IMG/VR virus record: IMGVR_UViG_3300036399_001297
Location: 19,005 to 83,004 of that record
Length of the DNA: 64,000 bases
Strand: one strand, 5' to 3'
DNA from: a virus
This document shows, piece after piece, positions 1 to 64,000 of this stretch (position 1 is the first letter of the stretch; each line of letters starts with the position of its first letter). The notes under the pieces are model-generated. The model searched no databases, had not been told where the DNA came from, and was given only the letters and a program-made list of their open reading frames with translations. The translations under genes were made by a program, and so were the position numbers.

Positions 1-1
1 A

Positions 2-121
2 TATTTTCACCACCAACATAAATATATTCCGGATCATGATGAGATAAAATCTATATCAAAAGACGAATTAATTGTTTTTATGGGAGATTTGCAACAAAAT
101 TATGCTACATATGGAAAATGA
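2..121 (+). CDS. 3' end of an upstream gene (partial), possibly another glycosyltransferase-cluster protein
   Basis: Open frame from nt 2 (YFHHQHKYIPDHDEIKSISKDELIVFMGDLQQNYATYGK*) ending TGA at 121, overlapping the ATG at 111. Confidence 0.45.
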   Translation, partial: YFHHQHKYIPDHDEIKSISKDELIVFMGDLQQNYATYGK

Positions 122-965
122 AAAAATTGGGTGTGCTTTAATAACCTGTGATAGACCCGATTTTTATAAAAAATCGTTAAATTCTTTATTGGATGCGGCT
201 CAAGATAAAAATATAGAATATGTTGTAATAAATGATGGATTAGATAAGCTTCCCCTTTATCCTGTTAATTTTATCGAAACTGGTGGTAAAAAAGGCGTTG
301 CTGTTGCTAAAAATCTAGGGTTAAAATTTTTGATTGATACCGGATGCACACATTTATTTTTAATGGAGGACGACATTGAGATAGTTGATAATAATGTATT
401 TTCTGAATATATAAAAACCTCAAAAAAGACCGGAATAAAACATTTAAATTTTGGATTGCACGGAAACCATAATAGAGATTCTTTCGGGAATCCTACTATT
501 ATAAAATCTATTAATTATGGAAATAATACTATTATAGATTTATACCCAAATATTTTAGGAGCATTTAGTTACTATCATAAATCAGTAATAGAAAAAATTG
601 GTTTTATAGATGAAGAATATTATTTAAGTATGGAACATGTAGATCATACATATAAAGCATCTTTAAATAACTATACAAGCCCTTGGAGATATTTTGCGGA
701 TATTCATAGATCGCATGAATATCTTATAGATATTGTACCAGACCATCAACAAAGTAAAATTAGAAACGAATCAAATTTTCAAGAAATTTTTAAAAAAGGA
801 TTAGATCTTTTTATAAAAAAGAATGGTTTCAGCGTTGTACAAGGATACGGACCCAAAGAAAATTTTGTAGATGAAAAAACCTGTAGAGAAAAACTTAAAG
901 AAATTTATCACATGACAAATATTTTACCTACAGCAGAATCTACCAAATTATCAACCCAAGCATAG
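111..965 (+). CDS. GT-A fold (GT2-like) glycosyltransferase
   Basis: KIGCALITCDRP start, VINDG, GVAVAKN, LMEDD (DxD-like), GFIDEEY..EHVD; paralogous to N-half of 3641..5101. Start placed at M14 (ATG 111). Confidence 0.85.
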   Translation: MENEKIGCALITCDRPDFYKKSLNSLLDAAQDKNIEYVVINDGLDKLPLYPVNFIETGGKKGVAVAKNLGLKFLIDTGCTHLFLMEDDIEIVDNNVFSEYIKTSKKTGIKHLNFGLHGNHNRDSFGNPTIIKSINYGNNTIIDLYPNILGAFSYYHKSVIEKIGFIDEEYYLSMEHVDHTYKASLNNYTSPWRYFADIHRSHEYLIDIVPDHQQSKIRNESNFQEIFKKGLDLFIKKNGFSVVQGYGPKENFVDEKTCREKLKEIYHMTNILPTAESTKLSTQA

Positions 966-1786
966 ACTTCGGTTTCAAAATAGGAAATAATATCATCTAT
1001 TTCTTCTTGAAGTTCTGGTGTTATTTGTACAGAATACGGACCTTGAGGAGTTCCCCAAGTAAAATATGTAGGCAAAACTTTAGGAAATTCTCTATTAAAA
1101 ACAATTTTTCCGGTTATTATATATTGAGCTATTACTTCATTTGTAAACTCATAAACATTTCTTAATTTTCTATCTCTTGCTGATTTAAAAGTACCTAGAG
1201 CATGAGCAACTTGTCTTTGAATTTCTCTTATATTTCTTATTTTTTTAAAATCGGGTTCATAACTAGAAACTTTTAAATTTCTTTTATAAATTTTTTCGGA
1301 AACACTATTGATCATTTTTTGAAGCATATTATCAAGTTGAATATATTCGTAACTATTACCATTAATATCACCAGATCTTCTTAGAGCATGACCGAATCGA
1401 TGCGCTAATGTCCACGCAGTAGTAGGTACTTTTTCGGCTCCTTTATTATTAGTAAAAAAAATTGTAATATTATTTTCATTAATAGGAATATCTAATTTTA
1501 ATTTATCTCTAATAAAATAAGGATCTACTTCGCCAACTTCGGTATATTTCCATCCTTCTTTTGTAGAAACCATATAGATATCAAAATCCTGTCTGGTTTT
1601 AGCCCAAAGTTTTTTTATTTTTTCTACACCAGCATTACTAGTTAATATACCACGACTTGCCTTATCGTATCCTCTTTTTTTAGAAGTCGGTTCCCATTCA
1701 CCAACTAAATTAAAACTATCTATCGGTGCCTCTTTTAATAAATTAGAATATATGTTTTCTAAAAAAATTTGATCATTATCTCTCAT
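908..1786 (-). CDS. hypothetical protein with HRFGH (HExxH-like) motif; candidate virion-packaged protein
   Basis: 292-aa ORF; WTLAHRFGHA and a later EVIAQY; N-terminus ...LENIYSNLLKEA. Confidence 0.6.
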   Translation of the reverse strand: MRDNDQIFLENIYSNLLKEAPIDSFNLVGEWEPTSKKRGYDKASRGILTSNAGVEKIKKLWAKTRQDFDIYMVSTKEGWKYTEVGEVDPYFIRDKLKLDIPINENNITIFFTNNKGAEKVPTTAWTLAHRFGHALRRSGDINGNSYEYIQLDNMLQKMINSVSEKIYKRNLKVSSYEPDFKKIRNIREIQRQVAHALGTFKSARDRKLRNVYEFTNEVIAQYIITGKIVFNREFPKVLPTYFTWGTPQGPYSVQITPELQEEIDDIISYFETEVYAWVDNLVDSAVGKIFVM

Positions 1787-2055
1787 TTTTTCTTTTTTCT
1801 TTTTTTAGGAACACAGTTAGGAACCATTCTTTTTCCCTTTTTCTTCATTCCTTGCTGCTCATATCCTTCCCAACAAGCTTCTAATATCATATTAAAATCT
1901 AAATATGATTCTGTCTGAGATTCGTTTTCACTAGATGATATAGCACCGATTTGAGCTACTGCTTTCTTTTTAGTACCATGCGTACCAAAACATTTATTTC
2001 CTGCTTTTTTACAAACTTTATATTTATTACCGGATTTTTTTATAGTGTAGGGCAT
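1783..2055 (-). CDS. small basic protein with CWEGYEQQGMKKKGKRMVPNCVP motif
   Basis: Motif recognisable from T4-like phage hypothetical proteins; start moved to ATG 2055, 5 nt downstream of TAAGTA. Confidence 0.65.
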   Translation of the reverse strand: MPYTIKKSGNKYKVCKKAGNKCFGTHGTKKKAVAQIGAISSSENESQTESYLDFNMILEACWEGYEQQGMKKKGKRMVPNCVPKKRKKKK

Positions 2056-2069
2056 ATTATTACTTATTA

Positions 2070-3569
2070 CTAACAATTAGCATTATCGTATGTACAAGAT
2101 CCATCGTCACACATATAGTTAACATTTGGATTATAATTAGATGAACAATAGTCTGTACATCCTCTTACTTCTGGTAAACATGAACCATCATCAAATTGAG
2201 CCGAATAACTATAATTCGAAGAACATGGATTTGTACAACCAAAATATTCAGGACAATTTGCATAATCGTAATTACAAGACCCATCATCACATAAAACAGA
2301 TGGGTTATAGTTAGATGAACAATAATCATTTAAACAACCCTTACTTTCAGCATTACACGATCCGTCATCTATTACCGCAGTATAATCATAATTCGATGAA
2401 CATGGATTTGTACATCCATATGTTATTAGAGTTCCGATTGCGTTTTGATATTCTATTGGATATCCGCCATATTGATCGGTGCAATTTGAACAAGTTCTAC
2501 TTTGTTGAAAGTATTGTCCTTGCGGAACAGTGGAAGGATCAGGTGTCCAAGATGTCCAATTTGGTGTTGTAATACCAACAGCAGATTTAGTTTGATTCGT
2601 AAAACAACCTCCCAAGTCACTTCTAGATTGTGTGAAAATTGTATTAAAGCAATAGTTAGTCGGTTCTGGTGTCCAATTTGACCAATTAGGAGTTGTACAA
2701 GGTTCTGAATACTCATAGGTTCTTATAACACCGCTTTCACATTTAACGCCTGCCCAAGATACACTTCCAACTTCAGGTGGACATGTACCACAATTCTGCG
2801 AACTTGCGTATCTTCCGTATTCATCATAATTCCATATATATTCTCCTAATTGAATAAATTCACAATTCGTTTCTCTGCCATAACCATATCTTAAATTTGG
2901 TTGTATCGTACATGTGAAATTTAATATACAATCACCTCCGGTATTACAATATGGATCATAATAACTAAGAATACTACCACTACCGAAACCACTGCAATCA
3001 TCTGGACCGCAACTTCCAGTATGATATGCAGAATCTGGTGGATACTCAATTTTCATTTCTCTTGTTTTGTAATAAGTACCGTTAGATAAAAATTTACAGC
3101 TTGTATTTACTATAGGTGCTGGCGGCGTCCATTCGGGTAAAACTATTAAAGTAGGCGTAGGATTAGGTGTATTAGTAGGTGTTCCTGTTGGTGTATTAGT
3201 AGGTGTTCCTGTTGGTGTATTAGTAGGCGTCTCTGTCGGAGTATTAGTAGGTGTCTCTGTCGGAGTATTTGTTGGTATAGGTGTATTAGTAGGTGTTCCT
3301 GTAGGTGTTATAGTGGGATTATTAGTAGGTAAAGGTGTATTAGTAGGTGTTCCGGTAGGAGTGCTAGTAGGAACCAGAGACGGTACAGGCGTGGGTGTAG
3401 GAGGAACTGGTGTAGAAGTAGGTCTAGGTGTGGGGGTAGGTGTATACAAATAGTCAGTATCACAACACGTAATTGTTTTACCATCAAGACATTCAAAAAC
3501 CATATGTGGAATTTTTCCATAATCCACAGATTTAAAACGACCTCCAGCTAAATTTATTTTATTATACAC
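2070..3569 (-). CDS. Thr/Pro-rich and Cys-rich repeat protein (putative virion surface/adhesin-like)
   Basis: PT(N/G/E)TP tract, two WxxWTP..QSR..C units, four GCxxxCSSNY..DDGSC units, about 34 Cys; GTG start 6 nt after TAAGTA. Confidence 0.7.
3155..3445 (-). repeat. coding tandem repeat (12/24-nt units) encoding PTNTPT(G/E)T
   Basis: Recurrent ggtgtattagtaggtgttcct / gtctctgtcgga units. Confidence 0.85.
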
Positions 3570-3640
3570 TTTGAATACTTATTTTTTTTTACAAAAAATA
3601 TTGATATTTATTGTTTTTGTAATAATATATAATATAAATT

Positions 3641-5101
3641 ATGCCAAAAATTGGAGTAGCTATTATAACCTTTAACAGACCCGACTATTATAAACAAGTA
3701 TTAGAAAAGATACCAAAAAATAAAATAGATCATTTAATTGTTATAAATGATGGTAAAAATGTATATGTTGAAAATAATGATGCTGATTGTGTTATAAAAA
3801 ATAATACTCAATTAGGGGTAGCCATTTCAAAAAATAAAGCTCTAAAAATTTTAATAGAAAAATACGAGTGTGATTATATCTTTATAGTCGAAGATGATGT
3901 TTTAATTTTAGATGAAAACGTTTTTGATATTTATATTGATACTGCAAATATTTTTGGGGTGCATCATTTAAATTTTGAAAAGGTTGCAGGAAATGATAAG
4001 ACTTTAAAATATTCGTATGAATCACCGTCAGGACATTCTATTGGTTTTTATCACAACCCTCAAGGAGCATTTTCATTTTTCAATAGCAATATAATTAAAA
4101 AGTTAGGATACTTTGATGAAAATTATACTAATGCATTTGAACATATTGATTTAGAATATAATTTAGCTAAAAATAAAGTAGCACCACCCTTTTGGTATTT
4201 TCCTGATGTTTTACATTCCGACAAACTTTTAACTACCATTGAAGGAAGTGATGAAAATTCTACTATAACAAATAAAGAAAAATACAGAGAAAATTGGGAT
4301 AAATCAGCCGAATATTTTGTAAAGAAACATGGATTTTTTACAAATACGATTCAAGAAATAGATAAAAAACTTCTACCGATGTTTTTAATACATCTTGAAA
4401 AAAATTATAGCAGAAAAAAACTATACAATAAGAATAAAAAGTTAGCAATCATAATTCCTTACAGAGACAGAAAATTAGCATTGGATACTATTATACCAAA
4501 ACTGTCCGAATATGTGTCAAAACAAGTTGAAAATTTTGAAATGTTTGTTGTAGAACAAGACAATAATAATCCTTTTAATAAAGGACTATTAAACAATCTC
4601 GGATTTTTAATAAATCCTGATTTTGATTATTATTGTTTTCATGATGTTGATTTGATACCAGAATTTTCGGATTATTCTTATCCCGAAAAACCAACACATT
4701 TAAGTTCTCATTGTAGTCAATTTAATTATATTAATATTCCAGATAAAATAATGGGAGGAGTTATAACTTTTCAAAAAGAACATTTTATAAAAGTAAACGG
4801 ATATCCTAACAATTTTGAAGGATGGGGGAAAGAAGATGATTGCTTATATTTGAGATGTGAAAAAAATAATTTAAATCCGTATAAACATCCATTCGGCCGA
4901 TATTTTTCAGTACCTCATCAACATAGATTAACAAATGAAATTGAAAATGAATTACATCTAAAAAACGGTAAAAAGTTTAAAGAAGAATCCGAAGGATTAT
5001 CTAACGGAGATATCAATGGGTTATCAACCATTGACATTAATAAATTTTTACTTAATATTAAGAAGGAAAATTTATATACACATATAAAAATTAAATTATA
5101 A
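3641..5101 (+). CDS. two-domain glycosyltransferase: GT2-like + GT7 (beta-1,4-galactosyltransferase-like)
   Basis: N-half IVEDD; C-half KLAIIIPYRDR, VVEQ, FNKGLLNNLGF, FHDVDL, KVNGYPNNFEGWGKEDD, the characteristic GT7 motifs. Confidence 0.85.
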   Translation: MPKIGVAIITFNRPDYYKQVLEKIPKNKIDHLIVINDGKNVYVENNDADCVIKNNTQLGVAISKNKALKILIEKYECDYIFIVEDDVLILDENVFDIYIDTANIFGVHHLNFEKVAGNDKTLKYSYESPSGHSIGFYHNPQGAFSFFNSNIIKKLGYFDENYTNAFEHIDLEYNLAKNKVAPPFWYFPDVLHSDKLLTTIEGSDENSTITNKEKYRENWDKSAEYFVKKHGFFTNTIQEIDKKLLPMFLIHLEKNYSRKKLYNKNKKLAIIIPYRDRKLALDTIIPKLSEYVSKQVENFEMFVVEQDNNNPFNKGLLNNLGFLINPDFDYYCFHDVDLIPEFSDYSYPEKPTHLSSHCSQFNYINIPDKIMGGVITFQKEHFIKVNGYPNNFEGWGKEDDCLYLRCEKNNLNPYKHPFGRYFSVPHQHRLTNEIENELHLKNGKKFKEESEGLSNGDINGLSTIDINKFLLNIKKENLYTHIKIKL

Positions 5102-5103
5102 TC

Positions 5104-5643
5104 ATGAATAAAAAATTATCAATTTTGATGTGCGGTTTGAAAGACAGAGAGCCGCTATTAATGAACTTGGCTAAAATTTTGAAAACTCAAGGTGATGGGC
5201 GTATAGAAATATTAGCAAATATAGACGCAGGAGAATCCTCTATTGGAAAAAAAAGAAATGAACTTTTATATTCTGCAAAAGGAGAATATGTTTGTTTCGT
5301 TGATGACGATGATATGATATCACCATATTACATATCAAAAATATTAAATGGTATAGAAACAAATCCTGACTGTGTAGGTATTAAAGGTGTGATAGTACAA
5401 CGAAATATACAACCAAGAATATTTATACATTCGGTACAATATAAGGATTGGTACGAAGAAAATAAAATATATTATAGGTGTCCAAATCATTTAAACCCAA
5501 TAAAAAGAGAAATAGCCAAACAAGTAGGATTTCCTGATGTATCCTATCATGAAGATCAAAATTTTTCATTAAGAGTTAAAGACCTTTTAAAAACCGAATC
5601 GTTTATAGACGAACCACTTTATTTTTATTATCCATCAAAATAA
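5104..5643 (+). CDS. GT2-like glycosyltransferase
   Basis: KLSIL, SIGKKRN, AKGEYVCFVDDDD, HEDQNF. Confidence 0.85.
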   Translation: MNKKLSILMCGLKDREPLLMNLAKILKTQGDGRIEILANIDAGESSIGKKRNELLYSAKGEYVCFVDDDDMISPYYISKILNGIETNPDCVGIKGVIVQRNIQPRIFIHSVQYKDWYEENKIYYRCPNHLNPIKREIAKQVGFPDVSYHEDQNFSLRVKDLLKTESFIDEPLYFYYPSK

Positions 5644-5644
5644 T

Positions 5645-6910
5645 ATGCAGACAGATCATAAACTTTTAATCAAATTTCCCACCAGAAACAGACCAGAAAA
5701 ATTTTTTTCGGTTCTTGATGAATATATAAAAAAGGCAAATAATTTAAACAAAATTGCTTTCCTGATTACTCTTGATAATGACGATCAATCTATGAAAAAA
5801 AATATCCATAGATTGGAAGAGTATAAAAAAATATGTAAATTAGTATATTTTTTCGGTGACAGCAAAACGAAAATACAAGCTTGTAACGCAGACATAAATA
5901 AGGTTTCTGGTTGGGATATTATTTTATTGGCCTCTGATGATATGATTCCGATTATAAATGGATACGATGATATTATTAGAAAAGATATGAATGATTTTTT
6001 TGGGGATATGGACGGAGTTTTGTGGTATAATGATGGCGGACAAAATCGAATCAATACCCTTTCTATATTAGGAAAAAAATACTACGAGAGATTTGGTTAT
6101 ATTTATCATCCAGATTATATTAGCCTTTGGTGCGATAACGAATTCACCGAAGTATCGGAACGTTTAAATAAAGTATATAAATCCGATAAAATTATTATAG
6201 AACATAAACATCCAGCATACCAAAAAACAAATTATGATGAATTGTATGTAAGAAACGAATCATACTTTAGCATAGATAAAGAAATATACGAAAGAAGAAA
6301 CGCTAAAAATTTTGATTTAGATGAAAAAGATTATCCTATAAGTTTATCGATTTTGACTCCGTCCGTACCAGAAAGGATAGAATCGCATCTAATTCCTCTT
6401 TTAAATAAAATTAAAGGTCAAATCGGAGATTTGCCAATAGAACATTTAGTTTTAATAGATAATAAAAAAAGAAGCATTGGTTATAAAAGAGATAGTTTGG
6501 TGAAAACCGCTAAAGGAAAATATTTGGCGTTTGTTGATGACGATGATGATATATCAGAAGATTATGTTTCTGAATTATATGACGCAATATCAAAAACTAA
6601 TGTAGATGTGATAACATTTGACCAATATTGTTATGTCAACGATAATGGAGTTAGTGTTATAAATTTTTCATTGAATCATAAAGAAAATGAAAATTACCGC
6701 CCAAACTCTAATATAAAAAGAATGCCTTTCCATGTGTGCGCTTGGAGAAGTAAAATAGCCCAAAAATATGATTTTGTCGATTTAAATTACTCCGAAGATT
6801 GGTATTGGTGTGAGCAACTTTTAAAAGAAACAAAAACAGAATTTCATATAGATAAAATTTTACACTCATATATCTATAGTGATAAAGTTACAACAACACC
6901 TCATAGATAA
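5645..6910 (+). CDS. tandem two-domain GT2-like glycosyltransferase
   Basis: Domain 1 FPTRNRP/LASDDM/WCDNEF; domain 2 LSILTPS/AKGKYLAFVDDDDD/SEDWYW. Confidence 0.85.
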   Translation: MQTDHKLLIKFPTRNRPEKFFSVLDEYIKKANNLNKIAFLITLDNDDQSMKKNIHRLEEYKKICKLVYFFGDSKTKIQACNADINKVSGWDIILLASDDMIPIINGYDDIIRKDMNDFFGDMDGVLWYNDGGQNRINTLSILGKKYYERFGYIYHPDYISLWCDNEFTEVSERLNKVYKSDKIIIEHKHPAYQKTNYDELYVRNESYFSIDKEIYERRNAKNFDLDEKDYPISLSILTPSVPERIESHLIPLLNKIKGQIGDLPIEHLVLIDNKKRSIGYKRDSLVKTAKGKYLAFVDDDDDISEDYVSELYDAISKTNVDVITFDQYCYVNDNGVSVINFSLNHKENENYRPNSNIKRMPFHVCAWRSKIAQKYDFVDLNYSEDWYWCEQLLKETKTEFHIDKILHSYIYSDKVTTTPHR

Positions 6911-7600
6911 ATGAAAAAAATGATAACTTTTTGTCTTTTTGGTGATAAAAAGATCTTTCAAGAGGGGGCAATTAAAAACATAAAATTGTCTCAAGAAATA
7001 TATCCAGATTGGATATTAAAATTTTATGTATTCAAAGAAGATTTTAATTTTTCATCAAGACTCGAAAACTATAAAAATGTAGAAGTTGAAAAAATTGATA
7101 AAGATGGAGGGTTTTATTCGACTATTTATAGATTTTTACCATTAAGCGATCCGAGTATTAATTATTTTATATCAAGAGATTGCGATTCTCGTATATCTTA
7201 TAGGGAGAAACTTGCGGTAGATGAATGGATAAATTCAAATAAATGTTTTCATATAATGAAAGATCATCCTTTTCATATAACACCGGAATATCCTATTTTA
7301 GCTGGTATGTTTGGATCAAAGGGAGGCATTTTTCCTGATATTAAAAACTATATGAAAAATATATGTAAAAATTTTGAGGATCAAAAAGGAATAGATCAAA
7401 AGTTTTTATACCATTTATATCATGATTATGTAAAAAATGATTATATATTGCATCATTCTGAAAACTTTCCTACACCTAGAGACTTTAAAAAAGATAAAAT
7501 ATTTTTTGTGGGTCAAGCCTTTGATGAGAATGATAATTTTCACGCCAACTGGAAAGTTGATTTAGAAAAATTAGGTATAAATATAAATAACTATCAATGA
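6911..7600 (+). CDS. putative GT-A glycosyltransferase-like protein
   Basis: ITFCLFG, YRFLP, ISRDCDSR (DxD), ILAGMFG, DQKFL; cluster context. Confidence 0.6.
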   Translation: MKKMITFCLFGDKKIFQEGAIKNIKLSQEIYPDWILKFYVFKEDFNFSSRLENYKNVEVEKIDKDGGFYSTIYRFLPLSDPSINYFISRDCDSRISYREKLAVDEWINSNKCFHIMKDHPFHITPEYPILAGMFGSKGGIFPDIKNYMKNICKNFEDQKGIDQKFLYHLYHDYVKNDYILHHSENFPTPRDFKKDKIFFVGQAFDENDNFHANWKVDLEKLGININNYQ

Positions 7601-8271
7601 TTTATATATATCATCATTTAGGTCTAGGGGATCATATAATATGTAATGGTTTGGTCAGATCGTTAATAAAAAATAATTTAGAATATACTTTGTTCGTTAG
7701 ACCCCAATATTTAAATAGTGTTAAATATATGTATAAGGATTTAACAAATTTATCATTTAAAGAAGGATGTGATAACAGTATAAATAATTTTTTATATAGT
7801 ATAGATGTTCACAATCAAATTAGAATAGGATTTATACAAGCACCAGAAAATTATTCTTGGGATGAATATTTTTATATCCAAAAAAACATATCATTCATAA
7901 ATAGATGGGAAATGTTTAAAATAGATAGAGATTTTTATAAAGAAGATGAACTGTTTAATAAATTAAATCCAGAAAATTCTAAATTTGCTTTGATACATAA
8001 TGCTGGTAGTGATGGTAATGATCGTATAGATTATTCTAAAATAGATCCAACCTTAAAAATTATTAAAGTTTCTCCCGAACACACAGATAACATTTTTAGT
8101 TATTTAGGATTGGTTTATAGAGCAGAAGAGATACATTGCGTAGAATCTTGTTTTAATGTGTTAGTTGATTCTCTAGACGTTAATACTAAATTATTTTATC
8201 ACAAAAATCATAATAGAAGAAGTGTAGAAAAAAATCAACATAAACTTAAAAAACAATGGATTATAGTATAA
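7597..8271 (+). CDS. putative glycosyltransferase (GT9-like GLGD motif)
   Basis: HHLGLGDHI at N-terminus, AEEIHCVESCF near C-terminus. Confidence 0.55.
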   Translation: MIYIYHHLGLGDHIICNGLVRSLIKNNLEYTLFVRPQYLNSVKYMYKDLTNLSFKEGCDNSINNFLYSIDVHNQIRIGFIQAPENYSWDEYFYIQKNISFINRWEMFKIDRDFYKEDELFNKLNPENSKFALIHNAGSDGNDRIDYSKIDPTLKIIKVSPEHTDNIFSYLGLVYRAEEIHCVESCFNVLVDSLDVNTKLFYHKNHNRRSVEKNQHKLKKQWIIV

Positions 8272-8906
8272 AAAATTTTGAAGAATATTATGATGTATTA
8301 CCAAACGGATTAATACATCAAAAAAAAATTATAAATGAAATTAAAAAATATGATTTTGAATATGTAAATGATCGATACAATTTGTATGGCGATCAATGCG
8401 ATATGATGTCTTATTTAAGGTATGGTTTTTTAATGGGTGCTATAAAAGAAATACCAAAATCTATATTGGATGTTGGGTATGGTAATGGAAGTTTTTTAAA
8501 AATATGTAAAAATTCAATTAAAACTTGTTATGGTAATGATATTTCGGGGTATCCCTTACCTAAAAATGTTTATTTCGTGGATGATATAACAAAAGATTAT
8601 TACGATGTTATTAGTTTTTTCGATGTTTTAGAGCATTTTGGTGATATAAATATAATAAAAAAATTAAATTGTAAATATATTTATATAAGTGTTCCAGAGT
8701 GTCATTTTATTAACAAAGAATGGTTTTGGAATTGGAAGCATCGTAGACCAGACGAACATTTATGGCACTTCAATATTGATTCTATAACGTCTTTTTTTAA
8801 AACAAATGGTTTCGATTTAGTTTCATCATCAAACGTGGAAGATATCATCAGAAAACCTTCCGACGAAACATCAAATATTTTATCTTGTGTTTTCCAAAAA
8901 AAATAA
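8256..8906 (+). CDS. class I SAM-dependent methyltransferase
   Basis: SILDVGYGNGSFL motif I; YDVISFFDVLEH; EHLWHF. Confidence 0.85.
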   Translation: MDYSIKNFEEYYDVLPNGLIHQKKIINEIKKYDFEYVNDRYNLYGDQCDMMSYLRYGFLMGAIKEIPKSILDVGYGNGSFLKICKNSIKTCYGNDISGYPLPKNVYFVDDITKDYYDVISFFDVLEHFGDINIIKKLNCKYIYISVPECHFINKEWFWNWKHRRPDEHLWHFNIDSITSFFKTNGFDLVSSSNVEDIIRKPSDETSNILSCVFQKK

Positions 8907-8919
8907 TATAATATTTTAA

Positions 8920-10719
8920 ATGAAAAATATTATATTTGAAACTTTAAAATTTCAAAACTTTCTATCGGTTGGGAATTCGCCAATCGAAATTAATTTTACT
9001 CAAGGTATTAATATAATAACCGGAGAAAATCTAGACAATATAGGTAGTAGAAATGGCATAGGAAAAACTACTATATTAAATGCTTTATATTGGAATATTT
9101 TTGGAGAGACTATCAACGATCTTAAAAAAACAAGAATACAAAATAATAAAAGTAAAGATGAATGTTTTAGTGTTTTAAATTTTAGTGCCGAAAAAGACCT
9201 TTTTAAGATCAAAAGAGTTTTAGAGCCAGCATCAATAAAAATTTTTAAAAACGATGAAGATATAACATTATCTACTATCGAAAAAAACAATGAATATATA
9301 TGTGATGTATTGGGGGTAAATCAAGATGTATTTAAAAATTCTGTTATATTATCGTCAGATAACACCATACCTTTTATGGCGCAAAAGAAAATAGAAAAGA
9401 GAAAGTTTATAGAAGGCGTCATGAATTTAAATATTTTCAGCGAAATGCTTTTAAAAATAAGAAAGGATTACAATGACACTAAAAAAATTTCTGATACAAA
9501 AACCGTTCTTTTTACCAGCGAGCAAAAAAATCTAGATAATTTAAAAAAACAAAAAATAAACAACGAAATTCTTAAAAATGAAAAAATTGAATCGTTATTA
9601 AATAGAATCGAAGACAATAAGAAAGAAATTAAAAATATACAGAATAATGATTTTGATGTAACAAATACCATTAAAAACCTACAAGAAGAGTTGTATAATA
9701 AAGAAGAAAAAATAAACGACATCGAAACAAAAGATTTTATAAAAATAAATGAAAAGTTAAAAGATTTTGAAATTTCTTTAAATGTAAAGAAATCAAAAAT
9801 AATAGATTTGAATAAAGAATTAGACAATCTTAAAAAAGCAACAGGTGTTTGCCCTAGCTGTAAAAGACCTTACTCGGAAGATAAATGTTCAAGCGAAGAT
9901 AGAATAAATGAAATAACAACAGAACTTGATAACCTAAAGAAAGACTTTAACGATATTTCCGATGAAGACGAAACATTAAAACTTAAATTAAACAAAATAA
10001 AAGAGATATTACAACAATCAAAAATTAAAAACGTTCAAATAAAAAAAGAAATAGAAAGACTTAAAAATTTAGATAATCAGATTAAAATTATAGAAACTAA
10101 AAACGAAGAGATATTAAAAAATATAGAAGCACTAAAGGATGAAAAAGACAATACTGATATATTAATAGAAAATTTAACAACCGAAATAAAAACAATACAA
10201 GAAGAAATAAAAACCTTATACAAAGAACTCGACATCCTAGAAAACGCTAAATTGATAGTTTCAGAAGACGGTGTTAAAACTATAATCATAAAGAAAATTT
10301 TAAAATTTTTAAATGAAAGATTGAACTTTTATCTTTTAACACTAGAAGCACCATGTTCATGTTATTTTGACGATACATTCGATACGACCATAAAAACATT
10401 AAACGGTAAAGATATGGATTATTGGAATTTATCTGGTGGAGAAAGAAAAAGAGTTGATGCTGCTGTAATTTTTACATTTCAAGATTTATTAAAAATGCAA
10501 ACTGGTATAAATTTTAACATCAGTATATATGATGAATGGGCTGATAGCGCATTAGATGAAAAAGGACTGGTAAAATTTTTGGAAATTTTAAGAAATAAAG
10601 TTAATAAAGAAAACGAATCAATATATATAATATCTCACAATCCAAATATTTCCAATATGGACATAGATAATATAATATTCCTACAAAAGAAAAACGGTAT
10701 TACTTCTATTAAAGTATAG
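8920..10719 (+). CDS. gp46-like recombination endonuclease ATPase subunit (Rad50/SbcC family)
   Basis: FQNFLSVGN, Walker A NGIGKT, coiled coil with CPSC zinc hook, LSGGE signature, IYDE Walker B, ISH. Confidence 0.93.
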   Translation: MKNIIFETLKFQNFLSVGNSPIEINFTQGINIITGENLDNIGSRNGIGKTTILNALYWNIFGETINDLKKTRIQNNKSKDECFSVLNFSAEKDLFKIKRVLEPASIKIFKNDEDITLSTIEKNNEYICDVLGVNQDVFKNSVILSSDNTIPFMAQKKIEKRKFIEGVMNLNIFSEMLLKIRKDYNDTKKISDTKTVLFTSEQKNLDNLKKQKINNEILKNEKIESLLNRIEDNKKEIKNIQNNDFDVTNTIKNLQEELYNKEEKINDIETKDFIKINEKLKDFEISLNVKKSKIIDLNKELDNLKKATGVCPSCKRPYSEDKCSSEDRINEITTELDNLKKDFNDISDEDETLKLKLNKIKEILQQSKIKNVQIKKEIERLKNLDNQIKIIETKNEEILKNIEALKDEKDNTDILIENLTTEIKTIQEEIKTLYKELDILENAKLIVSEDGVKTIIIKKILKFLNERLNFYLLTLEAPCSCYFDDTFDTTIKTLNGKDMDYWNLSGGERKRVDAAVIFTFQDLLKMQTGINFNISIYDEWADSALDEKGLVKFLEILRNKVNKENESIYIISHNPNISNMDIDNIIFLQKKNGITSIKV

Positions 10720-10754
10720 TTGTAATTTGTTAAAAATATGTAATTATAGTATAC

Positions 10755-12062
10755 ATGGCAATTTCACTTAGAGAAAACGATAGTAATATTAATAATAAAG
10801 TTGTATATCAATATAACATTATAAAATCAGGATTTCCTAATGCTCCTGTTGGAATGCCAACAGGATCTCCAAGCTATTCTTATGTGGCGGCAAGTCCTAT
10901 AAAAGTACCAGAACCACCTCCAATAGAAATGCCAGAAGCAAATTTACCTAGAGCATTAAATTATTATGCTGATTACGGTGGCTGTGGATATTGGCGCATG
11001 ATTTGGCCAGAATACCTTATTAATGGGTATAATAAAGGTATTATATCGGGAATGACTCAAATGATACTTGATATGCGTTTTTATAGTTCATTAAAAGCCG
11101 TTAGAATGCAAAGACAAGCCACCGATTCTCAGGTTGCATTTGTAGAAGAATTACAAAAAGTCAAAAAACAAATGGGATTCCGTTTGATCTATGAAATTGA
11201 TGATATAGCACTAAGAGATGATATTCCTCTTTATAATAGATGCAGAGATGCTTTTACAGACCAAAAGATTGTAGATAATATCATGAAAGTTATGGGATCG
11301 GTTGACGAAATAACCGTAACATGTAAATTCATGAAAGATTACTACCAAGATAAAACTGGTAATAAAAATATTACAGTTTTACCTAACTATGCTCCAAAAT
11401 TCTGGCTGGATAAATATTACGATAGAAAAAAATTAGAAAATAATTTTGATAAAAATAAGAAAAGACCTAGAATACTATATGCTGGATCAGGAACTCATAT
11501 TGACGTTCTAAATAGAACAGGCGGCAAGGATGATTTTGGTCATATTGTTGAGTCTATTATAAAGGCTAGAAAGAAATTTAAATTTGTATTTAAAGGATGT
11601 TATCCAGTAGCATTGAAACCATTCATCAATTCAGGTGAAATGGAATTTCACAATTGGTCGCCTTTATTTGAACTACCGAAAGGATTAGAAGAATTGGGCT
11701 GTAATGCAGTATATGCGCCTTTGGTTGATAATATTTTTAACAAGTCTAAATCTAATATTAAAATGATTGAATCCGGTGCTATCGGCCTACCCGGTGCATT
11801 CCAAGATCTTTGTACCTACGAAGAAGCACCGTTTAGATTTAAAACCGGAGATGAATTAATAGATCAACTATCTACGATAACAAAAGATTTTGATTCTTAT
11901 ATCAAGCATTCTACCAATGCTAGAAAATATGTTGAAACGATGTGGCTTGAAGATCATATCAACGAATATGAAGCCGTATATTTCACAGAATATGGCAGCA
12001 AAGAGAGAAATAAAAATGCTCCTAGATTGATAGAACTTAACCCCGAACAAAAAATAAATTGA
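10755..12062 (+). CDS. putative GT-B fold glycosyltransferase
   Basis: ADYGGCGYWRM, YEIDD, ILYAGSGTH, APLVDNIFNKSKSNIKMIE. Confidence 0.7.
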   Translation: MAISLRENDSNINNKVVYQYNIIKSGFPNAPVGMPTGSPSYSYVAASPIKVPEPPPIEMPEANLPRALNYYADYGGCGYWRMIWPEYLINGYNKGIISGMTQMILDMRFYSSLKAVRMQRQATDSQVAFVEELQKVKKQMGFRLIYEIDDIALRDDIPLYNRCRDAFTDQKIVDNIMKVMGSVDEITVTCKFMKDYYQDKTGNKNITVLPNYAPKFWLDKYYDRKKLENNFDKNKKRPRILYAGSGTHIDVLNRTGGKDDFGHIVESIIKARKKFKFVFKGCYPVALKPFINSGEMEFHNWSPLFELPKGLEELGCNAVYAPLVDNIFNKSKSNIKMIESGAIGLPGAFQDLCTYEEAPFRFKTGDELIDQLSTITKDFDSYIKHSTNARKYVETMWLEDHINEYEAVYFTEYGSKERNKNAPRLIELNPEQKIN

Positions 12063-12086
12063 CGGTCATAAAAAATATTGTATACT
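12059..12086 (+). promoter_or_regulatory. sigma70-like promoter of DNA polymerase gene
   Basis: TTGACG-N16-TATACT, with ATG (12093) 6 nt after the -10 box. Confidence 0.65.
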
Positions 12087-12092
12087 ATTTCG

Positions 12093-14654
12093 ATGGGGTT
12101 TCGCAATATTTTTTATAACAATAAAACAAATTCTATTCATCTGTGGACGTGGGATGAAAACGGAAATCGGACAGAATTCGATCAAACCGTAGAACCTTAT
12201 TTTTTTATAGAATCTAATGATGCTAATGACGGTGTTTCTATTTTTAAATCAAATCTAAAAAAGATAAAATTTGAAAATAATTATGATAGAAAGAATTACT
12301 TGGAATCATCGCCAATTAAAAAAATATATCACAATCTACCAATAGAACAGCAATATCTATTAGATACATTCAAAACTGGTATTAAAGATGAACACCCCTT
12401 AAAAATTTTCTATCTTGATATCGAAACTTATGCAACCAATAGAAAATTTTCCACACCAGAAGAAGCATCAGATCCCATAAATCTCATAACTATATATGAT
12501 AGTTTGTCTAAAAAATTTTATACATGGGGATTAAAACATTCTTATTATACAAAGGATGATGATGTTATATACACAAAATGCGATTCTGAAAAAGAATTAT
12601 TAGTTTTATTTTTAAAATTTTGGCGGTCAGATTATCCAGATGTGGTTACTGGATGGAACTCTCATGGGTATGATATTCCTTATATTATAAACAGAATCGA
12701 AAAAGTGTTGGGTGAGGATAAAAATAAAAAACTTTCTCCTGTAAATAAAATATGGCTTAAACCCAAAGCATCCGTAAATCTAAAAGGACAAGCAAAAGAT
12801 AGGTGGATAATATATGGAATATCCCATCTAGACTATATGGACGTTTATCAAACCTTTGCTTTAGGGGATAGAGAATCGTATTCTTTGAATTATATTTCCG
12901 AATACGAATTAAAGGAACAGAAAGTGGCCTTTAATTCCGTATCATTGTCAGATTTAGCCGATACAGATTGGCATACCTTCGTAGATTATAATATCCAAGA
13001 CGTAAAACTTCTTATTAAACTTGAAGAAAAGTTAAAATATTTAAAATTAGTTAAAAATTTAGCATACAAAGGATTTATTCCATTCGAAAGAGCGATGGCA
13101 AAGGTGCAACTAATTACAGGAGCAGTAGCATTTCAAGCTCTCAAAGATGGTATGTATATACCAACATACAATATACAAAACGAAAAGGGAAAGTTTGAAG
13201 GCGGGTATGTCAAAGAACCCGTACCCGGTCTGTATGAAAATATCGTAACATATGACGCTAATTCTTTGTATCCGAATACAATTATAACCTTAAACATATC
13301 ACCCGAAACTAAAGTGGGTAAAATTACAAAAATAGAAAATAATAATTACCATTTATTACTTTCAAATAATAAAGAGGTTGTTATATCAAAAGAAAAATAC
13401 GATAAATTAATAACAAAAGAAAACCTAGCTGTATCTAAATCCAATGTACTATATACTCAAAAATTTAAAGGAGTAATACCAAAATTTGTAGACAATCTTT
13501 ATGATCTTAGAGTAAAAGCTAAAAAAGAACAAGGTAAATACGAAAAATTGTATTCAAAAGAAACCGATATAAATTTAAAAGCAAAATACGAAGAACTTAT
13601 TACCGATAATAAAACGTTATCGGAAGTTTATAAAGTGGTCTTAAATTCTTGTTACGGTGTATTCAGTCAAAAATATTCACCTTTATTTGATCTAGACCAT
13701 GCCGAATCCATAACTTTAACAGGACAATCTGCGGTTAAACAAGGCGCTCAAATAATGTTTGATAAATTTATATCAGAAGGAATCGATTGTAAATTTGATG
13801 ATATAATTAGATATTCTGACACTGACAGTATATTTATAGAATTTACAAAAATACTGAAAGATAGAAATATAAATCTAGCAAAAAATAATTTGATCGAAAA
13901 AGATTCAAACACCTTGATAGAAAATTTTGGAGATTATCTAAACGCAGAAATACAAGAATGGGCTAAAAAAGAATTAAATTCATTAGACCCTCGATATGTT
14001 TTCAAAAGAGAAAAAATATGTGATATTGCGGTTCTACAAAAGAAAAAATTTTACATATTACATATTTTGGATAGTGAAGGGATTGCTAAAAATGAATTTC
14101 TATATAAAGGAATCGAAGTAGCCAAATCTATCATGTCAAAAGAAGTTAAAAGTCTTATAAAAAATAGTATAGAAACAGCAATTCTTTCTAAGAATAAAGA
14201 AACATCGATGAGAATTTTCAATGAAAGTTTTGAAAAATTTCTGAATTTCAACGAAGAATTACTATCGGTTAGAAAAAAAGTTAACGATTATGATAAAGGA
14301 GAAAGGGGATATGTTGATGGTAAATACGCACTAGGTACACCAAATCATACTAAGGCCGCTATAAATTATAACGAACTTCTCAAAAAATTAGAAATTGATA
14401 ACAAATATTTAAAAATTGGAAACGGCCAAAAATTTAAATTTTTCTATTGCGAAAGAAATAAATATGGATATTCAAATATGGGATTTTTTACAGATTATCC
14501 AGAAGAATTTAAGACTTATATAAAACCAGATTATAAATTAATGTTTGAAAAAACTATAGCTCCTGTTATCGGAAGAGTTTATTCTATTATCGGATGGCCA
14601 AAACCTAAAGTTGGATTCGATTATCATACAAACCTATTAGACCTCTTCTCTTAG
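12093..14654 (+). CDS. family B DNA polymerase (gp43-like)
   Basis: Exo motifs DIET and GYDIPY; pol motifs YDANSLYP, KVVLNSCYG, YSDTDS; no intein seen. Confidence 0.96.
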   Translation: MGFRNIFYNNKTNSIHLWTWDENGNRTEFDQTVEPYFFIESNDANDGVSIFKSNLKKIKFENNYDRKNYLESSPIKKIYHNLPIEQQYLLDTFKTGIKDEHPLKIFYLDIETYATNRKFSTPEEASDPINLITIYDSLSKKFYTWGLKHSYYTKDDDVIYTKCDSEKELLVLFLKFWRSDYPDVVTGWNSHGYDIPYIINRIEKVLGEDKNKKLSPVNKIWLKPKASVNLKGQAKDRWIIYGISHLDYMDVYQTFALGDRESYSLNYISEYELKEQKVAFNSVSLSDLADTDWHTFVDYNIQDVKLLIKLEEKLKYLKLVKNLAYKGFIPFERAMAKVQLITGAVAFQALKDGMYIPTYNIQNEKGKFEGGYVKEPVPGLYENIVTYDANSLYPNTIITLNISPETKVGKITKIENNNYHLLLSNNKEVVISKEKYDKLITKENLAVSKSNVLYTQKFKGVIPKFVDNLYDLRVKAKKEQGKYEKLYSKETDINLKAKYEELITDNKTLSEVYKVVLNSCYGVFSQKYSPLFDLDHAESITLTGQSAVKQGAQIMFDKFISEGIDCKFDDIIRYSDTDSIFIEFTKILKDRNINLAKNNLIEKDSNTLIENFGDYLNAEIQEWAKKELNSLDPRYVFKREKICDIAVLQKKKFYILHILDSEGIAKNEFLYKGIEVAKSIMSKEVKSLIKNSIETAILSKNKETSMRIFNESFEKFLNFNEELLSVRKKVNDYDKGERGYVDGKYALGTPNHTKAAINYNELLKKLEIDNKYLKIGNGQKFKFFYCERNKYGYSNMGFFTDYPEEFKTYIKPDYKLMFEKTIAPVIGRVYSIIGWPKPKVGFDYHTNLLDLFS

Positions 14655-14861
14655 TTTTTTTAAAAATTCTTTAGCCCAATTACTTACACGTTTTTGGTAT
14701 TCATCTTGAAAATTATCTATGCGATCTATCAATTCTTGGTATGAATCAGTTTCTATTATTTCATCTTCCAATTTAAGATGAGTTCCGTAAAACTTATCAG
14801 TTTCGGGTTGAACCCAAATTTTAAAATTTTTATAATTTTTATTTAAAAGTCTCCAGTTCAT
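14637..14861 (-). CDS. small hypothetical protein
   Basis: 74-aa ATG ORF filling the gap between polymerase and the next gene. Confidence 0.5.
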   Translation of the reverse strand: MNWRLLNKNYKNFKIWVQPETDKFYGTHLKLEDEIIETDSYQELIDRIDNFQDEYQKRVSNWAKEFLKKLREEV

Positions 14862-14917
14862 AAATAATTTTTGATTTGTACTTGAATTATTTATCCAATG
14901 TGTTAAATTAATAATGT

Positions 14918-15316
14918 ATGGAAAACACTACAGAAACAGAAACAGAAACAAAAACAAAACTTATAACATTCCTCGATCCTATTGGCAGAACCATCTTAGG
15001 TGAACAAGAACAATGTGAAACACAATTTGCGGTAAAAAACCCCGTAATTCTTCATGTCGTATCTGATAATCAAGGTCGCATGTCTGTTCAACTATTGCCT
15101 CTATTCTTTAGAGAATTTTTGGCCGATAAATCTGAAGATGTTATTTTTTATTACAACTGTTCTAATATTACAAAAACAAATCTAGAAAGTTTGGATTTCA
15201 GACTTCAGGCTCAATATAATCAACTCTTTAATAAGAGCAATGTGTTCGTTCCTCCTAGTGCTGAAACGGTAAATACCGGAAAATCAGAAAAGGTGGTAAA
15301 TTTATTCGAAGAATAG
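14918..15316 (+). CDS. hypothetical protein (possible Sm-like fold)
   Basis: 132-aa ORF, GRTILGE...VKNPV pattern; preceded by TTGAAT-N16-TAAATT. Confidence 0.6.
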   Translation: MENTTETETETKTKLITFLDPIGRTILGEQEQCETQFAVKNPVILHVVSDNQGRMSVQLLPLFFREFLADKSEDVIFYYNCSNITKTNLESLDFRLQAQYNQLFNKSNVFVPPSAETVNTGKSEKVVNLFEE

Positions 15317-15337
15317 TTTATATAAAAACTACAAAAG

Positions 15338-15372
15338 AAATCCCGAAATGTTTTGACATTTCGGGATTTTTT
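15338..15372 (+). terminator. Rho-independent terminator
   Basis: aaatcccgaaatg / catttcgggattt 13-bp stem followed by T-run. Confidence 0.75.
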
Positions 15373-15380
15373 GTTATTAT
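15353..15380 (+). promoter_or_regulatory. sigma70-like promoter of uvsX N-half, overlapping the terminator
   Basis: TTGACA-N16-TATTAT; ATG 15387 lies 6 nt downstream. Confidence 0.65.
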
Positions 15381-15386
15381 ATCCAT

Positions 15387-16238
15387 ATGGCTAAAACTAA
15401 AAAAGAAAACCTAGAAAACGAACCCCTCGCTGACATTGACGATGCTTTTAAAATCCTAGATGATTTAAATCCAGACGCAGCATTTCTAAATGAGAATACC
15501 CTTTCCACAGTTAAGGAATGGATAGACACTGGTTGTATGGCTTTAAACGCTATAATTTCGGGTTCGTTGTATGGCGGTATACCTATGGGTAGAATTACAG
15601 GATTTGCTGGACCCCAAGCATGTGGAAAAACTTTAATGGTTAATAAAATAATGGCTCATGCTCAAAAGAAGGGTATGAGAGTAGCTTATTTTGATACTGA
15701 AAATGCTCTTGATCCTGATACAGCATCAAATTTAGGATGCGATCCATCAAAAATTAAACATTGTCCAACAGAGGTAATCGAAGAATGTAGAAATCAAATT
15801 GTAAAATTTTTGAAAAGCATCATCGATAATAATCTACAGGGAAAAGTTTTGTTGGTTATAGATTCTTTGGGAAATCTTATATCCTCTAGAGAAGCAAAAG
15901 TAATCGAAGACGGAAAAGATTCGGCAGATATGGGTGCGAGGGCTGTTGCGTGTTTATGTCCAAATACACTTATACACACCATAGACGGAGTTAAAAAGTT
16001 ATCCGATTTAAAAATAGGAGATTTTGTTTTGACTCATTTAGGTAGATATAAAATGATAACAAATAAGTGGGAAACAAACCATAAAGAATATATTAAAATA
16101 AAAACAAAAAATTCTTATATTTTATTATCAATAAATCATAAACTTTTAGTAAAAAGAAATTCAAAACTATCATATATAGAGGCCCAAAATATTAAACCTA
16201 CTGATAAATTATTAAAGTTTAACGAGCAAAATCATTAA
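15387..16238 (+). CDS. uvsX: UvsX/RecA recombinase N-extein (188 aa) fused to split intein N-fragment (95 aa)
   Basis: IDTGCMALN, Walker A GPQACGKT, FDTE, VIDSLGNL, DMGARA, then intein start CLCPNT. Confidence 0.93.
   Translation: MAKTKKENLENEPLADIDDAFKILDDLNPDAAFLNENTLSTVKEWIDTGCMALNAIISGSLYGGIPMGRITGFAGPQACGKTLMVNKIMAHAQKKGMRVAYFDTENALDPDTASNLGCDPSKIKHCPTEVIEECRNQIVKFLKSIIDNNLQGKVLLVIDSLGNLISSREAKVIEDGKDSADMGARAVACLCPNTLIHTIDGVKKLSDLKIGDFVLTHLGRYKMITNKWETNHKEYIKIKTKNSYILLSINHKLLVKRNSKLSYIEAQNIKPTDKLLKFNEQNH
15951..16235 (+). mobile_element. split intein IntN (UvsX)
   Basis: Block A CLCPNTLIHTIDG, LKIGDFVLT, block B SINHKLLV, IEAQNIKPTD; ends at TAA. Confidence 0.9.
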
Positions 16239-16269
16239 AATGTAGAGCAAAATACATAAGTATGAATAT

Positions 16270-17376
16270 ATGGAAAATATATTCATAAATTATTTTAAAA
16301 AGAATAAAATAAAATTATCAGAAAAATCATGGAATAATTTAACTCTTATAAAAAATATAAGAGTTGAAAAATTTTTATCAATACCTAAAAACGAAACTAG
16401 ATATAAATGGTTTTGTGATTATGACGGAACATCAACAGCTTTAAATTTTGTAAGAAAAAATAGCAAAAAAATAATGATAGAAAAACTTTGTTATATATGT
16501 GAAAGTAGTTTAGGTGAACAAACTTTATCAAAACAATTTTCTTTTATATATTCAAGTAATAACGAAAATCTCAAACCATCATCACATTTAAATAAAATGT
16601 GTTTTAATTGCGCCACAAGAGAAAATTCTAAAAACGGATTAGAGAAAAGAAAAAAAACATGCTTAGATAAATACGGCATAGAATATAAAATTTTAGATTC
16701 TGACGTAATTAAAAATAGAAAAAAAATTTTAACCGATAGATACGGTGAAAACTATAAAGAATTTTTTTGGGAAAAAGCAAAAAACACTTATATAAGAAAA
16801 CTTGGCGTTTCTCATAATACAAAAATTCCAGAAGTTCTGGAAAAAATGGTAAAAAATAGATTAGAAACATTAAAAACCTTATCTCCGGAAAAATGGAAAG
16901 AATGGTCTGATAATAAAATAAAGGCATATAACAAAGAAGGATCTAGTGGATTATTTGGCAGAAATGATTTTGATGGAAATAGTAAGATAGCTAAGGATTT
17001 TATATCTAAACTTATAAATGTATTAAATCTGCAAGAGAACGAATATATTACAGAAAAACCACATTCGAAATATAATATTGATCTTTATATAAAAGATTTG
17101 GTTATAGTAGAATTTTATGGTGATTTTTGGCACGCAAATCCAGAAATATATAAACCAGATGACATTATAGGTGTAAGTTACAACACAATTACCGCGAAAG
17201 AGAAATGGGAAAAAGACGCTTACCGAATAGAAAAATTAAAAAACGAATTAAATCTTCCGGTTATAATTGTATGGGAAAAATCATATAAAGAAAATAAAGA
17301 TAAAATAATACTTGATATAATCAAAAATATTAATATAATAAAAACCAACAAAGAAATTAAAACATATGTTTATTGA
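16270..17376 (+). CDS. free-standing homing endonuclease, EDxHD/Vsr-like, between the intein halves
   Basis: C-terminal IDLYI...VIVEFYGDFWHANP...WEKD...IIVWE; three KxTxxx(K/R)(Y/L)G repeats; CxxC...CxxC; TAAGTA 7 nt upstream. Confidence 0.8.
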   Translation: MENIFINYFKKNKIKLSEKSWNNLTLIKNIRVEKFLSIPKNETRYKWFCDYDGTSTALNFVRKNSKKIMIEKLCYICESSLGEQTLSKQFSFIYSSNNENLKPSSHLNKMCFNCATRENSKNGLEKRKKTCLDKYGIEYKILDSDVIKNRKKILTDRYGENYKEFFWEKAKNTYIRKLGVSHNTKIPEVLEKMVKNRLETLKTLSPEKWKEWSDNKIKAYNKEGSSGLFGRNDFDGNSKIAKDFISKLINVLNLQENEYITEKPHSKYNIDLYIKDLVIVEFYGDFWHANPEIYKPDDIIGVSYNTITAKEKWEKDAYRIEKLKNELNLPVIIVWEKSYKENKDKIILDIIKNINIIKTNKEIKTYVY

Positions 17377-18037
17377 AAATAATTACGAAGAAATTGATAT
17401 ACTAGAAATCACAAAAATAGAAGAAGAAAAAACTTTAATAGACATTTCTGTTGAAGAAGATGAGACATTTTGTATTACTGATGAAAGAATTATAAGTCAT
17501 AATTGTAAGTCTATGCTTAGAGCGATTACACATACAGCAGCAAAGGCTAATTGTCCTGTTGTTTTCACTAATCATATTTACGACAATCCTGGTGCGATGT
17601 ATCCAACCTTGATTAAAAACCAATCGGGTGGTTCTGGTCCTCTGTATATGAGTTCGGTACTGGTTCAGATGTCTACAAAGCAGGAACGAGTCGGAAAATC
17701 TGATAATAAAAATTCAAATGATGATGTCACACCTTTATCCAAAGATGTTAACGGATTAACAATGAGAGCATTGACTACAAAAAATAGATTCGTTCCTCCA
17801 TTTTTGGAATGTGAAATGTATCTAAATTTTAGAACCGGACTTTCTAAATATTCAGGATTATTGGAAATGGCAGAAGGTTACGGTGTAATAGCAAAACAAG
17901 GTCATAGATACGCTCTTGGAGAAGAAGTTTTAGGGTTTTATAAAGATTGGAGAGAAGATGAAATCGTCTGGAATAAGATCTTACCAAAACTTGAAGAGAA
18001 ATTGCAAACCGAATTGAAGTTTAAAAAAGAAGATTAA
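17366..18037 (+). CDS. uvsX: split intein IntC (46 aa, 17366..17503) fused to UvsX/RecA C-extein (177 aa)
   Basis: Block F LIDISVEEDETF, block G IISHN followed by Cys+1; then KSMLRAIT..VVFTNH, SGGSG, TKNRF. Confidence 0.93.
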   Translation: MFIENNYEEIDILEITKIEEEKTLIDISVEEDETFCITDERIISHNCKSMLRAITHTAAKANCPVVFTNHIYDNPGAMYPTLIKNQSGGSGPLYMSSVLVQMSTKQERVGKSDNKNSNDDVTPLSKDVNGLTMRALTTKNRFVPPFLECEMYLNFRTGLSKYSGLLEMAEGYGVIAKQGHRYALGEEVLGFYKDWREDEIVWNKILPKLEEKLQTELKFKKED

Positions 18038-18043
18038 TCATTA

Positions 18044-19435
18044 ATGCAACCAGCATCTCTATCTTTCGATAAGAAATTATTTGAGAAAGTTTTTATATAT
18101 AATTGTCTAAAGGATTCTTTATATTTAGAGACTGTAATTGATCACACTAAACCATCATTCTTTCAAAACGAAAATATTAGAACGGTTTATAGCGTTATAC
18201 ATTCGTATTTCTGTTTACATAAAAAAATACCAAATTCAACAGAATTAAATCTTCATGTTACGGATGATGATACTAGAAAATCTTTAAAAGATGTGATTTT
18301 GTCGTTTAAAGATATTGATAAAACCTATGATAAAGATGTTTTATTAAATATAACCGAAAAATTTTTAAAGGAAAAAACAGTACTTCAAACTGTTCAGAAA
18401 ACATCAGTAGAAATACAATCGGGAGATTTCGATACTTCTAAAATTTTTAAAGAATTTGAGAAGGCTTGCAATATATCTTTAGTACATGATCACGGTATAG
18501 ATTATTTAGAAAATATAGATAAACATTGTGAAGATTTGTTAAAAACCTTTGAAACTATATCAACCGGATGGTCTTGGTTGGATGATAAATTAGGCGGCGG
18601 TTTTATGAAAAACGGAAAATCTTTATATCTGTTTTTCGGTCAAACTAATGTTGGAAAATCTATTTTTTTGGGAAATATAGCAACAAATGTACTAGAGCAA
18701 AATAAAACTGTTGTGTTAATTTCGATGGAAATGTCGGAAGAAGTATATGCAAAAAGAATCAGTGCTTGTATTTCTGACATACCGATGAGTGATTTAAAAG
18801 AAGAAATCCCAAGTTTAAAAACATATCTAAATGACTATAAAAATAATCACGAAAAATCAAAATTGATCATTAAAGAATTTCCACCTAAAAGTGTCACTCC
18901 TACACATATTAAAACTTATATACATAGATTGGTGAGAAAAGGAATTAAACCAGAATTAATAGTAATCGACTACCTATCTCTTATTTCAGCCGGAACAAAA
19001 GGATTAAATAGTTACGAATCGCAAAAAGAAGTAGCCGAACAAATAAGAAGTCTTTCTTATGAATTCGAATGCAGTATAGTCACAGCAGTACAAACAAATC
19101 GATCTGGTTATGGAGACAACCAACCCGAATTGGAATCTACATCAGAATCAATGGGAATTGCTCATACGGTAGATGCTCAAATATCTATATGGACAAGTGA
19201 AGAGGATAAAGATTTACATGTAATCCATATGGGGGTAGTCAAAAACCGATTTGGACCTAGAGATTGTCAAACTATTTTAGAAATAGATTACCCAACATTA
19301 AAATTAAAGGAGCCAGATGATGTAATTGATGATCTAGCGGTAAAAACTAGACCGATCAAAAAAAATATTGAGTCTTCTGATAATTTAAAAATTAAAAGTA
19401 CATTAGATATTATACAGAGTTTAGACAATGATTGA
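18044..19435 (+). CDS. replicative DnaB-like helicase (gp41-like)
   Basis: Walker A GQTNVGKS, SMEMSE, VIDYL, TAVQTNR, SES, KNRFG. Confidence 0.93.
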   Translation: MQPASLSFDKKLFEKVFIYNCLKDSLYLETVIDHTKPSFFQNENIRTVYSVIHSYFCLHKKIPNSTELNLHVTDDDTRKSLKDVILSFKDIDKTYDKDVLLNITEKFLKEKTVLQTVQKTSVEIQSGDFDTSKIFKEFEKACNISLVHDHGIDYLENIDKHCEDLLKTFETISTGWSWLDDKLGGGFMKNGKSLYLFFGQTNVGKSIFLGNIATNVLEQNKTVVLISMEMSEEVYAKRISACISDIPMSDLKEEIPSLKTYLNDYKNNHEKSKLIIKEFPPKSVTPTHIKTYIHRLVRKGIKPELIVIDYLSLISAGTKGLNSYESQKEVAEQIRSLSYEFECSIVTAVQTNRSGYGDNQPELESTSESMGIAHTVDAQISIWTSEEDKDLHVIHMGVVKNRFGPRDCQTILEIDYPTLKLKEPDDVIDDLAVKTRPIKKNIESSDNLKIKSTLDIIQSLDND

Positions 19436-19471
19436 AAAATTCTATGTTTTATATAAATATATAAAACATAA

Positions 19472-20362
19472 ATGGATAATTGCTTTCACATATTTAATCA
19501 TAAAGATCTAGACGGTGTTTTGAGTCTTTTGGTATTTAAATGGTTTTACCCCGAAGCCACTATTACCTATAAAGCCGTAACAAATTTAAACGTCGAGGTA
19601 CAAATAGAAGAACACTTAAAAAATATTATCAATCCTCATAATATATACGTGTTAGATTTAGCATTACGCGAATCATTCAAACCTTTTGATTTGCCGTTTG
19701 TAACTTTTATAGATCATCATAAAAGATCTAATGAATTTAAAGATATTTTTACAAATTCTAAAATACTACTAAAGGAATATAGCTCAAATGTAAAATTGAC
19801 CTATAAAATTTTAGAAAAAATTAAATCGATTACATTAACAAATGAGCAAAAAAAATTAATATTATTAGGAGATGATTTCGATTCAGGTGAAAATAAATTC
19901 GAAGAATCGTATGATTTAAATATATTATTTTGGGCTTTTTATAAAAATAACATTGGAAATTTTTTAAAAAAGTATAATAATGGGTTTTTTGGAATTTCTG
20001 AAAAAGAGAAAAAAATAATTTTAGAATGTAAAATGCAAGCGATTGGATTTTTGCGCGAACTTCCTATATTTAAAGGTTCCATAAACATCGAAGGGCAAAA
20101 CAAAACTGTTATATGCAGTCACGGAGAAACCATAAATACTCTAACATTGGATTATATGCTAAAAAAATATGAAACAGATTTATTGTTTTTTATAAATACT
20201 AAGACCGAAAAAGTTAATTTAAAACAAAAAAAATCAGAAAACAATATAGATTTAGCCAAATTTGCAACTAAATATTGCAATGGAAACGGTCATAATCTAT
20301 CAGCTGGTGGTAATATGACAGATATTTTTATGGAGTTGACAAAAAATTTTAAAGCTATATGA
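19472..20362 (+). CDS. DHH-family phosphoesterase
   Basis: HKDLDG, VLDL, IDHH, C-terminal GNGHNLSAGG (DHHA1-like). Confidence 0.85.
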   Translation: MDNCFHIFNHKDLDGVLSLLVFKWFYPEATITYKAVTNLNVEVQIEEHLKNIINPHNIYVLDLALRESFKPFDLPFVTFIDHHKRSNEFKDIFTNSKILLKEYSSNVKLTYKILEKIKSITLTNEQKKLILLGDDFDSGENKFEESYDLNILFWAFYKNNIGNFLKKYNNGFFGISEKEKKIILECKMQAIGFLRELPIFKGSINIEGQNKTVICSHGETINTLTLDYMLKKYETDLLFFINTKTEKVNLKQKKSENNIDLAKFATKYCNGNGHNLSAGGNMTDIFMELTKNFKAI

Positions 20363-20664
20363 TAATAACATCATCGCAACAAATACAAGATCTATTAAAC
20401 CCATCTGAACAGTTGAACCTCTTAGAATTTGAAATGATTACTATGATGTTTGCCTCATACATATGCATAATCAAAAACAAAAAATTAAACTATTTAAATT
20501 TTTTAAAAATTTTAGTGGAAGATAAAAAAATACAACAAATATATTGTAAAGCATTAGGAGAAGAAAGTTTTCAAAATGTAGTTAAAACGTATTTAAATTC
20601 TACGCCTAATGTATATAAAAAAATATTCAGATCTAAATTCAATAAAAATATAAAATGCAATTAA
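20359..20664 (+). CDS. hypothetical protein
   Basis: 101-aa ORF coupled by ATGA overlap. Confidence 0.6.
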   Translation: MIITSSQQIQDLLNPSEQLNLLEFEMITMMFASYICIIKNKKLNYLNFLKILVEDKKIQQIYCKALGEESFQNVVKTYLNSTPNVYKKIFRSKFNKNIKCN

Positions 20665-21299
20665 CCGAAAAAGAAAAAAATATATACAACTGTTTTTTAA
20701 AACATTTCAGAAACGGAGAACCATTTAAACCTAGAAAAAATTTTAATGATATTTCAATATCAGTGATAACTGATATTAAAAAAGTATCTAGATTGTTAGA
20801 AAAATTCAATTATATAAATTGGGATGAATTTTTTGGATCAGTTAGACGTTTAAATCCAGACGAAAAATGCCCTAACTTAAATTTTTTTACAACAAGACCA
20901 GCTATAAAATGTTATAATCTTTTTAAAAAACAGCAAGAAAATAGAAATCCTGAATTACAGATAGACGACATCCGAAAGAGTATGCACCATATCGGAATGT
21001 TTTGCTTAAAAAATAAAATAAATTTAAATGATTACATAAAACACAAAACTAGTTTAATGTACTCTTGGATAAAAGATTATCAGGAACATAAAATAAATCT
21101 ATATTGTATATTAGATTTAGGAGATGTTTCTGGTCAATTGAGTAAATTATCAGAAGACGAAAAAGAACTATATGCTAATGAAATATTTAAAGCCATATCA
21201 ACCGCAAAAATGAGATATAACACAAATCAAACTATCAAAACCTACGTAAAAGAATCACACAAAAAAATAGAAACTTTTTTAAAAAAACACTTGCAATAA
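20655..21299 (+). CDS. hypothetical protein (position and size compatible with a gp59-like helicase loader)
   Basis: 214-aa basic ORF directly upstream of SSB; function inferred from synteny only. Confidence 0.45.
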   Translation: MQLTEKEKNIYNCFLKHFRNGEPFKPRKNFNDISISVITDIKKVSRLLEKFNYINWDEFFGSVRRLNPDEKCPNLNFFTTRPAIKCYNLFKKQQENRNPELQIDDIRKSMHHIGMFCLKNKINLNDYIKHKTSLMYSWIKDYQEHKINLYCILDLGDVSGQLSKLSEDEKELYANEIFKAISTAKMRYNTNQTIKTYVKESHKKIETFLKKHLQ

Positions 21300-21344
21300 A
21301 ATATAAATAATGCTAACCTATAAAAGAATTAAAAAATTCAAATC

Positions 21345-22193
21345 ATGAAATACAACACATCACTATTCGAATCTATCAAAGATTCATTGAACAAAAAGCA
21401 AACAAATACAGATAGCGGTTTCAAGGATTTCCTTAAACTTGAAAAGGATAATACTTACATCGTAAGATTATTGCCTAACGTAGAAAATTTCGAAAAAACA
21501 TTTCTACATTACTATTCACATATTTGGAAATCCAATAAGGACGGTTCGATTGTTAACGTATTCTGCCCTAATTCCTATAACGAAAGATGCCCCGTCGATG
21601 AATATCGCTCAAAGATTTGGAAATCTGGTTCAGAAGAAGAAAAGGAAAGCATTAAACCTTTGAAGAGAAACGAAAATTGGTTGGTGAATGTATACGTAAT
21701 CAAAGATCCTACAAATCCAGAGAATCAAGGAAAAGTTAAAATCTTGAGATACGGTAAACAACTTGATAAGATTATTATGAACGCAATTCAAGGAGATGAA
21801 TCTGATGAATTTGGTGCTAGAATTTTTGATCTGTCAGAAAACGGTTGTAACCTAAAAATCAAAGTAGAATCAAACGAAGGTGGTTATGCTACCTATGTGG
21901 CATCTCGTTTCCAGTCACCAACAGAAATTTCTGATCTTGAAAATCCAGATGGTGTTTACGAGTCTATAAAAAATCTTGAGGATATTTTCAAGCATCAATC
22001 ATACGAAGATATTCAAAATGTTTTGAATTCTCATTGGTTCAATAAAGAAGTAACCACTCAAAAACAAGATACACGGTCTACTATTGAAGACGATATTGAT
22101 GACGATGTGGTTGTATCCAAAAAAGAAACCGAAAAGGCTTCTTCCACCGATAAGGCAGATATTGATCTCGATGATCTTTTGAAGAATTTGTAA
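21345..22193 (+). CDS. single-stranded DNA-binding protein (gp32-like)
   Basis: IVRLLP, H..C..CP, NVYVIKDPTNPENQGKVKI, GCNLKIK, acidic C-tail ending DLDDLLKNL. Confidence 0.9.
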   Translation: MKYNTSLFESIKDSLNKKQTNTDSGFKDFLKLEKDNTYIVRLLPNVENFEKTFLHYYSHIWKSNKDGSIVNVFCPNSYNERCPVDEYRSKIWKSGSEEEKESIKPLKRNENWLVNVYVIKDPTNPENQGKVKILRYGKQLDKIIMNAIQGDESDEFGARIFDLSENGCNLKIKVESNEGGYATYVASRFQSPTEISDLENPDGVYESIKNLEDIFKHQSYEDIQNVLNSHWFNKEVTTQKQDTRSTIEDDIDDDVVVSKKETEKASSTDKADIDLDDLLKNL

Positions 22194-22197
22194 TCGT

Positions 22198-22830
22198 ATG
22201 AATAATGATCCATATGAAAATTTAGAAGTTGCAAAGCTGGCCGCTATTATGAGCGGCCAGCTACGCCGAATAGATAAAGAAACTGAATCTTCTACGCCAG
22301 CAAATAGAATAGATTTGCGAAAATTTCAACAGCAAGTGGTAAATTCCGCAAATCCTAATTCTGCTAGAAATGTTGACTTCAATTATTATCAAAATCCAGA
22401 TGAGGCTAGAATGATGGAGTATTTAAATAATGAAGCTTTGAATAAGGTTCCAGAATTAATTCCCGCTCCAAATTATATCCCACCTCAAACTGTTCATGTA
22501 CCGCCTGAAAATATTACGCCAATTGTTCAGTCTATTCCTGAACCAGAGCCTATACAACAAGTCAAAATAACAGAAAATCAGGTCAATTATATTCCCAATG
22601 AAGAGTTAATTGTTTATATTAAAAGCATTGACAATTCGTTAAAAGACTTGTGTTCTTTTTTGATTACTTCTGACTTTAAAAAAAACAAAAAAAATCAAAC
22701 ATTAAAAAAAACGAAAATAAAAACGACATCAACAGCCGACTATTTGATTCCAACGATCTCAAAGGAGAGGGAACTGGAATTGTTGAGAGAGAAAAACCTA
22801 TATATGAAAGACATACAGAATGTCGAATAG
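22198..22830 (+). CDS. hypothetical protein
   Basis: 210-aa ORF, Pro-rich middle. Confidence 0.6.
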   Translation: MNNDPYENLEVAKLAAIMSGQLRRIDKETESSTPANRIDLRKFQQQVVNSANPNSARNVDFNYYQNPDEARMMEYLNNEALNKVPELIPAPNYIPPQTVHVPPENITPIVQSIPEPEPIQQVKITENQVNYIPNEELIVYIKSIDNSLKDLCSFLITSDFKKNKKNQTLKKTKIKTTSTADYLIPTISKERELELLREKNLYMKDIQNVE

Positions 22831-23572
22831 AAAAATCTCCTTATCTAAGGAACATTTGGAAAAAATTCTCAAGCCCATTAATAAAATTACTGAATCGTGC
22901 GTATTAAAAGGAAAAGCAGATCAACTTCATACCATTTGTTCCACAGAAGATAAATCAGTAATATTATATGCAAAATTAAAAATTTCAAATGTTTTAGATG
23001 ATGACTTAAAATTAAATCTTATAGGTATTAAAAAACTAATATCTGGATTAAATTCTTTAGGAAATTCGGGAGATTTTACATTATCATTTCACGATAATTA
23101 TATAAAATGCGAAATAGATGATAATGGTAAAAAAACACATTTAAAATATCATTTAGTAGATGATAATATCATTAAAGAATTTCCTTTAAAAATAGAAAAA
23201 ATAACAGCACTATCGTTTAATACGGAATTTGATTTGTCAGCAGATAATGCAAAAAAAATTCTCGCCGCTTCTTCATTTGCTACAGAAGCTCAAAAAGTTT
23301 ATTTTTCTTTGACTGATGGTGTTATAAATGCTGAAATAACCGATAAAACTGTCCCAAATATAGATAGCATGTTAATTCCTATCACAAATACTTGGAACGG
23401 AGAAGAACTTATTTCAGATTTTCCCATAAGTTTAGAAATATTTAAAAATCTAGTGTCTTTAAAAAATAACATTAGAGTTAAAATAAATAACGAGTGTAAA
23501 GTTGCAATTTTTCATATTATCGAAGATGGAGTATTGGAGTTGAAATACATAGTATCAGCACTAATTAAATAG
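22820..23572 (+). CDS. sliding clamp (gp45-like)
   Basis: 250 aa, clamp-like beta pattern, C-terminal LKYIVS; replication-module context. Confidence 0.7.
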   Translation: MSNRKISLSKEHLEKILKPINKITESCVLKGKADQLHTICSTEDKSVILYAKLKISNVLDDDLKLNLIGIKKLISGLNSLGNSGDFTLSFHDNYIKCEIDDNGKKTHLKYHLVDDNIIKEFPLKIEKITALSFNTEFDLSADNAKKILAASSFATEAQKVYFSLTDGVINAEITDKTVPNIDSMLIPITNTWNGEELISDFPISLEIFKNLVSLKNNIRVKINNECKVAIFHIIEDGVLELKYIVSALIK

Positions 23573-23576
23573 TGTT

Positions 23577-23891
23577 ATGGCTAAAAATAAAGTTACAAAT
23601 TGCTCATATTTCATAAAAAGAATGAGAGATTCTGGTTATGTGTGTGATAAACTTCCTATTGATTATAATACAACAGATCCTCGTTCTTGGACTGTTATAC
23701 TAGATCCGTATCAAACCAATGTTTTAATTACTTGTTTTAACAATCATAATGAATTGGATGAAGAGTATTTTGAATTACACGATGGCGGTCAATACATAAC
23801 AGAACATTTTAAAATTAAAACAAGTTCTATTGAAGTTATTATAGAATACCTAATTAAATTTGGAATCAATAATAAATCAATAAAATATTAA
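23577..23891 (+). CDS. hypothetical protein
   Basis: 104-aa ORF in operon. Confidence 0.6.
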   Translation: MAKNKVTNCSYFIKRMRDSGYVCDKLPIDYNTTDPRSWTVILDPYQTNVLITCFNNHNELDEEYFELHDGGQYITEHFKIKTSSIEVIIEYLIKFGINNKSIKY

Positions 23892-23903
23892 AAATACTTC
23901 AAT

Positions 23904-24275
23904 ATGACTAAAAAATCATCAAAAAATAAATCGACGGAAATAGCAAAAGAATCAAAGACTCCTAGTTTATCTTCCGCCAATATACAAGATATAGAAGAAA
24001 AAATTTTAACCGCGATCAATAACCAAGAATTGCAAAGAGGTATTGAAAAATGGATAAGAAATAATGAACAAAAACAAAAAGAAAATAATAGAGATTTAGG
24101 TCTATTGAGTGGTATTATCGGTGAGTATCTTGATTCTTACATACTGTTTGGTTATAATTTAGAAGGAGAACGTGTAATAATACAAAGCCAATCTTCCCCC
24201 AAAGATCGTGACGCTTTAATGGAATTTTTAAAAATAGTTTTTTTGAAACATCATCAAGGAGATATAAATGAGTGA
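23904..24275 (+). CDS. hypothetical protein
   Basis: 123-aa ORF in operon. Confidence 0.6.
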   Translation: MTKKSSKNKSTEIAKESKTPSLSSANIQDIEEKILTAINNQELQRGIEKWIRNNEQKQKENNRDLGLLSGIIGEYLDSYILFGYNLEGERVIIQSQSSPKDRDALMEFLKIVFLKHHQGDINE

Positions 24276-25248
24276 TAAAGACCCTATCTGTACTACAGAT
24301 GATTTTATTTCATCAACAAATAAATTACCAAATTCTAACACCTCAAAATTTCAAGATCCTTCTTGTTTAACCGGAGGAGGAATCTTAGACAAAGATAATT
24401 TATTTAGTTTTATTCATCCTCTAACATCACCATTCACAAATATAAACGATATAAAACCGTTTTTGTGTGAAGTAATGAGGGTTGCTGGCTTAGATCCTTC
24501 TATAATTGATAATATAGATCCGGTTTTAAACGAAGATCCTGAAAGCTCATTACAAGAATATCAAAATCAATTATTAAATTTTGATGCACTAAAATGTACA
24601 GGCGATCCTAGATTAAGCATGGGCGATTATCTAGAAAAAATGATGGGTGAATATATGCCTATCGCAGCAGAACAAGTTGAAAAAATAAGATCAGGTCAAG
24701 GATTGGAAAACCCATTAACTTCCGAATTCTTGGAAAGAAAGGCGATAGAATATGTTGAAAGTGTTTTTTCAGAAAAAACAAAAAGATTTACCGACTATAT
24801 TATTTCTATTTCTACCCCATTGCTATCAGACGAAAAAATTAAAGCTATAGAAAAAGCAAAACAAGATCCAAGGTTTAATCTAAAAAATGATGATGGTAGT
24901 TTTAAAATCAATCCTTTTCCGGTCACTTATGCTGGTTGGGAAAGATATACTGTTGGTCATGAAATCGGAGAAACGGTTCCTCTCTGTAATAATCTGGATA
25001 ATTTCGTTTACATGTTCTATGTAAAAATAGAAAACTTTACCGAAACATCTGATGCAAGAACCGGAGCAATGATAGAAAAAAAATCAAACCATCCTGTACC
25101 AGAAAGAAAATATTTTAGGTATTATGTAGACCAAAGAGAAGTGGTTGCTAAAAATTTAAATACTCCTTTAAACATTACAAAGGAAAGAGGATTTGAAAAT
25201 GGAGATCACCTAATGGCTATGGGTACATATAGTATACCTGATTATTAA
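24268..25248 (+). CDS. hypothetical protein
   Basis: 326-aa ORF ending before a bidirectional terminator. Confidence 0.65.
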   Translation: MSDKDPICTTDDFISSTNKLPNSNTSKFQDPSCLTGGGILDKDNLFSFIHPLTSPFTNINDIKPFLCEVMRVAGLDPSIIDNIDPVLNEDPESSLQEYQNQLLNFDALKCTGDPRLSMGDYLEKMMGEYMPIAAEQVEKIRSGQGLENPLTSEFLERKAIEYVESVFSEKTKRFTDYIISISTPLLSDEKIKAIEKAKQDPRFNLKNDDGSFKINPFPVTYAGWERYTVGHEIGETVPLCNNLDNFVYMFYVKIENFTETSDARTGAMIEKKSNHPVPERKYFRYYVDQREVVAKNLNTPLNITKERGFENGDHLMAMGTYSIPDY

Positions 25249-25262
25249 TATGTTTTTATATT

Positions 25263-25300
25263 AAAAAAGCCGAAGAATTTTATAGTTCTTCGGCTTTTTT
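25263..25300. terminator. bidirectional Rho-independent terminator
   Basis: aaaaaagccgaagaa / ttcttcggctttttt between convergent modules. Confidence 0.85.
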
Positions 25301-25305
25301 ATTTA

Positions 25306-28300
25306 TTATAAACAATCTTCGCTTATTGAAAATCTTACCAAATCTCTTGGTTTTATTTCACCGTTTGCATCATATTCCCATTTTTGACTATTCGGGTTGA
25401 AATCGTATACAATATCTAGACCATTTCCGGTAATACTATTATTTATTGTAATTATATTTCCCGATAAATCTGTTGTTGTAGTAATAAATCCGCCAGAAAG
25501 CCCACTTAAAATTGTGTTATTGGTTGTTATAGTAACACCCTTAAAATATCCTTGTGGGGTTATTTTACCATAATTTAAATTGTTTATAGGAACACCATAT
25601 CTAGAATTTCTTGCGTTCCTTCTTCTAGAAGCATTTGAACCAGTACTAAACCCAAATCCGCCGCCACCACAACCAGCTAACGAATGCGGACCACCAACAG
25701 GATCGTCTCCCTGTGCTGGTGCTGGATTAGGAGCTTCTGAACTAGGATCATCAGCCATATTCACCCACGCAGCATTATCAGCGGCTCTGGTCATTTGAGG
25801 AGCATCAAATTGATGAGAATGGTCATCAGGAACCTTAGATGAATTAGATGTAAAATTAAAAACCACACCAGCACCATACCCAACAAAATATCCAGTAGGA
25901 ACAGGATGAATACCTATCATCAATAATATTCTATCGTATACTTCTTGGAATATAGTTAGTAATCCTTTAGGGGTAAGCATCAACATTTTTAAAGGATTGT
26001 CACGAACCAATACGTTTTTAATCTTATCAAAAATATTAATACCAGCCGCACCACCTGTATAATATGTTGTTGCGTTTGAGGTTGATTTTGGTGAAGAGTT
26101 GGAGGTAGTTTCAGATCTCATTGTTTTAACCTTGAGATGTTTTACCGATAAAGCACCGTCTAATGTGATAGAACCTTTAACTCCTAAATTTCCTGATACT
26201 GATAGATTTCCGTTCACCCCAACGCTTGGAGCAGTCAGACCTATACCTTTTGCTCCGGTTATATGAACTAAATCGCCGTTTACATTTGTAACGTTTTTAG
26301 ATGTTAAAACTACTGGACCGTCTGTAGAATTTAAATCCAAAAATCCGCCTGTGATAGATATTTTACCGTTTGATTCCATTGAGATACCCGGTGATCCGGC
26401 TATCATTTTAATATCATTTGCGGATCTAAAAAATAAATCTCCAGCAGATGTTTTGTTTGGAATTATATACACAACAGTTGGAACCTTTTCTCCGGTTAGA
26501 TGTAATGGATTTGCTTTAGCCCCTGTACCTTTTTTCATACCAGTTGGTATACAACCACAATCGTCTTTTAATTCTTTTGAACATTTTGCATTGTTCATAT
26601 GTTCACCGCCAGCATCAATACCATAAGAACCTAATACGGTTTGTACATTTGATCCCGCCTTAAAATTCTTTGCGCTTTCGTTTATTTCATTTTGTTTTTG
26701 TGAAAAAGTTTCGGCTGCTTTTTTACTAGCATTTTCCATAGCACTTGCATAAGATTTAACCTTTCCTTTATCACACATACCGCACCCCTCACCACCCGAT
26801 ACGGCCAATGCACTAATTTCGTTTAACATTGGTATAACTATAAAGTTTATTAAAAATTTAGTTACACCCCAATTCCAACAATCCCAAGGTAAAATATTAG
26901 AATATTTTCGTATGGTTCTTAATATTTTTGTAACAAAGTCTGATCTATCATCTGCTAATTTTTGATCACATACAGGACAACTAACATCTTCTCCCCCTTG
27001 AGCTATATCGTTTGCTTGTTGATTTGCTATTTGCTCTACTAGTGCTTGTTCTTTTTTTAACTGATCTGATGCTGCTTTTTGATCTTTTTGAGAGACTCCA
27101 GATGTTACTTCAAGATCACCAACAATTTTAACTTTTCCGTTTGGTGCTGTTATTACTACATCTCCTGACGAACCACCATCAATAAGAGTTCCTTCTTCAT
27201 TACCCTTAATAGAACCACCACTATTACCGGGAGTTTGCAATTCAAATGTCGGACCATTAAGGCGAAGTCCCGCATCCTCAAGATTATTTATGTCAACAAA
27301 TGATTTGCAATAAGGTATCGCACTTCGAGTTCCAGACACCTCAACTCCACTTCTCATACCACCGCCAGCTTGATTGTTAGAATCAACCCATTTATATTCG
27401 GATGTTGAGTCTTCTGTTAAACTTGGCATATTATCTAACGATATTGAATCTTGCGGTAATTCAATTGAATCGTCTATTTGTTTTGCTAATAATACTAATC
27501 CAGCCGCAGGAGAAGATGCTCCTATAGCATATCTTATAGAATCTGGTTCGTATGCAGCAGCAAAATAAACAGGTCTTTGCACATCTCCACCATAGAAGAA
27601 TGCCCATAATTTAGCTCCCATTCTAGGAAAAGAAAAAACTCCATGAGGTCTACCACTATATCCAGCAAAAGCAGATGCGGGGGAAGGAGCATCGTCAACA
27701 GGTTCTGGGATAGGAGAAGGCAATGAATTGTCGGTTGCTGCTACTTGCACAGGTTTAAAATTTGGATCAACCTTAGTAGAAAACCAATTAGAATGTTGTG
27801 ACCATTCATTCGGTCTTCTCATTGGACCAAAATAAGAAGACATACCTCTCCATCCTTGATAATTTTTCTGCCCTGATTCCGCCCTTCCTGCTATATATCC
27901 TGATCCATTTTGACCTCCTTTACTTGTAGGTAAAACCCATGTTTTTGCTACATTAATATAAGCATCCGCCACTTTATTTGGATCTAATACATCCGACCTA
28001 GTTTTCAAACCGTACTGACCAGCTTTAAATTGTCCAGGTCCATAAGATTCTCCACCATCACCCACGGCATAAATATTATGAGTCGATTCTTGTTGTTGCA
28101 GCATCGTAAAATATCTAGCATAAGAAGCAGGAGATCCATCTATACCGAAATCTTTTCCGTCAAGAGGTATATAACCATTTAATGATGAATTTGCAATTTT
28201 TTGTTGCATCACATTATAAAAATTAACAGGATCTATATTTCCTTTTTTATCAACCGATATATTACCAATATTTCCCTGTATAGATTGAAAAGTTTGATCC

Positions 28301-28701
28301 GGTAATTCCACGTCTGATGAATCACCGTTTTTAGTAGACCAAGCGGGAGGATCGGGGGGATTTAGATCTGGCGTTTGAACATCAGGGTTAATTGTTTCTT
28401 GAAAACCTAATGCGGTTTGATTTGTAACGGGATTATAAAATGCACTTGTTCCACCTCCTGCTATTGGTGCAGCACATTCAGACCAAGGAAGAACTGTTCG
28501 CAAATCTTGTATTATATCAGGTGTTAATACACTTGGATCAATATGCCCAAAACTTAAATCTTTTATATTTTTATTTATTTTTTTATAAAGTGTGTTCGAT
28601 ACACCGGGAAAAAATATCTGACATCTTCCTCTATTTTCCGGATCACTTTCTGCTCCTGTTATTACTAGTCCTAAATAATTTCCGTATAATTTTTTTTTCA
28701 T
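25306..28701 (-). CDS. baseplate hub/central spike protein (gp5/VgrG-like) with lysozyme-like domain
   Basis: YLGLVI..DPENRGRCQI and FPRMGAKLWAFFYGGDVQRPVY OB-fold motifs; QQESTHNIYAVGDGGESYGPGQF lytic motif; Gly/Val/Asn-rich beta-helix-like region. Confidence 0.8.
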   Translation of the reverse strand: MKKKLYGNYLGLVITGAESDPENRGRCQIFFPGVSNTLYKKINKNIKDLSFGHIDPSVLTPDIIQDLRTVLPWSECAAPIAGGGTSAFYNPVTNQTALGFQETINPDVQTPDLNPPDPPAWSTKNGDSSDVELPDQTFQSIQGNIGNISVDKKGNIDPVNFYNVMQQKIANSSLNGYIPLDGKDFGIDGSPASYARYFTMLQQQESTHNIYAVGDGGESYGPGQFKAGQYGLKTRSDVLDPNKVADAYINVAKTWVLPTSKGGQNGSGYIAGRAESGQKNYQGWRGMSSYFGPMRRPNEWSQHSNWFSTKVDPNFKPVQVAATDNSLPSPIPEPVDDAPSPASAFAGYSGRPHGVFSFPRMGAKLWAFFYGGDVQRPVYFAAAYEPDSIRYAIGASSPAAGLVLLAKQIDDSIELPQDSISLDNMPSLTEDSTSEYKWVDSNNQAGGGMRSGVEVSGTRSAIPYCKSFVDINNLEDAGLRLNGPTFELQTPGNSGGSIKGNEEGTLIDGGSSGDVVITAPNGKVKIVGDLEVTSGVSQKDQKAASDQLKKEQALVEQIANQQANDIAQGGEDVSCPVCDQKLADDRSDFVTKILRTIRKYSNILPWDCWNWGVTKFLINFIVIPMLNEISALAVSGGEGCGMCDKGKVKSYASAMENASKKAAETFSQKQNEINESAKNFKAGSNVQTVLGSYGIDAGGEHMNNAKCSKELKDDCGCIPTGMKKGTGAKANPLHLTGEKVPTVVYIIPNKTSAGDLFFRSANDIKMIAGSPGISMESNGKISITGGFLDLNSTDGPVVLTSKNVTNVNGDLVHITGAKGIGLTAPSVGVNGNLSVSGNLGVKGSITLDGALSVKHLKVKTMRSETTSNSSPKSTSNATTYYTGGAAGINIFDKIKNVLVRDNPLKMLMLTPKGLLTIFQEVYDRILLMIGIHPVPTGYFVGYGAGVVFNFTSNSSKVPDDHSHQFDAPQMTRAADNAAWVNMADDPSSEAPNPAPAQGDDPVGGPHSLAGCGGGGFGFSTGSNASRRRNARNSRYGVPINNLNYGKITPQGYFKGVTITTNNTILSGLSGGFITTTTDLSGNIITINNSITGNGLDIVYDFNPNSQKWEYDANGEIKPRDLVRFSISEDCL

Positions 28702-30047
28702 TATTTTTTAACTGGTTCTGCTTTTGGTGCAAAACGGATATCAACTTTTGATAATTGTCCTTTAATCGCTGTTCCGGTTTTGTTTAATTCTTGACCTGTA
28801 ACATTAATAAAATTTTTAATACTCATTTCTAAAGGATTTACCGGATTGTTATTATCATCTACAAATCTACCGTCAGCAGTTTGATGTATATTTGGACCCA
28901 TAGAAGCAGGTTCAGGAACAGATTGACCCAAACCACCAGCAATACCATCTACTCTTCCCACAAAATAGTCTGCCGCTCTTAATGCTGGATATTTACCACC
29001 GTATTTACTGACGAGAGCACCATAAAAATTTCCTTGTAAAGCACTCATAACATAACCATATCCATAATTGTTTAACTGGTCTGTTAAGAAACCATTAGGA
29101 TCTGATCCAACCTGATCTACTAAATCTATTATTTTTTGTATATCGGCTGGAATAAACCCCTTTAATGTTGAAAACGGATTTCTAACTAAATTTGATGCAG
29201 CATTTATATAACTTTGAAAAGTATTTAAATATTGGAAAAAAGATCCCTTACCACCAAACATTGACGCAAAAAATCCAACATCATCTAAAAGGGTTTGAAT
29301 TGCTTCTAAAATTAAACAAATCAAATCTAATGGGATAATTTGCTCGATTATACTAACCAACATTTTTTGAATTTTTGTAACAATACCATTTATATAAGCA
29401 TAGAATTGTTGGATAGCTCGCATTGCTCCTTTATAGATATTAAAAACAATACTTTGAAAAGCTTTCATAACACCTCTTATAGCACCAACAACTCTTTGTA
29501 ATGATCCAGCACCCATAGGAGGCATAGATAGATAAGCTCTACTTTTAATTAATACACAATATTTTTCTACGGTTTCTGTAAATTTTGGATGTATTTTATT
29601 TAGTGCTTGTTCTACTAATGTAGGTGTATTTCGCTTAGATGCCTTTACAGGACTTTCTTGTAACATTTGAGACAAAGAAGCCATTAATCCTTCCGAACCC
29701 GTGTCTTCTAAAGCACCAGATAAACCAGCAGGAGTTTTTTTAAACGCAGCAAATTTTCCATTTTTAGCATTAGTCCATCGAATAAGCCTTTGATATAAAG
29801 ATTTTTTAATCGTAACCTTTCTTAATTTTGTAGCATCTCGATATTCTACAACTGTACTAAAACTATCTACTCCCTTTACTAACATAAAAAGATATGCTTT
29901 ATACATCCACATACGATCTCCGGTTAAACTTTGTAGATTAGCCAATGCTTTTCTACCTTCTTCGGAATTCAATAAATTGCTTTCTTTTTCCAAAGCATTT
30001 ATACCATTAATTTCTTTATATCTCCATCTTGATGTTGCATCCGCCAT
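28701..30047 (-). CDS. hypothetical protein, probably baseplate/tail associated
   Basis: 448-aa helical ORF, TAATG coupling to the hub gene. Confidence 0.55.
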   Translation of the reverse strand: MADATSRWRYKEINGINALEKESNLLNSEEGRKALANLQSLTGDRMWMYKAYLFMLVKGVDSFSTVVEYRDATKLRKVTIKKSLYQRLIRWTNAKNGKFAAFKKTPAGLSGALEDTGSEGLMASLSQMLQESPVKASKRNTPTLVEQALNKIHPKFTETVEKYCVLIKSRAYLSMPPMGAGSLQRVVGAIRGVMKAFQSIVFNIYKGAMRAIQQFYAYINGIVTKIQKMLVSIIEQIIPLDLICLILEAIQTLLDDVGFFASMFGGKGSFFQYLNTFQSYINAASNLVRNPFSTLKGFIPADIQKIIDLVDQVGSDPNGFLTDQLNNYGYGYVMSALQGNFYGALVSKYGGKYPALRAADYFVGRVDGIAGGLGQSVPEPASMGPNIHQTADGRFVDDNNNPVNPLEMSIKNFINVTGQELNKTGTAIKGQLSKVDIRFAPKAEPVKK

Positions 30048-30072
30048 AATAATCTGTTAAAATATTTATCCA

Positions 30073-30678
30073 ATGAGTCAAAATATTAAAGGGTTGATAG
30101 GAATAGCCGGAAATGCTTTTGTAGGAAAGGATTCTTTTTGTAAAGCACTAATTAAAGCATTTGATAAAAAATTTAAGATTAAAGCCGTAAGACGTTCTTT
30201 GGCTGGTGATACGATAAGAAAAAATTTAAAAGAGATTTCTAAAACTCAATTTAATATAGATATAGAAAATCCTACAATAGAAGAAAAAAAATTAATAAGA
30301 CCCTTTATGGTAGAATACGGATTATTAATGAGAAAAATATCAGAAGGTAGGTATTTTATAGAGCAATTTAAAGACTCTGGATATATAGATATTATAACCG
30401 ATATTAGATATACCGAATATCCTAAAGACGAGTTGTACTGGTTAAGAAACGAAAAAAACGGATTTCTTTTATTTTTAGAACGAGATGATATAGAACCCGC
30501 GAATAGTCACGAAGAAAAACACAATAAAATTTTAAGGGTAGAATCAAATTTATATATGAAAATACCAACATTTAAAGAAGATATGGAAAAAAATTTATAT
30601 GTATATGCAGAACGTGTTGTCGAAAAATATATAACTAAATATTTACCATTTTCCGACTGGACAACTTTCGGCCTTTAA
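30073..30678 (+). CDS. deoxynucleoside monophosphate kinase (T4 gp1-like)
   Basis: LIGIAGNAFVGKD P-loop, IITDIRY..E, ANSHEE. Confidence 0.75.
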   Translation: MSQNIKGLIGIAGNAFVGKDSFCKALIKAFDKKFKIKAVRRSLAGDTIRKNLKEISKTQFNIDIENPTIEEKKLIRPFMVEYGLLMRKISEGRYFIEQFKDSGYIDIITDIRYTEYPKDELYWLRNEKNGFLLFLERDDIEPANSHEEKHNKILRVESNLYMKIPTFKEDMEKNLYVYAERVVEKYITKYLPFSDWTTFGL

Positions 30679-30963
30679 ATATGTTTTAACTGCCATATAA
30701 CATCCACATTTTGAACATCTTTCTTGTTCTTTGATATAAAACTCACAAGAATTGCATATAGACAATCTTCTATTTTTTTCGTCATCCGAAACATTTAAAG
30801 GATTTCCGTCCACTACACTTTGTACATTTCTAACTACGCTTTGCCCCACGTTTTGAACCATTTGTTTAAACGGTGGGAGAGTTTGTTTTTGTATACTTTG
30901 ACCGGAAAGCTCTCTGATTTTTGAGGCTTGTTGTATTTTTCGTTTTAATTCATCTCTATCCAT
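30643..30963 (-). CDS. small Cys-rich protein
   Basis: RLSICNSC...RCSKCGC...CPVGKW; start moved to ATG 30963. Confidence 0.65.
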   Translation of the reverse strand: MDRDELKRKIQQASKIRELSGQSIQKQTLPPFKQMVQNVGQSVVRNVQSVVDGNPLNVSDDEKNRRLSICNSCEFYIKEQERCSKCGCYMAVKTYLKAESCPVGKW

Positions 30964-30967
30964 AATA

Positions 30968-32671
30968 TTAAAATTTTGTATCTTCTTTTTCCCATATCTT
31001 AGAATGAGCATCAACTTTGGTACTAACAACATTTGAAAAATATGAATTTTGTTTAAATGTATGTACAACTTTAATTATCATCCATTGTCCTAAAAATCTA
31101 TCGCTAAAAGGGTCAGAATCTCCATCACCGGAAATAGAATCTACGAAAATAAATCTTCCCGGTGCTCGTATGGTTAAACCTCTAACCGTAAAAGACAGTG
31201 CTTCATTTAAAAATAAAGCATCTTTAAGCATTTGATTTCTAGCATAAAAAGAAAAAAAATTGTTACTGTTAAATTGATCATCAGTATTAAAATGATTTGA
31301 TAAAAAAACATTATTTATAGCAACGGATTGTTTTTTTGTTTGGTTTAAATTTAACAAAATTTGTGCTCTATCTCGTTTTTCTACAAAATTATAAAGACCA
31401 GCTTCTGCGAGATTTTCCATTTTACTCACAACACTTTCTGCTGTATTATCACCGAACACAATATGAAACTTTCCGGTTCTAAAATCATAAGTGTGAACCG
31501 GACTATTAACTATTTTTTTATCATCCGACGAAACCATAGGAGAATACTGATAGGAAATAATTTTGTTTCCGGTTCCTGAAATAAAGTTAAATATATCATT
31601 ACCATTATCCGCCCATGCTCTTGGAACATAAGGTTTATTTTTATCGCCTATTCTATCACCCGAATCAACCTCATTTAAAAATAATCTTTCGACTTGTTCT
31701 TCTTTAGATTTATAAAACATTTCTCTTAAAGATATAAGTCTCCATTCTTTTTCTTTTTGAACTCTAGAAATCCTTAGAAAAACCGGACCTTCTTCATCGG
31801 TTCCAGCATAAGGTATCATATATTCCAAATCATCCAAGGCATTAGAAATAGCAGGAGATGTGTAAAATATATTATTTCTTGTATCACCAGCAACCCAATT
31901 TCCACCAGTAACATTAAGATCCGCGCAATCGCTTAATTTTTTGGTTGGATCTTTTATACTTCCCCCTTCATAAAATCCTATTTTGATATCTGATTCATCA
32001 GGATTTTTTCCGGCAGTATCTAAAATAGAACGAATGGCAATATTAGCCGGAATCATTCTAGTATTATCAGTAGGCAATTGTGTACTATTAGGATCATTTA
32101 AAAATCCTTTTCCTATAGTTTTAAGAGAATATTCCATACCCTCTTTTGCTGTTGACCATTCTAGATTTTTTTCCGATAAAATCTGATATCTTTCATCACA
32201 AAAATATAATTTTCTTCTTTTTACTTTATTTTCTTTAGTATCTATATCTTCTATATCATATATAACACAATCAAAAGACATCTGCCATTTTTGTTTAAAT
32301 TCATCAGACGTTTTATTAATAGTGCCATCCCATAAAGATACTTTACTATCATCTTTAACTATGGGTAATATATTTATACTCATTTTATTTCTACCATCTG
32401 TTCTAAAAATAAATGGAGCCTTATCGTTATTTTCTTTAGACTTTCTTTCAAAAGTTTCAAAATCATTATTCAATATTAAATATCCCCTGACTGCCCAATC
32501 CATCAAACTTTCTTCTATACATAATGTATCGATAAAAAAGAAACGTACCGGAAGAGGTTCGGTATCCGGTAATTGATTATATAAATATATTTCAATATAA
32601 TATTGTTGATCTCCTATTTGATGTAGAAATCCTTTATCTTTAAAAAAATTATTTGATGAAACATCTATCAT
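30968..32671 (-). CDS. putative baseplate hub / tail protein (gp27-like)
   Basis: C-terminal VRGLTIRAPGRFI...FLGQWMIIKVVHTF pattern of hub proteins; ATGA overlap with upstream gene. Confidence 0.6.
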   Translation of the reverse strand: MIDVSSNNFFKDKGFLHQIGDQQYYIEIYLYNQLPDTEPLPVRFFFIDTLCIEESLMDWAVRGYLILNNDFETFERKSKENNDKAPFIFRTDGRNKMSINILPIVKDDSKVSLWDGTINKTSDEFKQKWQMSFDCVIYDIEDIDTKENKVKRRKLYFCDERYQILSEKNLEWSTAKEGMEYSLKTIGKGFLNDPNSTQLPTDNTRMIPANIAIRSILDTAGKNPDESDIKIGFYEGGSIKDPTKKLSDCADLNVTGGNWVAGDTRNNIFYTSPAISNALDDLEYMIPYAGTDEEGPVFLRISRVQKEKEWRLISLREMFYKSKEEQVERLFLNEVDSGDRIGDKNKPYVPRAWADNGNDIFNFISGTGNKIISYQYSPMVSSDDKKIVNSPVHTYDFRTGKFHIVFGDNTAESVVSKMENLAEAGLYNFVEKRDRAQILLNLNQTKKQSVAINNVFLSNHFNTDDQFNSNNFFSFYARNQMLKDALFLNEALSFTVRGLTIRAPGRFIFVDSISGDGDSDPFSDRFLGQWMIIKVVHTFKQNSYFSNVVSTKVDAHSKIWEKEDTKF

Positions 32672-33282
32672 AAAACAGTATTGCAAGTAGAGTCATCAAC
32701 ATCTTTTAATAGATTTGCATGAACCTGATTGAATGAAAAAGAAACATTACATATAATTTCTGTTGGATCTTGATGAGATAATTTTACATCTGATAATGAT
32801 GTCGGAAAAGCATGAGTGTATTTAAACCCTATTATTCTATTGTTAAATTCATCTAAAGCGTATGTTGTAACGGTTGTAACAAAATCATACATTGTATTTT
32901 GGACCGCATTAGGACCAGCGGAATCGTCCTTTGTTTTATAATTGAAAACTGGAATACCGGATTTTTGATCATTGAATAAATTTATCCATTTCCACAAAAT
33001 CCAATAATTTTTCCAACCATTATCAATAACAAAAGGAACACTCAATCCAGTATATGCAGGTCTTGATATAGATGAAGCCTTTAAAACCTGTCCACCAAAA
33101 GGAACATCTATCGCAGGAACACTAACAGTAGGAACAGGAGATCCGTAACAAGTATATTGGACCGTATCGGGATGAAAATCGCTTTTTAAAAGATTATCGT
33201 ATTTACCTTTGAAATATTTAGGTAAATCTAAAACCAATAAAAATTTATCATTCCTTGCTCTATTTAATACAGCCTGATTCAT
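32668..33282 (-). CDS. tail tube-like protein (gp19/gp3 family)
   Basis: VPFVIDNGWKNY..LWKW, YTHAFPTSLSD, VSFSF. Confidence 0.7.
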   Translation of the reverse strand: MNQAVLNRARNDKFLLVLDLPKYFKGKYDNLLKSDFHPDTVQYTCYGSPVPTVSVPAIDVPFGGQVLKASSISRPAYTGLSVPFVIDNGWKNYWILWKWINLFNDQKSGIPVFNYKTKDDSAGPNAVQNTMYDFVTTVTTYALDEFNNRIIGFKYTHAFPTSLSDVKLSHQDPTEIICNVSFSFNQVHANLLKDVDDSTCNTVL

Positions 33283-33300
33283 AAAAATACTTAATATGAT

Positions 33301-34983
33301 TTAAAAAAATACCAGAGGATTATAACCGTCTTCGTTTTTTAATTCTTGTTCCTTTTTATCATTAGATCTCCAAATTATTTCTGGACTATGAGATTTGTAT
33401 TCATATTCGTATCTATTTTTTGTAATATTAGGTTCCCATTTAAGTAATTCCGATTGAAATCCTAATCCTTCTGATATAACAGCCGGATCTTCTTTTATTT
33501 TACCTTCGGGTAAATAGGCTAGGGGAGCATTATAAGATATTTCTTTTTTTGTGGTATTAACCGTACCAAATATAATAGGACTCTTTTTAATAAGATCGGA
33601 ATTATCGATAAAAGGAGTCATAAATAATGGTCTTCCTTGATCATCGGTTTGTTTAACATTAAAATATTTTTGTGCTAATGTTGGTTCTAGGATAAATAAA
33701 GCCCATACTAATGACCAAACTCTATCATCTCTATCACTTTCATTTTTTTTAGAAAATGTGTAATTAGGCAGTTGTACAAATTCTGCTATTTCTATTAAAG
33801 TATCGAGATCAAATATTTTAACAGCTTTTAAACTATCTACCCAATAACGGAAATTTGTCATACTCCGATATCTAGTATTCGTATGATTGTATATACCCAA
33901 TCTATTTTCATTATTGTAGTGCTGAGACATCCCCTCAAATTTATAAGTAACCACTGATTCATAATTGTGGGTTCTGGCAACAACATCTAAAACCTGTTGA
34001 CCGTAATTATTGTTTTCGATTAGTATAGGAGGTCTACCCCAATCATTTGCGATACCGATAAGACGTGTACCGAAATGATACGGTGTTATAGTATTGGATG
34101 CAAATATAGCCACCTGTTCTATATTGGTTAAATCTGAAACATCTAAAACTTGAGCTACTGTATTAGTTCTTCCTATCCCCTCACCAACGTCCACCCCTAT
34201 AATATAATGACTTGTTGGTTTTGGTTGTCTATAAATTTTATAAGAACCTTCGTCTGTTGCTAAAATAGGCTCTTTACATAATTTTTTAAGTTCTTCTAAA
34301 TGTTCGGCTGATATAACAGATTTGCCTAACGTATGAAAAGTATTTTCGTGTTCTTGTTGAAATGTATGTAGTGATCCTAATGAAGCTATTTCACTTTTCT
34401 TCCATTCTTCATTACGGTCATCATTTTCACTCCAATGCACTTTTTCCAGTTTCCATCCACTGTCAGGTTTTTGAGCTTCTAAATATAATTGATAAAATTT
34501 ATTTTCTTTATCGGCTCCGTTAGGTGTAGATATTCCAACAATCTGACTTTTTTTAGAAGACGTTATAGTAGGTATAACAGATTTCCATAATTCCTCCATC
34601 AAATCATTTTGTATATGTGCCATTTCATCAATTATGAGGCATTGATGTGATAATATATTATTAGAAATATATTTATGATTATCTACAACTTCTAAAAATT
34701 CATAAACAGGATCATTATTTTCATATTCCTCTTTTTTTATTAAAGAAATATTATTCCAAAAAATATCACCGATTTTAGAATTTTTAGCATATTTCCATTT
34801 TTTTGATGAAATCATAATTTTATGTTTAGGTGTACAGTTTAAAATTTCACCATTAGAAAAGTATAATTTTAACTTTTTATTATTTTTTCCAACAATTAAT
34901 CCTTTAAAATCTTTAAATCCCTCATCGGTTAAAATTTCAAAATCATTATTTTTATAAATTTTGTAATCAGATAAATCGGCCAT
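33301..34983 (-). CDS. split intein IntC (114 aa, 34983..34642) fused to large terminase C-extein (Walker B + nuclease domain)
   Basis: EILTDEGFKDF, CTPKHKI, VYEFLEV, ILSHQ|CLIIDEMAH, ISTPNG, FQQEH, IGVDVGEG, IENN, DDRV; ATG 1 nt after the endonuclease stop. Confidence 0.92.
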   Translation of the reverse strand: MADLSDYKIYKNNDFEILTDEGFKDFKGLIVGKNNKKLKLYFSNGEILNCTPKHKIMISSKKWKYAKNSKIGDIFWNNISLIKKEEYENNDPVYEFLEVVDNHKYISNNILSHQCLIIDEMAHIQNDLMEELWKSVIPTITSSKKSQIVGISTPNGADKENKFYQLYLEAQKPDSGWKLEKVHWSENDDRNEEWKKSEIASLGSLHTFQQEHENTFHTLGKSVISAEHLEELKKLCKEPILATDEGSYKIYRQPKPTSHYIIGVDVGEGIGRTNTVAQVLDVSDLTNIEQVAIFASNTITPYHFGTRLIGIANDWGRPPILIENNNYGQQVLDVVARTHNYESVVTYKFEGMSQHYNNENRLGIYNHTNTRYRSMTNFRYWVDSLKAVKIFDLDTLIEIAEFVQLPNYTFSKKNESDRDDRVWSLVWALFILEPTLAQKYFNVKQTDDQGRPLFMTPFIDNSDLIKKSPIIFGTVNTTKKEISYNAPLAYLPEGKIKEDPAVISEGLGFQSELLKWEPNITKNRYEYEYKSHSPEIIWRSNDKKEQELKNEDGYNPLVFF

Positions 34984-34984
34984 T

Positions 34985-35851
34985 TTATTTTTTTCTATGT
35001 TTTTTTCCACCACTTTTTATCCATCCAGTTGGAATATCTTGAGAAATAGGATGTCTTTTAATCTTATTTGTAGTCGTATCACATATAAAAATATATTTTT
35101 CTATACATTTTTTACCAGTGCCTTTTACCCATCCATCAGGTATAGTTATATCCGGATTATGTCGTTTACAAACATTAGCGACTGAGTTATATATATAAAT
35201 AGAACCTTTACCTGATATTTTTGATATATTTTCTTTATTATTTTCGCGTGATTTTAAAATACCATCCCTAATATTTTTTTTAGCTTCTTCGGATCTTTTC
35301 ATACCCCTGTGTTTTTCGGCCATTTTTTTAATTTTTTCGGGATTTTTATTGATTTTTATCATACGTTCTTTATGTTTTTCCGGATTTTCTTTTATCCATT
35401 TTTTAATACCAATTCCTTTTCTTTTATTTATTTCTGGATTATCAAAAACTTTTTCTCTCATCATTTTTTTATAGTCTTCAGATTTCCATTTTTTTTTAAA
35501 TCTTGTAGATATCTTTTTTATTGCCTTTGATGACCACGCACAAGGCCCATAGCCACCTTCTTTAATGTTATACGTATCATTTCTTTCTATAAATTCTAAT
35601 GTTACTAATTTTCTTTCGGCGTGAAGTGCTTCTTGATACGTATTATAAAAATTCAATATTGTTTTTTTAAAATTTTCTATTCCATATTTTTTTATGGATC
35701 TTTTTAAATTAAGACCAGACCCCATATAACCATCATCTATATTATCTGTCCTATGAACTCCTATATAAATTTTACCGTTTTTAATATTTTCAATTTCATA
35801 TAAATAATTGTATTTTCTATTTATTTTCGGATCGTTTAAATGTTTCTTCAT
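34985..35851 (-). CDS. free-standing GIY-YIG homing endonuclease (Seg-like) between terminase halves
   Basis: YLYEIENIKNGKIYIGVH..DDGYMGSG, YNIKEGG, NUMOD3-like HRGMKRSEEAKKNI, two IPxGWxK repeats; TATAAGTA 6 nt upstream. Confidence 0.88.
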   Translation of the reverse strand: MKKHLNDPKINRKYNYLYEIENIKNGKIYIGVHRTDNIDDGYMGSGLNLKRSIKKYGIENFKKTILNFYNTYQEALHAERKLVTLEFIERNDTYNIKEGGYGPCAWSSKAIKKISTRFKKKWKSEDYKKMMREKVFDNPEINKRKGIGIKKWIKENPEKHKERMIKINKNPEKIKKMAEKHRGMKRSEEAKKNIRDGILKSRENNKENISKISGKGSIYIYNSVANVCKRHNPDITIPDGWVKGTGKKCIEKYIFICDTTTNKIKRHPISQDIPTGWIKSGGKKHRKK

Positions 35852-35898
35852 TAGAAATACTTATACACGATGATTTATTATAGATGAATTTGCTTATA

Positions 35899-37638
35899 TC
35901 AATCATTTAAAACTATAAAATGAGGCGGTTCTTCTTGATTATTTTTTAACAATTCTTCTAGATCTTTTAAATTGATTTTAAATATTTCTTCTGTTTTTTT
36001 ATCTTTTAATGTTACAATTGTGTCACCAGTAACACAATTTATAGATTGACCTCTAACAGCAGAAGCAGAAGTAGAAGAAACTATAATACTTGACCCATTA
36101 CTAAGATCGAATCCGTTTTTTCTATTAGATTTTACAGCTGGTTTTAAATATACAGGCAATTCTTCAAAAGCCATTTTTATTCTAGAAAAAATTTCCATGG
36201 CAGTATCAGCTTTGTTAGCCAGTATAGCAACTTTTTTATATTCATGAAAGCATACTAACCATAAAGCATACATGGAAACAATTGTGCTATTGTGAGTAGG
36301 TATTAAACCTTTTCCACATAGATATAAAGAATCTGGACTATCTACGGTGATACATCTAACAGGAACACTTTCTACTTCTTTAATATCTTTTATATAAAAA
36401 TATTGATTTCTTTTAGATGTTGACAAATAAGTTTTTACAAATCTAGAACATTTAAAATCCGAACAAGTAACACATTCTCTTGGTTTAAAATATAGAATAC
36501 CACATTTTGTATATTCTTTATCTTTAATTTTAGGTATTTTTTCATTATATTTTACCTTATATCCTAAACTTTCTATCAATTCTTTTACTTGTAAAATTAA
36601 AGGTATATTAGTATTATAAAAAATAGCACTTCCGTTTTTTTCAATATATCCATCAGAATCCATTAAACCTTTTAAAAGCTCCATTCTTTGATGTTTGGAT
36701 GCTTTTAAAAATATATCGGGTATATGTTTATTTTTAAATAAATTGTTAGTTCTTAAATGATAGTATAAAGAATTTTTTTTATCTTCGTTAGTTAATTTTA
36801 CAAGAAAATTGTCTTTTTTATATTCTTTAACGTTTATTATTTTATAAAAATCTAATTCTTTTATCTTTTTTAAAATAGAATCTATATCTCTTATTCCTAT
36901 AGTTATTCTAGAATCATTCGAATGTCCATCTCCTAACCACAAACCTAAAATATATGGATTTATAGGTAAATTCTTGTTATCATTATATAAACCATCTACA
37001 CACGAAATTATACGATGATTTGGTTCTCCGCTTAATGTCGTTAAAGTTTTTAAAATTTCTTCTGTTGTTTTTGAACAACCTTTACTTTTTTTAGTTTTTC
37101 TATCATTTCTAGTTTCAGTAAACCAAAGATGTTCAGCATCAGCGATTATTTTTTCACCGTTATCAAATAATATTTCGTAACATTTTCTATTGTGTAATAT
37201 ATCATGCGCTTTTGTTACGTTGTAGATGTTTCCGTCAGAACCATATATTTTATCTCCGGTTTTTAAATCTCCCATTTTTAAAAATCCATTTGGAGTTGGT
37301 ATAGGAGTTTCAATAGAAAGAGCTTTCCCCATCTGTCTCGAAGCACATACCAATAATCTTCTTTCGTCCTTTAAACTTTTTAATATTCTTTTTTGATATT
37401 TTCTAAGTTTAATTTTTATTTTACCTTCATCTAAATTTACAATATGAAAATGTCTTTCCGCAAAATGTAAAATACTTTTAGCACATGTTCTATTTTCTTC
37501 GAACATCTCTTCGGTAAAGATTATTTTTGCGTTCTTGTTTAGAAGATTTTCATTTCCTTTATAATATCCACCATCGACAAGAATATTATCTTTATCAATT
37601 TCAGGAACATCAGGAATAGGTGCTTTTTTTCTTGGCAT
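35899..37638 (-). CDS. large terminase (gp17-like) N-part with contiguous intein and terminal split-intein IntN
   Basis: LRKYQ, Walker A ASRQMGK|intein|ST, ILANK, AVRGQSIN|CVTGDT. Confidence 0.93.
   Translation of the reverse strand: MPRKKAPIPDVPEIDKDNILVDGGYYKGNENLLNKNAKIIFTEEMFEENRTCAKSILHFAERHFHIVNLDEGKIKIKLRKYQKRILKSLKDERRLLVCASRQMGKALSIETPIPTPNGFLKMGDLKTGDKIYGSDGNIYNVTKAHDILHNRKCYEILFDNGEKIIADAEHLWFTETRNDRKTKKSKGCSKTTEEILKTLTTLSGEPNHRIISCVDGLYNDNKNLPINPYILGLWLGDGHSNDSRITIGIRDIDSILKKIKELDFYKIINVKEYKKDNFLVKLTNEDKKNSLYYHLRTNNLFKNKHIPDIFLKASKHQRMELLKGLMDSDGYIEKNGSAIFYNTNIPLILQVKELIESLGYKVKYNEKIPKIKDKEYTKCGILYFKPRECVTCSDFKCSRFVKTYLSTSKRNQYFYIKDIKEVESVPVRCITVDSPDSLYLCGKGLIPTHNSTIVSMYALWLVCFHEYKKVAILANKADTAMEIFSRIKMAFEELPVYLKPAVKSNRKNGFDLSNGSSIIVSSTSASAVRGQSINCVTGDTIVTLKDKKTEEIFKINLKDLEELLKNNQEEPPHFIVLND
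35902..36036 (-). mobile_element. atypically short split intein IntN (45 aa)
   Basis: CVTGDTIVTLKDKKTEEIFKINLKDLEELL.. contains block A only; block B is on the IntC. Confidence 0.88.
36289..37323 (-). mobile_element. contiguous class 3 intein (345 aa) with LAGLIDADG endonuclease
   Basis: Ala1 (ALSIETPIPTPNG); block B ADAEHLW; block F VRCITV; block G IPTHN|S; LGLWLGDG and LKGLMDSDG motifs. Confidence 0.9.
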
Positions 37639-37639
37639 T

Positions 37640-37999
37640 TTATCTATTTAATTGTTTCTTTAATTCATTCAATACCATATAAACATAATCGGATTTCAAT
37701 ATTCTTAATGTTGTTCCATTTTCGGGAAATTCGACAGGATTTGATATTTGATTATATTCACAAACCAACCACCATAGATCAGTAGTATTATAAAATTTAT
37801 AAGAAATATAAGGCCATGTATCACCTTCTTTTGTTTGATATTGTTGATCTATTGTATTATCATTTGCCGGATAAACGGTAATATTTTTTAAAATATTATA
37901 AAATGTTGTTTTTGTTTCGTCATCATTATAAACATTAAAAAAATTTTCAAATCTATATACCGAAAGATTTTTTATAGGATTTTGTATGCTGTCATTCAT
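37640..37999 (-). CDS. baseplate wedge protein (gp53-like, LysM-type)
   Basis: YQTKEGDTWPYISYKFYNTTDLWWLVCEYNQISNP..G..LRI. Confidence 0.8.
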   Translation of the reverse strand: MNDSIQNPIKNLSVYRFENFFNVYNDDETKTTFYNILKNITVYPANDNTIDQQYQTKEGDTWPYISYKFYNTTDLWWLVCEYNQISNPVEFPENGTTLRILKSDYVYMVLNELKKQLNR

Positions 38000-38004
38000 A
38001 TTAT

Positions 38005-39090
38005 TTATTGTAGCTTGGGATTATATACGCCTCTCGCAAAAGCTCCGTTAGCACTACCGTCAGATTCTTTTTTATTTTCAACTAAAAAATCTTTAATATT
38101 TCCTAAAACCTCGTCAACACCCTTACCTTCTTCTATAACATCTATTTTGCTGCCCCCCATAGTACCTTCAAATACATTAGAACTTTGACTGAGTAAAGAT
38201 TGGAATGTTATCGATACACTATATCCTTCTGGTATTAATATATTACCGTATTCCTTTAAAACTCTAGTGGTTCCTATACTTTTAATATCTAATTTAGAAA
38301 TAAAAGCAACAGGCATATAAATACCCCCTTGATACACATTTTCGACTTTATATAGTTTTGGTGGCACATAACTCATAAAGGTTGTACGAGTTTTTAAATT
38401 TTGAAATGTTAATAATGTAATCAAACTATAATTTTTATAAGCTGATGCGGTATCGATTGTATTATATAATGGAAAACTTATGGTAAGTGTTTCTGCGCCA
38501 GATCCACTAAATTTTCTAACTTCTTCGGCTCCTACGCCAGTAAAAAGATTAGATACTATATTTTTACCCAACACTGCATCCTGAGCGCCTTTTATAAGAC
38601 CTCCTGCGATTGGTATATATTGAAGAGGATTTATTGCTCCAGCTACACCATCACCAAGCTCTATTAAACCTTCGGTAACACCTTTCATTGTAGTATCTGC
38701 TTCTTTATCCCATCTGTTAGAAACAGATCGTAAACTATCATTATTTTTTATTAGATGTGGAAATACATAATTAAATCCGGTTGGATTACCACTATACATT
38801 GTTAAATAGGGGTCCATACTTTTATCAGTTGCAAATAATTCATTTTTTAATTGCATGGCTCTTTGAATATTTGTAATAGTTTGCCCCCATGTTAATTCAT
38901 ATTCCTTAACCATTACACTAGGAACCTCATCAGTATCCCCACTAATTTTCCAAGGAAATGACCTCAAAACATTAATTAGAGAAGAACCCCCGTTTGGTTT
39001 AGCCTTAGAATATGTAACATTTCCTATAAACGGTATAGCTATAGTAACTTCATCTATATGAAAAAGATCAAAATTGTTTATAAATGCCAT
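38005..39090 (-). CDS. putative baseplate/tail-tube junction protein (gp48-like)
   Basis: TISFPLYNT, PPKLY, AFISKLDI, VSITF pattern; context. Confidence 0.55.
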   Translation of the reverse strand: MAFINNFDLFHIDEVTIAIPFIGNVTYSKAKPNGGSSLINVLRSFPWKISGDTDEVPSVMVKEYELTWGQTITNIQRAMQLKNELFATDKSMDPYLTMYSGNPTGFNYVFPHLIKNNDSLRSVSNRWDKEADTTMKGVTEGLIELGDGVAGAINPLQYIPIAGGLIKGAQDAVLGKNIVSNLFTGVGAEEVRKFSGSGAETLTISFPLYNTIDTASAYKNYSLITLLTFQNLKTRTTFMSYVPPKLYKVENVYQGGIYMPVAFISKLDIKSIGTTRVLKEYGNILIPEGYSVSITFQSLLSQSSNVFEGTMGGSKIDVIEEGKGVDEVLGNIKDFLVENKKESDGSANGAFARGVYNPKLQ

Positions 39091-39093
39091 ATT

Positions 39094-41910
39094 TTAAGCT
39101 ATCCTTTCTGTTGTAGAAGATCTCCACCAATCACTTCTAAGATCAAAAATAGGATCTCTTTTTCCGGTAGTATAACCACCGTAGTCGGAAGATTGATTAT
39201 TACTTGAATTAGATACTGAAATATTATTTACTGGTGTATTGATATAAGATCCTCCATTTGAATTATCCTTTAATTCTCTCAATCCGGCTAATAATATATT
39301 TGTAAATTCTCCTAATTGTTTATTGATGTTTTCTTCTATTATACCACCACGTTTTAGGGCATAAACATCATCATCTTGATTTAAATATGTTCTTGTATTA
39401 TTTTGAGGATTATAATAATATTTTCCTTCAGAAATATTAGAAATGTCAGAAAAAGAATTATTAGAAGAATCAAAAAAGTCATCAGCTTTCTTTTCTTCGA
39501 TTTGTGCGTTTTCATCAAATTGTGCTTCTAATTGTTTTTGTTTTAATATTCTATATTCTTTAAGGTTTGAATTTGCAATATCTAAAGCTTGTTTTAATTC
39601 TCTTTCTTGATGACCTTTTAGATTATTTGCTGGTTCCAGCATAGCATCCGATATTCTTTCGTCTCTTGATTTTTTATCCAAAAATGGAATTGAAGGCCCA
39701 ATTCTATTTGACAAAACAGATTTTAATTCTTGTTCTAATTTTTCTTTTTCCGCTTGAGCGTCATCTATATTTTTTTGAATCTCATCTAAATTTTTTTGAC
39801 TAAATATATTTGGTTTTTTACTACCTTTAACTTGTTCCAATCTTTGTCTAGCTTGTTTTTGGGCATCCGATACAACCTCTTGATTTAATTGTTCAGTTAC
39901 ACTTAATGCGTTTTCATCTATTTTTAGATCACCTGTATTATCATCATAAGTAATACCTAACCAGTTTGCTACTGATTTTCTCATACCCCCAACTTTTGGT
40001 ATAAAACTACACATCCATCTAAACATACTTTTTTTCAATTCATCGTTAAATTTATCCCAAGAAAAAGATTCAGAACCATCCCCACCAAATGTTCCAGAAT
40101 TAACCATAGCCTGTAATATAGCCGGAAATGGACCAAGAAAAGGTGTTTCGGTTAAATAGTCTAATGCTTCCTTCCAATTACCTTGACCTAAAGCATAAAA
40201 ACCTTTACCCCATTTAATTAATCCTCCGACCAAAGGAATTTCTTGAATAAACTCGACCATCTTACCAAGAAAATCAATTTTCATACCTTGTTTTTCTTCC
40301 ATTGTTTTTGCATCACCTGTATTAAATTCTAACATACCATTTAATACATCTAACCCTAAACTTAAAAATATTCCATAACCGGGTATCAAATTAGCCAGAC
40401 CAGAAACAATATTGAATCCCATGCTAACATAATCACCACTATCATAATCTTGTTTTGCAAAATAAAAGCTAAATAAACTACCGACAAAAGGAATTGCTTT
40501 TAACAGTGTTTTTGATAAGCCACCAAAGAGTTTAGCGCCGATTTTAGGAAAAAACGAAGCTAATTTACCAGCACCTTCCCCAAAAGCCTCTCCACCAACT
40601 TTTCCAAATATACTACCAATACTTTTTTCTATAATATCTCCAATGGTTTCAAAAACCTGTCCTTGCATTTTTAAACCAAAGCCAACCCCACCAACACCAC
40701 CCAAAGTAAGCCATTTTTCCATACCGTCCCATATCTTTGAAAATTTTCCTAAAATATCATCAAAAGATTTTATTTTTATTCCTAATTTATCTTCTAACCA
40801 AGGTTTAAACATATTATCCCATAAAGGACCAATAGCAGACATTAATAATCCACCCGCTAAAAGAATACCGCCGATTTTATATAATAAATTAGACCAAAAA
40901 CCTCCTTCTTCTTGAATTTTATCGGTAAGATTAGTATCACCCACTAATTCTTCTTTTTTGTCAGATATATTAAATCCTATAAAAATATCTTTGAGATAAT
41001 TTATTGTTTTTTCAGATAAAGAAACTTCTGGAATTTCGTCACCAATCTTTTTTTGTTCTGCTCCTATTTTACCAGATACATTATCATTTTTTACTAAATC
41101 CGGTAAATAATCAGCCATTACCTTATCAAATATAGAAAAATAAGTCGATGTAAAAGATTTTATACTAAACATCGAGTCATTTATTTTTTCTAGCAATGTT
41201 TTATTTGAGGCTGTTTCTTCTATTAAGACTGTTATATTATTAGTTAATTCTTCAGAAAAATCATTTACTGTAAAATTTTTATTATCTTCTGTTAAAGTTT
41301 TATCTTCTACAGGTTCTATTTGTTTTGTTATTTCTGATGCCTTTTTATCTTCTACAGGTTCTATTTGTTTTGTTATTTCTTCTGAAATATCCTCAACCAT
41401 AGGAATACTTCTAGCTTTTAATTTAGATGTTTTTCTTTTTTGGGATAAGGGTTCTACACTTTCCTTTAAATCTTCTGAATTTAAATTATTTTCTATATCT
41501 GAAATCTTTTTTTGTATTTTATCATTTAGATTTGTAAAATTTATATCAGGTAAAATTTTTTTAAAATCATAATAATATAAACTTTGTCCCAATTTATCAT
41601 AAAAATTTTCCATTTTTGAAAAAAACGGATTTATGATATCGTCCAATCTTTTGTCTATATTCCTATTTTTTTTATAATTTTCTATATCAATGATATCTGA
41701 AGATTTTTTAATATATGAATTGTTATTACTATTTTCTGATATTTTATCTTCTATTTTTTTATAAAAAGATTTATATTGATCAAAAAGTGGATTTATAACT
41801 TCTTTTTGAAATTGATCACGAATAAGATACAATTGGTTTTCATCAAACAGTATATTAGATATATCTGTATTGTTGTTACCAAAAATATTATTAAAATCAA
41901 AATCAGCCAT
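39094..41910 (-). CDS. putative tape-measure-like / baseplate hub protein
   Basis: 938 aa with Gly-rich hydrophobic repeats (LKAIPFVG, IPGYG, IPLVGG) and coiled coils. Confidence 0.6.
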   Translation of the reverse strand: MADFDFNNIFGNNNTDISNILFDENQLYLIRDQFQKEVINPLFDQYKSFYKKIEDKISENSNNNSYIKKSSDIIDIENYKKNRNIDKRLDDIINPFFSKMENFYDKLGQSLYYYDFKKILPDINFTNLNDKIQKKISDIENNLNSEDLKESVEPLSQKRKTSKLKARSIPMVEDISEEITKQIEPVEDKKASEITKQIEPVEDKTLTEDNKNFTVNDFSEELTNNITVLIEETASNKTLLEKINDSMFSIKSFTSTYFSIFDKVMADYLPDLVKNDNVSGKIGAEQKKIGDEIPEVSLSEKTINYLKDIFIGFNISDKKEELVGDTNLTDKIQEEGGFWSNLLYKIGGILLAGGLLMSAIGPLWDNMFKPWLEDKLGIKIKSFDDILGKFSKIWDGMEKWLTLGGVGGVGFGLKMQGQVFETIGDIIEKSIGSIFGKVGGEAFGEGAGKLASFFPKIGAKLFGGLSKTLLKAIPFVGSLFSFYFAKQDYDSGDYVSMGFNIVSGLANLIPGYGIFLSLGLDVLNGMLEFNTGDAKTMEEKQGMKIDFLGKMVEFIQEIPLVGGLIKWGKGFYALGQGNWKEALDYLTETPFLGPFPAILQAMVNSGTFGGDGSESFSWDKFNDELKKSMFRWMCSFIPKVGGMRKSVANWLGITYDDNTGDLKIDENALSVTEQLNQEVVSDAQKQARQRLEQVKGSKKPNIFSQKNLDEIQKNIDDAQAEKEKLEQELKSVLSNRIGPSIPFLDKKSRDERISDAMLEPANNLKGHQERELKQALDIANSNLKEYRILKQKQLEAQFDENAQIEEKKADDFFDSSNNSFSDISNISEGKYYYNPQNNTRTYLNQDDDVYALKRGGIIEENINKQLGEFTNILLAGLRELKDNSNGGSYINTPVNNISVSNSSNNQSSDYGGYTTGKRDPIFDLRSDWWRSSTTERIA
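41298..41380 (-). repeat. 38-nt direct repeat (period 45) encoding EITKQIEPVEDK twice
   Basis: ttttatcttctacaggttctatttgttttgttatttct at 41298 and 41343. Confidence 0.85.
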
Positions 41911-41936
41911 TTTAAATATTTATGGCTAGAAAGTAG

Positions 41937-42716
41937 TTAACCGATAAAAAATAAAGGATCTATTTTTATTGTATATGATTCGTTTTCTTTTTGAAAAGTT
42001 AAAAAAGCATCAACGGTTTTTTTCCATTCTGACACAACATTTAAAATTTCTTGTATTAGACTAGCTGGCATTTTTTCTACCAGTCTGATTCTTTGTTTAA
42101 AGGTTAAAGGCAACATATCAATATGTTGGTCGTTAATTTTTAATTTTTTAATAGATTTTGCTAATTCTCCTATAAAAGCATTAGATATAACTTCTTGTAT
42201 ATCGTCGGTATTTTTAATATCTTCTGCTTTTTTATTATCCTTTAAGATTGTTTCATCATAATCTTTTTCTTCTAAAATATAACTAGGATAAATTGTTATA
42301 AATATATTATTATGAGATAATACAGTTTCTTTTGGGTGTGTATAATTCTTTTTAAATTCTGCTATTACCGGAGAAATATCAACATCAATTTTATCATCTT
42401 TTTGTTGTATTTTGATAATATTAGATACCTTTTCACGTAATTGTAAACATATCAATATTTTATCTAATATAGTAAATTCCGAAATATCTTCAGACGAATT
42501 ATTTTTAATTATTTCATATAAAGCACTGTTAAATTTTTTACTATAAATACTGCTATCCATAGAACCTGTTAAAATATCTTTTTGTTGTAATGCTGTAATT
42601 TCGTTGAATTTTACAGTTTTATTTTTTGAAGGAATCCAAACTTCAAAAGAATAACTATCAGCGATTTGGGTTAATTCTATTAGGGCTTTATTAAAATCTA
42701 AAATATCTTCTTCCAT
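41937..42716 (-). CDS. baseplate hub assembly protein (gp26-like)
   Basis: VWIPSKNKTVKF..ITALQQK, DKILICLQLR, IYPS. Confidence 0.6.
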   Translation of the reverse strand: MEEDILDFNKALIELTQIADSYSFEVWIPSKNKTVKFNEITALQQKDILTGSMDSSIYSKKFNSALYEIIKNNSSEDISEFTILDKILICLQLREKVSNIIKIQQKDDKIDVDISPVIAEFKKNYTHPKETVLSHNNIFITIYPSYILEEKDYDETILKDNKKAEDIKNTDDIQEVISNAFIGELAKSIKKLKINDQHIDMLPLTFKQRIRLVEKMPASLIQEILNVVSEWKKTVDAFLTFQKENESYTIKIDPLFFIG

Positions 42717-42751
42717 ATTTATTATTTATATCTATATTATGTTAAATCAAC

Positions 42752-43609
42752 CTATTCCATAGGAAATGGATTTTTGCTTTTACTTTCTTTTTCCTGCATA
42801 TAAAAATTTAAATACATTCTTCTTTCAGCGGGAGAGGTTTTCATCAAATATTCTGGATTCATATCAGACAATAAATATATTTCTCTATGGATACTCTCTA
42901 TGTCGTATAAAGATAATATTTTAATTATTTCTAAATAAGAACTATTATATATGTTTATTTTAAAATTTTTAAAATATTCTATATTGAATATGTTGATTTT
43001 ATCCAAAGTATCAAATATATTTAATAAGTTTTGTTTAATTTTAAAAACTAAAGACAATGGCAATTTATTATATAACACCTCTCTTTGATCATATGATAAA
43101 TTGGAAAAATTTATATTATTTATTTTTTTAATAAACAGATAGAAAGAATTCATAATATCTGCTGTATTTTTTTTGATATTAATTATTGTATTAAAATCTT
43201 TTAAATAAGGAAATCCTAACACTATATTATAATTTGAATCTGTTATTTTTAATAAATTTGTATCTATATTATCATATATGTTTTTTAGGATATCATTTAG
43301 ATTTAAATTTATTTTGGCTTTTACATTATTAATCTCGGTCATCAATTCCAATTTAGGACCAGTAGAAATAGTTCTACTTTTGATAATATAAAATATAAAT
43401 TCTATTAAATCTATATTTTCAAAATCTTTTTTATTTTTAATAGAAGATAGACAAACTTCTTTTAAAAAATTAAAATACTGCGAGCTATCATTAAACGTTA
43501 AACGAGATTTTGAAAGATATAACTGATCTTTTGTTGTTATTTCTTTAAAATTTGTTTTTATATTTGAATATGGAAATTCTAAGAAATAATCGTAATATAC
43601 ATTATCCAT
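42752..43609 (-). CDS. baseplate hub assembly protein (gp26/gp51-like)
   Basis: FKEITTKDQ, IIKSRTISTG, LGFP, C-terminal SPAERRMY. Confidence 0.6.
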   Translation of the reverse strand: MDNVYYDYFLEFPYSNIKTNFKEITTKDQLYLSKSRLTFNDSSQYFNFLKEVCLSSIKNKKDFENIDLIEFIFYIIKSRTISTGPKLELMTEINNVKAKINLNLNDILKNIYDNIDTNLLKITDSNYNIVLGFPYLKDFNTIINIKKNTADIMNSFYLFIKKINNINFSNLSYDQREVLYNKLPLSLVFKIKQNLLNIFDTLDKINIFNIEYFKNFKINIYNSSYLEIIKILSLYDIESIHREIYLLSDMNPEYLMKTSPAERRMYLNFYMQEKESKSKNPFPME

Positions 43610-43617
43610 CTTTTATG

Positions 43618-44364
43618 TTATCCTCCTAACCCCTGAAGAAAGCTTAATAACCCGTTACTGTTAGATTTTTTATCTACATGATTAGCAGTATCACCTTCGG
43701 ATACTGAGTATTTATCATAAACAAAGTTTACCTTTTGTACTTTTAATGCATCTGGTTGGTGACTGTATGTTTCTTGTCCTATATTTATAGGAACAACATT
43801 TTTATAAGAAAATATTTTTCTAGGGACCATTGATGTAAATGAACCAGTTTTAGCATAGAAAAACACATCAACTTGCCCACATTTTACGTTTTTACGAGAA
43901 TCGCTTCCTCTCGCAACTAAACCATAATAAGAAGCTAATATCAACCAAGGTCTTATAAAGAAATCTACAAATGATGCATTGGTTTCTAAAAAATCTATGG
44001 TTAAATTATCATAAGAGGCTCTAGTATCACTTGTAGCTGGAGCCATAAATCCACCGTAGGAAAGACCCCTGTTTTGAGCCGCAAGCGATTCTCTTGGTGT
44101 GTTTACTTGTTTAGCAAATGCACACCCCATCATACTATCCAAAGAATACTGAAACGTTTCGCTAATTAATCTGTTACGAGTCTTATTGGAATATTTCCAA
44201 TCCTGCCCATATTCCATTCTGTTTAAAGCATTTTGAAAATTCTGAGATAACAAAGGAAGACTATCGAAATGAAATAAAACAAGCCACTGTGACGGTAAAA
44301 CAGGATTTCCCGCCCATGTTCCTAAAACTTCACTCAAATAATATTCATACGAGCTAGATGCCAT
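43618..44364 (-). CDS. tail tube-like protein (gp54/gp19 family)
   Basis: LTIDFLET, FIRPW, YKNVVPINI, VNFVY. Confidence 0.65.
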   Translation of the reverse strand: MASSSYEYYLSEVLGTWAGNPVLPSQWLVLFHFDSLPLLSQNFQNALNRMEYGQDWKYSNKTRNRLISETFQYSLDSMMGCAFAKQVNTPRESLAAQNRGLSYGGFMAPATSDTRASYDNLTIDFLETNASFVDFFIRPWLILASYYGLVARGSDSRKNVKCGQVDVFFYAKTGSFTSMVPRKIFSYKNVVPINIGQETYSHQPDALKVQKVNFVYDKYSVSEGDTANHVDKKSNSNGLLSFLQGLGG

Positions 44365-44393
44365 ATAAATATTTATACGAAACAGCTAATTTA

Positions 44394-44969
44394 TTATCTG
44401 GATATTCTCCAATATTGATACGCTAAATTAACTTGTTGTGTAACAATTTCTCCGGATTGTGTTATATCTAAATTTATGGCTCCTAATGATCGGCAATATG
44501 CTCCATAAAGAGTATAAGTTCTTCCTTGAAGTACTCCGCCGTTTTTGTCCACAAGACTCATTACAATTTGATTATCGGCTGATTTATTTGGAATATTATA
44601 AGCACCGGAAGAGGTTTGATCGTTGAATACTAAATGAGTCCAATCTTCAAATTTTCTTCTGATGGAATAATTTTGAGGCATTCTAAACGTAACTTGCCAA
44701 TTGTCAGATCCAGTATATTTGGCCGTACCGGGAACATTGAATTGTAATCCCATAAAAGGAGTCGGAATATTTGTGATTTCACGACCGGGTAATGTGGTTG
44801 TGGTTACATACAACAATTCATCTTGAGAAAATTTAGTTCCCCCTAAATTTACAATACGAAATAGATTCGTACGCGCAAAATCATTAGTGGAAATAGTGTC
44901 ATAAAAATTCTCAATACCTAATGTAGTAAAGAGTCCTGTTGCTATGTTATTTAAAGTTTCGTTTGCCAT
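44394..44969 (-). CDS. tail tube protein (gp19-like)
   Basis: ARTNLFR, TTLPG, WQVTF, RRKFEDW, LAYQYW; adjacent to sheath. Confidence 0.88.
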   Translation of the reverse strand: MANETLNNIATGLFTTLGIENFYDTISTNDFARTNLFRIVNLGGTKFSQDELLYVTTTTLPGREITNIPTPFMGLQFNVPGTAKYTGSDNWQVTFRMPQNYSIRRKFEDWTHLVFNDQTSSGAYNIPNKSADNQIVMSLVDKNGGVLQGRTYTLYGAYCRSLGAINLDITQSGEIVTQQVNLAYQYWRISR

Positions 44970-44985
44970 ATAAATATTTATCTTT

Positions 44986-47424
44986 TTATCCGATTATTTC
45001 TTGAAAATCTACACCAGTTCTAGTAGCAATAAAATCCGCTAAAATATATTCGGCAGTTCTTACTGGTTGGATATAGATAGAAACTTTCATTTCATTATTA
45101 TCTATAATATCAGGAGTATTGTTTCTTTCGTCACATATAATCTGATAGTTATAGATACCATCATTAACCTTTGCTTGATCGAAAACTGGTGTAATAGCAC
45201 CAACTAAACGAGTTCTGGTTGAAATAGAGTTAGGTTCAAACAAGAAGAATTTCAATACACTTTGAGTAGATTTTTCTAAATATAAGAATAATCTTCTTAC
45301 GTTAATTCTGTCAAATGCGGATGGTTTTTTGTATAGTGTTTTTTGACCGTATACTACAAACCCGTCAGCAGGGAAAAATGCAATCGGATTAACGCTTATT
45401 TTATATAACAAATCTCTTTGTTTTTGAGTTGTGACAACACCAATGTCGGTTACACCCGCTAAAGTACCTCTATTAAATCCGGCTGGAGCACTCCATTGGA
45501 AATTAATTCTATCGCTTGCTACCATATTACCAGCAACAAAACCAGATGGAGGAACCCAAACCTGAGTATCAGATGCAGCATCATTGGTTTTTAACCAGTT
45601 ACCATAAACAGCAGCATAAGAGGTTTCAATACCAGCAAATAAATTTTTAAGAGGCCAGTATATATTATTAGAGAAAATAAAATCTCTTCTTTTGGTTATC
45701 TTATAATCTTTTCCGGTAACATAAACATAACGTAATCCGTCAGCTAAGAAGATATGATCTTTTCTGGTTTGTTGAGCAAAAGAAACAAATTGATTTGCAA
45801 CAGAAACATAATCATCTCTTACTCCAGCAACTATACTATTATCATTTGTATATAATACATTAATATCAACAGGATAGGTATCATCAAAAACATCTTCGGT
45901 TGGATATTTTTCCTTACGAGCTTTAGCGCCTGTCCAGATTGTACCAAGTCCTGCTTCGGTGATAATATCCAATCCGATATCATCGTTAATTTCAAGATTT
46001 CTTAAAACTCTTTGTAATTTTGATGGAATGTTTCCGATTTTTTTAGAATCTTTATTACTTTCGGAATTATAAACCCCAATAGAATAAGCATGTTTAGCGG
46101 GATTAGAAACTCTTACAGTCTTAGAAGGTTTACCGCTTGCATTAAGCCATTTTCCGGATCTAGCTAAATATGGATTAACCATTACTCTAACATTAGCAGA
46201 ACTATTGTTTATTACGTCTTCAATGAAAAATGTTTTTGGTTTTCCGCCATTAGGATCATTTTGGGTTCTTCTTTGATACAAAGATCCACTATATCCTTCT
46301 GCTAAATTATAATCTAGGGTTACGGTATCTTTATTATATATAGAAGAACGAATTTTAAACAACCCGAACACCAAGCTATCGGTATAATCTTGACCTGAAA
46401 AATCAAATTGTGTAGGTAAATTTTCCAATGCTTCTGACATACTTCCGGTTCCATAACTTCCCGATAAAGATGTAACTCTGAAAGAAAATCTAGATGAAGG
46501 CACAGTTGATTCTAATTGATATTGATCAGAAACAATTTGATTAAATGCTTTTACTGATCCAATTGAATCAAAATCAGTGGAAGGATTTATATTAGAATTA
46601 TCAGCTATTGCTAAATAGTATCCTTCAAATAAATCATTTAAAGTTGTTTTTGCTGTATTAATTACAACTATACCGGACTTTTTAAGATCGTTAAAACTAG
46701 AAATCGTATCGTTAATGGTTTTATCTTCCGCCCATTCTTCATCGTCGTTCCAATTATTACTATCCACAAGAGTAGAATTGTATTCTGGAGCCTCTTGCCA
46801 GTCTATACCACCTTCTAAAACGGATTGATATTGTTCTTGTGTTAATAAAACAGAATATGGGGTTTTAATACCGACAAATTCAGAATCATCATATGATACA
46901 GAAGTAGACGTAAAATTAGCAGATGTTACAACTGATACCAATGTATTTTCAAAACAAGCAATAGTTGTATTTGTAGTATCAACATAATATTTTGAGTATT
47001 CTTTAGTATAAGTTCCTAAAAATACAGGAACACCAGCGCTTAAAGCGATTTGGCCGTTAGTGGTACTTAAGTTGGCTATTAATGTACTGATTTGTGTTTC
47101 TACGGGATAAACGGTAGCACTATAATTATTAGAAAACCCTACACCGTCATCACTTCCATAAGGCAAACGAGAAACTAAAAGATTTCCGTTGTTATTTAAA
47201 ACTTGTCTAGCGGAATGATATAAATATCTTTCAGCTGGATTACTTGGTTGCCCGAAAACGTCTTCAAATTCTGTAACAGATCCGATACTGATTATTTCAT
47301 CGGTCGGTCCTTGAGGAGTAAAACCAGTCATAAATACGTTGGTTTCTCCAGCTGGACGAGCTATTACACTCAAATCAATTTCATTTATTTGTACGCCGGG
47401 TGAAGCTATAGTTCTTGTTGCCAT
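44986..47424 (-). CDS. contractile tail sheath protein (gp18-like)
   Basis: SPGVQINEIDLS, WSAPAGFNRG, YGQKTL, SAFDRINVRRLF, CDERNNTP, PVRTAEYI. Confidence 0.95.
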   Translation of the reverse strand: MATRTIASPGVQINEIDLSVIARPAGETNVFMTGFTPQGPTDEIISIGSVTEFEDVFGQPSNPAERYLYHSARQVLNNNGNLLVSRLPYGSDDGVGFSNNYSATVYPVETQISTLIANLSTTNGQIALSAGVPVFLGTYTKEYSKYYVDTTNTTIACFENTLVSVVTSANFTSTSVSYDDSEFVGIKTPYSVLLTQEQYQSVLEGGIDWQEAPEYNSTLVDSNNWNDDEEWAEDKTINDTISSFNDLKKSGIVVINTAKTTLNDLFEGYYLAIADNSNINPSTDFDSIGSVKAFNQIVSDQYQLESTVPSSRFSFRVTSLSGSYGTGSMSEALENLPTQFDFSGQDYTDSLVFGLFKIRSSIYNKDTVTLDYNLAEGYSGSLYQRRTQNDPNGGKPKTFFIEDVINNSSANVRVMVNPYLARSGKWLNASGKPSKTVRVSNPAKHAYSIGVYNSESNKDSKKIGNIPSKLQRVLRNLEINDDIGLDIITEAGLGTIWTGAKARKEKYPTEDVFDDTYPVDINVLYTNDNSIVAGVRDDYVSVANQFVSFAQQTRKDHIFLADGLRYVYVTGKDYKITKRRDFIFSNNIYWPLKNLFAGIETSYAAVYGNWLKTNDAASDTQVWVPPSGFVAGNMVASDRINFQWSAPAGFNRGTLAGVTDIGVVTTQKQRDLLYKISVNPIAFFPADGFVVYGQKTLYKKPSAFDRINVRRLFLYLEKSTQSVLKFFLFEPNSISTRTRLVGAITPVFDQAKVNDGIYNYQIICDERNNTPDIIDNNEMKVSIYIQPVRTAEYILADFIATRTGVDFQEIIG

Positions 47425-47508
47425 AATTTATATAAATTACTTACCATTTCCAATTACCATTTTTATTAAATATATAAAAATGATACAATATGATAAGTAA
47501 TTTTAAAT

Positions 47509-47790
47509 ATGTCAAAATTTAATGATACCGTAAGAGAGATTTTAGAAGAATCTGGAAAATGCACAGGTCCAACTAAAAAAACATCATCAACATCTAAAGG
47601 TAAAAAATGGATGCAATGTGTTAAAAATCCTAAAGGTAAGGGATATAAGAGAGTACATTTCGGCCAAAAAGGTGTAAAAGCTACTGGCAAATCTGGTAAT
47701 ACAAAACGAAAAAAATCATTTCGCGCCAGGCATAAATGCTCCACCGCAAAACCAGGCACGGCCAAATACCTAAGTTGTAAAAACTGGTGA
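47509..47790 (+). CDS. small basic protein
   Basis: KKWM..VHFGQKG...RKKSFRARHKC...YLSCKNW motif recognisable from large dsDNA viruses; TAAGTA upstream. Confidence 0.7.
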   Translation: MSKFNDTVREILEESGKCTGPTKKTSSTSKGKKWMQCVKNPKGKGYKRVHFGQKGVKATGKSGNTKRKKSFRARHKCSTAKPGTAKYLSCKNW

Positions 47791-48666
47791 TTATAAAGTA
47801 TTTATATTAATTTTTTGTTCTTCTATATAATATCCTTTTATTTTATACGGCATTCCGTTTTTTCTTTTTTTATTAAAAGTATTTCTTAATCCTCTATAAT
47901 CAATATTTCGTTCTCTGCAAAAAACTACAAGTTTATTGACTTTTATTTTTTCATTTTCTGGAGTCACGACAATATATGAATATGCTGTTTTTTGAATTTT
48001 TTGGCTATTTTTTTCTCTAAAACTTTTAAGTCTTTCTATTTCTAATTGTTTTTTATAATGATTGTTATAGTTTAAATTGTATTTTTTTATCCATTTTGAT
48101 ATTGTATTTCTATCAAGATTTATTTCGCTGGCAATATCTTTTATTAATACATTTTCGTTTAATTTTTTTTGTATATGTTCTATTTTTTCTTTATTTTTTA
48201 AATACAATGTTTTTTTTGTACTTTCTGTTTGTTTTTTTCTCATATCTTTATAAAAATCTTCTCCATATATTTTTTTGATTTCTTCTACGCTTAAAGGTTG
48301 ATTTCCACCATTCAATAAATTACATAAAGTTCCTTTTCCTTCAATTCTTTTACCATATAAATTTATTAATTCCAATTCTTTTTCTAAAGCTTCTTTTTCA
48401 GTCAAACTATCAACTAATATTTTTTCAGTAAAATCAGAATTTTTATTAAAAATAGATTTCAATTTACAATATAAAAAATAATTTGTTATTTTTCCTAATT
48501 TATAATTTTTTCTGTGATGTTTATATCTTTTATCGGTTCCTTTTCCTATATAAAAACATATATCATTTTCATCAAATAACCCATACACATAGTATTTTTT
48601 TCCATATAAATATTTACCAATCTTTACACGCAATAATTTATTTTTAAAACTTGTAGAAAATACCAT
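47791..48666 (-). CDS. free-standing GIY-YIG (LEM-3-like) endonuclease with C-terminal HTH
   Basis: YYVYGL..FYIGKG..R..H, EALEKE.ELI..YG, LCNLLNGG; IKDIASEINLDRNTISKW. Confidence 0.8.
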   Translation of the reverse strand: MVFSTSFKNKLLRVKIGKYLYGKKYYVYGLFDENDICFYIGKGTDKRYKHHRKNYKLGKITNYFLYCKLKSIFNKNSDFTEKILVDSLTEKEALEKELELINLYGKRIEGKGTLCNLLNGGNQPLSVEEIKKIYGEDFYKDMRKKQTESTKKTLYLKNKEKIEHIQKKLNENVLIKDIASEINLDRNTISKWIKKYNLNYNNHYKKQLEIERLKSFREKNSQKIQKTAYSYIVVTPENEKIKVNKLVVFCRERNIDYRGLRNTFNKKRKNGMPYKIKGYYIEEQKININTL

Positions 48667-48689
48667 TAAGTATAAGTATAAATAAACCT

Positions 48690-49052
48690 ATGAACAAATT
48701 TGAAAAAATATATAAAGAAGCTGTAACAAATGTAATGGCAACCGGAAACAACCAAACAACAACAAATCCTGATGCATTTAAATCTTCACTGTTAACAGAT
48801 TTAAAAATTAATCCGCAAGATTTTCAAAAAATTAAACAAAAGTTGCAACAAAATTTACCCAATGTCCAAAACATAGATCAACTTTTTAGACTTTTAGCGA
48901 ATACTGATGAAGAAAACGCTACAACCAAAACAACAAATAAACCAGAAGACCAACAAAATAAAGGTCAAACTGGTGGTCAAAACCCAACTTTAGATATGGT
49001 ACAAAAACAACAAGCCCCGACATCAAACGCAGCTACACGACCATTGGTATAA
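48690..49052 (+). CDS. hypothetical Gln/Thr-rich protein
   Basis: 120 aa; TAAATA 5 nt upstream. Confidence 0.6.
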   Translation: MNKFEKIYKEAVTNVMATGNNQTTTNPDAFKSSLLTDLKINPQDFQKIKQKLQQNLPNVQNIDQLFRLLANTDEENATTKTTNKPEDQQNKGQTGGQNPTLDMVQKQQAPTSNAATRPLV

Positions 49053-49063
49053 ATTCCTTTTAA

Positions 49064-49843
49064 ATGGCAAAAAAAATCAATCCAGCGAAAGAGGTGAAAA
49101 AAGATACTTCACCTAAAATTTTTCAACGCGATAAAATAAACTTTGATATTAATATTAAAGAACGCGATGATCTAACCGAAAAACAAAAAAAAATAATCGA
49201 AACCGCTCTACATAAAGATACTAGATGTATTTTTATTGATGGTTTATACGGAACCGGAAAAACAATTTTAGCAGTTTTATCAGCACTAAAATTGCTAAAC
49301 CAAAGAAAGGTTTCCGAAATTATTTATGTTAGAAATCCGGTAGAAGCAACAACAACCGGAAAAATCGGATTTCTAAAAGGCGATACAGGTGAAAAAATGG
49401 CTCCCTATATCGGACCTCTTTATGATAAATTAGAAGAACTATTATCAGAGGCAGATTCAAAAAGACTTCAAACCGATAATAGAGTATTTGGTATGCCTAT
49501 CGGGTTTGTTAGAGGTAGAAGTTGGAATTCTAGAGTTATCATAGTTGACGAAGCAAGCTCTATGAGTTGGGACGATTTATTTTTGATATTGTCTAGATGC
49601 GGTGAATATACAAGAATATTTTTTGTTGGTGATAGCGCAAATCAAAATGATATCGGACATAAAGCAGGTTTCAGAAAAATGTTTGATTTGTTTAGTGATG
49701 ATGAAAGCAAAGAAAACGGAATACATACATTTGAATTAAAAGATTATGACGATATTAAAAGATCTAAATTGTTACAATTTGTAATGATTAAGACGGGTTT
49801 AATAAAAAATACTAATGAAAATGTATTAGATAAAGATAAGTAA
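49064..49843 (+). CDS. phoH: PhoH-family ATPase
   Basis: GLYGTGKT, IGFLKG, EKMAPY, VRGRSW, IVDEAS, SRCGE, GD..QND. Confidence 0.92.
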   Translation: MAKKINPAKEVKKDTSPKIFQRDKINFDINIKERDDLTEKQKKIIETALHKDTRCIFIDGLYGTGKTILAVLSALKLLNQRKVSEIIYVRNPVEATTTGKIGFLKGDTGEKMAPYIGPLYDKLEELLSEADSKRLQTDNRVFGMPIGFVRGRSWNSRVIIVDEASSMSWDDLFLILSRCGEYTRIFFVGDSANQNDIGHKAGFRKMFDLFSDDESKENGIHTFELKDYDDIKRSKLLQFVMIKTGLIKNTNENVLDKDK

Positions 49844-49847
49844 TTTT

Positions 49848-50036
49848 ATGTTAGGCACAAAATACGATTATCAACCATTAAACAATAAGCCAATGGGATG
49901 CACTTTTTGCGGTGCTCACATACCAAGAGCAAAAATAGTTGAAAGAAAAGATGTTAAAACTAAAGAACTTATAAAAGAATGTCATTGGGTTTGTGGTCGT
50001 TGTAATAATGTTTCTCGCATCGGTAAATTAGTTTAA
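49848..50036 (+). CDS. small zinc-ribbon protein
   Basis: CTFC...CGRC; TAAGTA 5 nt upstream. Confidence 0.65.
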   Translation: MLGTKYDYQPLNNKPMGCTFCGAHIPRAKIVERKDVKTKELIKECHWVCGRCNNVSRIGKLV

Positions 50037-50037
50037 T

Positions 50038-50496
50038 ATGGTGAAACCGAAATTACTAAAGGAGTTAAATTCTACATGGAATCCTTCGCAATATTCGGCA
50101 TCAAGCACACCGCCTAGAAAAGATTTCGTACCCTTTAATAAAAGAGATCAGGCTGGTTATGGAAAACAAAACAATGTTGATTTTCCACAGTCTTCTCCGG
50201 TTCCTCCCAATCCAGCATCTTTACCATTTCCTTTAGAAAATGTGGTAGAAGATTTTGCAGACAGCTATGTATATCTAATGGCAGGATTAAAAAAAATAGC
50301 AATATGCTGTAAAAATAATAAAGCTTTAAAAGAAAAACAAAGAAAAGAACTAATGCAATTTTACGCTTATGGTAAAAAAGCATTAAATGTTATATCTAAA
50401 ATAGGAATGAAAATTCAAGATTCTGCTAATATGGGCAGTCAACCAACACCAGACGCAACGGTTCCTATTGCCAAAAAAGCAATCAAAAGAAATTGA
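50038..50496 (+). CDS. hypothetical protein
   Basis: 152-aa ORF in operon. Confidence 0.6.
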   Translation: MVKPKLLKELNSTWNPSQYSASSTPPRKDFVPFNKRDQAGYGKQNNVDFPQSSPVPPNPASLPFPLENVVEDFADSYVYLMAGLKKIAICCKNNKALKEKQRKELMQFYAYGKKALNVISKIGMKIQDSANMGSQPTPDATVPIAKKAIKRN

Positions 50497-50521
50497 CTTT
50501 TTTTATGATATGTGATAAAGT
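50493..50521 (+). promoter_or_regulatory. sigma70-like promoter
   Basis: TTGACT-N17-TAAAGT with TG extension; ATG at 50530. Confidence 0.5.
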
Positions 50522-50529
50522 ATTACTTT

Positions 50530-50961
50530 ATGACATTATCAAATAATTTGAAATCTTTCATTACATCAACAACCATTTTAATTGGCATTTCTTTGTTGGG
50601 GGGAATTGCTGGCTTTTTAGCGGGGAAATCATTTGCGGTTACATTTTTATTTATATTTGTAGCTCAGTTTATTCTATTTACTTTTATAGGAAATATAATA
50701 AAAAATATTAATTTTAAACAAATGATAGAAAAACAATTAGAAAAACTAGAAGGTCTTTCAACAATTTTAGAATGTGCTTATTGTAAAAAACAAAACTTAA
50801 TGATTTTCAATACTAATGATACAGAAAGAATCGAATTTGTATGTGAGCATTGTAAAAATAAAAATCTAGTTAATATACAATTTATCGTTTCTCAAATATC
50901 AGAACCATTAGAAATTCCTAAAGTTTTAGGCGTACCTTCAGATAACGCAGAAACTCCTTGA
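50530..50961 (+). CDS. membrane protein (2 TM) with C-terminal zinc ribbon
   Basis: Two hydrophobic segments, then CAYC...CEHC. Confidence 0.65.
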   Translation: MTLSNNLKSFITSTTILIGISLLGGIAGFLAGKSFAVTFLFIFVAQFILFTFIGNIIKNINFKQMIEKQLEKLEGLSTILECAYCKKQNLMIFNTNDTERIEFVCEHCKNKNLVNIQFIVSQISEPLEIPKVLGVPSDNAETP

Positions 50962-50998
50962 CACAATCATACAAATAATATAATATTCTAATCTCAAT

Positions 50999-51292
50999 AT
51001 GACAACAGATAACAAATTCAAAAAAGATTTAAAAAATCTTAAGTGGTGGGATAACGCTAATAAAAAGACAGAAGAATTGTCTAGATGGATAGCCTTATAC
51101 GAAGCTGTAAATATAATCGCAGATAAAGCAGAAGATATGGGGAAGGATTTTAATAAACTTCAAATAAATCCTTTAAAGGTAAGAGAATATATGGATTCTA
51201 CCGTAGATATTTATCATAAAAAATTGCTAAATCAATTATACGGTATTAATGTGGTTTACGCCGATTCGGAAGAAGACTCCGATATTTTTTAA
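50999..51292 (+). CDS. hypothetical protein
   Basis: 97 aa; TTGACA-N17-TAATAT upstream (50958..50986). Confidence 0.6.
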   Translation: MTTDNKFKKDLKNLKWWDNANKKTEELSRWIALYEAVNIIADKAEDMGKDFNKLQINPLKVREYMDSTVDIYHKKLLNQLYGINVVYADSEEDSDIF

Positions 51293-51921
51293 TATTCTCC
51301 GTATACATTAGTATTATCACAAGGATTTTCTAATTCGTAATCAAAGTTATTATTTTTTGATTGTTCTTCTATCTTATCATTATCATCTATTGGGTTATTT
51401 CCAACACCAGATCCAAATGAATTTGTTTCAAAGCTAAAATCAACACGTTTAGCTTTAAAAAACCAAACATAGTGACCACCTAAAGCATTGATTTCAAATT
51501 CATCGCGGACTTCGGTTAATTCATAAACCGTAGCACCTCTTTTTGGGAAATTAAGTCGATCCGAACCGTATTCAGATAATCTTATTATATCTCCAGCTTT
51601 AGGTTCCGATGAAATCCCAAAATTGCAGGTAAAATGGGAGGGATGTATAACACCGTTTAAATCGGCATCAGCAACGATACCGAATTTAGAAAGCATAAAA
51701 GCATCGCTATTTAAAACTAATTGTACTAATAATTTTTTAGCATCAGAATATCCAGAAGATTGATCTTCACCATAAAGAGGATTCATATCAGATATTTCCG
51801 AAAGATTTGATTTAAATTCAATCTCCTGTCCATATATTTCTATTTGTTCTTTCCACAATTCTGAAATATATTGACGCTCGTTTGAATTTTGTTCTTTATT
51901 TAAATATCTGAGAGTTTCCAT
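51289..51921 (-). CDS. neck/head-closure protein (gp14-like)
   Basis: EQIEIYGQ, LYGED, LSKFGI, PKAGDII, YELTEV. Confidence 0.8.
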   Translation of the reverse strand: METLRYLNKEQNSNERQYISELWKEQIEIYGQEIEFKSNLSEISDMNPLYGEDQSSGYSDAKKLLVQLVLNSDAFMLSKFGIVADADLNGVIHPSHFTCNFGISSEPKAGDIIRLSEYGSDRLNFPKRGATVYELTEVRDEFEINALGGHYVWFFKAKRVDFSFETNSFGSGVGNNPIDDNDKIEEQSKNNNFDYELENPCDNTNVYGEY

Positions 51922-52908
51922 TTATCTATGACTTAATTGCCATCCCCCATTAACCAAAGGAGTCAGTATCATACCAGTCTTTCCTTTAGGACTTTTAACA
52001 CGTCTATCGTTCCAATCTATAGGTTCAGGTAAAAAACTATCTATTTCTGCCATATCTTTAGTTGTTAAAATGACCGGACTTTTTTCGGCTCTATTCATAA
52101 CATCCGCTTGATACGGATTTTGTTTATCAGTACGAACAGCAGAACCCATCTTCAAACTTTGTCTGTTCTCTTGACCCTTTCCCATTGTTCTAGAGAGACT
52201 TTGAGAATGTGGATCGTGTTTGGAGGTATAGTCTTGAAACTGGGTTAGTTGTTCTTTCATTATACCGTAAACGGGATTTAAGGTTTTTTTGATATCTTTA
52301 AATGCATTCAATATTGCTTTTTTATCCCAAGGCTTTAAAGATCTTTGAAAATCTTTATAATCTGGTTTATAAGCAGCACCTCCAAATATTTCAAATTTTA
52401 AATTTGGATCGTCGTTCCACCAACCAGAACGAATGCCTTTATCAAAAATAAAATCTTTATATAAATCAAAAGCAAATTTAATTATGAATTTATTATATCC
52501 CTTTTCCCTTTGATTGGTTAAATCTATTAAAAATTGTTTTTGGTTTATATCAGAACCAGATTTCTTTTTTAATTTTGAAGATTTAGGAGAGTCGTCAGTT
52601 TTTCCCAAAATAGGATCAACTAATTTTTTAATATCTTTATATACAGTAGCAACATCAGCGTTCCAATTTACAGCACTATTATTAGCTTCTTCCTCGGTTT
52701 TTTTAGCTGCTAGATATTCAAAAAATTTAGAATCTGGTTGTGTGATGTTTCTGTTATTAAAATAAAGCCCGAATGCCGTTTCTATAACATCCATATTTTT
52801 ATATTTTTCATAAATAATAACCAAGGCTCTTATTATTTGACCCCATAAATCACTAGCTTGTTTTGCTTCTTCTAAACAACTTTCCAATATAACCTTTAAA
52901 TCCATCAT
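51922..52908 (-). CDS. hypothetical protein
   Basis: 328 aa; N-terminus ILESCLEEA; TAAGTA upstream. Confidence 0.65.
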   Translation of the reverse strand: MMDLKVILESCLEEAKQASDLWGQIIRALVIIYEKYKNMDVIETAFGLYFNNRNITQPDSKFFEYLAAKKTEEEANNSAVNWNADVATVYKDIKKLVDPILGKTDDSPKSSKLKKKSGSDINQKQFLIDLTNQREKGYNKFIIKFAFDLYKDFIFDKGIRSGWWNDDPNLKFEIFGGAAYKPDYKDFQRSLKPWDKKAILNAFKDIKKTLNPVYGIMKEQLTQFQDYTSKHDPHSQSLSRTMGKGQENRQSLKMGSAVRTDKQNPYQADVMNRAEKSPVILTTKDMAEIDSFLPEPIDWNDRRVKSPKGKTGMILTPLVNGGWQLSHR

Positions 52909-52933
52909 AAATTTATAGAATTACTTACCAATA

Positions 52934-52967
52934 AAAAAGGGTAACTCTATTAAAAGTTACCCTTTTT
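52934..52967. terminator. Rho-independent terminator
   Basis: aaaaagggtaact / agttacccttttt inverted repeat. Confidence 0.75.
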
Positions 52968-52987
52968 ATTTTTGTTTTTAATTTATT

Positions 52988-54049
52988 TTATTGTTCGAAT
53001 AAACTTTTACCAGCTTTAACAGCACCAGAAACTGTATGGCTACTTGCTTTGGTTAAGTTATGTCCAGCAGTAGGAGAAAGTTTCTTTAATACTCCATCAA
53101 ATCCTGATCCGGTTGATGGGGTTTGAGCTTTACTTTTTACTGCTTTTGGCTTATTTTCAGAAACTTCGGCTTTTTTATTTTGAAGCTTTTTGATATTTCC
53201 AGAAAATGGTTTGAGGTTTACACCTTTTTTTAAACCTTTAACTTTAACAGATTCTTGTTTCACCGATTCATCATCATCATCGTATTTAGAAGCTTTTTTG
53301 AGTTTATCTGTTTTTGATTTTTTCTTTGCTAGTCTTTCTTTACGAGAATCTCTTTGGTCTTTACGAGCAGATGCTTCTTTCCAAGATTCTTCTTTGACTA
53401 CATCTTCTTCCTCTTCTTCGTCTTCTTCCTCTTCTTCGTCTTCTTCGGAACCTTCTTCATCAGAATCATCATCCAAATCTTCGATATCATCAGCTTCATC
53501 TTCGTCTTCATCGCTAACGATTTTTTCGAGTTCGGAAAGAACGTCTTTTAAATTTGCTAAAACTTCTTTGAGATCAACTTCTCCACCGGAAAAGTCTTCT
53601 TCTCCCATATCGTCATCACCAAGATCGTCATCACCCATATCATCGAGGTCACTGAGATCATTGAGATCACCAAGATCATCACCACCAAAATCATCATTTT
53701 CTTCTTCACCAAAAGATGGTTCTACGCCGTTATCGTTTGAGAATGAAAAATTATTTTCGCCTAAGATTTTGCTGTATAAAACATCAAATGGGTTGTTAAA
53801 ACTAGATTTGTCTAATTTCTTTGTTGATTCTTTTGTTCCGGTATCATCATCTGAATTATGATCACATTCTTCTGGAGAATCGAGATCAACGTTTTCGTCA
53901 GATTCATTTCCTGTTTTAAATTCACCCAATGCTGATTTACCAGTTGGTACAGCGCCTTTAACCTCATGACTAGGGGCTTTAGTGGTGGTTTCTTCGATTG
54001 TTCCTTCGGAAAGGACTTCCATATATGATTTAATCAATTCGTCTTGCAT
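52988..54049 (-). CDS. highly acidic/basic bipartite protein (prohead core/scaffold-like)
   Basis: Asp/Glu tracts followed by a Lys-rich C-terminus; several (L/V)xE sites. Confidence 0.55.
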   Translation of the reverse strand: MQDELIKSYMEVLSEGTIEETTTKAPSHEVKGAVPTGKSALGEFKTGNESDENVDLDSPEECDHNSDDDTGTKESTKKLDKSSFNNPFDVLYSKILGENNFSFSNDNGVEPSFGEEENDDFGGDDLGDLNDLSDLDDMGDDDLGDDDMGEEDFSGGEVDLKEVLANLKDVLSELEKIVSDEDEDEADDIEDLDDDSDEEGSEEDEEEEEDEEEEEDVVKEESWKEASARKDQRDSRKERLAKKKSKTDKLKKASKYDDDDESVKQESVKVKGLKKGVNLKPFSGNIKKLQNKKAEVSENKPKAVKSKAQTPSTGSGFDGVLKKLSPTAGHNLTKASSHTVSGAVKAGKSLFEQ

Positions 54050-54078
54050 AATTGTTACAAGTACTTACCTTGGACGAG

Positions 54079-54909
54079 TTACATTTCTACATTTTTTTCT
54101 TCAATTTCTAATATTAATTCGGCTTCTTTTCTAAAATTTGGAACTTTTATTCTTTCAAAACCCTCATCAGAAAACCATACAATATAAGAATCTCCTATAG
54201 AAAATGGGGTATTTCTCTCTAAGATTAATTTATACAACCAAATTTGTAAAGCGTATTTGTTATACTCACAGTCATCCAAATGATTAAATGGTGATAATAA
54301 TTTATTTTTATATTTGCTGGTTCTATTAATTTTTTTATTGGTTTTATAATCGAAAATAACCAGTTCATTTGTTTTTTTATTATATGAAAGATTATCCATT
54401 GTGCCTACTAATTTTGTTTTATGATCTCCAACAACAAATTCAGATTTAATCAAATGATGATCTTCTTTATACCAATCATAAAAGTATAAAAAATTCTTTA
54501 ACATTTTTGCTATTTCCAAATAATATTTTTCGATTGAATTGTCAGAATAAAAATTTGAATGTTCTTTAAAGAAAATATCTATAGCGTCTCTGTCTATAGA
54601 ATATTTTTTTCGCATTAAAAAATTTTCAATATATAAATGAAATTCGGTTCCTTTATGGTTAGCATAATCTCTTTGAAATTTCCATTTATCCAAAACATCC
54701 TCAATAGAAATACCTTCTCTTTTTGAAACAGCCGTAGCTATAGCTGTTTCTGGAAATTCTTTTTGATACTTATGAAGTAATTTTGTAACAGAATATTTCG
54801 CTGGCTCGCCATCTATTTTATACGTGTGATCTTTTTCAGAGAATTGAATATCTTTAAACGGAATTTCTAATTCTATCAGTGATGTAAAATTTGGAGTAAT
54901 TTTTTCCAT
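54079..54909 (-). CDS. PD-(D/E)XK exonuclease (RecB/Cas4-like)
   Basis: SVTK, KGTEFH, SE, VGTMD, IFDYKT, YALQIWLY. Confidence 0.85.
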   Translation of the reverse strand: MEKITPNFTSLIELEIPFKDIQFSEKDHTYKIDGEPAKYSVTKLLHKYQKEFPETAIATAVSKREGISIEDVLDKWKFQRDYANHKGTEFHLYIENFLMRKKYSIDRDAIDIFFKEHSNFYSDNSIEKYYLEIAKMLKNFLYFYDWYKEDHHLIKSEFVVGDHKTKLVGTMDNLSYNKKTNELVIFDYKTNKKINRTSKYKNKLLSPFNHLDDCEYNKYALQIWLYKLILERNTPFSIGDSYIVWFSDEGFERIKVPNFRKEAELILEIEEKNVEM

Positions 54910-56075
54910 TAGAATCCGATCCTTTTTTCTTGAACGACTTCTTTATAGAATTTAACTTCACTCTCAAGATTATAAACATCAGCTAGTGCCATAGGAGATT
55001 TAATTTTTTCATCAATCAATTTCTCCGGATATTTTAAACTCTCGGCCAATTTTTTAGAATCTTCAATCGAAAGGAAATCAAATTTATATTCCACTTTGAG
55101 TCTACCTTTTCTCTTTAGGGCTGGATCAATTTCTTTAGTGTCACAATTATAGGTAATAATAACCGCAATATTTAGAATATCACTAAGAATACCATCAGAT
55201 AGATTCAATAAAGCCGAAACAGCAGATGTATCTAAAGAATCGCCATGACGTTTCATTATCAACTTTTCAGCATCTTCTAAAACAATAATAGAATTTGATT
55301 TTTGTATCAACATCTGCAAACAAGCTGGATCGGAAGTAAATGTTTCCAGCATTGTTGTAGGAATATAGATAAAATCTTTTTGAATATGATTCGTAAGACT
55401 CTTAATAAAAGTAGACTTTCCAGTACCACTAGGACCATGAAACATATAAAGACCCGATGATTCTTTGTTTATTCTATCTTTTATTGTATCTAAAACACCA
55501 ACAAAAGATTTTCCATAGTTTAGTTCAAAATCAATATCTTTATGATTTTTTATTTTTAGTGGTTCAAATGCATAATCACCATATTGATTTTTTATAAAAA
55601 GATGAATTTTAGAATCTTCTGAGTTATGTATAAATTTTTTAAAATCTTCTACCGGAAAAACACATCCGGCTGGTCCGCAAAAAGATAAATTATAAACATT
55701 GTTAGAATTATTTTCTTTTATACTAGCATCGTCCCAAAAATGACTATCCGAATCATCTTGGTATTTCTTTATAATTTTTACAAAAATATCTTTATATTCG
55801 AAAAAGAATGTTCCCCCTCGAAATTCCTTAAAATCCCTACATACATTTTTTAATTTTCCATTACAACTAAAGGAAACCAATTTAGAATTTTCAAATAAAA
55901 AATTAAAAATTTCTTTATCGAATAGTTCATCTGCATAAAAATGAACCGGACATTTACCATAAGTATGTGATATATAATAATTAACCGGAAAATCGGATGT
56001 ATTGTTTGGGGAATACATGTTCATTCCTTCCGCAAAATAATATACGTTGTTAGGTTTGGTTTCTTTTTTTCTCAT
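54909..56075 (-). CDS. AAA+ ATPase
   Basis: GPSGTGKST, VLEDAE, LLNLSDG, IDPALKRKGR, C-terminal RIGF; start at ATG 56075, downstream of the promoter. Confidence 0.88.
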   Translation of the reverse strand: MRKKETKPNNVYYFAEGMNMYSPNNTSDFPVNYYISHTYGKCPVHFYADELFDKEIFNFLFENSKLVSFSCNGKLKNVCRDFKEFRGGTFFFEYKDIFVKIIKKYQDDSDSHFWDDASIKENNSNNVYNLSFCGPAGCVFPVEDFKKFIHNSEDSKIHLFIKNQYGDYAFEPLKIKNHKDIDFELNYGKSFVGVLDTIKDRINKESSGLYMFHGPSGTGKSTFIKSLTNHIQKDFIYIPTTMLETFTSDPACLQMLIQKSNSIIVLEDAEKLIMKRHGDSLDTSAVSALLNLSDGILSDILNIAVIITYNCDTKEIDPALKRKGRLKVEYKFDFLSIEDSKKLAESLKYPEKLIDEKIKSPMALADVYNLESEVKFYKEVVQEKRIGF

Positions 56076-56085
56076 TTCGACTATC

Positions 56086-56113
56086 ATGGTATCAGATTTA
56101 GTTTTTTTGTCAA
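56086..56113 (-). promoter_or_regulatory. sigma70-like promoter
   Basis: TTGACA-N16-TACCAT on the minus strand. Confidence 0.6.
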
Positions 56114-56129
56114 CCTATAAGTATATTAT

Positions 56130-56477
56130 ATGAAAAAGTTGAATTATGAAGATTGTGAGAATTTGATTAATCAATGTATAAAACTTGTAAAAAAACAAGA
56201 CTCTGATTTTTTTGTTCTAAAAAAATTAAAAGGTCGGGTTATGGGATTGTGTCATTGGGATTGGATAGAAATAGATCCCCGTAAAGAATTCCTAGAAACA
56301 TCTATACACGAATGTTTACATTATCTCAATCCAGATTGGTCCGAAACCATGGTAACATACGCAGAATCCAGAATAATGAATCAGGCAACCTACTTAAAAC
56401 TCATGGAATTTGCAAATCTTTTATCTTCAAAATTATACAAAAAGGAAAAGACCTCGAAAAGAAAACCTAAAAAATGA
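56130..56477 (+). CDS. small HExxH metallopeptidase-like protein
   Basis: MGLC..IEIDPR...ETSIHECLH...WSE; TATAAGTA 6 nt upstream. Confidence 0.65.
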   Translation: MKKLNYEDCENLINQCIKLVKKQDSDFFVLKKLKGRVMGLCHWDWIEIDPRKEFLETSIHECLHYLNPDWSETMVTYAESRIMNQATYLKLMEFANLLSSKLYKKEKTSKRKPKK

Positions 56478-56519
56478 TTGACCAAACGTTAAAAATATGT
56501 AAGTATAGAATACAACACT

Positions 56520-57494
56520 ATGATTTTCGAAGAACAAATCTCGCGCAAACCAAACAAGTATCCATGGACAGACAAATTTATCGAAAGTATGCACAACGGA
56601 TTCTGGACCGACAAAGAATTTTCATTTAAGTCTGATATTCAACAATTTAAAGTAAATCTAACCGACCAAGAAAGAGAAATCGTTATTCGCACATTATCCG
56701 CTATTGGACAAATTGAGATAGCGGTAAAAACCTTTTGGAGCAAATTAGGAGATAATCTGCCTCATCCATCATTGCAGGATTTGGGATTTGTTATGGCTAA
56801 TACGGAAGTCATCCATAACAATGCATACGAACGACTCATTTCAACCCTTGGATTAGAAGATGTATTTGAAAAGAATTTAAAACTTGATTGGATCGAAGGT
56901 AGAGTAAAATATCTTAAAAAATATACTCATCGTTATTATAAAGATTCTAAGAAACAATATGTATATGCTTTGACTCTTTTTACATTGTTTGTTGAAAATG
57001 TCTCATTATTTTCTCAATTTTATGTAATCAATTGGTTTGCTAGATTTAAGAATGTTCTTAAAGACACAGACCAACAAGTAAAGTATACACGCAACGAAGA
57101 AAATATTCACGGCATGGTTGGTGCTCAAATCATTAATACCATTAGAGAAGAATATCCAGAATTGTTTGATGATGAATTTGTAAATAAAATTATCGCAGAA
57201 GCTAAAGAAGCATATGAAGCAGAAGCAAAAATTATTGATTGGATGATAAATGGAATTAAGGAAGAAGGTCTTAGTGCTGTTATTCTTAAAGAATTTGTAA
57301 AAAATAGAATAAACGAATCGTTGAAAATGATTGGGTTTCCCCCTGCTTTTGAGATTGACAAAAATATCATTTCTTCTACGATGTGGTTTACAGAGGAATT
57401 GTTGGGAAATAATATGGTTGATTTTTTCAGTTCCAGACCCACAGAGTACTCTAAAAAATCACAATGTTTTGATGAAGATGCATTATTTGGTTAA
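56520..57494 (+). CDS. nrdB: ribonucleotide reductase beta subunit, class Id-type
   Basis: AIGQIEIAVKTFW, EVIHNNAY, ENVSLFSQF, EENIH, DFFSSRPTEY. Confidence 0.93.
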   Translation: MIFEEQISRKPNKYPWTDKFIESMHNGFWTDKEFSFKSDIQQFKVNLTDQEREIVIRTLSAIGQIEIAVKTFWSKLGDNLPHPSLQDLGFVMANTEVIHNNAYERLISTLGLEDVFEKNLKLDWIEGRVKYLKKYTHRYYKDSKKQYVYALTLFTLFVENVSLFSQFYVINWFARFKNVLKDTDQQVKYTRNEENIHGMVGAQIINTIREEYPELFDDEFVNKIIAEAKEAYEAEAKIIDWMINGIKEEGLSAVILKEFVKNRINESLKMIGFPPAFEIDKNIISSTMWFTEELLGNNMVDFFSSRPTEYSKKSQCFDEDALFG

Positions 57495-57501
57495 TTAATT
57501 T

Positions 57502-57804
57502 ATGAAATTTGATAATCTTGTAAAACGTATTTTATCAGAAAAATACATACTAGTAGGGACTTGTGTTGAATATTGCGAAGATGATGGAAATAAAATATAT
57601 CAAATTGTCAGGCAAGATGATATGTCTTACGATGAAACAACGTATTATCATGATCCAGAATTAGAAATATCAAAAGAAAAATTTGAAGAATTAACAGGTA
57701 TTAATGTACCAAAAGATCACTTCACAGGATATAATAGTGATCACGGTATCGTTTTTGATTACGATCCAAAAACAGACATACACAAATTTTATAAAAATAT
57801 ATGA
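57502..57804 (+). CDS. small acidic hypothetical protein between nrdB and nrdA
   Basis: 100 aa; N-terminus MKFDNLVKRILSE; ATGA overlap with nrdA. Confidence 0.6.
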   Translation: MKFDNLVKRILSEKYILVGTCVEYCEDDGNKIYQIVRQDDMSYDETTYYHDPELEISKEKFEELTGINVPKDHFTGYNSDHGIVFDYDPKTDIHKFYKNI

Positions 57805-59465
57805 CAAACAAATACGAATGGTTAAACAAAGACTCACGAAAATTTCTCGAAAGAGGTTATTTGTTAGAGGGAGAAACAGCAGAACAACGAATCAGAGATA
57901 TCGCAGATGCATCAGAAAAATATTTAAACATAACTGGATTTGCTGATAAATTTGAAGATTATATGTCTAGAGGATTTTTTTCCTTATCAAGCCCAATCTG
58001 GTCAAATTTTGGAAGAAAAAGAGGTCTTCCTATCTCATGTTTCGGTTCTTATGTACCAGATACTATGGAAGGAATCATGGAAAAGGTTTCTGAAACTGCT
58101 GTAATGACAAAACATGGTGGTGGTACTTCTGCATATTTTGGACATCTTCGCGGAAGAGGAACACCAATTTCTTCCGGTGGAGAATCTACCGGATCTGTAC
58201 ATTTCATGGAGTTGTTTGACAAGCTAATGAATGTTGTTTCTCAAGGAAATGTTCGCAGAGGATCATTTGCGGCATATCTCCCAATTGATCATCCAGACAT
58301 TGAAGAGTTTCTAAAAATCAAATCAGAAGGTTGTGAAATTCAAGATCTATCTATTGGCGTTTGTGTTTCTGATGAATGGATGAAGAAAATGGTTGAAGGA
58401 GACAAAGATGCTCGTAAAATTTGGGGTCTTGTTATCAAGAAACGATTTGAATCTGGTTATCCATATATATTCTTCAGTGATAATGCTAACAACCAAGCAC
58501 CACAAATTTATAAAGATAAAGGATTAAAAATTAATAGTTCAAATTTGTGTAGCGAAATATTTTTGAGCAATTCGGAAGATGAATCTTTTGTTTGCGATCT
58601 TTCGTCTTTAAATTTGGAGACTTGGGAAGAATGGAGAGATACTGATGCCGTAGAAACATTGGTTTATTTCTTGGACGCTGTAATGTCTGAATTTATTGAA
58701 AAAACCGAAGGAATAAAGTTTATGGAAGCTCCAAGAAAATTTGCTATGAATCAAAGAGCATTAGGTGTTGGTGTTCTTGGTTGGCATTCTTTATTGCAAT
58801 CCAAGATGATTCCATTCGAATCCATGGAAGCCAAAATGTTAAACAATCAAATTTGGTCTTTCATTAGAAAAAAATCAGATATGGCAACCACTGCATTAGC
58901 TAGTATTTTTGGCTCTGCTCCGATCTATAATAACAATAATAAATTAGAATATTTTAGACGCAATGTTACTACGTTAGCCGTTGCTCCAACAACTTCTAGT
59001 TCTTTTATTCTTGGTCAAGTATCTCCAAGCATAGAACCTCTTAATAGTAATTACTTTGTGAAAGATCTTAGTAAAGGTAAATTTACATTTAAGAATCCTT
59101 ATCTTAAAAAACTTCTAAAGGAAAAAGGAAAAGATGATGATGATACTTGGAAGTCTATTTTGGTAAAAGGTGGAAGTGTTCAGCATTTAGATTTTCTTTC
59201 TGAAAACGAAAGGGAAGTATTTAAAACCTTTGGTGAAATATCTCAAAAAGAAATCATCATCCAAGCCGCACAACGTCAAAAGTATATCGATCAAGGCCAA
59301 AGTTTGAATATTATGATTCCGCCAAATACAAAACCAAAAGATGTAAATGAGCTTATGATTTTTGCATGGGAACAAGGAATCAAATCCCTATATTATCAAC
59401 GCAGCGCAAATCCAGCCCAAGAACTTGCTCGTTCTATTTTGAGTTGTTCTACGTGCGAATCTTGA
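57801..59465 (+). CDS. nrdA: ribonucleotide reductase alpha subunit (short, no ATP cone)
   Basis: LPISCF, GGGTS, SNLCSE, APTTSSS, IDQGQS, KSLYY, C-terminal CSTCES. Confidence 0.95.
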   Translation: MTNKYEWLNKDSRKFLERGYLLEGETAEQRIRDIADASEKYLNITGFADKFEDYMSRGFFSLSSPIWSNFGRKRGLPISCFGSYVPDTMEGIMEKVSETAVMTKHGGGTSAYFGHLRGRGTPISSGGESTGSVHFMELFDKLMNVVSQGNVRRGSFAAYLPIDHPDIEEFLKIKSEGCEIQDLSIGVCVSDEWMKKMVEGDKDARKIWGLVIKKRFESGYPYIFFSDNANNQAPQIYKDKGLKINSSNLCSEIFLSNSEDESFVCDLSSLNLETWEEWRDTDAVETLVYFLDAVMSEFIEKTEGIKFMEAPRKFAMNQRALGVGVLGWHSLLQSKMIPFESMEAKMLNNQIWSFIRKKSDMATTALASIFGSAPIYNNNNKLEYFRRNVTTLAVAPTTSSSFILGQVSPSIEPLNSNYFVKDLSKGKFTFKNPYLKKLLKEKGKDDDDTWKSILVKGGSVQHLDFLSENEREVFKTFGEISQKEIIIQAAQRQKYIDQGQSLNIMIPPNTKPKDVNELMIFAWEQGIKSLYYQRSANPAQELARSILSCSTCES

Positions 59466-59466
59466 T

Positions 59467-59886
59467 ATGAAAATAAAATTATTAGAAACAAACGCTAAAG
59501 TTCCAGTTAGAGCTAATGATTGTGCAGCAGGATATGATTTATATTCTTCGTGTAATGCTTTGATATATCCGCAAGAAAGAATGTTAATTAAAACCGGAAT
59601 ATCTATAGAAATTCCAGAAGGATATTATGGAAGAATAGCACCTAGATCTGGTTGGGCATTAAAATATGGAATAGATACATTAGCTGGTGTTATAGATTCT
59701 GATTATAGAGGAGAAGTCGGAGTTATATTATATAATACAGATAAAGAAATACCATTTCATATCAAAATCGGAGATAGAATAGCTCAGATTATATTTGAAA
59801 AATATTATTCATTCGATATAGAAATTTCGAATGAAATTTCAAAAACTGCTAGAGGCGATGGCGGATTTGGTTCTACCGGAAAATGA
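59467..59886 (+). CDS. dut: trimeric dUTPase
   Basis: AGYDL, PRSG, GVIDSDYRGE, RIAQ, RGDGGFGSTG. Confidence 0.96.
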   Translation: MKIKLLETNAKVPVRANDCAAGYDLYSSCNALIYPQERMLIKTGISIEIPEGYYGRIAPRSGWALKYGIDTLAGVIDSDYRGEVGVILYNTDKEIPFHIKIGDRIAQIIFEKYYSFDIEISNEISKTARGDGGFGSTGK

Positions 59887-59888
59887 TA

Positions 59889-60425
59889 TTAAATTCTAAT
59901 ATCGGCTCTTTCTCTGGTATCTGATGGATTTCTTTTAGCAAATTTTCCACCAGCTGATCTTTCAGGTTTATCTAAAAATCCTGCTTGTCCTAATGCACCT
60001 TTTAATGATGTAACCGAAACTTGACCAGTACCAGAAGTTTTAGCTAATTTTCTAATAACTCCTTTTAGAAATTGCGATGCTTGATCATAATTGGCTAAAC
60101 TGTTTTCTGTAACGTTTCCTACTTTTTTTAGATCATTTATAAAATCATCAATTTGGGCATAAAGTTTTTCAACATGAGATTTTACAACGCTAGAAGATCT
60201 TCCACCTTTAAATCCAGTTGAAATCTCTTTACCGACATCACCAAAACTTTTTGTTTCGGGATCAACAAAACTGTCATATCCTCTTTTAGCTCCTTTAACT
60301 ATACCCGCACCAGTTCCTTTAATCTGGTCCCATAATCCTTCTTCTACTATTTCTGGTGTTTCTTTTGTGTTTTCAAAAATTTGGGAATAAGCTTCTTCCA
60401 TTAAAGAGTGATCATTATATTTCAT
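59889..60425 (-). CDS. hypothetical protein
   Basis: Start at ATG 60425; LMEEAY..IFE..IVEEGLWD. Confidence 0.6.
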   Translation of the reverse strand: MKYNDHSLMEEAYSQIFENTKETPEIVEEGLWDQIKGTGAGIVKGAKRGYDSFVDPETKSFGDVGKEISTGFKGGRSSSVVKSHVEKLYAQIDDFINDLKKVGNVTENSLANYDQASQFLKGVIRKLAKTSGTGQVSVTSLKGALGQAGFLDKPERSAGGKFAKRNPSDTRERADIRI

Positions 60426-60472
60426 ATTATAATAAATACTTATCAAATATAAAATACAAAATAATATTTATA

Positions 60473-60805
60473 TTAAATATTCCAAGAATTTTTACAATAA
60501 AAAATATAATATATTAAATAAAAATATAAAAAAATTAATGTAGCTAATCCGAAAGACCCATTAAAAGCTAAATATCCTATTATTGGGTAATATAATAGGA
60601 TATTAAATTTTAAGCTATGCTTAGGTGAAATTTCTAATATATGTTTTCTGAATTCCGAATAGTCTATTTTTATTAGAATTAAAACCAAAGAAAATAATAA
60701 AAAAGAAAATATAAAATATATCCAAGATATTATTTTTATGAAATTAAAATAAGGTAAAAAATAAATCCAAGTCCAAGATAAAAATAGATGAAACCACCTA
60801 AGCAT
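60473..60805 (-). CDS. hydrophobic membrane protein
   Basis: Several aromatic-rich hydrophobic segments; very AT-rich. Confidence 0.45.
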   Translation of the reverse strand: MLRWFHLFLSWTWIYFLPYFNFIKIISWIYFIFSFLLFSLVLILIKIDYSEFRKHILEISPKHSLKFNILLYYPIIGYLAFNGSFGLATLIFLYFYLIYYIFYCKNSWNI

Positions 60806-60812
60806 TAATTTT

Positions 60813-61868
60813 TTACACTTTTACGGTTTTACCCAAAGTACTAATATTAGCTTTATTATCATTAACCATTACTTGTTCTATGCCGTATTGATCTGATCCC
60901 AAAGATACAATAGAAAATCCGTTTTGCCAGTTAGGAGCAGATCCATAAAGAGGGGATAGATCGCAAGCACATCCGTTTTCCCATGCATATAATTGTTTAT
61001 CTTTTCTATTTCCGATAGCAGGAATTCTTTGTGCCGTCGAACCAAATCGATGGGTATGGTTATGAATCAAAGAAACCATCCATTTATCCATATGTGCTCT
61101 AGCCGAATTTCCTCCATTTTTTCTTACAATATCACCATGAAGAACAATCAATTCCGGTGTCACTTCCACATAATCAACTAATTCTACATACTCTTGATAG
61201 TCACCCAAGAAAATATTTCCATATGATAATGTTTCTTGAATATCTGGCAAGCTAGAAAGTTCTCCGATTCTATCACTCAAATATCTAAACCATCTTCCGG
61301 TAATATCGTTTCCGCTGTGATTTGCATTAGTTTCAAAAATTTTAGCTCCGTTTGAGACACTAATTAATTCTGCTAAAAATTTATGATATTCAATTCTTTC
61401 TTCTGCCAATGAATAATTGTGTCTGATATCTTTAGGGTATCTAGAAATAGCAAACATATCTACCGTATCACCATTCAAAATAATTGTTTTGGGTGATAAT
61501 TCTCTTACCGTTTCTAGGAAAATATCAATGGTTGGTTTATGTTGAACCGGAAAATGTGTGTCGCCAATAATCAAACAATAATCTGAATTGCTCTTGGTCA
61601 ATTTATTATTTTTAGAAACATTACATTTGATAGGAGAAAGATTTTCAAGAAATTCGAAAAATTCTTCTTTTTCTATATTTGTTTGCCTAGATAAATTTTT
61701 ATTTGTATATCCAGATACATTATTTTGTTTTTCTTGTAACGGTTTATGCCTATCATAAAACCAATCTCTTGCGGTGGTTTTACCGATTTTAAGCATTTGA
61801 GCTATTACGTCGAAGGTGAGTCCTTCTTGACGAAGGCGTTTTACGGTTTCAGGGTTTTTGTTTTCCAT
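60813..61868 (-). CDS. calcineurin-like metallophosphoesterase with N-terminal HTH
   Basis: GDTH, NGDTVD, ANH, LHG, HNHTH; N-terminal LTFDVIAQMLKIGKTTARDW; TTGACA-N16-TAATCT at 61907..61880. Confidence 0.85.
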   Translation of the reverse strand: MENKNPETVKRLRQEGLTFDVIAQMLKIGKTTARDWFYDRHKPLQEKQNNVSGYTNKNLSRQTNIEKEEFFEFLENLSPIKCNVSKNNKLTKSNSDYCLIIGDTHFPVQHKPTIDIFLETVRELSPKTIILNGDTVDMFAISRYPKDIRHNYSLAEERIEYHKFLAELISVSNGAKIFETNANHSGNDITGRWFRYLSDRIGELSSLPDIQETLSYGNIFLGDYQEYVELVDYVEVTPELIVLHGDIVRKNGGNSARAHMDKWMVSLIHNHTHRFGSTAQRIPAIGNRKDKQLYAWENGCACDLSPLYGSAPNWQNGFSIVSLGSDQYGIEQVMVNDNKANISTLGKTVKV

Positions 61869-61949
61869 GATTCTTTTTAAGATTAACAGATATAAAAAAT
61901 ATGTCAACTATTTTTAATTGTTTGGACGAGTACTATAATTATTTATACA

Positions 61950-63884
61950 ATGTATATTCTCAACAACCAAGTTTCATCCGTTCCAATAAATTCAAATGTT
62001 GGATATAATAATTCTTGGATAAAGGTTTCAAATGATGCCGGAAGAGAAATGTTTGCCCAAGCAAATTATATAACAAATTTTGATGATTTGAGTATTTCGT
62101 TATCAGCATCGGATGTTAATATAGGAAACGTTCATATCGCAGATCCTGTCACAGGGTTACACGCAGATGTTGTTTCGGTGGGAATCGGTTCGGGTGCTTT
62201 ACGAGTTATTAGTCAAGACCTAGAATCAACTGAAGACGATGTTACTATAGGTGACAGATTGGGAAATTTTGCTGCCATCCACTCAACATTAAGCGCACTT
62301 AAAGTTTATAATACAAATCCTATATCTTCTGTAGATATAACAAATATTGTATCAATAAAAGCATCTACTACCCTTCCAATATCTGGATCTGTAACAATTT
62401 TAAATCCAATAACATCTTTTAATGTTTTAAATTTTCCAGCACAATTAAGTTCTGTTAGTATTACTAATCAGTTAACCGGAATAACTGTTTTAAATCCGGT
62501 TACAGCTGTTAGTATTACTAATCAGTTAACCGGAATAATTGTTTTAAATCCGGTTACGGCTGTTAGTATTACTAATCAGTTAACCGGAATAACTGTTTTA
62601 AATCCGGTTACAGCTGTTAGTATTACTAATCAGTTAACCGGAATAACTGTTTTAAATCCCGTTACTCAAATTACTACATCCCAAGAACCAACTCAACTTG
62701 ATGCATTTGGTAGGTTAAGAGTGTCTTCCCCTATGACTTTGTTTGATTCTTCACATCGTTACAGGGATAATAATTTATGGTCTACACTATCCGCAAATGG
62801 AGGTTCGGTTTCATTCAATCCATCACAGGGATTGATGGAATTAAATGTTACCAATACGGCAGGAGCAAGCGCAATAAGAGAAACAACAAAGGTATTTTCC
62901 TATCAGCCCGGTAAATCTTTGCTTGTTATGAATACATTTGTCATGGCTTCTTCTGCTACCAATTTAAGACAGAGGGTAGGATATTTTGGAGATCAGAATG
63001 GAATATATTTTCAGTTAGATGATGGCAATATTAGTTTTGTTGAAAGATCCCTTGTCACTGGTTCAGTTACAGAGACTGTAGTTTCTCGATCTAATTGGAA
63101 TGGAGATAAGCTAGATGGAACTGGTTCTTCTGGTATAGTTTTAAATATAACCAAAGCTCAAATTCTTTGGATGGATATCGAATGGCTTGGTTTGGGTACG
63201 GTTAGAGTTGGCTTTGTTATAAACGGACAGTTTATTGTTTGCCACTCATTCCATCATGCTAATATTATAGATTCAACTTATATTACTACAGCTTCTTTAC
63301 CTTTAAGATATGAAATAACAAATAAAGCAGCAACAGGTGGATCTAAAACACTAAAACAAGTATGTTCTACTGTAATTTCAGAAGGTGGTTATGAATTAAG
63401 AGGCTTACAACAAGCAGTATCTATTCCAATAACTGCACCAAGAACGTTTGCAGTAGCTGGTACGTTTTATCCAATTATTTCAATTCGATTAAAAACAACT
63501 CCAGACAGACTCGATGCAATTATTATTTTAACGGCTTTATCAATTCTTGGGGGTGGAAATGGCATAAACTATAACTGGCAGGTTAAAGCAAGCGGAGTCA
63601 CAACAGGGGGAAGTTGGGTTGATGCTGGAGTTGATAGTGCCGTTCAATACAACATTACAGGAACAAGCTATGCGGGGGGAAGAATTTTAGCAAGTGGGTT
63701 TTTAAATGCTTCGAATCAAGGTTCTCCGAATTTAGATATTCTTAAAGAAGCTTTGTTTAAGTTTCAATTAGAACGAAACAATTTAACAAAAACTCCCTTT
63801 GAATTAACTTTGGTTGCTGCATCAGATACCACTAATGGATCTGGTATGTTTGCTTCTATGGATTGGGAAGAAGTTAGTCGTTGA
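61950..63884 (+). CDS. putative virion structural protein with internal 18-aa repeats
   Basis: Ser/Thr/Val-rich; C-domain DAFGRLRVS..YQPGK..WLGLG..R.GF..ASLPLRYE recognisable from T4-like structural proteins. Confidence 0.7.
   Translation: MYILNNQVSSVPINSNVGYNNSWIKVSNDAGREMFAQANYITNFDDLSISLSASDVNIGNVHIADPVTGLHADVVSVGIGSGALRVISQDLESTEDDVTIGDRLGNFAAIHSTLSALKVYNTNPISSVDITNIVSIKASTTLPISGSVTILNPITSFNVLNFPAQLSSVSITNQLTGITVLNPVTAVSITNQLTGIIVLNPVTAVSITNQLTGITVLNPVTAVSITNQLTGITVLNPVTQITTSQEPTQLDAFGRLRVSSPMTLFDSSHRYRDNNLWSTLSANGGSVSFNPSQGLMELNVTNTAGASAIRETTKVFSYQPGKSLLVMNTFVMASSATNLRQRVGYFGDQNGIYFQLDDGNISFVERSLVTGSVTETVVSRSNWNGDKLDGTGSSGIVLNITKAQILWMDIEWLGLGTVRVGFVINGQFIVCHSFHHANIIDSTYITTASLPLRYEITNKAATGGSKTLKQVCSTVISEGGYELRGLQQAVSIPITAPRTFAVAGTFYPIISIRLKTTPDRLDAIIILTALSILGGGNGINYNWQVKASGVTTGGSWVDAGVDSAVQYNITGTSYAGGRILASGFLNASNQGSPNLDILKEALFKFQLERNNLTKTPFELTLVAASDTTNGSGMFASMDWEEVSR
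62452..62665 (+). repeat. 54-nt coding tandem repeat x4 (VSITNQLTGITVLNPVTA)
   Basis: Near-identical units starting ctgttagtattactaatcagttaaccggaata at 54-nt period. Confidence 0.9.
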
Positions 63885-63909
63885 TATATTAAAAAACTAA
63901 ATATAATAT

Positions 63910-64000
63910 ATGTTTAAATTTATTGTAGGATTTGCTGCTTTAGTTGTTGCTGGATGTGCTGCCTTTTTTTCGGTACAGGGTTTGGCTACATTATATGCTG
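63910..64000 (+). CDS. 5' part of a membrane-anchored protein (partial)
   Basis: MFKFIVGFAALVVAGCAAFFSVQGLATLYA runs off the window; TAAATA 6 nt upstream. Confidence 0.65.
   Translation, partial: MFKFIVGFAALVVAGCAAFFSVQGLATLYA

Follow-up and report, generated by a model that had tools for sequence, protein, structure and literature searches.

A gp17-type terminase gene of a lake-water myovirus carrying a predicted class 3 intein at Walker A and a predicted atypically split intein at Walker B

The gene for the large terminase subunit (TerL) of a T4-like myovirus from lake water has very probably been invaded by two mobile protein-splicing elements, and its gp17-type product would be spliced to a mature protein of 635 aa. 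This reading draws on the anatomy of the locus, homology, natural empty sites, residue conservation and purifying selection, all of which were directly observed. The locus lies within a 64,000-nucleotide stretch of IMG/VR record IMGVR_UViG_3300036399_001297 (the window), and the open reading frames and coordinates that a first-pass annotation had given for a three-piece TerL on the minus strand were borne out. Two TerL reading frames on the same strand carry the halves of a split intein, with a free-standing homing endonuclease between them, which places the locus among fractured genes. Its features are as follows.

35899..37638, minus strand: ORF1, 579 aa, comprising TerL extein 1, intein 1, extein 2 and IntN, followed by a stop codon (PHROG terminase large subunit phrog_36964, E 1.2e-74)
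37324..37638, minus strand: TerL extein 1, ORF1 aa 1-105, with the Walker A residues SRQMGK at its end (ASRQMGK); matches residues 1-106 of the uninterrupted TerL of a related contig, L004
36289..37323, minus strand: intein 1, ORF1 aa 106-450 (345 aa, 1035 nt), predicted class 3 with a nested LAGLIDADG endonuclease; placed by PDB and Pfam matches, conservation and an empty site in contig L003
36037..36288, minus strand: TerL extein 2, ORF1 aa 451-534, STIV...AVRGQSIN; placed by alignment of the joined exteins to L004
35902..36036, minus strand: IntN, ORF1 aa 535-579 (45 aa), beginning with Cys1 (CVTGDT...) and containing block A only; Cys535 is present in 23/23 relatives
34985..35851, minus strand: ORF2, a free-standing GIY-YIG (SegE-like) homing endonuclease of 288 aa; Pfam and PHROG
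34642..34983, minus strand: IntC, 114 aa, with block B (TPKH) and blocks F and G, ending in SHQ; placed by the starts of homologues and the CatC match
33301..34641, minus strand: TerL extein 3, 446 aa plus stop, from Cys+1 of CLIIDEMAH (Walker B) through the nuclease domain (phrog_2, E 5.3e-24)

Splicing in silico, which the first-pass annotation had put forward as a check, yielded a product of 105 + 84 + 446 = 635 aa, in agreement with the sum given there, and this product is collinear with both the uninterrupted TerL of L004 (633 aa) and T4 gp17. The joined exteins share 391 identities with the L004 protein over 639 columns, and the gaps nearest to the joints fall ~38 residues short of junction 1 and >380 residues beyond junction 2. 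The L004 protein in turn matches T4 gp17 (3EZK) with an E-value of 2.7e-46, and in this alignment SRQSGKST stands opposite SRQLGKTT and RGRSINILIIDE opposite RGNSFAMIYIDE. Walker A, Walker B and the C-terminal nuclease domain are thus collinear with gp17. Both junctions are fixed by natural empty sites: relative to the window, L003 shows by blastn a single 1035-nt gap exactly at 37323..36289 and reads ASRQMGK/STIV across the intein 1 site, and L004 reads RGRSIN/ILIIDECAH at the site of the split intein. A profile of 27 IntC-bearing relatives (alignment A2) matches CatC (6DSL_B) over positions 11-115 and T4 gp17 (3EZK) over positions 116-426 (E 2.4e-69), and the switch from one to the other coincides with the predicted junction. 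Pfam scores for the terminase domains lie under their cut-offs, with Terminase_6N reaching 17.7 bits on ORF1 aa 451-545 (cut-off 22 bits) and Terminase_6C 20.2 bits on extein 3 (cut-off 22.6 bits). Beyond these three pieces no TerL was found in the 83-kb record; as this record is ~39% complete, the genome could hold another, intact TerL outside it.

The gene contains two different inteins, as originally claimed, one within Walker A and the other where the Walker B strand begins. Intein 1 is predicted from its sequence to belong to class 3, which is defined by a Trp in block B two residues after the His, a Cys at block F position 4 and a Thr at block G position 5 (Tori 2010, PMC2807308). It matches the class 3 mycobacterial DnaB inteins 6RIX, 6RIY and 6BS8 (E 9.5e-26 to 2.5e-24) in an alignment that spans it from its first residue to the closing HN, and its Trp-Cys-Thr triplet aligns with the equivalent residues of 6BS8 and 6RIX. 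The key positions are Ala1, His65/Trp67, Cys324 (block F position 4), Thr343-His-Asn345 and Ser+1, or Ala106, H170/W172, C429 and T448 in the numbering of ORF1. Among 23 two-intein relatives the non-nucleophilic Ala1 is present in 22, and the His, Trp, Cys and Thr are each present in all 23, as is the C-terminal Asn; the window reads THN/S at this end, and the +1 residue is Ser in 5 relatives and Thr in 18. LAGLIDADG motifs occur near ORF1 aa 229-238 and 321-331, and Pfam recognises both LAGLIDADG_3 and Hom_end. Compared with the related contig L007, dS is 0.046 for intein 1 and 0.66 and 0.21 for the flanking exteins, a pattern that fits recent homing.

The second intein is predicted to splice in trans and has the "atypical" layout of the AceL-TerL and GOS-TerL inteins, with a short IntN containing block A only and a long IntC containing blocks B, F and G. 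One intein being contiguous and the other split, the proposal that TerL requires both cis- and trans-splicing agrees with the locus, and so does the proposal that the inteins are mechanistically different, the second being a putative class 1-type intein. IntN has a conserved core of ~30 aa followed by a variable tail. IntC matches CatC, the corresponding half of Cat (6DSL_B), with E 1.8e-4 as a single sequence and 1.1e-19 as the profile of 27 relatives. Cys1 of IntN is found in 23/23 sequences of alignment A1, and the block B His and Cys+1 in 27/27 of alignment A2; in the window, the TPKH motif supplies Thr51 and His54. The last residue of IntC is Gln rather than Asn (SHQ/C). The best 150 relatives comprise 25 with a terminal Gln, 110 with Asn and 15 that were unscorable, and all 25 Gln-ending sequences of the 135 that could be scored occupy this TerL site. 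IntC and the last 446 TerL residues form ORF3, in which CLIIDEMAH begins at residue 125 when counted from a GTG codon. This GTG, at 35013, had been taken as the start, and it would add 10 aa; the ATG at 34983 is the likelier one, since the nearest homologues of IntC have their first residue at the position of Met11, with query residues 1-114 aligned to residues 1-114 of the protein.

Two endonucleases had also been proposed, and both were recovered by Pfam above their own cut-offs: LAGLIDADG_3 in intein 1 (33.2 bits) and, in ORF2, PF19835 SegE_GIY-YIG (28.8 bits, cut-off 25) and PF01541 GIY-YIG (23.3 bits, cut-off 22.6). ORF2 thus has the catalytic domain in a free-standing reading frame, and cleavage by its product is predicted; it further matches the homing endonuclease family phrog_314 (E 2.3e-36) and is preceded by a TAAGTA box ending 6 nt before the ATG. 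Its dN/dS is 0.14 against both L003 and L007, and that of IntC is 0.011 against L003 (16 synonymous changes and 1 non-synonymous change); these low values support function of both.

The splicing chemistry is proposed here from sequence, as are the order of the two reactions and the targets of the endonucleases. Three polypeptides would be made, namely the 579-aa precursor, the GIY-YIG homing endonuclease, and IntC with extein 3, the last probably translated from the ATG that lies one base past the endonuclease stop codon. Intein 1 would be excised in cis by the class 3 route, in which Cys324 attacks the Lys105-Ala106 bond, the N-extein is transferred to Ser+1 and Asn345 finally cyclises, rebuilding the GK-ST Walker A motif. 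IntN would dock into the near-complete IntC to give one HINT fold, a thioester would form at Cys1 and be followed by transfer to Cys+1, and the terminal Gln would cyclise where an Asn normally does. The bond formed between RGQSIN and CLIIDE would rebuild Walker B and yield the 635-aa TerL. As both Walker A and Walker B are broken in the unspliced gene, the two splicing reactions are predicted to gate DNA packaging. The Pol II inteins of Pab and Mma splice slowly with a terminal Gln, as described in PMC4031507. An unlikely extension of the mechanism holds that Gln-ended split inteins use a glutarimide, and that a slow Gln step combined with class 3 excision acts as a two-key timer or redox checkpoint that would delay the ATPase until late infection, as opposed to neutral parasitism.

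The same terminal residue bears on another reading, in which the TerL halves associate non-covalently through the intein halves or extein surfaces and are never ligated, so that the cis intein alone splices. The Gln in place of Asn, slow in some inteins (PMC4031507), would favour it, as would the intein-free functional fractured phage genes, such as Aeh1 NrdA, that are cited in Dassa 2009 (PMC2677866). Against it, Cys1, the block B Thr and His and Cys+1 are invariant or nearly so, IntC is under the strong constraint noted above, and the related AceL-TerL and GOS-TerL inteins splice in trans according to a review (PMC11766414). Moreover, three relatives (P0155, P0143 and P0136) carry, at this site of a single TerL frame, contiguous mini-inteins with which IntN plus IntC align collinearly; these mini-inteins also end in Gln and must excise, because Walker B forms only then. 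We therefore regard non-covalent assembly as quite improbable and retain ligation by trans-splicing as the preferred reading.

Both inteins are of known kinds, and so is the system as a whole. The GOS 'Terminase' locus (Dassa 2009, PMC2677866) is a published example of a gp17-like terminase fractured with this unusual split; it is described, like the present one, as two reading frames that carry the halves of a split intein and flank a free-standing endonuclease. Terminase inteins of class 3 that lie in the P-loop are likewise on record (Tori 2010, PMC2807308). The window resembles the described GOS-TerL, AceL-TerL and Cat inteins in being split after block A, with a short IntN, a long IntC and Cys+1, and differs from them in the terminal Gln of IntC. 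Its IntN of 45 aa is unlike those reported for AceL-TerL (25 aa) and GOS-TerL (37 aa), for which the same review gives IntC lengths of 104 and 115 aa (PMC11766414); an IntC of 122 aa is given in Dassa 2009 (PMC2677866). The N-terminal frame of the window additionally carries the class 3 intein, a comparison that takes the AceL and GOS loci by their split-intein descriptions alone. Intein 1 shares with the inteins of mycobacteriophage Bethlehem DnaB, 6BS8/6RIX and mycobacteriophage P-loop TerL an Ala1, the Trp-Cys-Thr triplet, a Ser/Thr at +1, insertion between the Lys and Ser/Thr of an ATPase P-loop, and a nested LAGLIDADG domain. Unlike them, it resides in the Terminase_6/gp17-type TerL of a freshwater myovirus with low GC rather than in an actinobacteriophage TerL1, and it shares its gene with a split intein.

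The locus would offer a clean natural case of one essential ATPase that needs class 3 cis-splicing and class 1-type trans-splicing to form Walker A and Walker B. Liu and Yang reportedly described in 2003 a split dnaE of Trichodesmium erythraeum with multiple inteins, in which one essential protein requires both cis- and trans-splicing; that case is said to differ from the window in its host, a cellular DnaE rather than a phage TerL, in its canonical split site and in having no class 3 intein. Dassa 2009 (PMC2677866) also mentions a DnaE-1 locus that is fractured and holds a further intein in frame. C-terminal Gln is known from the Pyrococcus Pol II and Chilo iridescent virus RNR inteins, where it is presumed to cyclise (PMC4031507, PMC8175363); these are treated there as single-chain inteins spliced in cis, unlike the window, in which the Gln ends a naturally split intein. 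No Gln-terminated natural split intein was found described in the literature searched for one. Such atypically split inteins could supply orthogonal short-IntN tools for protein labelling.

The two-intein combination is common and recurs in many metagenomic relatives. Of the 120 closest relatives of ORF1, 26 end in IntN at the same site, and the complete layout of class 3 intein, IntN, GIY-YIG gene and IntC is present in 6/80 viral loci (L007 and L015-L019). Support for the assembly of the locus comes from other assemblies with matching layout, and a decaying or mis-assembled terminase gene that yields no functional TerL, whether from a defective phage or from a metagenomic contig that is chimeric, is very improbable. 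In its favour, the record is an incomplete metagenome-assembled fragment, and contigs L007 and L002, which come from one other sample, both stop within the locus. Against it, the layout is matched on contigs from other samples (L003, which lacks intein 1, L007 and L015-L019), every frame is open, no catalytic residue is lost and purifying selection is strong. The nucleotide identity of L003 is 93-95%, and the protein identity of L015-L019 is 49-51%. In close relatives the site is variously empty, occupied by a contiguous mini-intein, or occupied by an intein that is split, with or without an endonuclease, and the endonucleases of the split relatives are of GIY-YIG, Vsr-like or TnsA-like kind. 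As nearly every intermediate state is sampled, the clade is well suited to the study of gene fracture by endonuclease invasion.

The terminase large subunit (TerL) gene of this phage is interrupted at both its Walker A and its Walker B motif, and its three pieces lie on two ORFs with an endonuclease ORF between them. The positions that the first-pass annotation assigned to these three ORFs were borne out by the ORF listing and by a script check of each boundary:

37638..35899, minus strand: ORF1, 579 aa, comprising extein 1 (ending ASRQMGK), intein 1 (ALSIETP...IPTHN), extein 2 (STIVSMY...AVRGQSIN) and the N-terminal half of a split intein, IntN (CVTGDT...VLND, then stop)
35851..34985, minus strand: ORF2, 288 aa, a free-standing GIY-YIG endonuclease gene
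from GTG 35013, minus strand: ORF3, 124 residues to NNILSHQ (the C-terminal half, IntC), followed by extein 3, 446 residues starting CLIIDEMAH

The annotation had further proposed that removal of both inteins restores the Walker motifs in a mature protein of 105+84+446 = 635 residues. The sum is correct, and the two interruptions were confirmed because each excision is precise, in frame and matched by a natural allele. L003, a contig at 93-95% nucleotide identity, has IntN, the GIY-YIG gene and IntC alike but reads ASRQMGK/STIV, and blastn against it identified one insertion only in the window, of 1035 nt (37323..36289). L004, in which TerL is uninterrupted, reads RGRSIN/ILIIDE at the Walker B junction, and the three exteins, joined in silico, align to it contiguously, sharing 391 identical residues in 639 alignment columns, with neither junction near a gap.

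Assignment of the host gene is based on PHROG profiles for the terminase large subunit, which were matched by both ORF1 and ORF3. The strongest, phrog_36964 (E 1.2e-74), covers residues 36-542 of ORF1 on profile positions 23-526 and residues 121-307 of ORF3 on positions 515-707; phrog_2 gives the same call at E 5.3e-24, and matches of the separate pieces to Pfam Terminase_6N and Terminase_6C fall under their cut-offs. The 633-aa L004 homologue matched T4 gp17 structures at E 2.7e-46, placing SRQSGKST opposite SRQLGKTT and RGRSINILIIDE opposite RGNSFAMIYIDE, and we take the gp17 segments to be its Walker A and Walker B motifs. Neighbouring genes matched tail tube and baseplate profiles. With the L004 TerL as query, exactly three pieces were recovered from the source record, an 83-kb IMG/VR virus, at the three exteins and nowhere else, so a second copy was rejected within this record, which is about 39% complete. 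Other contigs were less useful for the junctions: L002 begins within ORF3 and is silent on the split, and L005 and L006 are distant TerL relatives (27-32% identity) that are uninformative there. The L006 match was obtained by tblastn at 6001-6909 on the plus strand, where no plus-strand ORF of at least 100 aa is found under table 11; the reason could be that a different genetic code applies or that the gene is broken.

Intein 1, at the Walker A site, is assigned from its residues to class 3. As defined by Tori et al., these inteins have a non-nucleophilic first residue, a Trp-Cys-Thr triplet (Trp at block B position 12, Cys at block F position 4 and Thr at block G position 5) and Ser or Thr at +1, and usually occupy ATPase P-loops, including those of phage terminases (PMC2807308); the relevant parts of PMC5050341 and PMC4031507 agree. 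All four features are present in intein 1. In an alignment of 23 relatives with the two-intein N-half, Ala1 is conserved in 22, each of the His, Trp, Cys (block F position 4), Thr and Asn residues in all 23, and position +1 holds Ser in 5 relatives and Thr in the other 18. Its best matches among solved structures are the mycobacterial DnaB mini-inteins 6RIX, 6RIY and 6BS8 (E 9.5e-26 to 2.5e-24), which belong to the same class. The alignment begins at residue 1, with ALSIETPIPTP opposite ALALDTPLPTP, and reaches the C-terminal end, with VPVRCITVD...IPTHN opposite VPVRCVEVD...VPTHN. The central part of intein 1 contains LAGLIDADG_3 (33.2 bits) and Hom_end (25.1 bits) domains, also resembles the PI-SceI structure, and retains the two LAGLIDADG motif aspartates in 20/23 and 21/23 relatives. 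Compared with L007, a related locus, intein 1 has a dS of 0.046 against 0.66 and 0.21 in the exteins on either side, as would be expected if the element had homed recently.

The interruption at Walker B would be removed by a split intein of the atypical kind. As a single sequence, IntC matched CatC (6DSL_B, an engineered consensus intein) at E 1.8e-4. A profile of 27 IntC-bearing relatives matched CatC over positions 11-115 (E 1.1e-19) and gp17 over positions 116-426 (E 2.4e-69), and this hand-over coincides exactly with the predicted junction. Cys1 of IntN is invariant (23/23 relatives); block B (TPKH) sits in IntC, with Thr51 in 26 of 27 relatives and His54 and Cys+1 in all 27. Contiguous mini-inteins that occupy this site in P0155, P0143 and P0136 align with the first approximately 31 residues of IntN and, after only about 13 loop residues, with the whole of IntC; from this mapping the split reads as one HINT domain simply broken in two. 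A single contiguous intein that would include the GIY-YIG domain by read-through was rejected, as the frame of ORF2 is a different one and stop codons bound it. For both inteins the anatomy and conservation are observed directly, and the splicing chemistry that we infer comes from the defining residues and characterized relatives.

An exhaustive IntC search returned 476 representative clusters at E <= 1e-3, 62 of them at E <= 1e-10. Because its closest homologues start at the residue equivalent to Met11, IntC likely begins at ATG 34983, one base past the ORF2 stop codon, and the GTG at 35013 was rejected as its start. This ATG has no TAAGTA box. The ORF2 ATG is preceded by such a box ending 6 nt upstream, and no Shine-Dalgarno sequence is visible before it (window 35852-35870, minus strand). 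This arrangement suggests a late-type promoter belonging to the GIY-YIG gene itself, and translational coupling of ORF3. ORF2 matches the homing endonuclease family phrog_314 (E 2.3e-36) and the Pfam domains GIY-YIG (23.3 bits) and SegE_GIY-YIG (28.8 bits).

The split intein ends in Gln (SHQ/C). The best 150 IntC relatives comprise 25 with a terminal Gln, 110 with a terminal Asn and 15 that were not scoreable. Every one of the 25 Gln forms is at the Walker B site with Cys+1, 20 of them N-terminal (split) and 5 internal (contiguous). Terminal Gln is described with slow splicing in the Pab and Mma Pol II inteins (PMC4031507) and with efficient splicing in the CIV RNR intein (PMC4031507; PMC8175363). 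In the literature searched, which covers few subscription journals, no naturally split intein with a terminal Gln was found to be described.

The P-loop intein is present in all of the best 120 ORF1 relatives. Downstream of it 74 are otherwise uninterrupted, 33 end in a short IntN-type tail, 11 stop approximately 100 residues into extein 3 at a third split site, and 2 have a contiguous Walker B intein and a further IntN. The 33 short-tail proteins comprise 26 split at the site used in the window, 6 split 10-11 residues downstream and 1 that is truncated. A further set of 80 viral loci was selected by P-loop intein patterns, and hence all carry that intein.

State of the Walker B region in 80 viral loci selected by P-loop intein patterns
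Walker B continuous: 60
IntN, GIY-YIG gene and IntC as in the window: 6 (L007, L015-L019)
Other ORFs inserted (DUF7487/Vsr-like, TnsA-like or with no Pfam match): 5 (L013, L014, L020, L057, L066)
Split with no endonuclease: 4 (L023, L038, L045, L069)
Interruption at the third site: 2 (L054, L068)
Contig ends too early: 2 (L059, L070)
In-frame insertion: 1 (L031)

The 11 ORF1 relatives that stop at the third site end in a short IntN-like tail (P0036, P0038, P0046, P0053, P0054, P0066, P0068, P0069, P0080, P0081 and P0086). At the same site L054 has a contiguous intein, the C part of which resembles the IntC of the window, and L068 is split. L057 (6546-10505) has a P-loop intein, IntN, a DUF7487 ORF, an IntC-like segment, a TnsA-like endonuclease ORF, a second IntC-like segment and the C-extein, and its TerL may have three or more interruptions. 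In L013 and L014 (6589-9435) one 948-aa open frame starts just past the N-half and continues through IntC to the C-extein; about 417 residues that match no Pfam family precede IntC and may represent an uncharacterized domain fused to it in frame. The C-extein match changes reading frame within one gene in L035 (6555-7585) and is broken by a stop with the frame unchanged in L017 (3729-4784); we attribute these breaks to frameshifts, stop codons or errors of assembly, as the TerL loci are similar in other respects.

In pairwise comparison with L003, dN/dS is 0.016 to 0.12 in the exteins, 0.011 in IntC, 0.095 in IntN and 0.14 in the GIY-YIG gene. Divergence from L003 is mosaic along the locus, with dS of 0.065 in the C-extein (33304-34641) against 0.29-0.48 in IntC, the GIY-YIG gene and extein 1, which points to recombination breakpoints close to the mobile elements.

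Every component of this TerL locus is of a known kind, and there is precedent for a protein that depends on cis- as well as trans-splicing. The split dnaE of Trichodesmium is reportedly another such protein. Dassa et al. (2009) describe a fractured DnaE-1 locus with an additional in-frame intein, and also a gp17-like 'Terminase' locus split at an unusual point, with a C part of 122 residues holding all N-terminal motifs but the first (PMC2677866). Cat, to whose C half (CatC) the IntC studied here is homologous, is the consensus of the atypically split inteins AceL-TerL and GOS-TerL, which have IntN/IntC of 25/104 and 37/115 aa, respectively (PMC11766414). No TerL combining a class 3 cis intein with an atypically split intein was found in the literature searched (few subscription journals covered); this combination and the natural split intein ending in Gln are the two features worth noting.

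Sampled-word matches listed 20 sequencing runs from 17 studies, none of them RNA runs. Half or more of the sampled words occur in five of the runs, one possibly being the source sample, and each of these five carries the label lake water metagenome, a hint of the habitat of the phage. The window contains a second fractured gene, UvsX/RecA (15387-18037, plus strand). Its N-half (PF00154, E 3.8e-15) ends with an IntN of approximately 95 aa (ARAVA/CLCPNT), followed by a 368-aa DUF7487 ORF, an IntC ending ISHN/C and the RecA C-half; in the related locus L066, DUF7487 is accompanied by a weak Vsr match.

What the first reader, a model, noticed from the sequence alone, without database searches (positions are those of the whole stretch)
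34642..36036. Atypically split TerL intein (45/114 aa) ending in His-Gln rather than His-Asn
Seen: IntN has only block A (CVTGDT...). Blocks B (CTPKH), F (VYEFLEV) and G lie on the downstream ORF, which ends TCA CAT CAA TGC = S-H-Q|C. Known: atypically split TerL inteins (AceL-TerL, GOS-TerL) have short IntN fragments and end in HN; C-terminal Gln is rare and reported in a few contiguous inteins such as CIV RIR1 and Pyrococcus PolII. Block F4 is Glu here rather than the usual Asp. Inference: a naturally split, Gln-cyclising intein, possibly undescribed and useful for semisynthesis.
Basis: partly seen in the sequence, partly recalled or inferred. Interest (0 to 1): 0.85.

Follow-up and report, generated by a model that had tools for sequence, protein, structure and literature searches.

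The report
Glutamine-ended split intein in phage terminase
The DNA-packaging motor gene of this uncultured lake phage is cut into two genes by a two-piece self-splicing protein element that has an unusually short first half, ends in glutamine instead of the usual asparagine, and carries a selfish nuclease gene between its halves; the glutamine is an inherited trait of a large group of such elements, not an error.

Summary
On the minus strand, terL is broken between Asn189 and Cys190, just before Walker B, into three parts:
- an N-half ending in a 45-aa IntN (block A only);
- a C-half starting with a 114-aa IntC (blocks B, F, G) that ends Ser-His-Gln|Cys (TCA CAT CAA TGC).

A 97-99% identical intein-less TerL (P0023) fixes both junctions.

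The Gln is not a sequencing error. Independent assemblies carry CAA or CAG. 40 of 43 related IntC clusters end in Gln. Among 50%-identity representatives, Gln ends 27 of 80 inteins at this insertion site (21 split, 6 contiguous), against 1 of 117 at other terL sites.

Cys1, block-B Thr/His and Cys+1 are invariant, so the element is most likely an active trans-splicing class 1 intein that cyclises Gln in step 3. That step is inferred, not shown.

The closest solved relative is the consensus atypical TerL intein Cat (6DSL, about 29% identity), which seems to sit at another terL site.

The layout is known in kind. A conserved Gln in a natural split intein appeared in no paper I could search, but four key papers were not held.

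This scan found the same kind before on other DNA (three earlier notes).

I class it as a moderately interesting new variant of a known kind.

The parts
37324..37638 (-). terL N-extein, residues 1-105, up to the Walker A Lys (..SRQMGK)
   Evidence: 97% identical to residues 1-105 of the intein-less TerL P0023. phrog_36964 terminase large subunit, E 1.2e-74.
36289..37323 (-). Intein 1: a contiguous 345-aa intein in Walker A (GK|S). It starts with Ala, carries a LAGLIDADG endonuclease domain and ends THN|S. It is not part of the reported finding but lies in the same gene.
   Evidence: absent from P0023; absent from L002. LAGLIDADG_3, E 6.6e-8; its ends match the DnaB mini-intein structures 6RIX/6BS8, E 9.5e-26.
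36037..36288 (-). terL N-extein, residues 106-189 of the spliced protein (STIVSMY...RGQSIN)
   Evidence: collinear with P0023 residues 106-189.
35902..36036 (-). IntN, 45 aa. Cys1, block A, a beta hairpin and one helix form the conserved core (residues 1 to about 34). A variable tail of about 11 aa follows. The stop codon is at 35899-35901.
   Evidence: Cys1 is invariant in 7 of 7 IntN sequences; the predicted interface uses intein residues up to about 34 and not the tail.
34985..35851 (-). Free-standing GIY-YIG (SegE-like) homing-endonuclease gene, 288 aa, between the intein halves. Its stop TAA lies one base before the ATG of IntC.
   Evidence: PF19835 E 1.6e-6, PF01541 E 7.9e-5; phrog_314 E 2.3e-36; the same gene in the same place in L002, L022, L023/L024, L027 and L036.
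34642..34983 (-). IntC, 114 aa, with block B (C-T-P-K-H), block F (V-Y-E...H) and block G (I-L-S-H-Q). The terminal Gln codon CAA is at 34642-34644.
   Evidence: best solved match 6dsl_B CatC, E 1.1e-5. T51, H54 and C+1 invariant in 39 of 39.
33301..34641 (-). terL C-extein: Cys+1 (34639-34641), Walker B (LIIDE) and the nuclease domain, 446 aa plus stop
   Evidence: 99% identical (443 of 449) to P0023 residues 187-635. Terminase_6C, weak; phrog_2, E 5.3e-24.

Best explanation
This is a functional, naturally split class 1 intein inside the large terminase gene of an uncultured T4-like lake phage.

Origin (inferred). A mini-intein sat between Asn189 and Cys190 of TerL, one residue before the hydrophobic strand of Walker B. 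A free-standing GIY-YIG homing-endonuclease gene then inserted into the loop behind the intein's first helix, the 'S2' position. This fractured terL into two genes.

Proposed mechanism (steps inferred from the established class 1 pathway):
1. The N-half carries a 45-aa IntN and the C-half begins with a 114-aa IntC that holds almost the whole HINT fold.
2. After translation the short IntN docks onto IntC.
3. Cys1 forms a thioester.
4. Cys+1 takes over the N-extein.
5. The terminal Gln, in place of Asn, cyclises to a glutarimide and releases the intein.
6. An S-to-N shift leaves an intact TerL with the sequence ...SIN-CLIIDE....

Intein 1 in Walker A must also splice out, giving a 635-aa protein.

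The Gln is an inherited trait of a clade of inteins at this site and interchanges now and then with Asn. The endonuclease most likely drives spread of the whole cassette into intein-less terL alleles.

Shown: the anatomy, the exact junctions, the conservation, and the patchy distribution. Inferred: association of the halves, splicing, Gln cyclisation and homing.
For: Exact in-frame insertion:
- The intein-less TerL P0023 reads straight across both junctions.

Catalytic residues are kept over deep divergence:
- Cys1 in 7 of 7 IntN sequences.
- Block-B Thr51 and His54, and Cys+1, in 39 of 39. Block-F His in 38 of 39. Mean column identity of the alignment is 48%.

The Gln is real and selected:
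- CAA in the window and in five loci from other contigs (L001, L002, L022, L026, L027).
- The synonymous CAG in L023/L024, and AAC (Asn) in L036.
- 40 of the 43 IntC-bearing clusters that my pattern picked out of 120 listed hits end in Gln: HQ 31, RQ 4, QQ 2, NQ 2, KQ 1, against KN 2 and SN 1.
- Among the 150 listed representatives of 690 hits, 197 matched stretches were classified. Gln ends 27 of 80 at this site and 1 of 117 elsewhere (Fisher p 2.4e-11).
- Six of six 'internal' Gln cases are contiguous mini-inteins at the same site, with a linker where the window has the break.

The same layout recurs in diverged phage contigs:
- N-extein, IntN, GIY-YIG, IntC, C-extein in L002, L022, L023/L024, L027 and L036. 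L026 is split without the endonuclease gene.

Patchy distribution:
- In one search, the 18 loci other than near-copies of the window whose C-exteins are closest to the window's (53-66% identity: L003, L006-L021, L025) have no intein at this site.
- TerLs at 34-46% C-extein identity carry it, with IntC at 50-59% identity.
- Three allelic states occur among 97-99% identical exteins: neither intein (P0023), the split intein only (L002), and both (the window).

Homology and predicted docking:
- The closest solved relative is an atypically split TerL intein, 6dsl_B CatC (E 1.1e-5).
- Predicted complex of IntN with IntC: score 0.73, best of 3 controls 0.00. That mark was reached by 116 of 157 solved complexes and 2 of 215 mismatched pairs. 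The runs agree in at least 82% of their contacts, and the partner's pLDDT is at least 68.
- The predicted interface includes Cys1 against blocks B, F and G.
- A like complex (6DSL) is solved, so this pass may reflect likeness rather than this copy's binding.

Gln can serve in step 3:
- Passages of the review PMC4031507 report that the Pab and Mma PolII inteins splice slowly with native Gln, and that the CIV RNR intein splices better with Gln than with Asn.
Against: - No experiment or read-level data: splicing, association of the halves and Gln cyclisation are untested for any member.
- The penultimate His, which usually helps cyclisation, is replaced in 10 of 39 relatives, so step 3 may be slow or differently assisted.
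- The record is only about 39% complete, so a second, intact terL elsewhere in the genome cannot be excluded.
- The tree of the site's inteins is poorly resolved: 2 of 77 inner branches are starred. 'One clade with Gln' is therefore not shown. Only clustering is shown: 10 changes against 22.8 in shuffles, with 0 of 500 shuffles as low.
- Higher identity of the intein than of the C-extein could partly reflect different rates of change rather than transfer.
Confidence: 0.85

Rival explanations
1. The intein halves no longer splice. They serve only as a docking pair that holds the two TerL halves together non-covalently, as in split phage enzymes that have no intein.
For: Dassa et al. 2009 (PMC2677866, passages read) cite phage genes fractured by endonuclease genes that work as two pieces without splicing (Aeh1 NrdA). 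The terminal residue is the non-canonical Gln, and the penultimate His is lost in 10 of 39 relatives.
Against: Residues needed only for chemistry are invariant at 48% mean column identity: Cys1 in 7 of 7, and block-B Thr and His and Cys+1 in 39 of 39. The last residue is always Gln or Asn (43 of 43), the two residues with a side-chain amide that can cyclise. The break lies one residue before the Walker B strand, where 159 extra residues would sit inside the ATPase core.
Confidence: 0.07
2. The intein splices, but the C-terminal bond is not broken by Gln cyclisation. Another route resolves the branched intermediate, for example hydrolysis or slow cleavage helped by neighbouring residues.
For: Six-membered ring closure by Gln is reported as slow in the PolII inteins. 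The review also notes that 'other mechanisms are possible' for inteins with non-Asn ends (figure legend passage).
Against: The position tolerates only Gln or Asn in 43 of 43 clusters. The codons CAA, CAG and AAC all occur. This fits a need for a side-chain amide.
Confidence: 0.05
3. The CAA codon or the split is an assembly or sequencing artefact, or the gene is a decaying pseudogene.
For: The window is a metagenome-derived virus record.
Against: The same codon and the same three-gene layout occur on a contig from another sample (L002), and the same codon on a third, truncated one (L001). Open frames of all three genes occur in five further diverged loci. Gln is conserved across the family.
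Confidence: 0.01

Closest known systems
Atypically split TerL inteins: AceL-TerL, GOS-TerL and their consensus Cat (PDB 6DSL)
   Same: - Host gene terL of uncultured aquatic phages.
- Naturally split.
- A short IntN with block A only, broken behind the first helix. This is the 'S2' position named for AceL and GOS TerL in PMC13014065 (passage).
- A long IntC: 104-115 aa there (review table, PMC11766414), 114 aa here.
- Cys+1.
- Detectable homology of IntC to CatC: E 1.1e-5, about 29% identity by my count of the printed alignment.
   Different: - Ends in Gln. The solved CatC chain has Ala at that place, presumably a trapping mutation. That the natural ones end in Asn is recalled, not checked.
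- IntN is 45 aa, against 25, 37 and 30.
- The insertion site is probably different. CatC's extein begins Cys-Glu, and CatC matches an intein at the QEFN|CEFL site of P0010 better (E 9.3e-10). The window's intein sits at SIN|CLIIDE.
- The primary papers were not held.
'Fractured genes' of Dassa, London, Stoddard, Schueler-Furman and Pietrokovski 2009 (PMC2677866; abstract, passages and supplement 1 read)
   Same: [quoted passage not shown]
- One of their loci is a gp17-like terminase with an unusually long (122-aa) IntC that holds all motifs except N1.
   Different: - Their terminase IntC (supplement 1) ends ...SHN followed by Ser. It resembles the Walker-A-site split inteins seen here in P0058-P0060 and L057, not the window's Walker-B-site intein.
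- In the passages I read, they list Asn among the catalytic residues of the new split inteins and mention no Gln ending.
Inteins with a C-terminal Gln: Pyrococcus abyssi and P. horikoshii PolII, Methanoculleus marisnigri PolII, and Chilo iridescent virus RNR (PMC4031507 and PMC8175363, passages)
   Same: The terminal Gln takes the place of Asn in step 3. The penultimate His and Cys+1 are present in the PolII inteins.
   Different: - Those are contiguous inteins of archaea and a eukaryotic virus in other host proteins.
- None appeared among the solved-structure matches to IntC at E up to 10, so there is no close kinship.
- Here the Gln is combined with a natural split and is conserved across a large clade.

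Membership tests
Class 1 intein (HINT domain, standard four-step splicing) | Cys, Ser or Thr as the first intein residue | tested here: met
   Cys1 directly follows ...QSIN. It is invariant in 7 of 7 IntN sequences.
Class 1 intein (HINT domain, standard four-step splicing) | Block B Thr-x-x-His | tested here: met
   T-P-K-H. Thr51 and His54 are present in 39 of 39.
Class 1 intein (HINT domain, standard four-step splicing) | C-terminal His-Asn | tested here: not met
   His-Gln here. Gln in 36 and Asn in 3 of 39; His in 29 of 39. A known tolerated variant (PMC4031507).
Class 1 intein (HINT domain, standard four-step splicing) | Cys, Ser or Thr as the first C-extein residue | tested here: met
   Cys+1 in 39 of 39.
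Class 1 intein (HINT domain, standard four-step splicing) | In-frame insertion at a conserved site, with intein-less alleles that read straight through | tested here: met
   P0023 reads ...RGQSIN-CLIIDEMAH.... 73 of 84 fetched loci have no intein at this site.
Class 1 intein (HINT domain, standard four-step splicing) | Protein splicing demonstrated | not testable with these tools
   Needs expression of the two halves.
Naturally split intein in a 'fractured gene' (Dassa 2009) | Host gene in two ORFs in the original order and strand, each carrying one intein half | tested here: met
   ORFs 35899..37638 and 33301..35013, both on the minus strand.
Naturally split intein in a 'fractured gene' (Dassa 2009) | Free-standing homing-endonuclease gene between the halves | tested here: met
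   GIY-YIG ORF 34985..35851. It recurs in 6 related loci.
Naturally split intein in a 'fractured gene' (Dassa 2009) | The two halves associate | tested here: inconclusive
   Prediction only: score 0.73 against a best control of 0.00. The pass may stem from likeness to the solved 6DSL.
AceL-TerL / GOS-TerL / Cat atypically split TerL inteins | Short IntN with block A only, split behind helix 1; long IntC with blocks B, F and G | tested here: met
   45/114 aa. The predicted interface uses the hairpin and helix of IntN.
AceL-TerL / GOS-TerL / Cat atypically split TerL inteins | Sequence kinship with the characterised members | tested here: met
   6dsl_B CatC is the best solved match to IntC, E 1.1e-5, but only about 29% identical. 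IntN alone finds nothing.
AceL-TerL / GOS-TerL / Cat atypically split TerL inteins | Same insertion site in TerL (allelic) | tested here: inconclusive
   CatC's extein starts Cys-Glu, and CatC matches a QEFN|CEFL-site intein better (E 9.3e-10). The window's site is SIN|CLIIDE. The exteins in the solved construct may be engineered, and the native sites were not checked.
AceL-TerL / GOS-TerL / Cat atypically split TerL inteins | Terminal Asn | tested here: not met
   The window has Gln. That the named members end in Asn is recalled.

The most novel reading that the evidence does not exclude
Gln is not a neutral stand-in for Asn. It is kept because an atypically split IntC already contains nearly the whole HINT fold (blocks B, F and G). 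With Asn, such an IntC would tend to cut off its C-extein before the short IntN arrives. The slower six-membered ring closure of Gln would make C-terminal cleavage wait for assembly.

A hint in this direction: the last two residues seem to change together. In the closest 43 clusters the endings are His-Gln (31) or Lys/Ser-Asn (3) and never His-Asn. This would fit tuning of the step-3 rate.

If true, this clade would offer natural split inteins with built-in suppression of premature C-cleavage.
Probability: 0.15. Interest if true: 0.6.

Novelty: new variant of a known kind. Interest (0 to 1): 0.42.

Why it matters
Short-IntN split inteins are wanted for protein semisynthesis and labelling, because the short half can be made chemically. 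Only a few natural ones are named in the papers I could read: AceL-TerL, GOS-TerL, VidaL and PolB16.

This locus belongs to a large natural family with dozens of diverged and probably orthogonal pairs. The family uses Gln where almost all inteins use Asn, and it exists in both split and unsplit forms at one insertion site. That gives three things:
- a natural series for asking how Gln cyclisation is catalysed and what it costs or buys in rate and side reactions;
- a clean example of how a free-standing homing endonuclease turns a mini-intein into a split intein at a place other than the usual endonuclease-domain site;
- near-identical alleles with neither, one or two inteins, which make homing directly testable.

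It does not overturn anything known about inteins.

Tried and rejected
- **Read support for the CAA codon.** The look-up of sequencing runs listed 20 runs. No read-level check was made, and I used independent assemblies instead.
- **Near-identical DNA in the phage collection.** No match.
- **IntN alone against solved structures.** Only chance-level hits, E 0.5 or more.
- **Primary papers.** Bachmann and Mootz 2015, Stevens 2018 and Burton 2020 are not held by DOI or PMC id. I did not try to fetch Thiel 2014. The end residues and native insertion sites of AceL-TerL and GOS-TerL therefore stay unchecked. Any Gln-ended members in those papers' alignments or supplements would be invisible to me.
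- **Literature searches.** None returned a paper describing a split intein with a terminal Gln. This covers only the held library.
- **Tree of the 80 site-b inteins.** Too few columns (115) and only 2 of 77 branches starred. I rejected any claim of a single origin of Gln and keep only the claim of clustering.
- **Is Gln linked to being split?** Gln: 21 split, 6 contiguous. Asn: 31 split, 22 internal. Fisher p 0.14. No support.
- **Promoter and terminator scan.** 40 promoter-like sites against 30.7 +/- 5.9 expected, and 0 terminators. Uninformative at 30% G+C.
- **Earlier notes by place.** Nothing for this genome.
- **Limits of the pattern used.** The pattern missed P0050 (a GIY-YIG protein fused in frame to IntC, ending HQ) and P0074 (a contiguous allele ending Thr-Asn). 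Both were seen by eye and are not in the 43.

Full report
**What is there.** The window is part of an 83-kb linear virus record, about 39% complete by CheckV's estimate. It has 30% G+C. PHROG matches to tail sheath, tail tube, baseplate wedge, UvsX, a DnaB-like helicase, DNA polymerase and RNR indicate a T4-like myophage.

Three consecutive genes lie on the minus strand between 33301 and 37638:
- **ORF 35899..37638 (579 aa)** is the N-terminal part of the large terminase (phrog_36964, E 1.2e-74). It ends ...RGQSIN followed by CVTGDT... and a stop 45 residues later.
- **ORF 34985..35851 (288 aa)** is a GIY-YIG, SegE-like homing endonuclease (PF19835 E 1.6e-6, PF01541 E 7.9e-5; phrog_314 E 2.3e-36).
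- **ORF 33301..35013** continues the terminase (phrog_2 E 5.3e-24). Its conserved start is the ATG at 34983, one base after the endonuclease's TAA. In 39 aligned relatives the protein begins M-A-D, with M1 and D3 invariant. The first 114 residues hold C-T-P-K-H, V-Y-E-F-L-E-V...H and I-L-S-H-Q. After them comes C-L-I-I-D-E-M-A-H, the Walker B motif.

The codons TCA CAT CAA TGC are at 34650..34639. The endonuclease gene was not mentioned.

**Exact boundaries.** The protein search returned a 635-aa intein-less TerL, P0023. It is 97% identical to the window's first 106 residues and 99% identical (443 of 449) to the C-extein. It reads ...RGQSIN-CLIIDEMAH... without interruption. The split intein therefore sits between Asn189 and Cys190 of the mature protein. 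IntN is 45 aa, IntC is 114 aa, and the last intein residue is Gln.

The same comparison shows a second element in the window's gene. It is a 345-aa insertion between Lys105 and Ser106 of Walker A, treated under 'In passing' below.

The evidence comes from independent assemblies and from relatives.

*Codon evidence:*
- Two IMG/VR contigs from other samples carry the same codon CAA. L002 has the IntC 99% identical. L001 is cut off inside the IntC, with the C-extein 87% identical.
- The diverged loci L022, L026 and L027 also have CAA.
- L023/L024 have the synonymous CAG.
- L036 has AAC (Asn).

*Close relatives:*
- A word-indexed search with the first 220 residues of the C-half gave 245 hits with E up to 0.001, of which 120 were listed.
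- A pattern for IntC plus Walker B picked 43 of the 120.
- 40 of these end in Gln (HQ 31, RQ 4, QQ 2, NQ 2, KQ 1) and 3 in Asn (KN 2, SN 1).
- The pattern missed two further cases seen by eye: P0050, ending HQ, and P0074, a contiguous allele ending Thr-Asn.

The Gln is therefore a family trait under selection, not an error.

**How wide is the family, and where is Gln found?** An exhaustive HMMER search of 1.84 billion 50%-identity representatives with IntC plus seven extein residues found 690 proteins at E up to 0.001. Of these, 128 were at 1e-10 or better, and 150 were listed.

In those 150 proteins I mapped 197 matched stretches and sorted them by the extein sequence that follows. These terL genes are an intein hot spot with at least six insertion sites, and up to three inteins in one protein.

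| Site (following extein) | Stretches |
|---|---|
| Walker A, GK\|S/T | 24 |
| The window's site, N\|C-h-h-h-D-E | 80 |
| DE\|CAF | 33 |
| \|C(L)DE | 7 |
| \|C-x-h-h-h-h-DE | 16 |
| \|CEFLG | 16 |
| Other | 21 |

- Gln ends 27 of 80 inteins at the window's site and 1 of 117 elsewhere (Fisher p 2.4e-11).
- At the window's site, 21 of the Gln forms are split (IntC at the start of the protein) and 6 are internal.
- All 6 internal ones are contiguous mini-inteins. They have a block-A Cys right after ...N and a linker where the window has its break.
- Asn forms at the site: 31 split and 22 internal.
- Being split is not significantly tied to Gln (p 0.14).

A tree of the 80 inteins, built without their last two residues, is poorly resolved: 115 columns, and 2 of 77 inner branches starred. 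Gln is nevertheless clearly clustered, with 10 changes against 22.8 in shuffles and 0 of 500 shuffles as low. The window's intein lies in a group of 21 representatives, 17 ending in Gln and 4 in Asn (SH-aLRT 87). I claim clustering and repeated Gln/Asn exchange, not a single origin.

**Signs of function.** In 39 aligned C-halves with 48% mean column identity:
- the block-B Thr and His, the Cys before them, and Cys+1 are invariant;
- the block-F His is kept in 38;
- the last residue is Gln in 36 and Asn in 3;
- the penultimate residue is His in 29;
- block F position 4 is Glu in 29 and Asp in 10.

In 7 IntN sequences, Cys1 is invariant. The first 34 or so residues are conserved (64% mean column identity over the alignment), and the last 8-11 residues vary freely.

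A complex prediction of IntN (with six extein residues) and IntC (with eight) scored 0.73, against 0.00 for the best of three controls. That mark was reached by 116 of 157 solved complexes and 2 of 215 mismatched pairs. The runs agree in at least 82% of their contacts, and the partner's pLDDT is at least 68. The interface joins Cys1, the hairpin and the helix of IntN to the start of IntC and to blocks B, F and G. It leaves out the variable tail. Because a like complex (Cat, 6DSL) is solved, the pass may show likeness rather than binding of this copy.

Together these results point to an active trans-splicing intein. No step of the chemistry was observed.

**Mobility.** The order N-extein, IntN, GIY-YIG gene, IntC, C-extein recurs in L002, L022, L023/L024, L027 and L036. 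L026 has the split without the endonuclease gene.

Of 84 fetched loci (L001 and L005 are the same contig):
- 9 carry the split intein at this site;
- 2 carry inteins at other sites (L020, L057);
- 73 have none at this site.

The distribution is patchy. The 18 loci other than near-copies of the window whose C-exteins are closest to the window's (53-66% identity: L003, L006-L021, L025) have no intein at this site. TerLs at only 34-46% C-extein identity carry it, with IntC at 50-59% and the endonuclease at 46-58% identity.

Among nearly identical exteins, all three states exist: no intein (P0023), the split intein only (L002), and the split intein plus intein 1 (the window). The intein-less close relatives keep Cys at the +1 position (P0023, P0042, P0045, P0046, P0048). 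More distant TerLs mostly have Leu or Ile there.

This fits gain and loss by homing of the cassette. Cleavage by the endonuclease was not tested.

**Comparison with what is known.**

*Fractured genes.* Dassa et al. 2009 (PMC2677866; abstract, passages and supplement 1 read) named this layout. They reported one gp17-like terminase locus with an unusually long IntC. That IntC ends ...SHN before Ser. It resembles the Walker-A-site split inteins that I also see (P0058-P0060, L057), not the window's intein.

*Atypically split TerL inteins.* AceL-TerL (IntN 25, IntC 104), GOS-TerL (37/115) and their consensus Cat (30/104) are the characterised members (review PMC11766414, passages and table). Their break lies behind the first helix, the 'S2' position (PMC13014065, passage), as here.
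- The best solved match to the window's IntC is CatC (6dsl_B, E 1.1e-5, about 29% identity by my count).
- CatC matches an intein at the QEFN|CEFL site of P0010 better (E 9.3e-10), and its own extein starts Cys-Glu.
- The characterised family therefore probably sits at a different terL site. This is not certain, because the construct's exteins may be engineered and the primary papers were not held.

*C-terminal Gln.* It is known in contiguous inteins. The Pab and Mma PolII inteins splice slowly with native Gln and faster with Asn. The CIV RNR intein splices better with Gln than with Asn (PMC4031507, passages; PMC8175363, passages).

*Literature.* None of my seven literature searches returned a paper on a split intein with a terminal Gln.

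**Earlier notes of this scan.** After I had formed this reading, a word search showed three earlier follow-ups on other genomes that describe the same kind of element and reach the same view: e1-6084974, e1-5856561 and e1-5327318. I tested the shared claims here on this window's own data. The notes did not change my scores.

**Verdict.**
The split is caused by a GIY-YIG gene, the trait belongs to a clade and also occurs in unsplit alleles, and Gln cyclisation is inferred rather than shown.
- Every ingredient is known: the fractured gene, the atypical S2 split in terL, and Gln as the last residue. Their conserved combination at a distinct insertion site appears undescribed in what I could search.
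- I class it as a new variant of a known kind, with interest 0.42.

**In passing.**
- Intein 1 (36289-37323) begins with Ala, has Trp two residues after the block-B His, Cys at block F position 4 and Thr-His-Asn at its end. It matches the DnaB mini-intein structures 6RIX/6BS8 at E about 1e-25. These are the marks of a class 3 intein, a label I give from recall.
- The phage's uvsX is also a fractured gene, with a canonical split intein and a 368-aa ORF between the halves.

Noticed in passing
window 36289-37323 (-): A second intein in the same terL, in Walker A (GK|S). It is 345 aa long, starts with Ala and carries a LAGLIDADG domain. It has Trp two residues after the block-B His, Cys at block F position 4 and Thr-His-Asn at its end. 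These are the marks of a class 3 intein (the class label is recalled). Its ends match the DnaB mini-intein structures 6RIX/6BS8 at E 9.5e-26. It is absent from the 97-99% identical alleles P0023 and L002 and present in a diverged form in L023, so it is polymorphic and probably mobile.
   Followed up: partly
window 15387-18037 (+): uvsX is also a fractured gene. The N-half (RecA 44-169) ends in an IntN of about 95 aa that starts CLCPNT. A 368-aa ORF follows (16270-17376; only DUF7487, E 3.9e-6). The C-half then starts with an IntC of about 46 aa ending ISHN|C. This is a canonical split with a terminal Asn.
   Followed up: partly
P0047 (960 aa): Besides the Gln-ended split IntC at its start, this TerL C-half carries a LAGLIDADG intein at the ..VS|TP.GTGN site that ends Gly-His-Gln before Thr. 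This is a second, unrelated-looking Gln-ended intein in the same protein.
   Followed up: no
P0057, P0131, P0140, P0141, P0145, P0147, P0154 and others: terL genes of this phage group are intein hot spots. There are at least six insertion sites around Walker A, Walker B and the QEF motif. Up to three related inteins occur in one protein, and many are split at the atypical position.
   Followed up: partly
P0050 (733 aa): A GIY-YIG endonuclease is fused in frame to IntC plus the TerL C-half. This is either a read-through form of the cassette or a gene-calling artefact. If real, the endonuclease would be made as part of the splicing precursor.
   Followed up: no
L026:683-1230: The same split intein (ending Lys-Gln) has no endonuclease gene between the halves, only about 55 bases of spacer. 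The split appears to persist after loss of the endonuclease gene.
   Followed up: no
IntC family, last two residues: In the 43 closest clusters the endings are His-Gln (31), other-Gln (9) or Lys/Ser-Asn (3). His-Asn never occurs, although it is common in more distant clades at the same site. This may be co-variation of the last two residues. It was not tested on independent pairs.
   Followed up: no
window 47791-48666 (-): Another ORF with a weak match to the same homing-endonuclease PHROG (phrog_314, E 1.4e-6). Pfam gives only weak helix-turn-helix hits.
   Followed up: no
window 72-12062 (+): A run of at least five glycosyltransferase-like genes and a methyltransferase-like gene lies next to the replication genes.
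   Followed up: no
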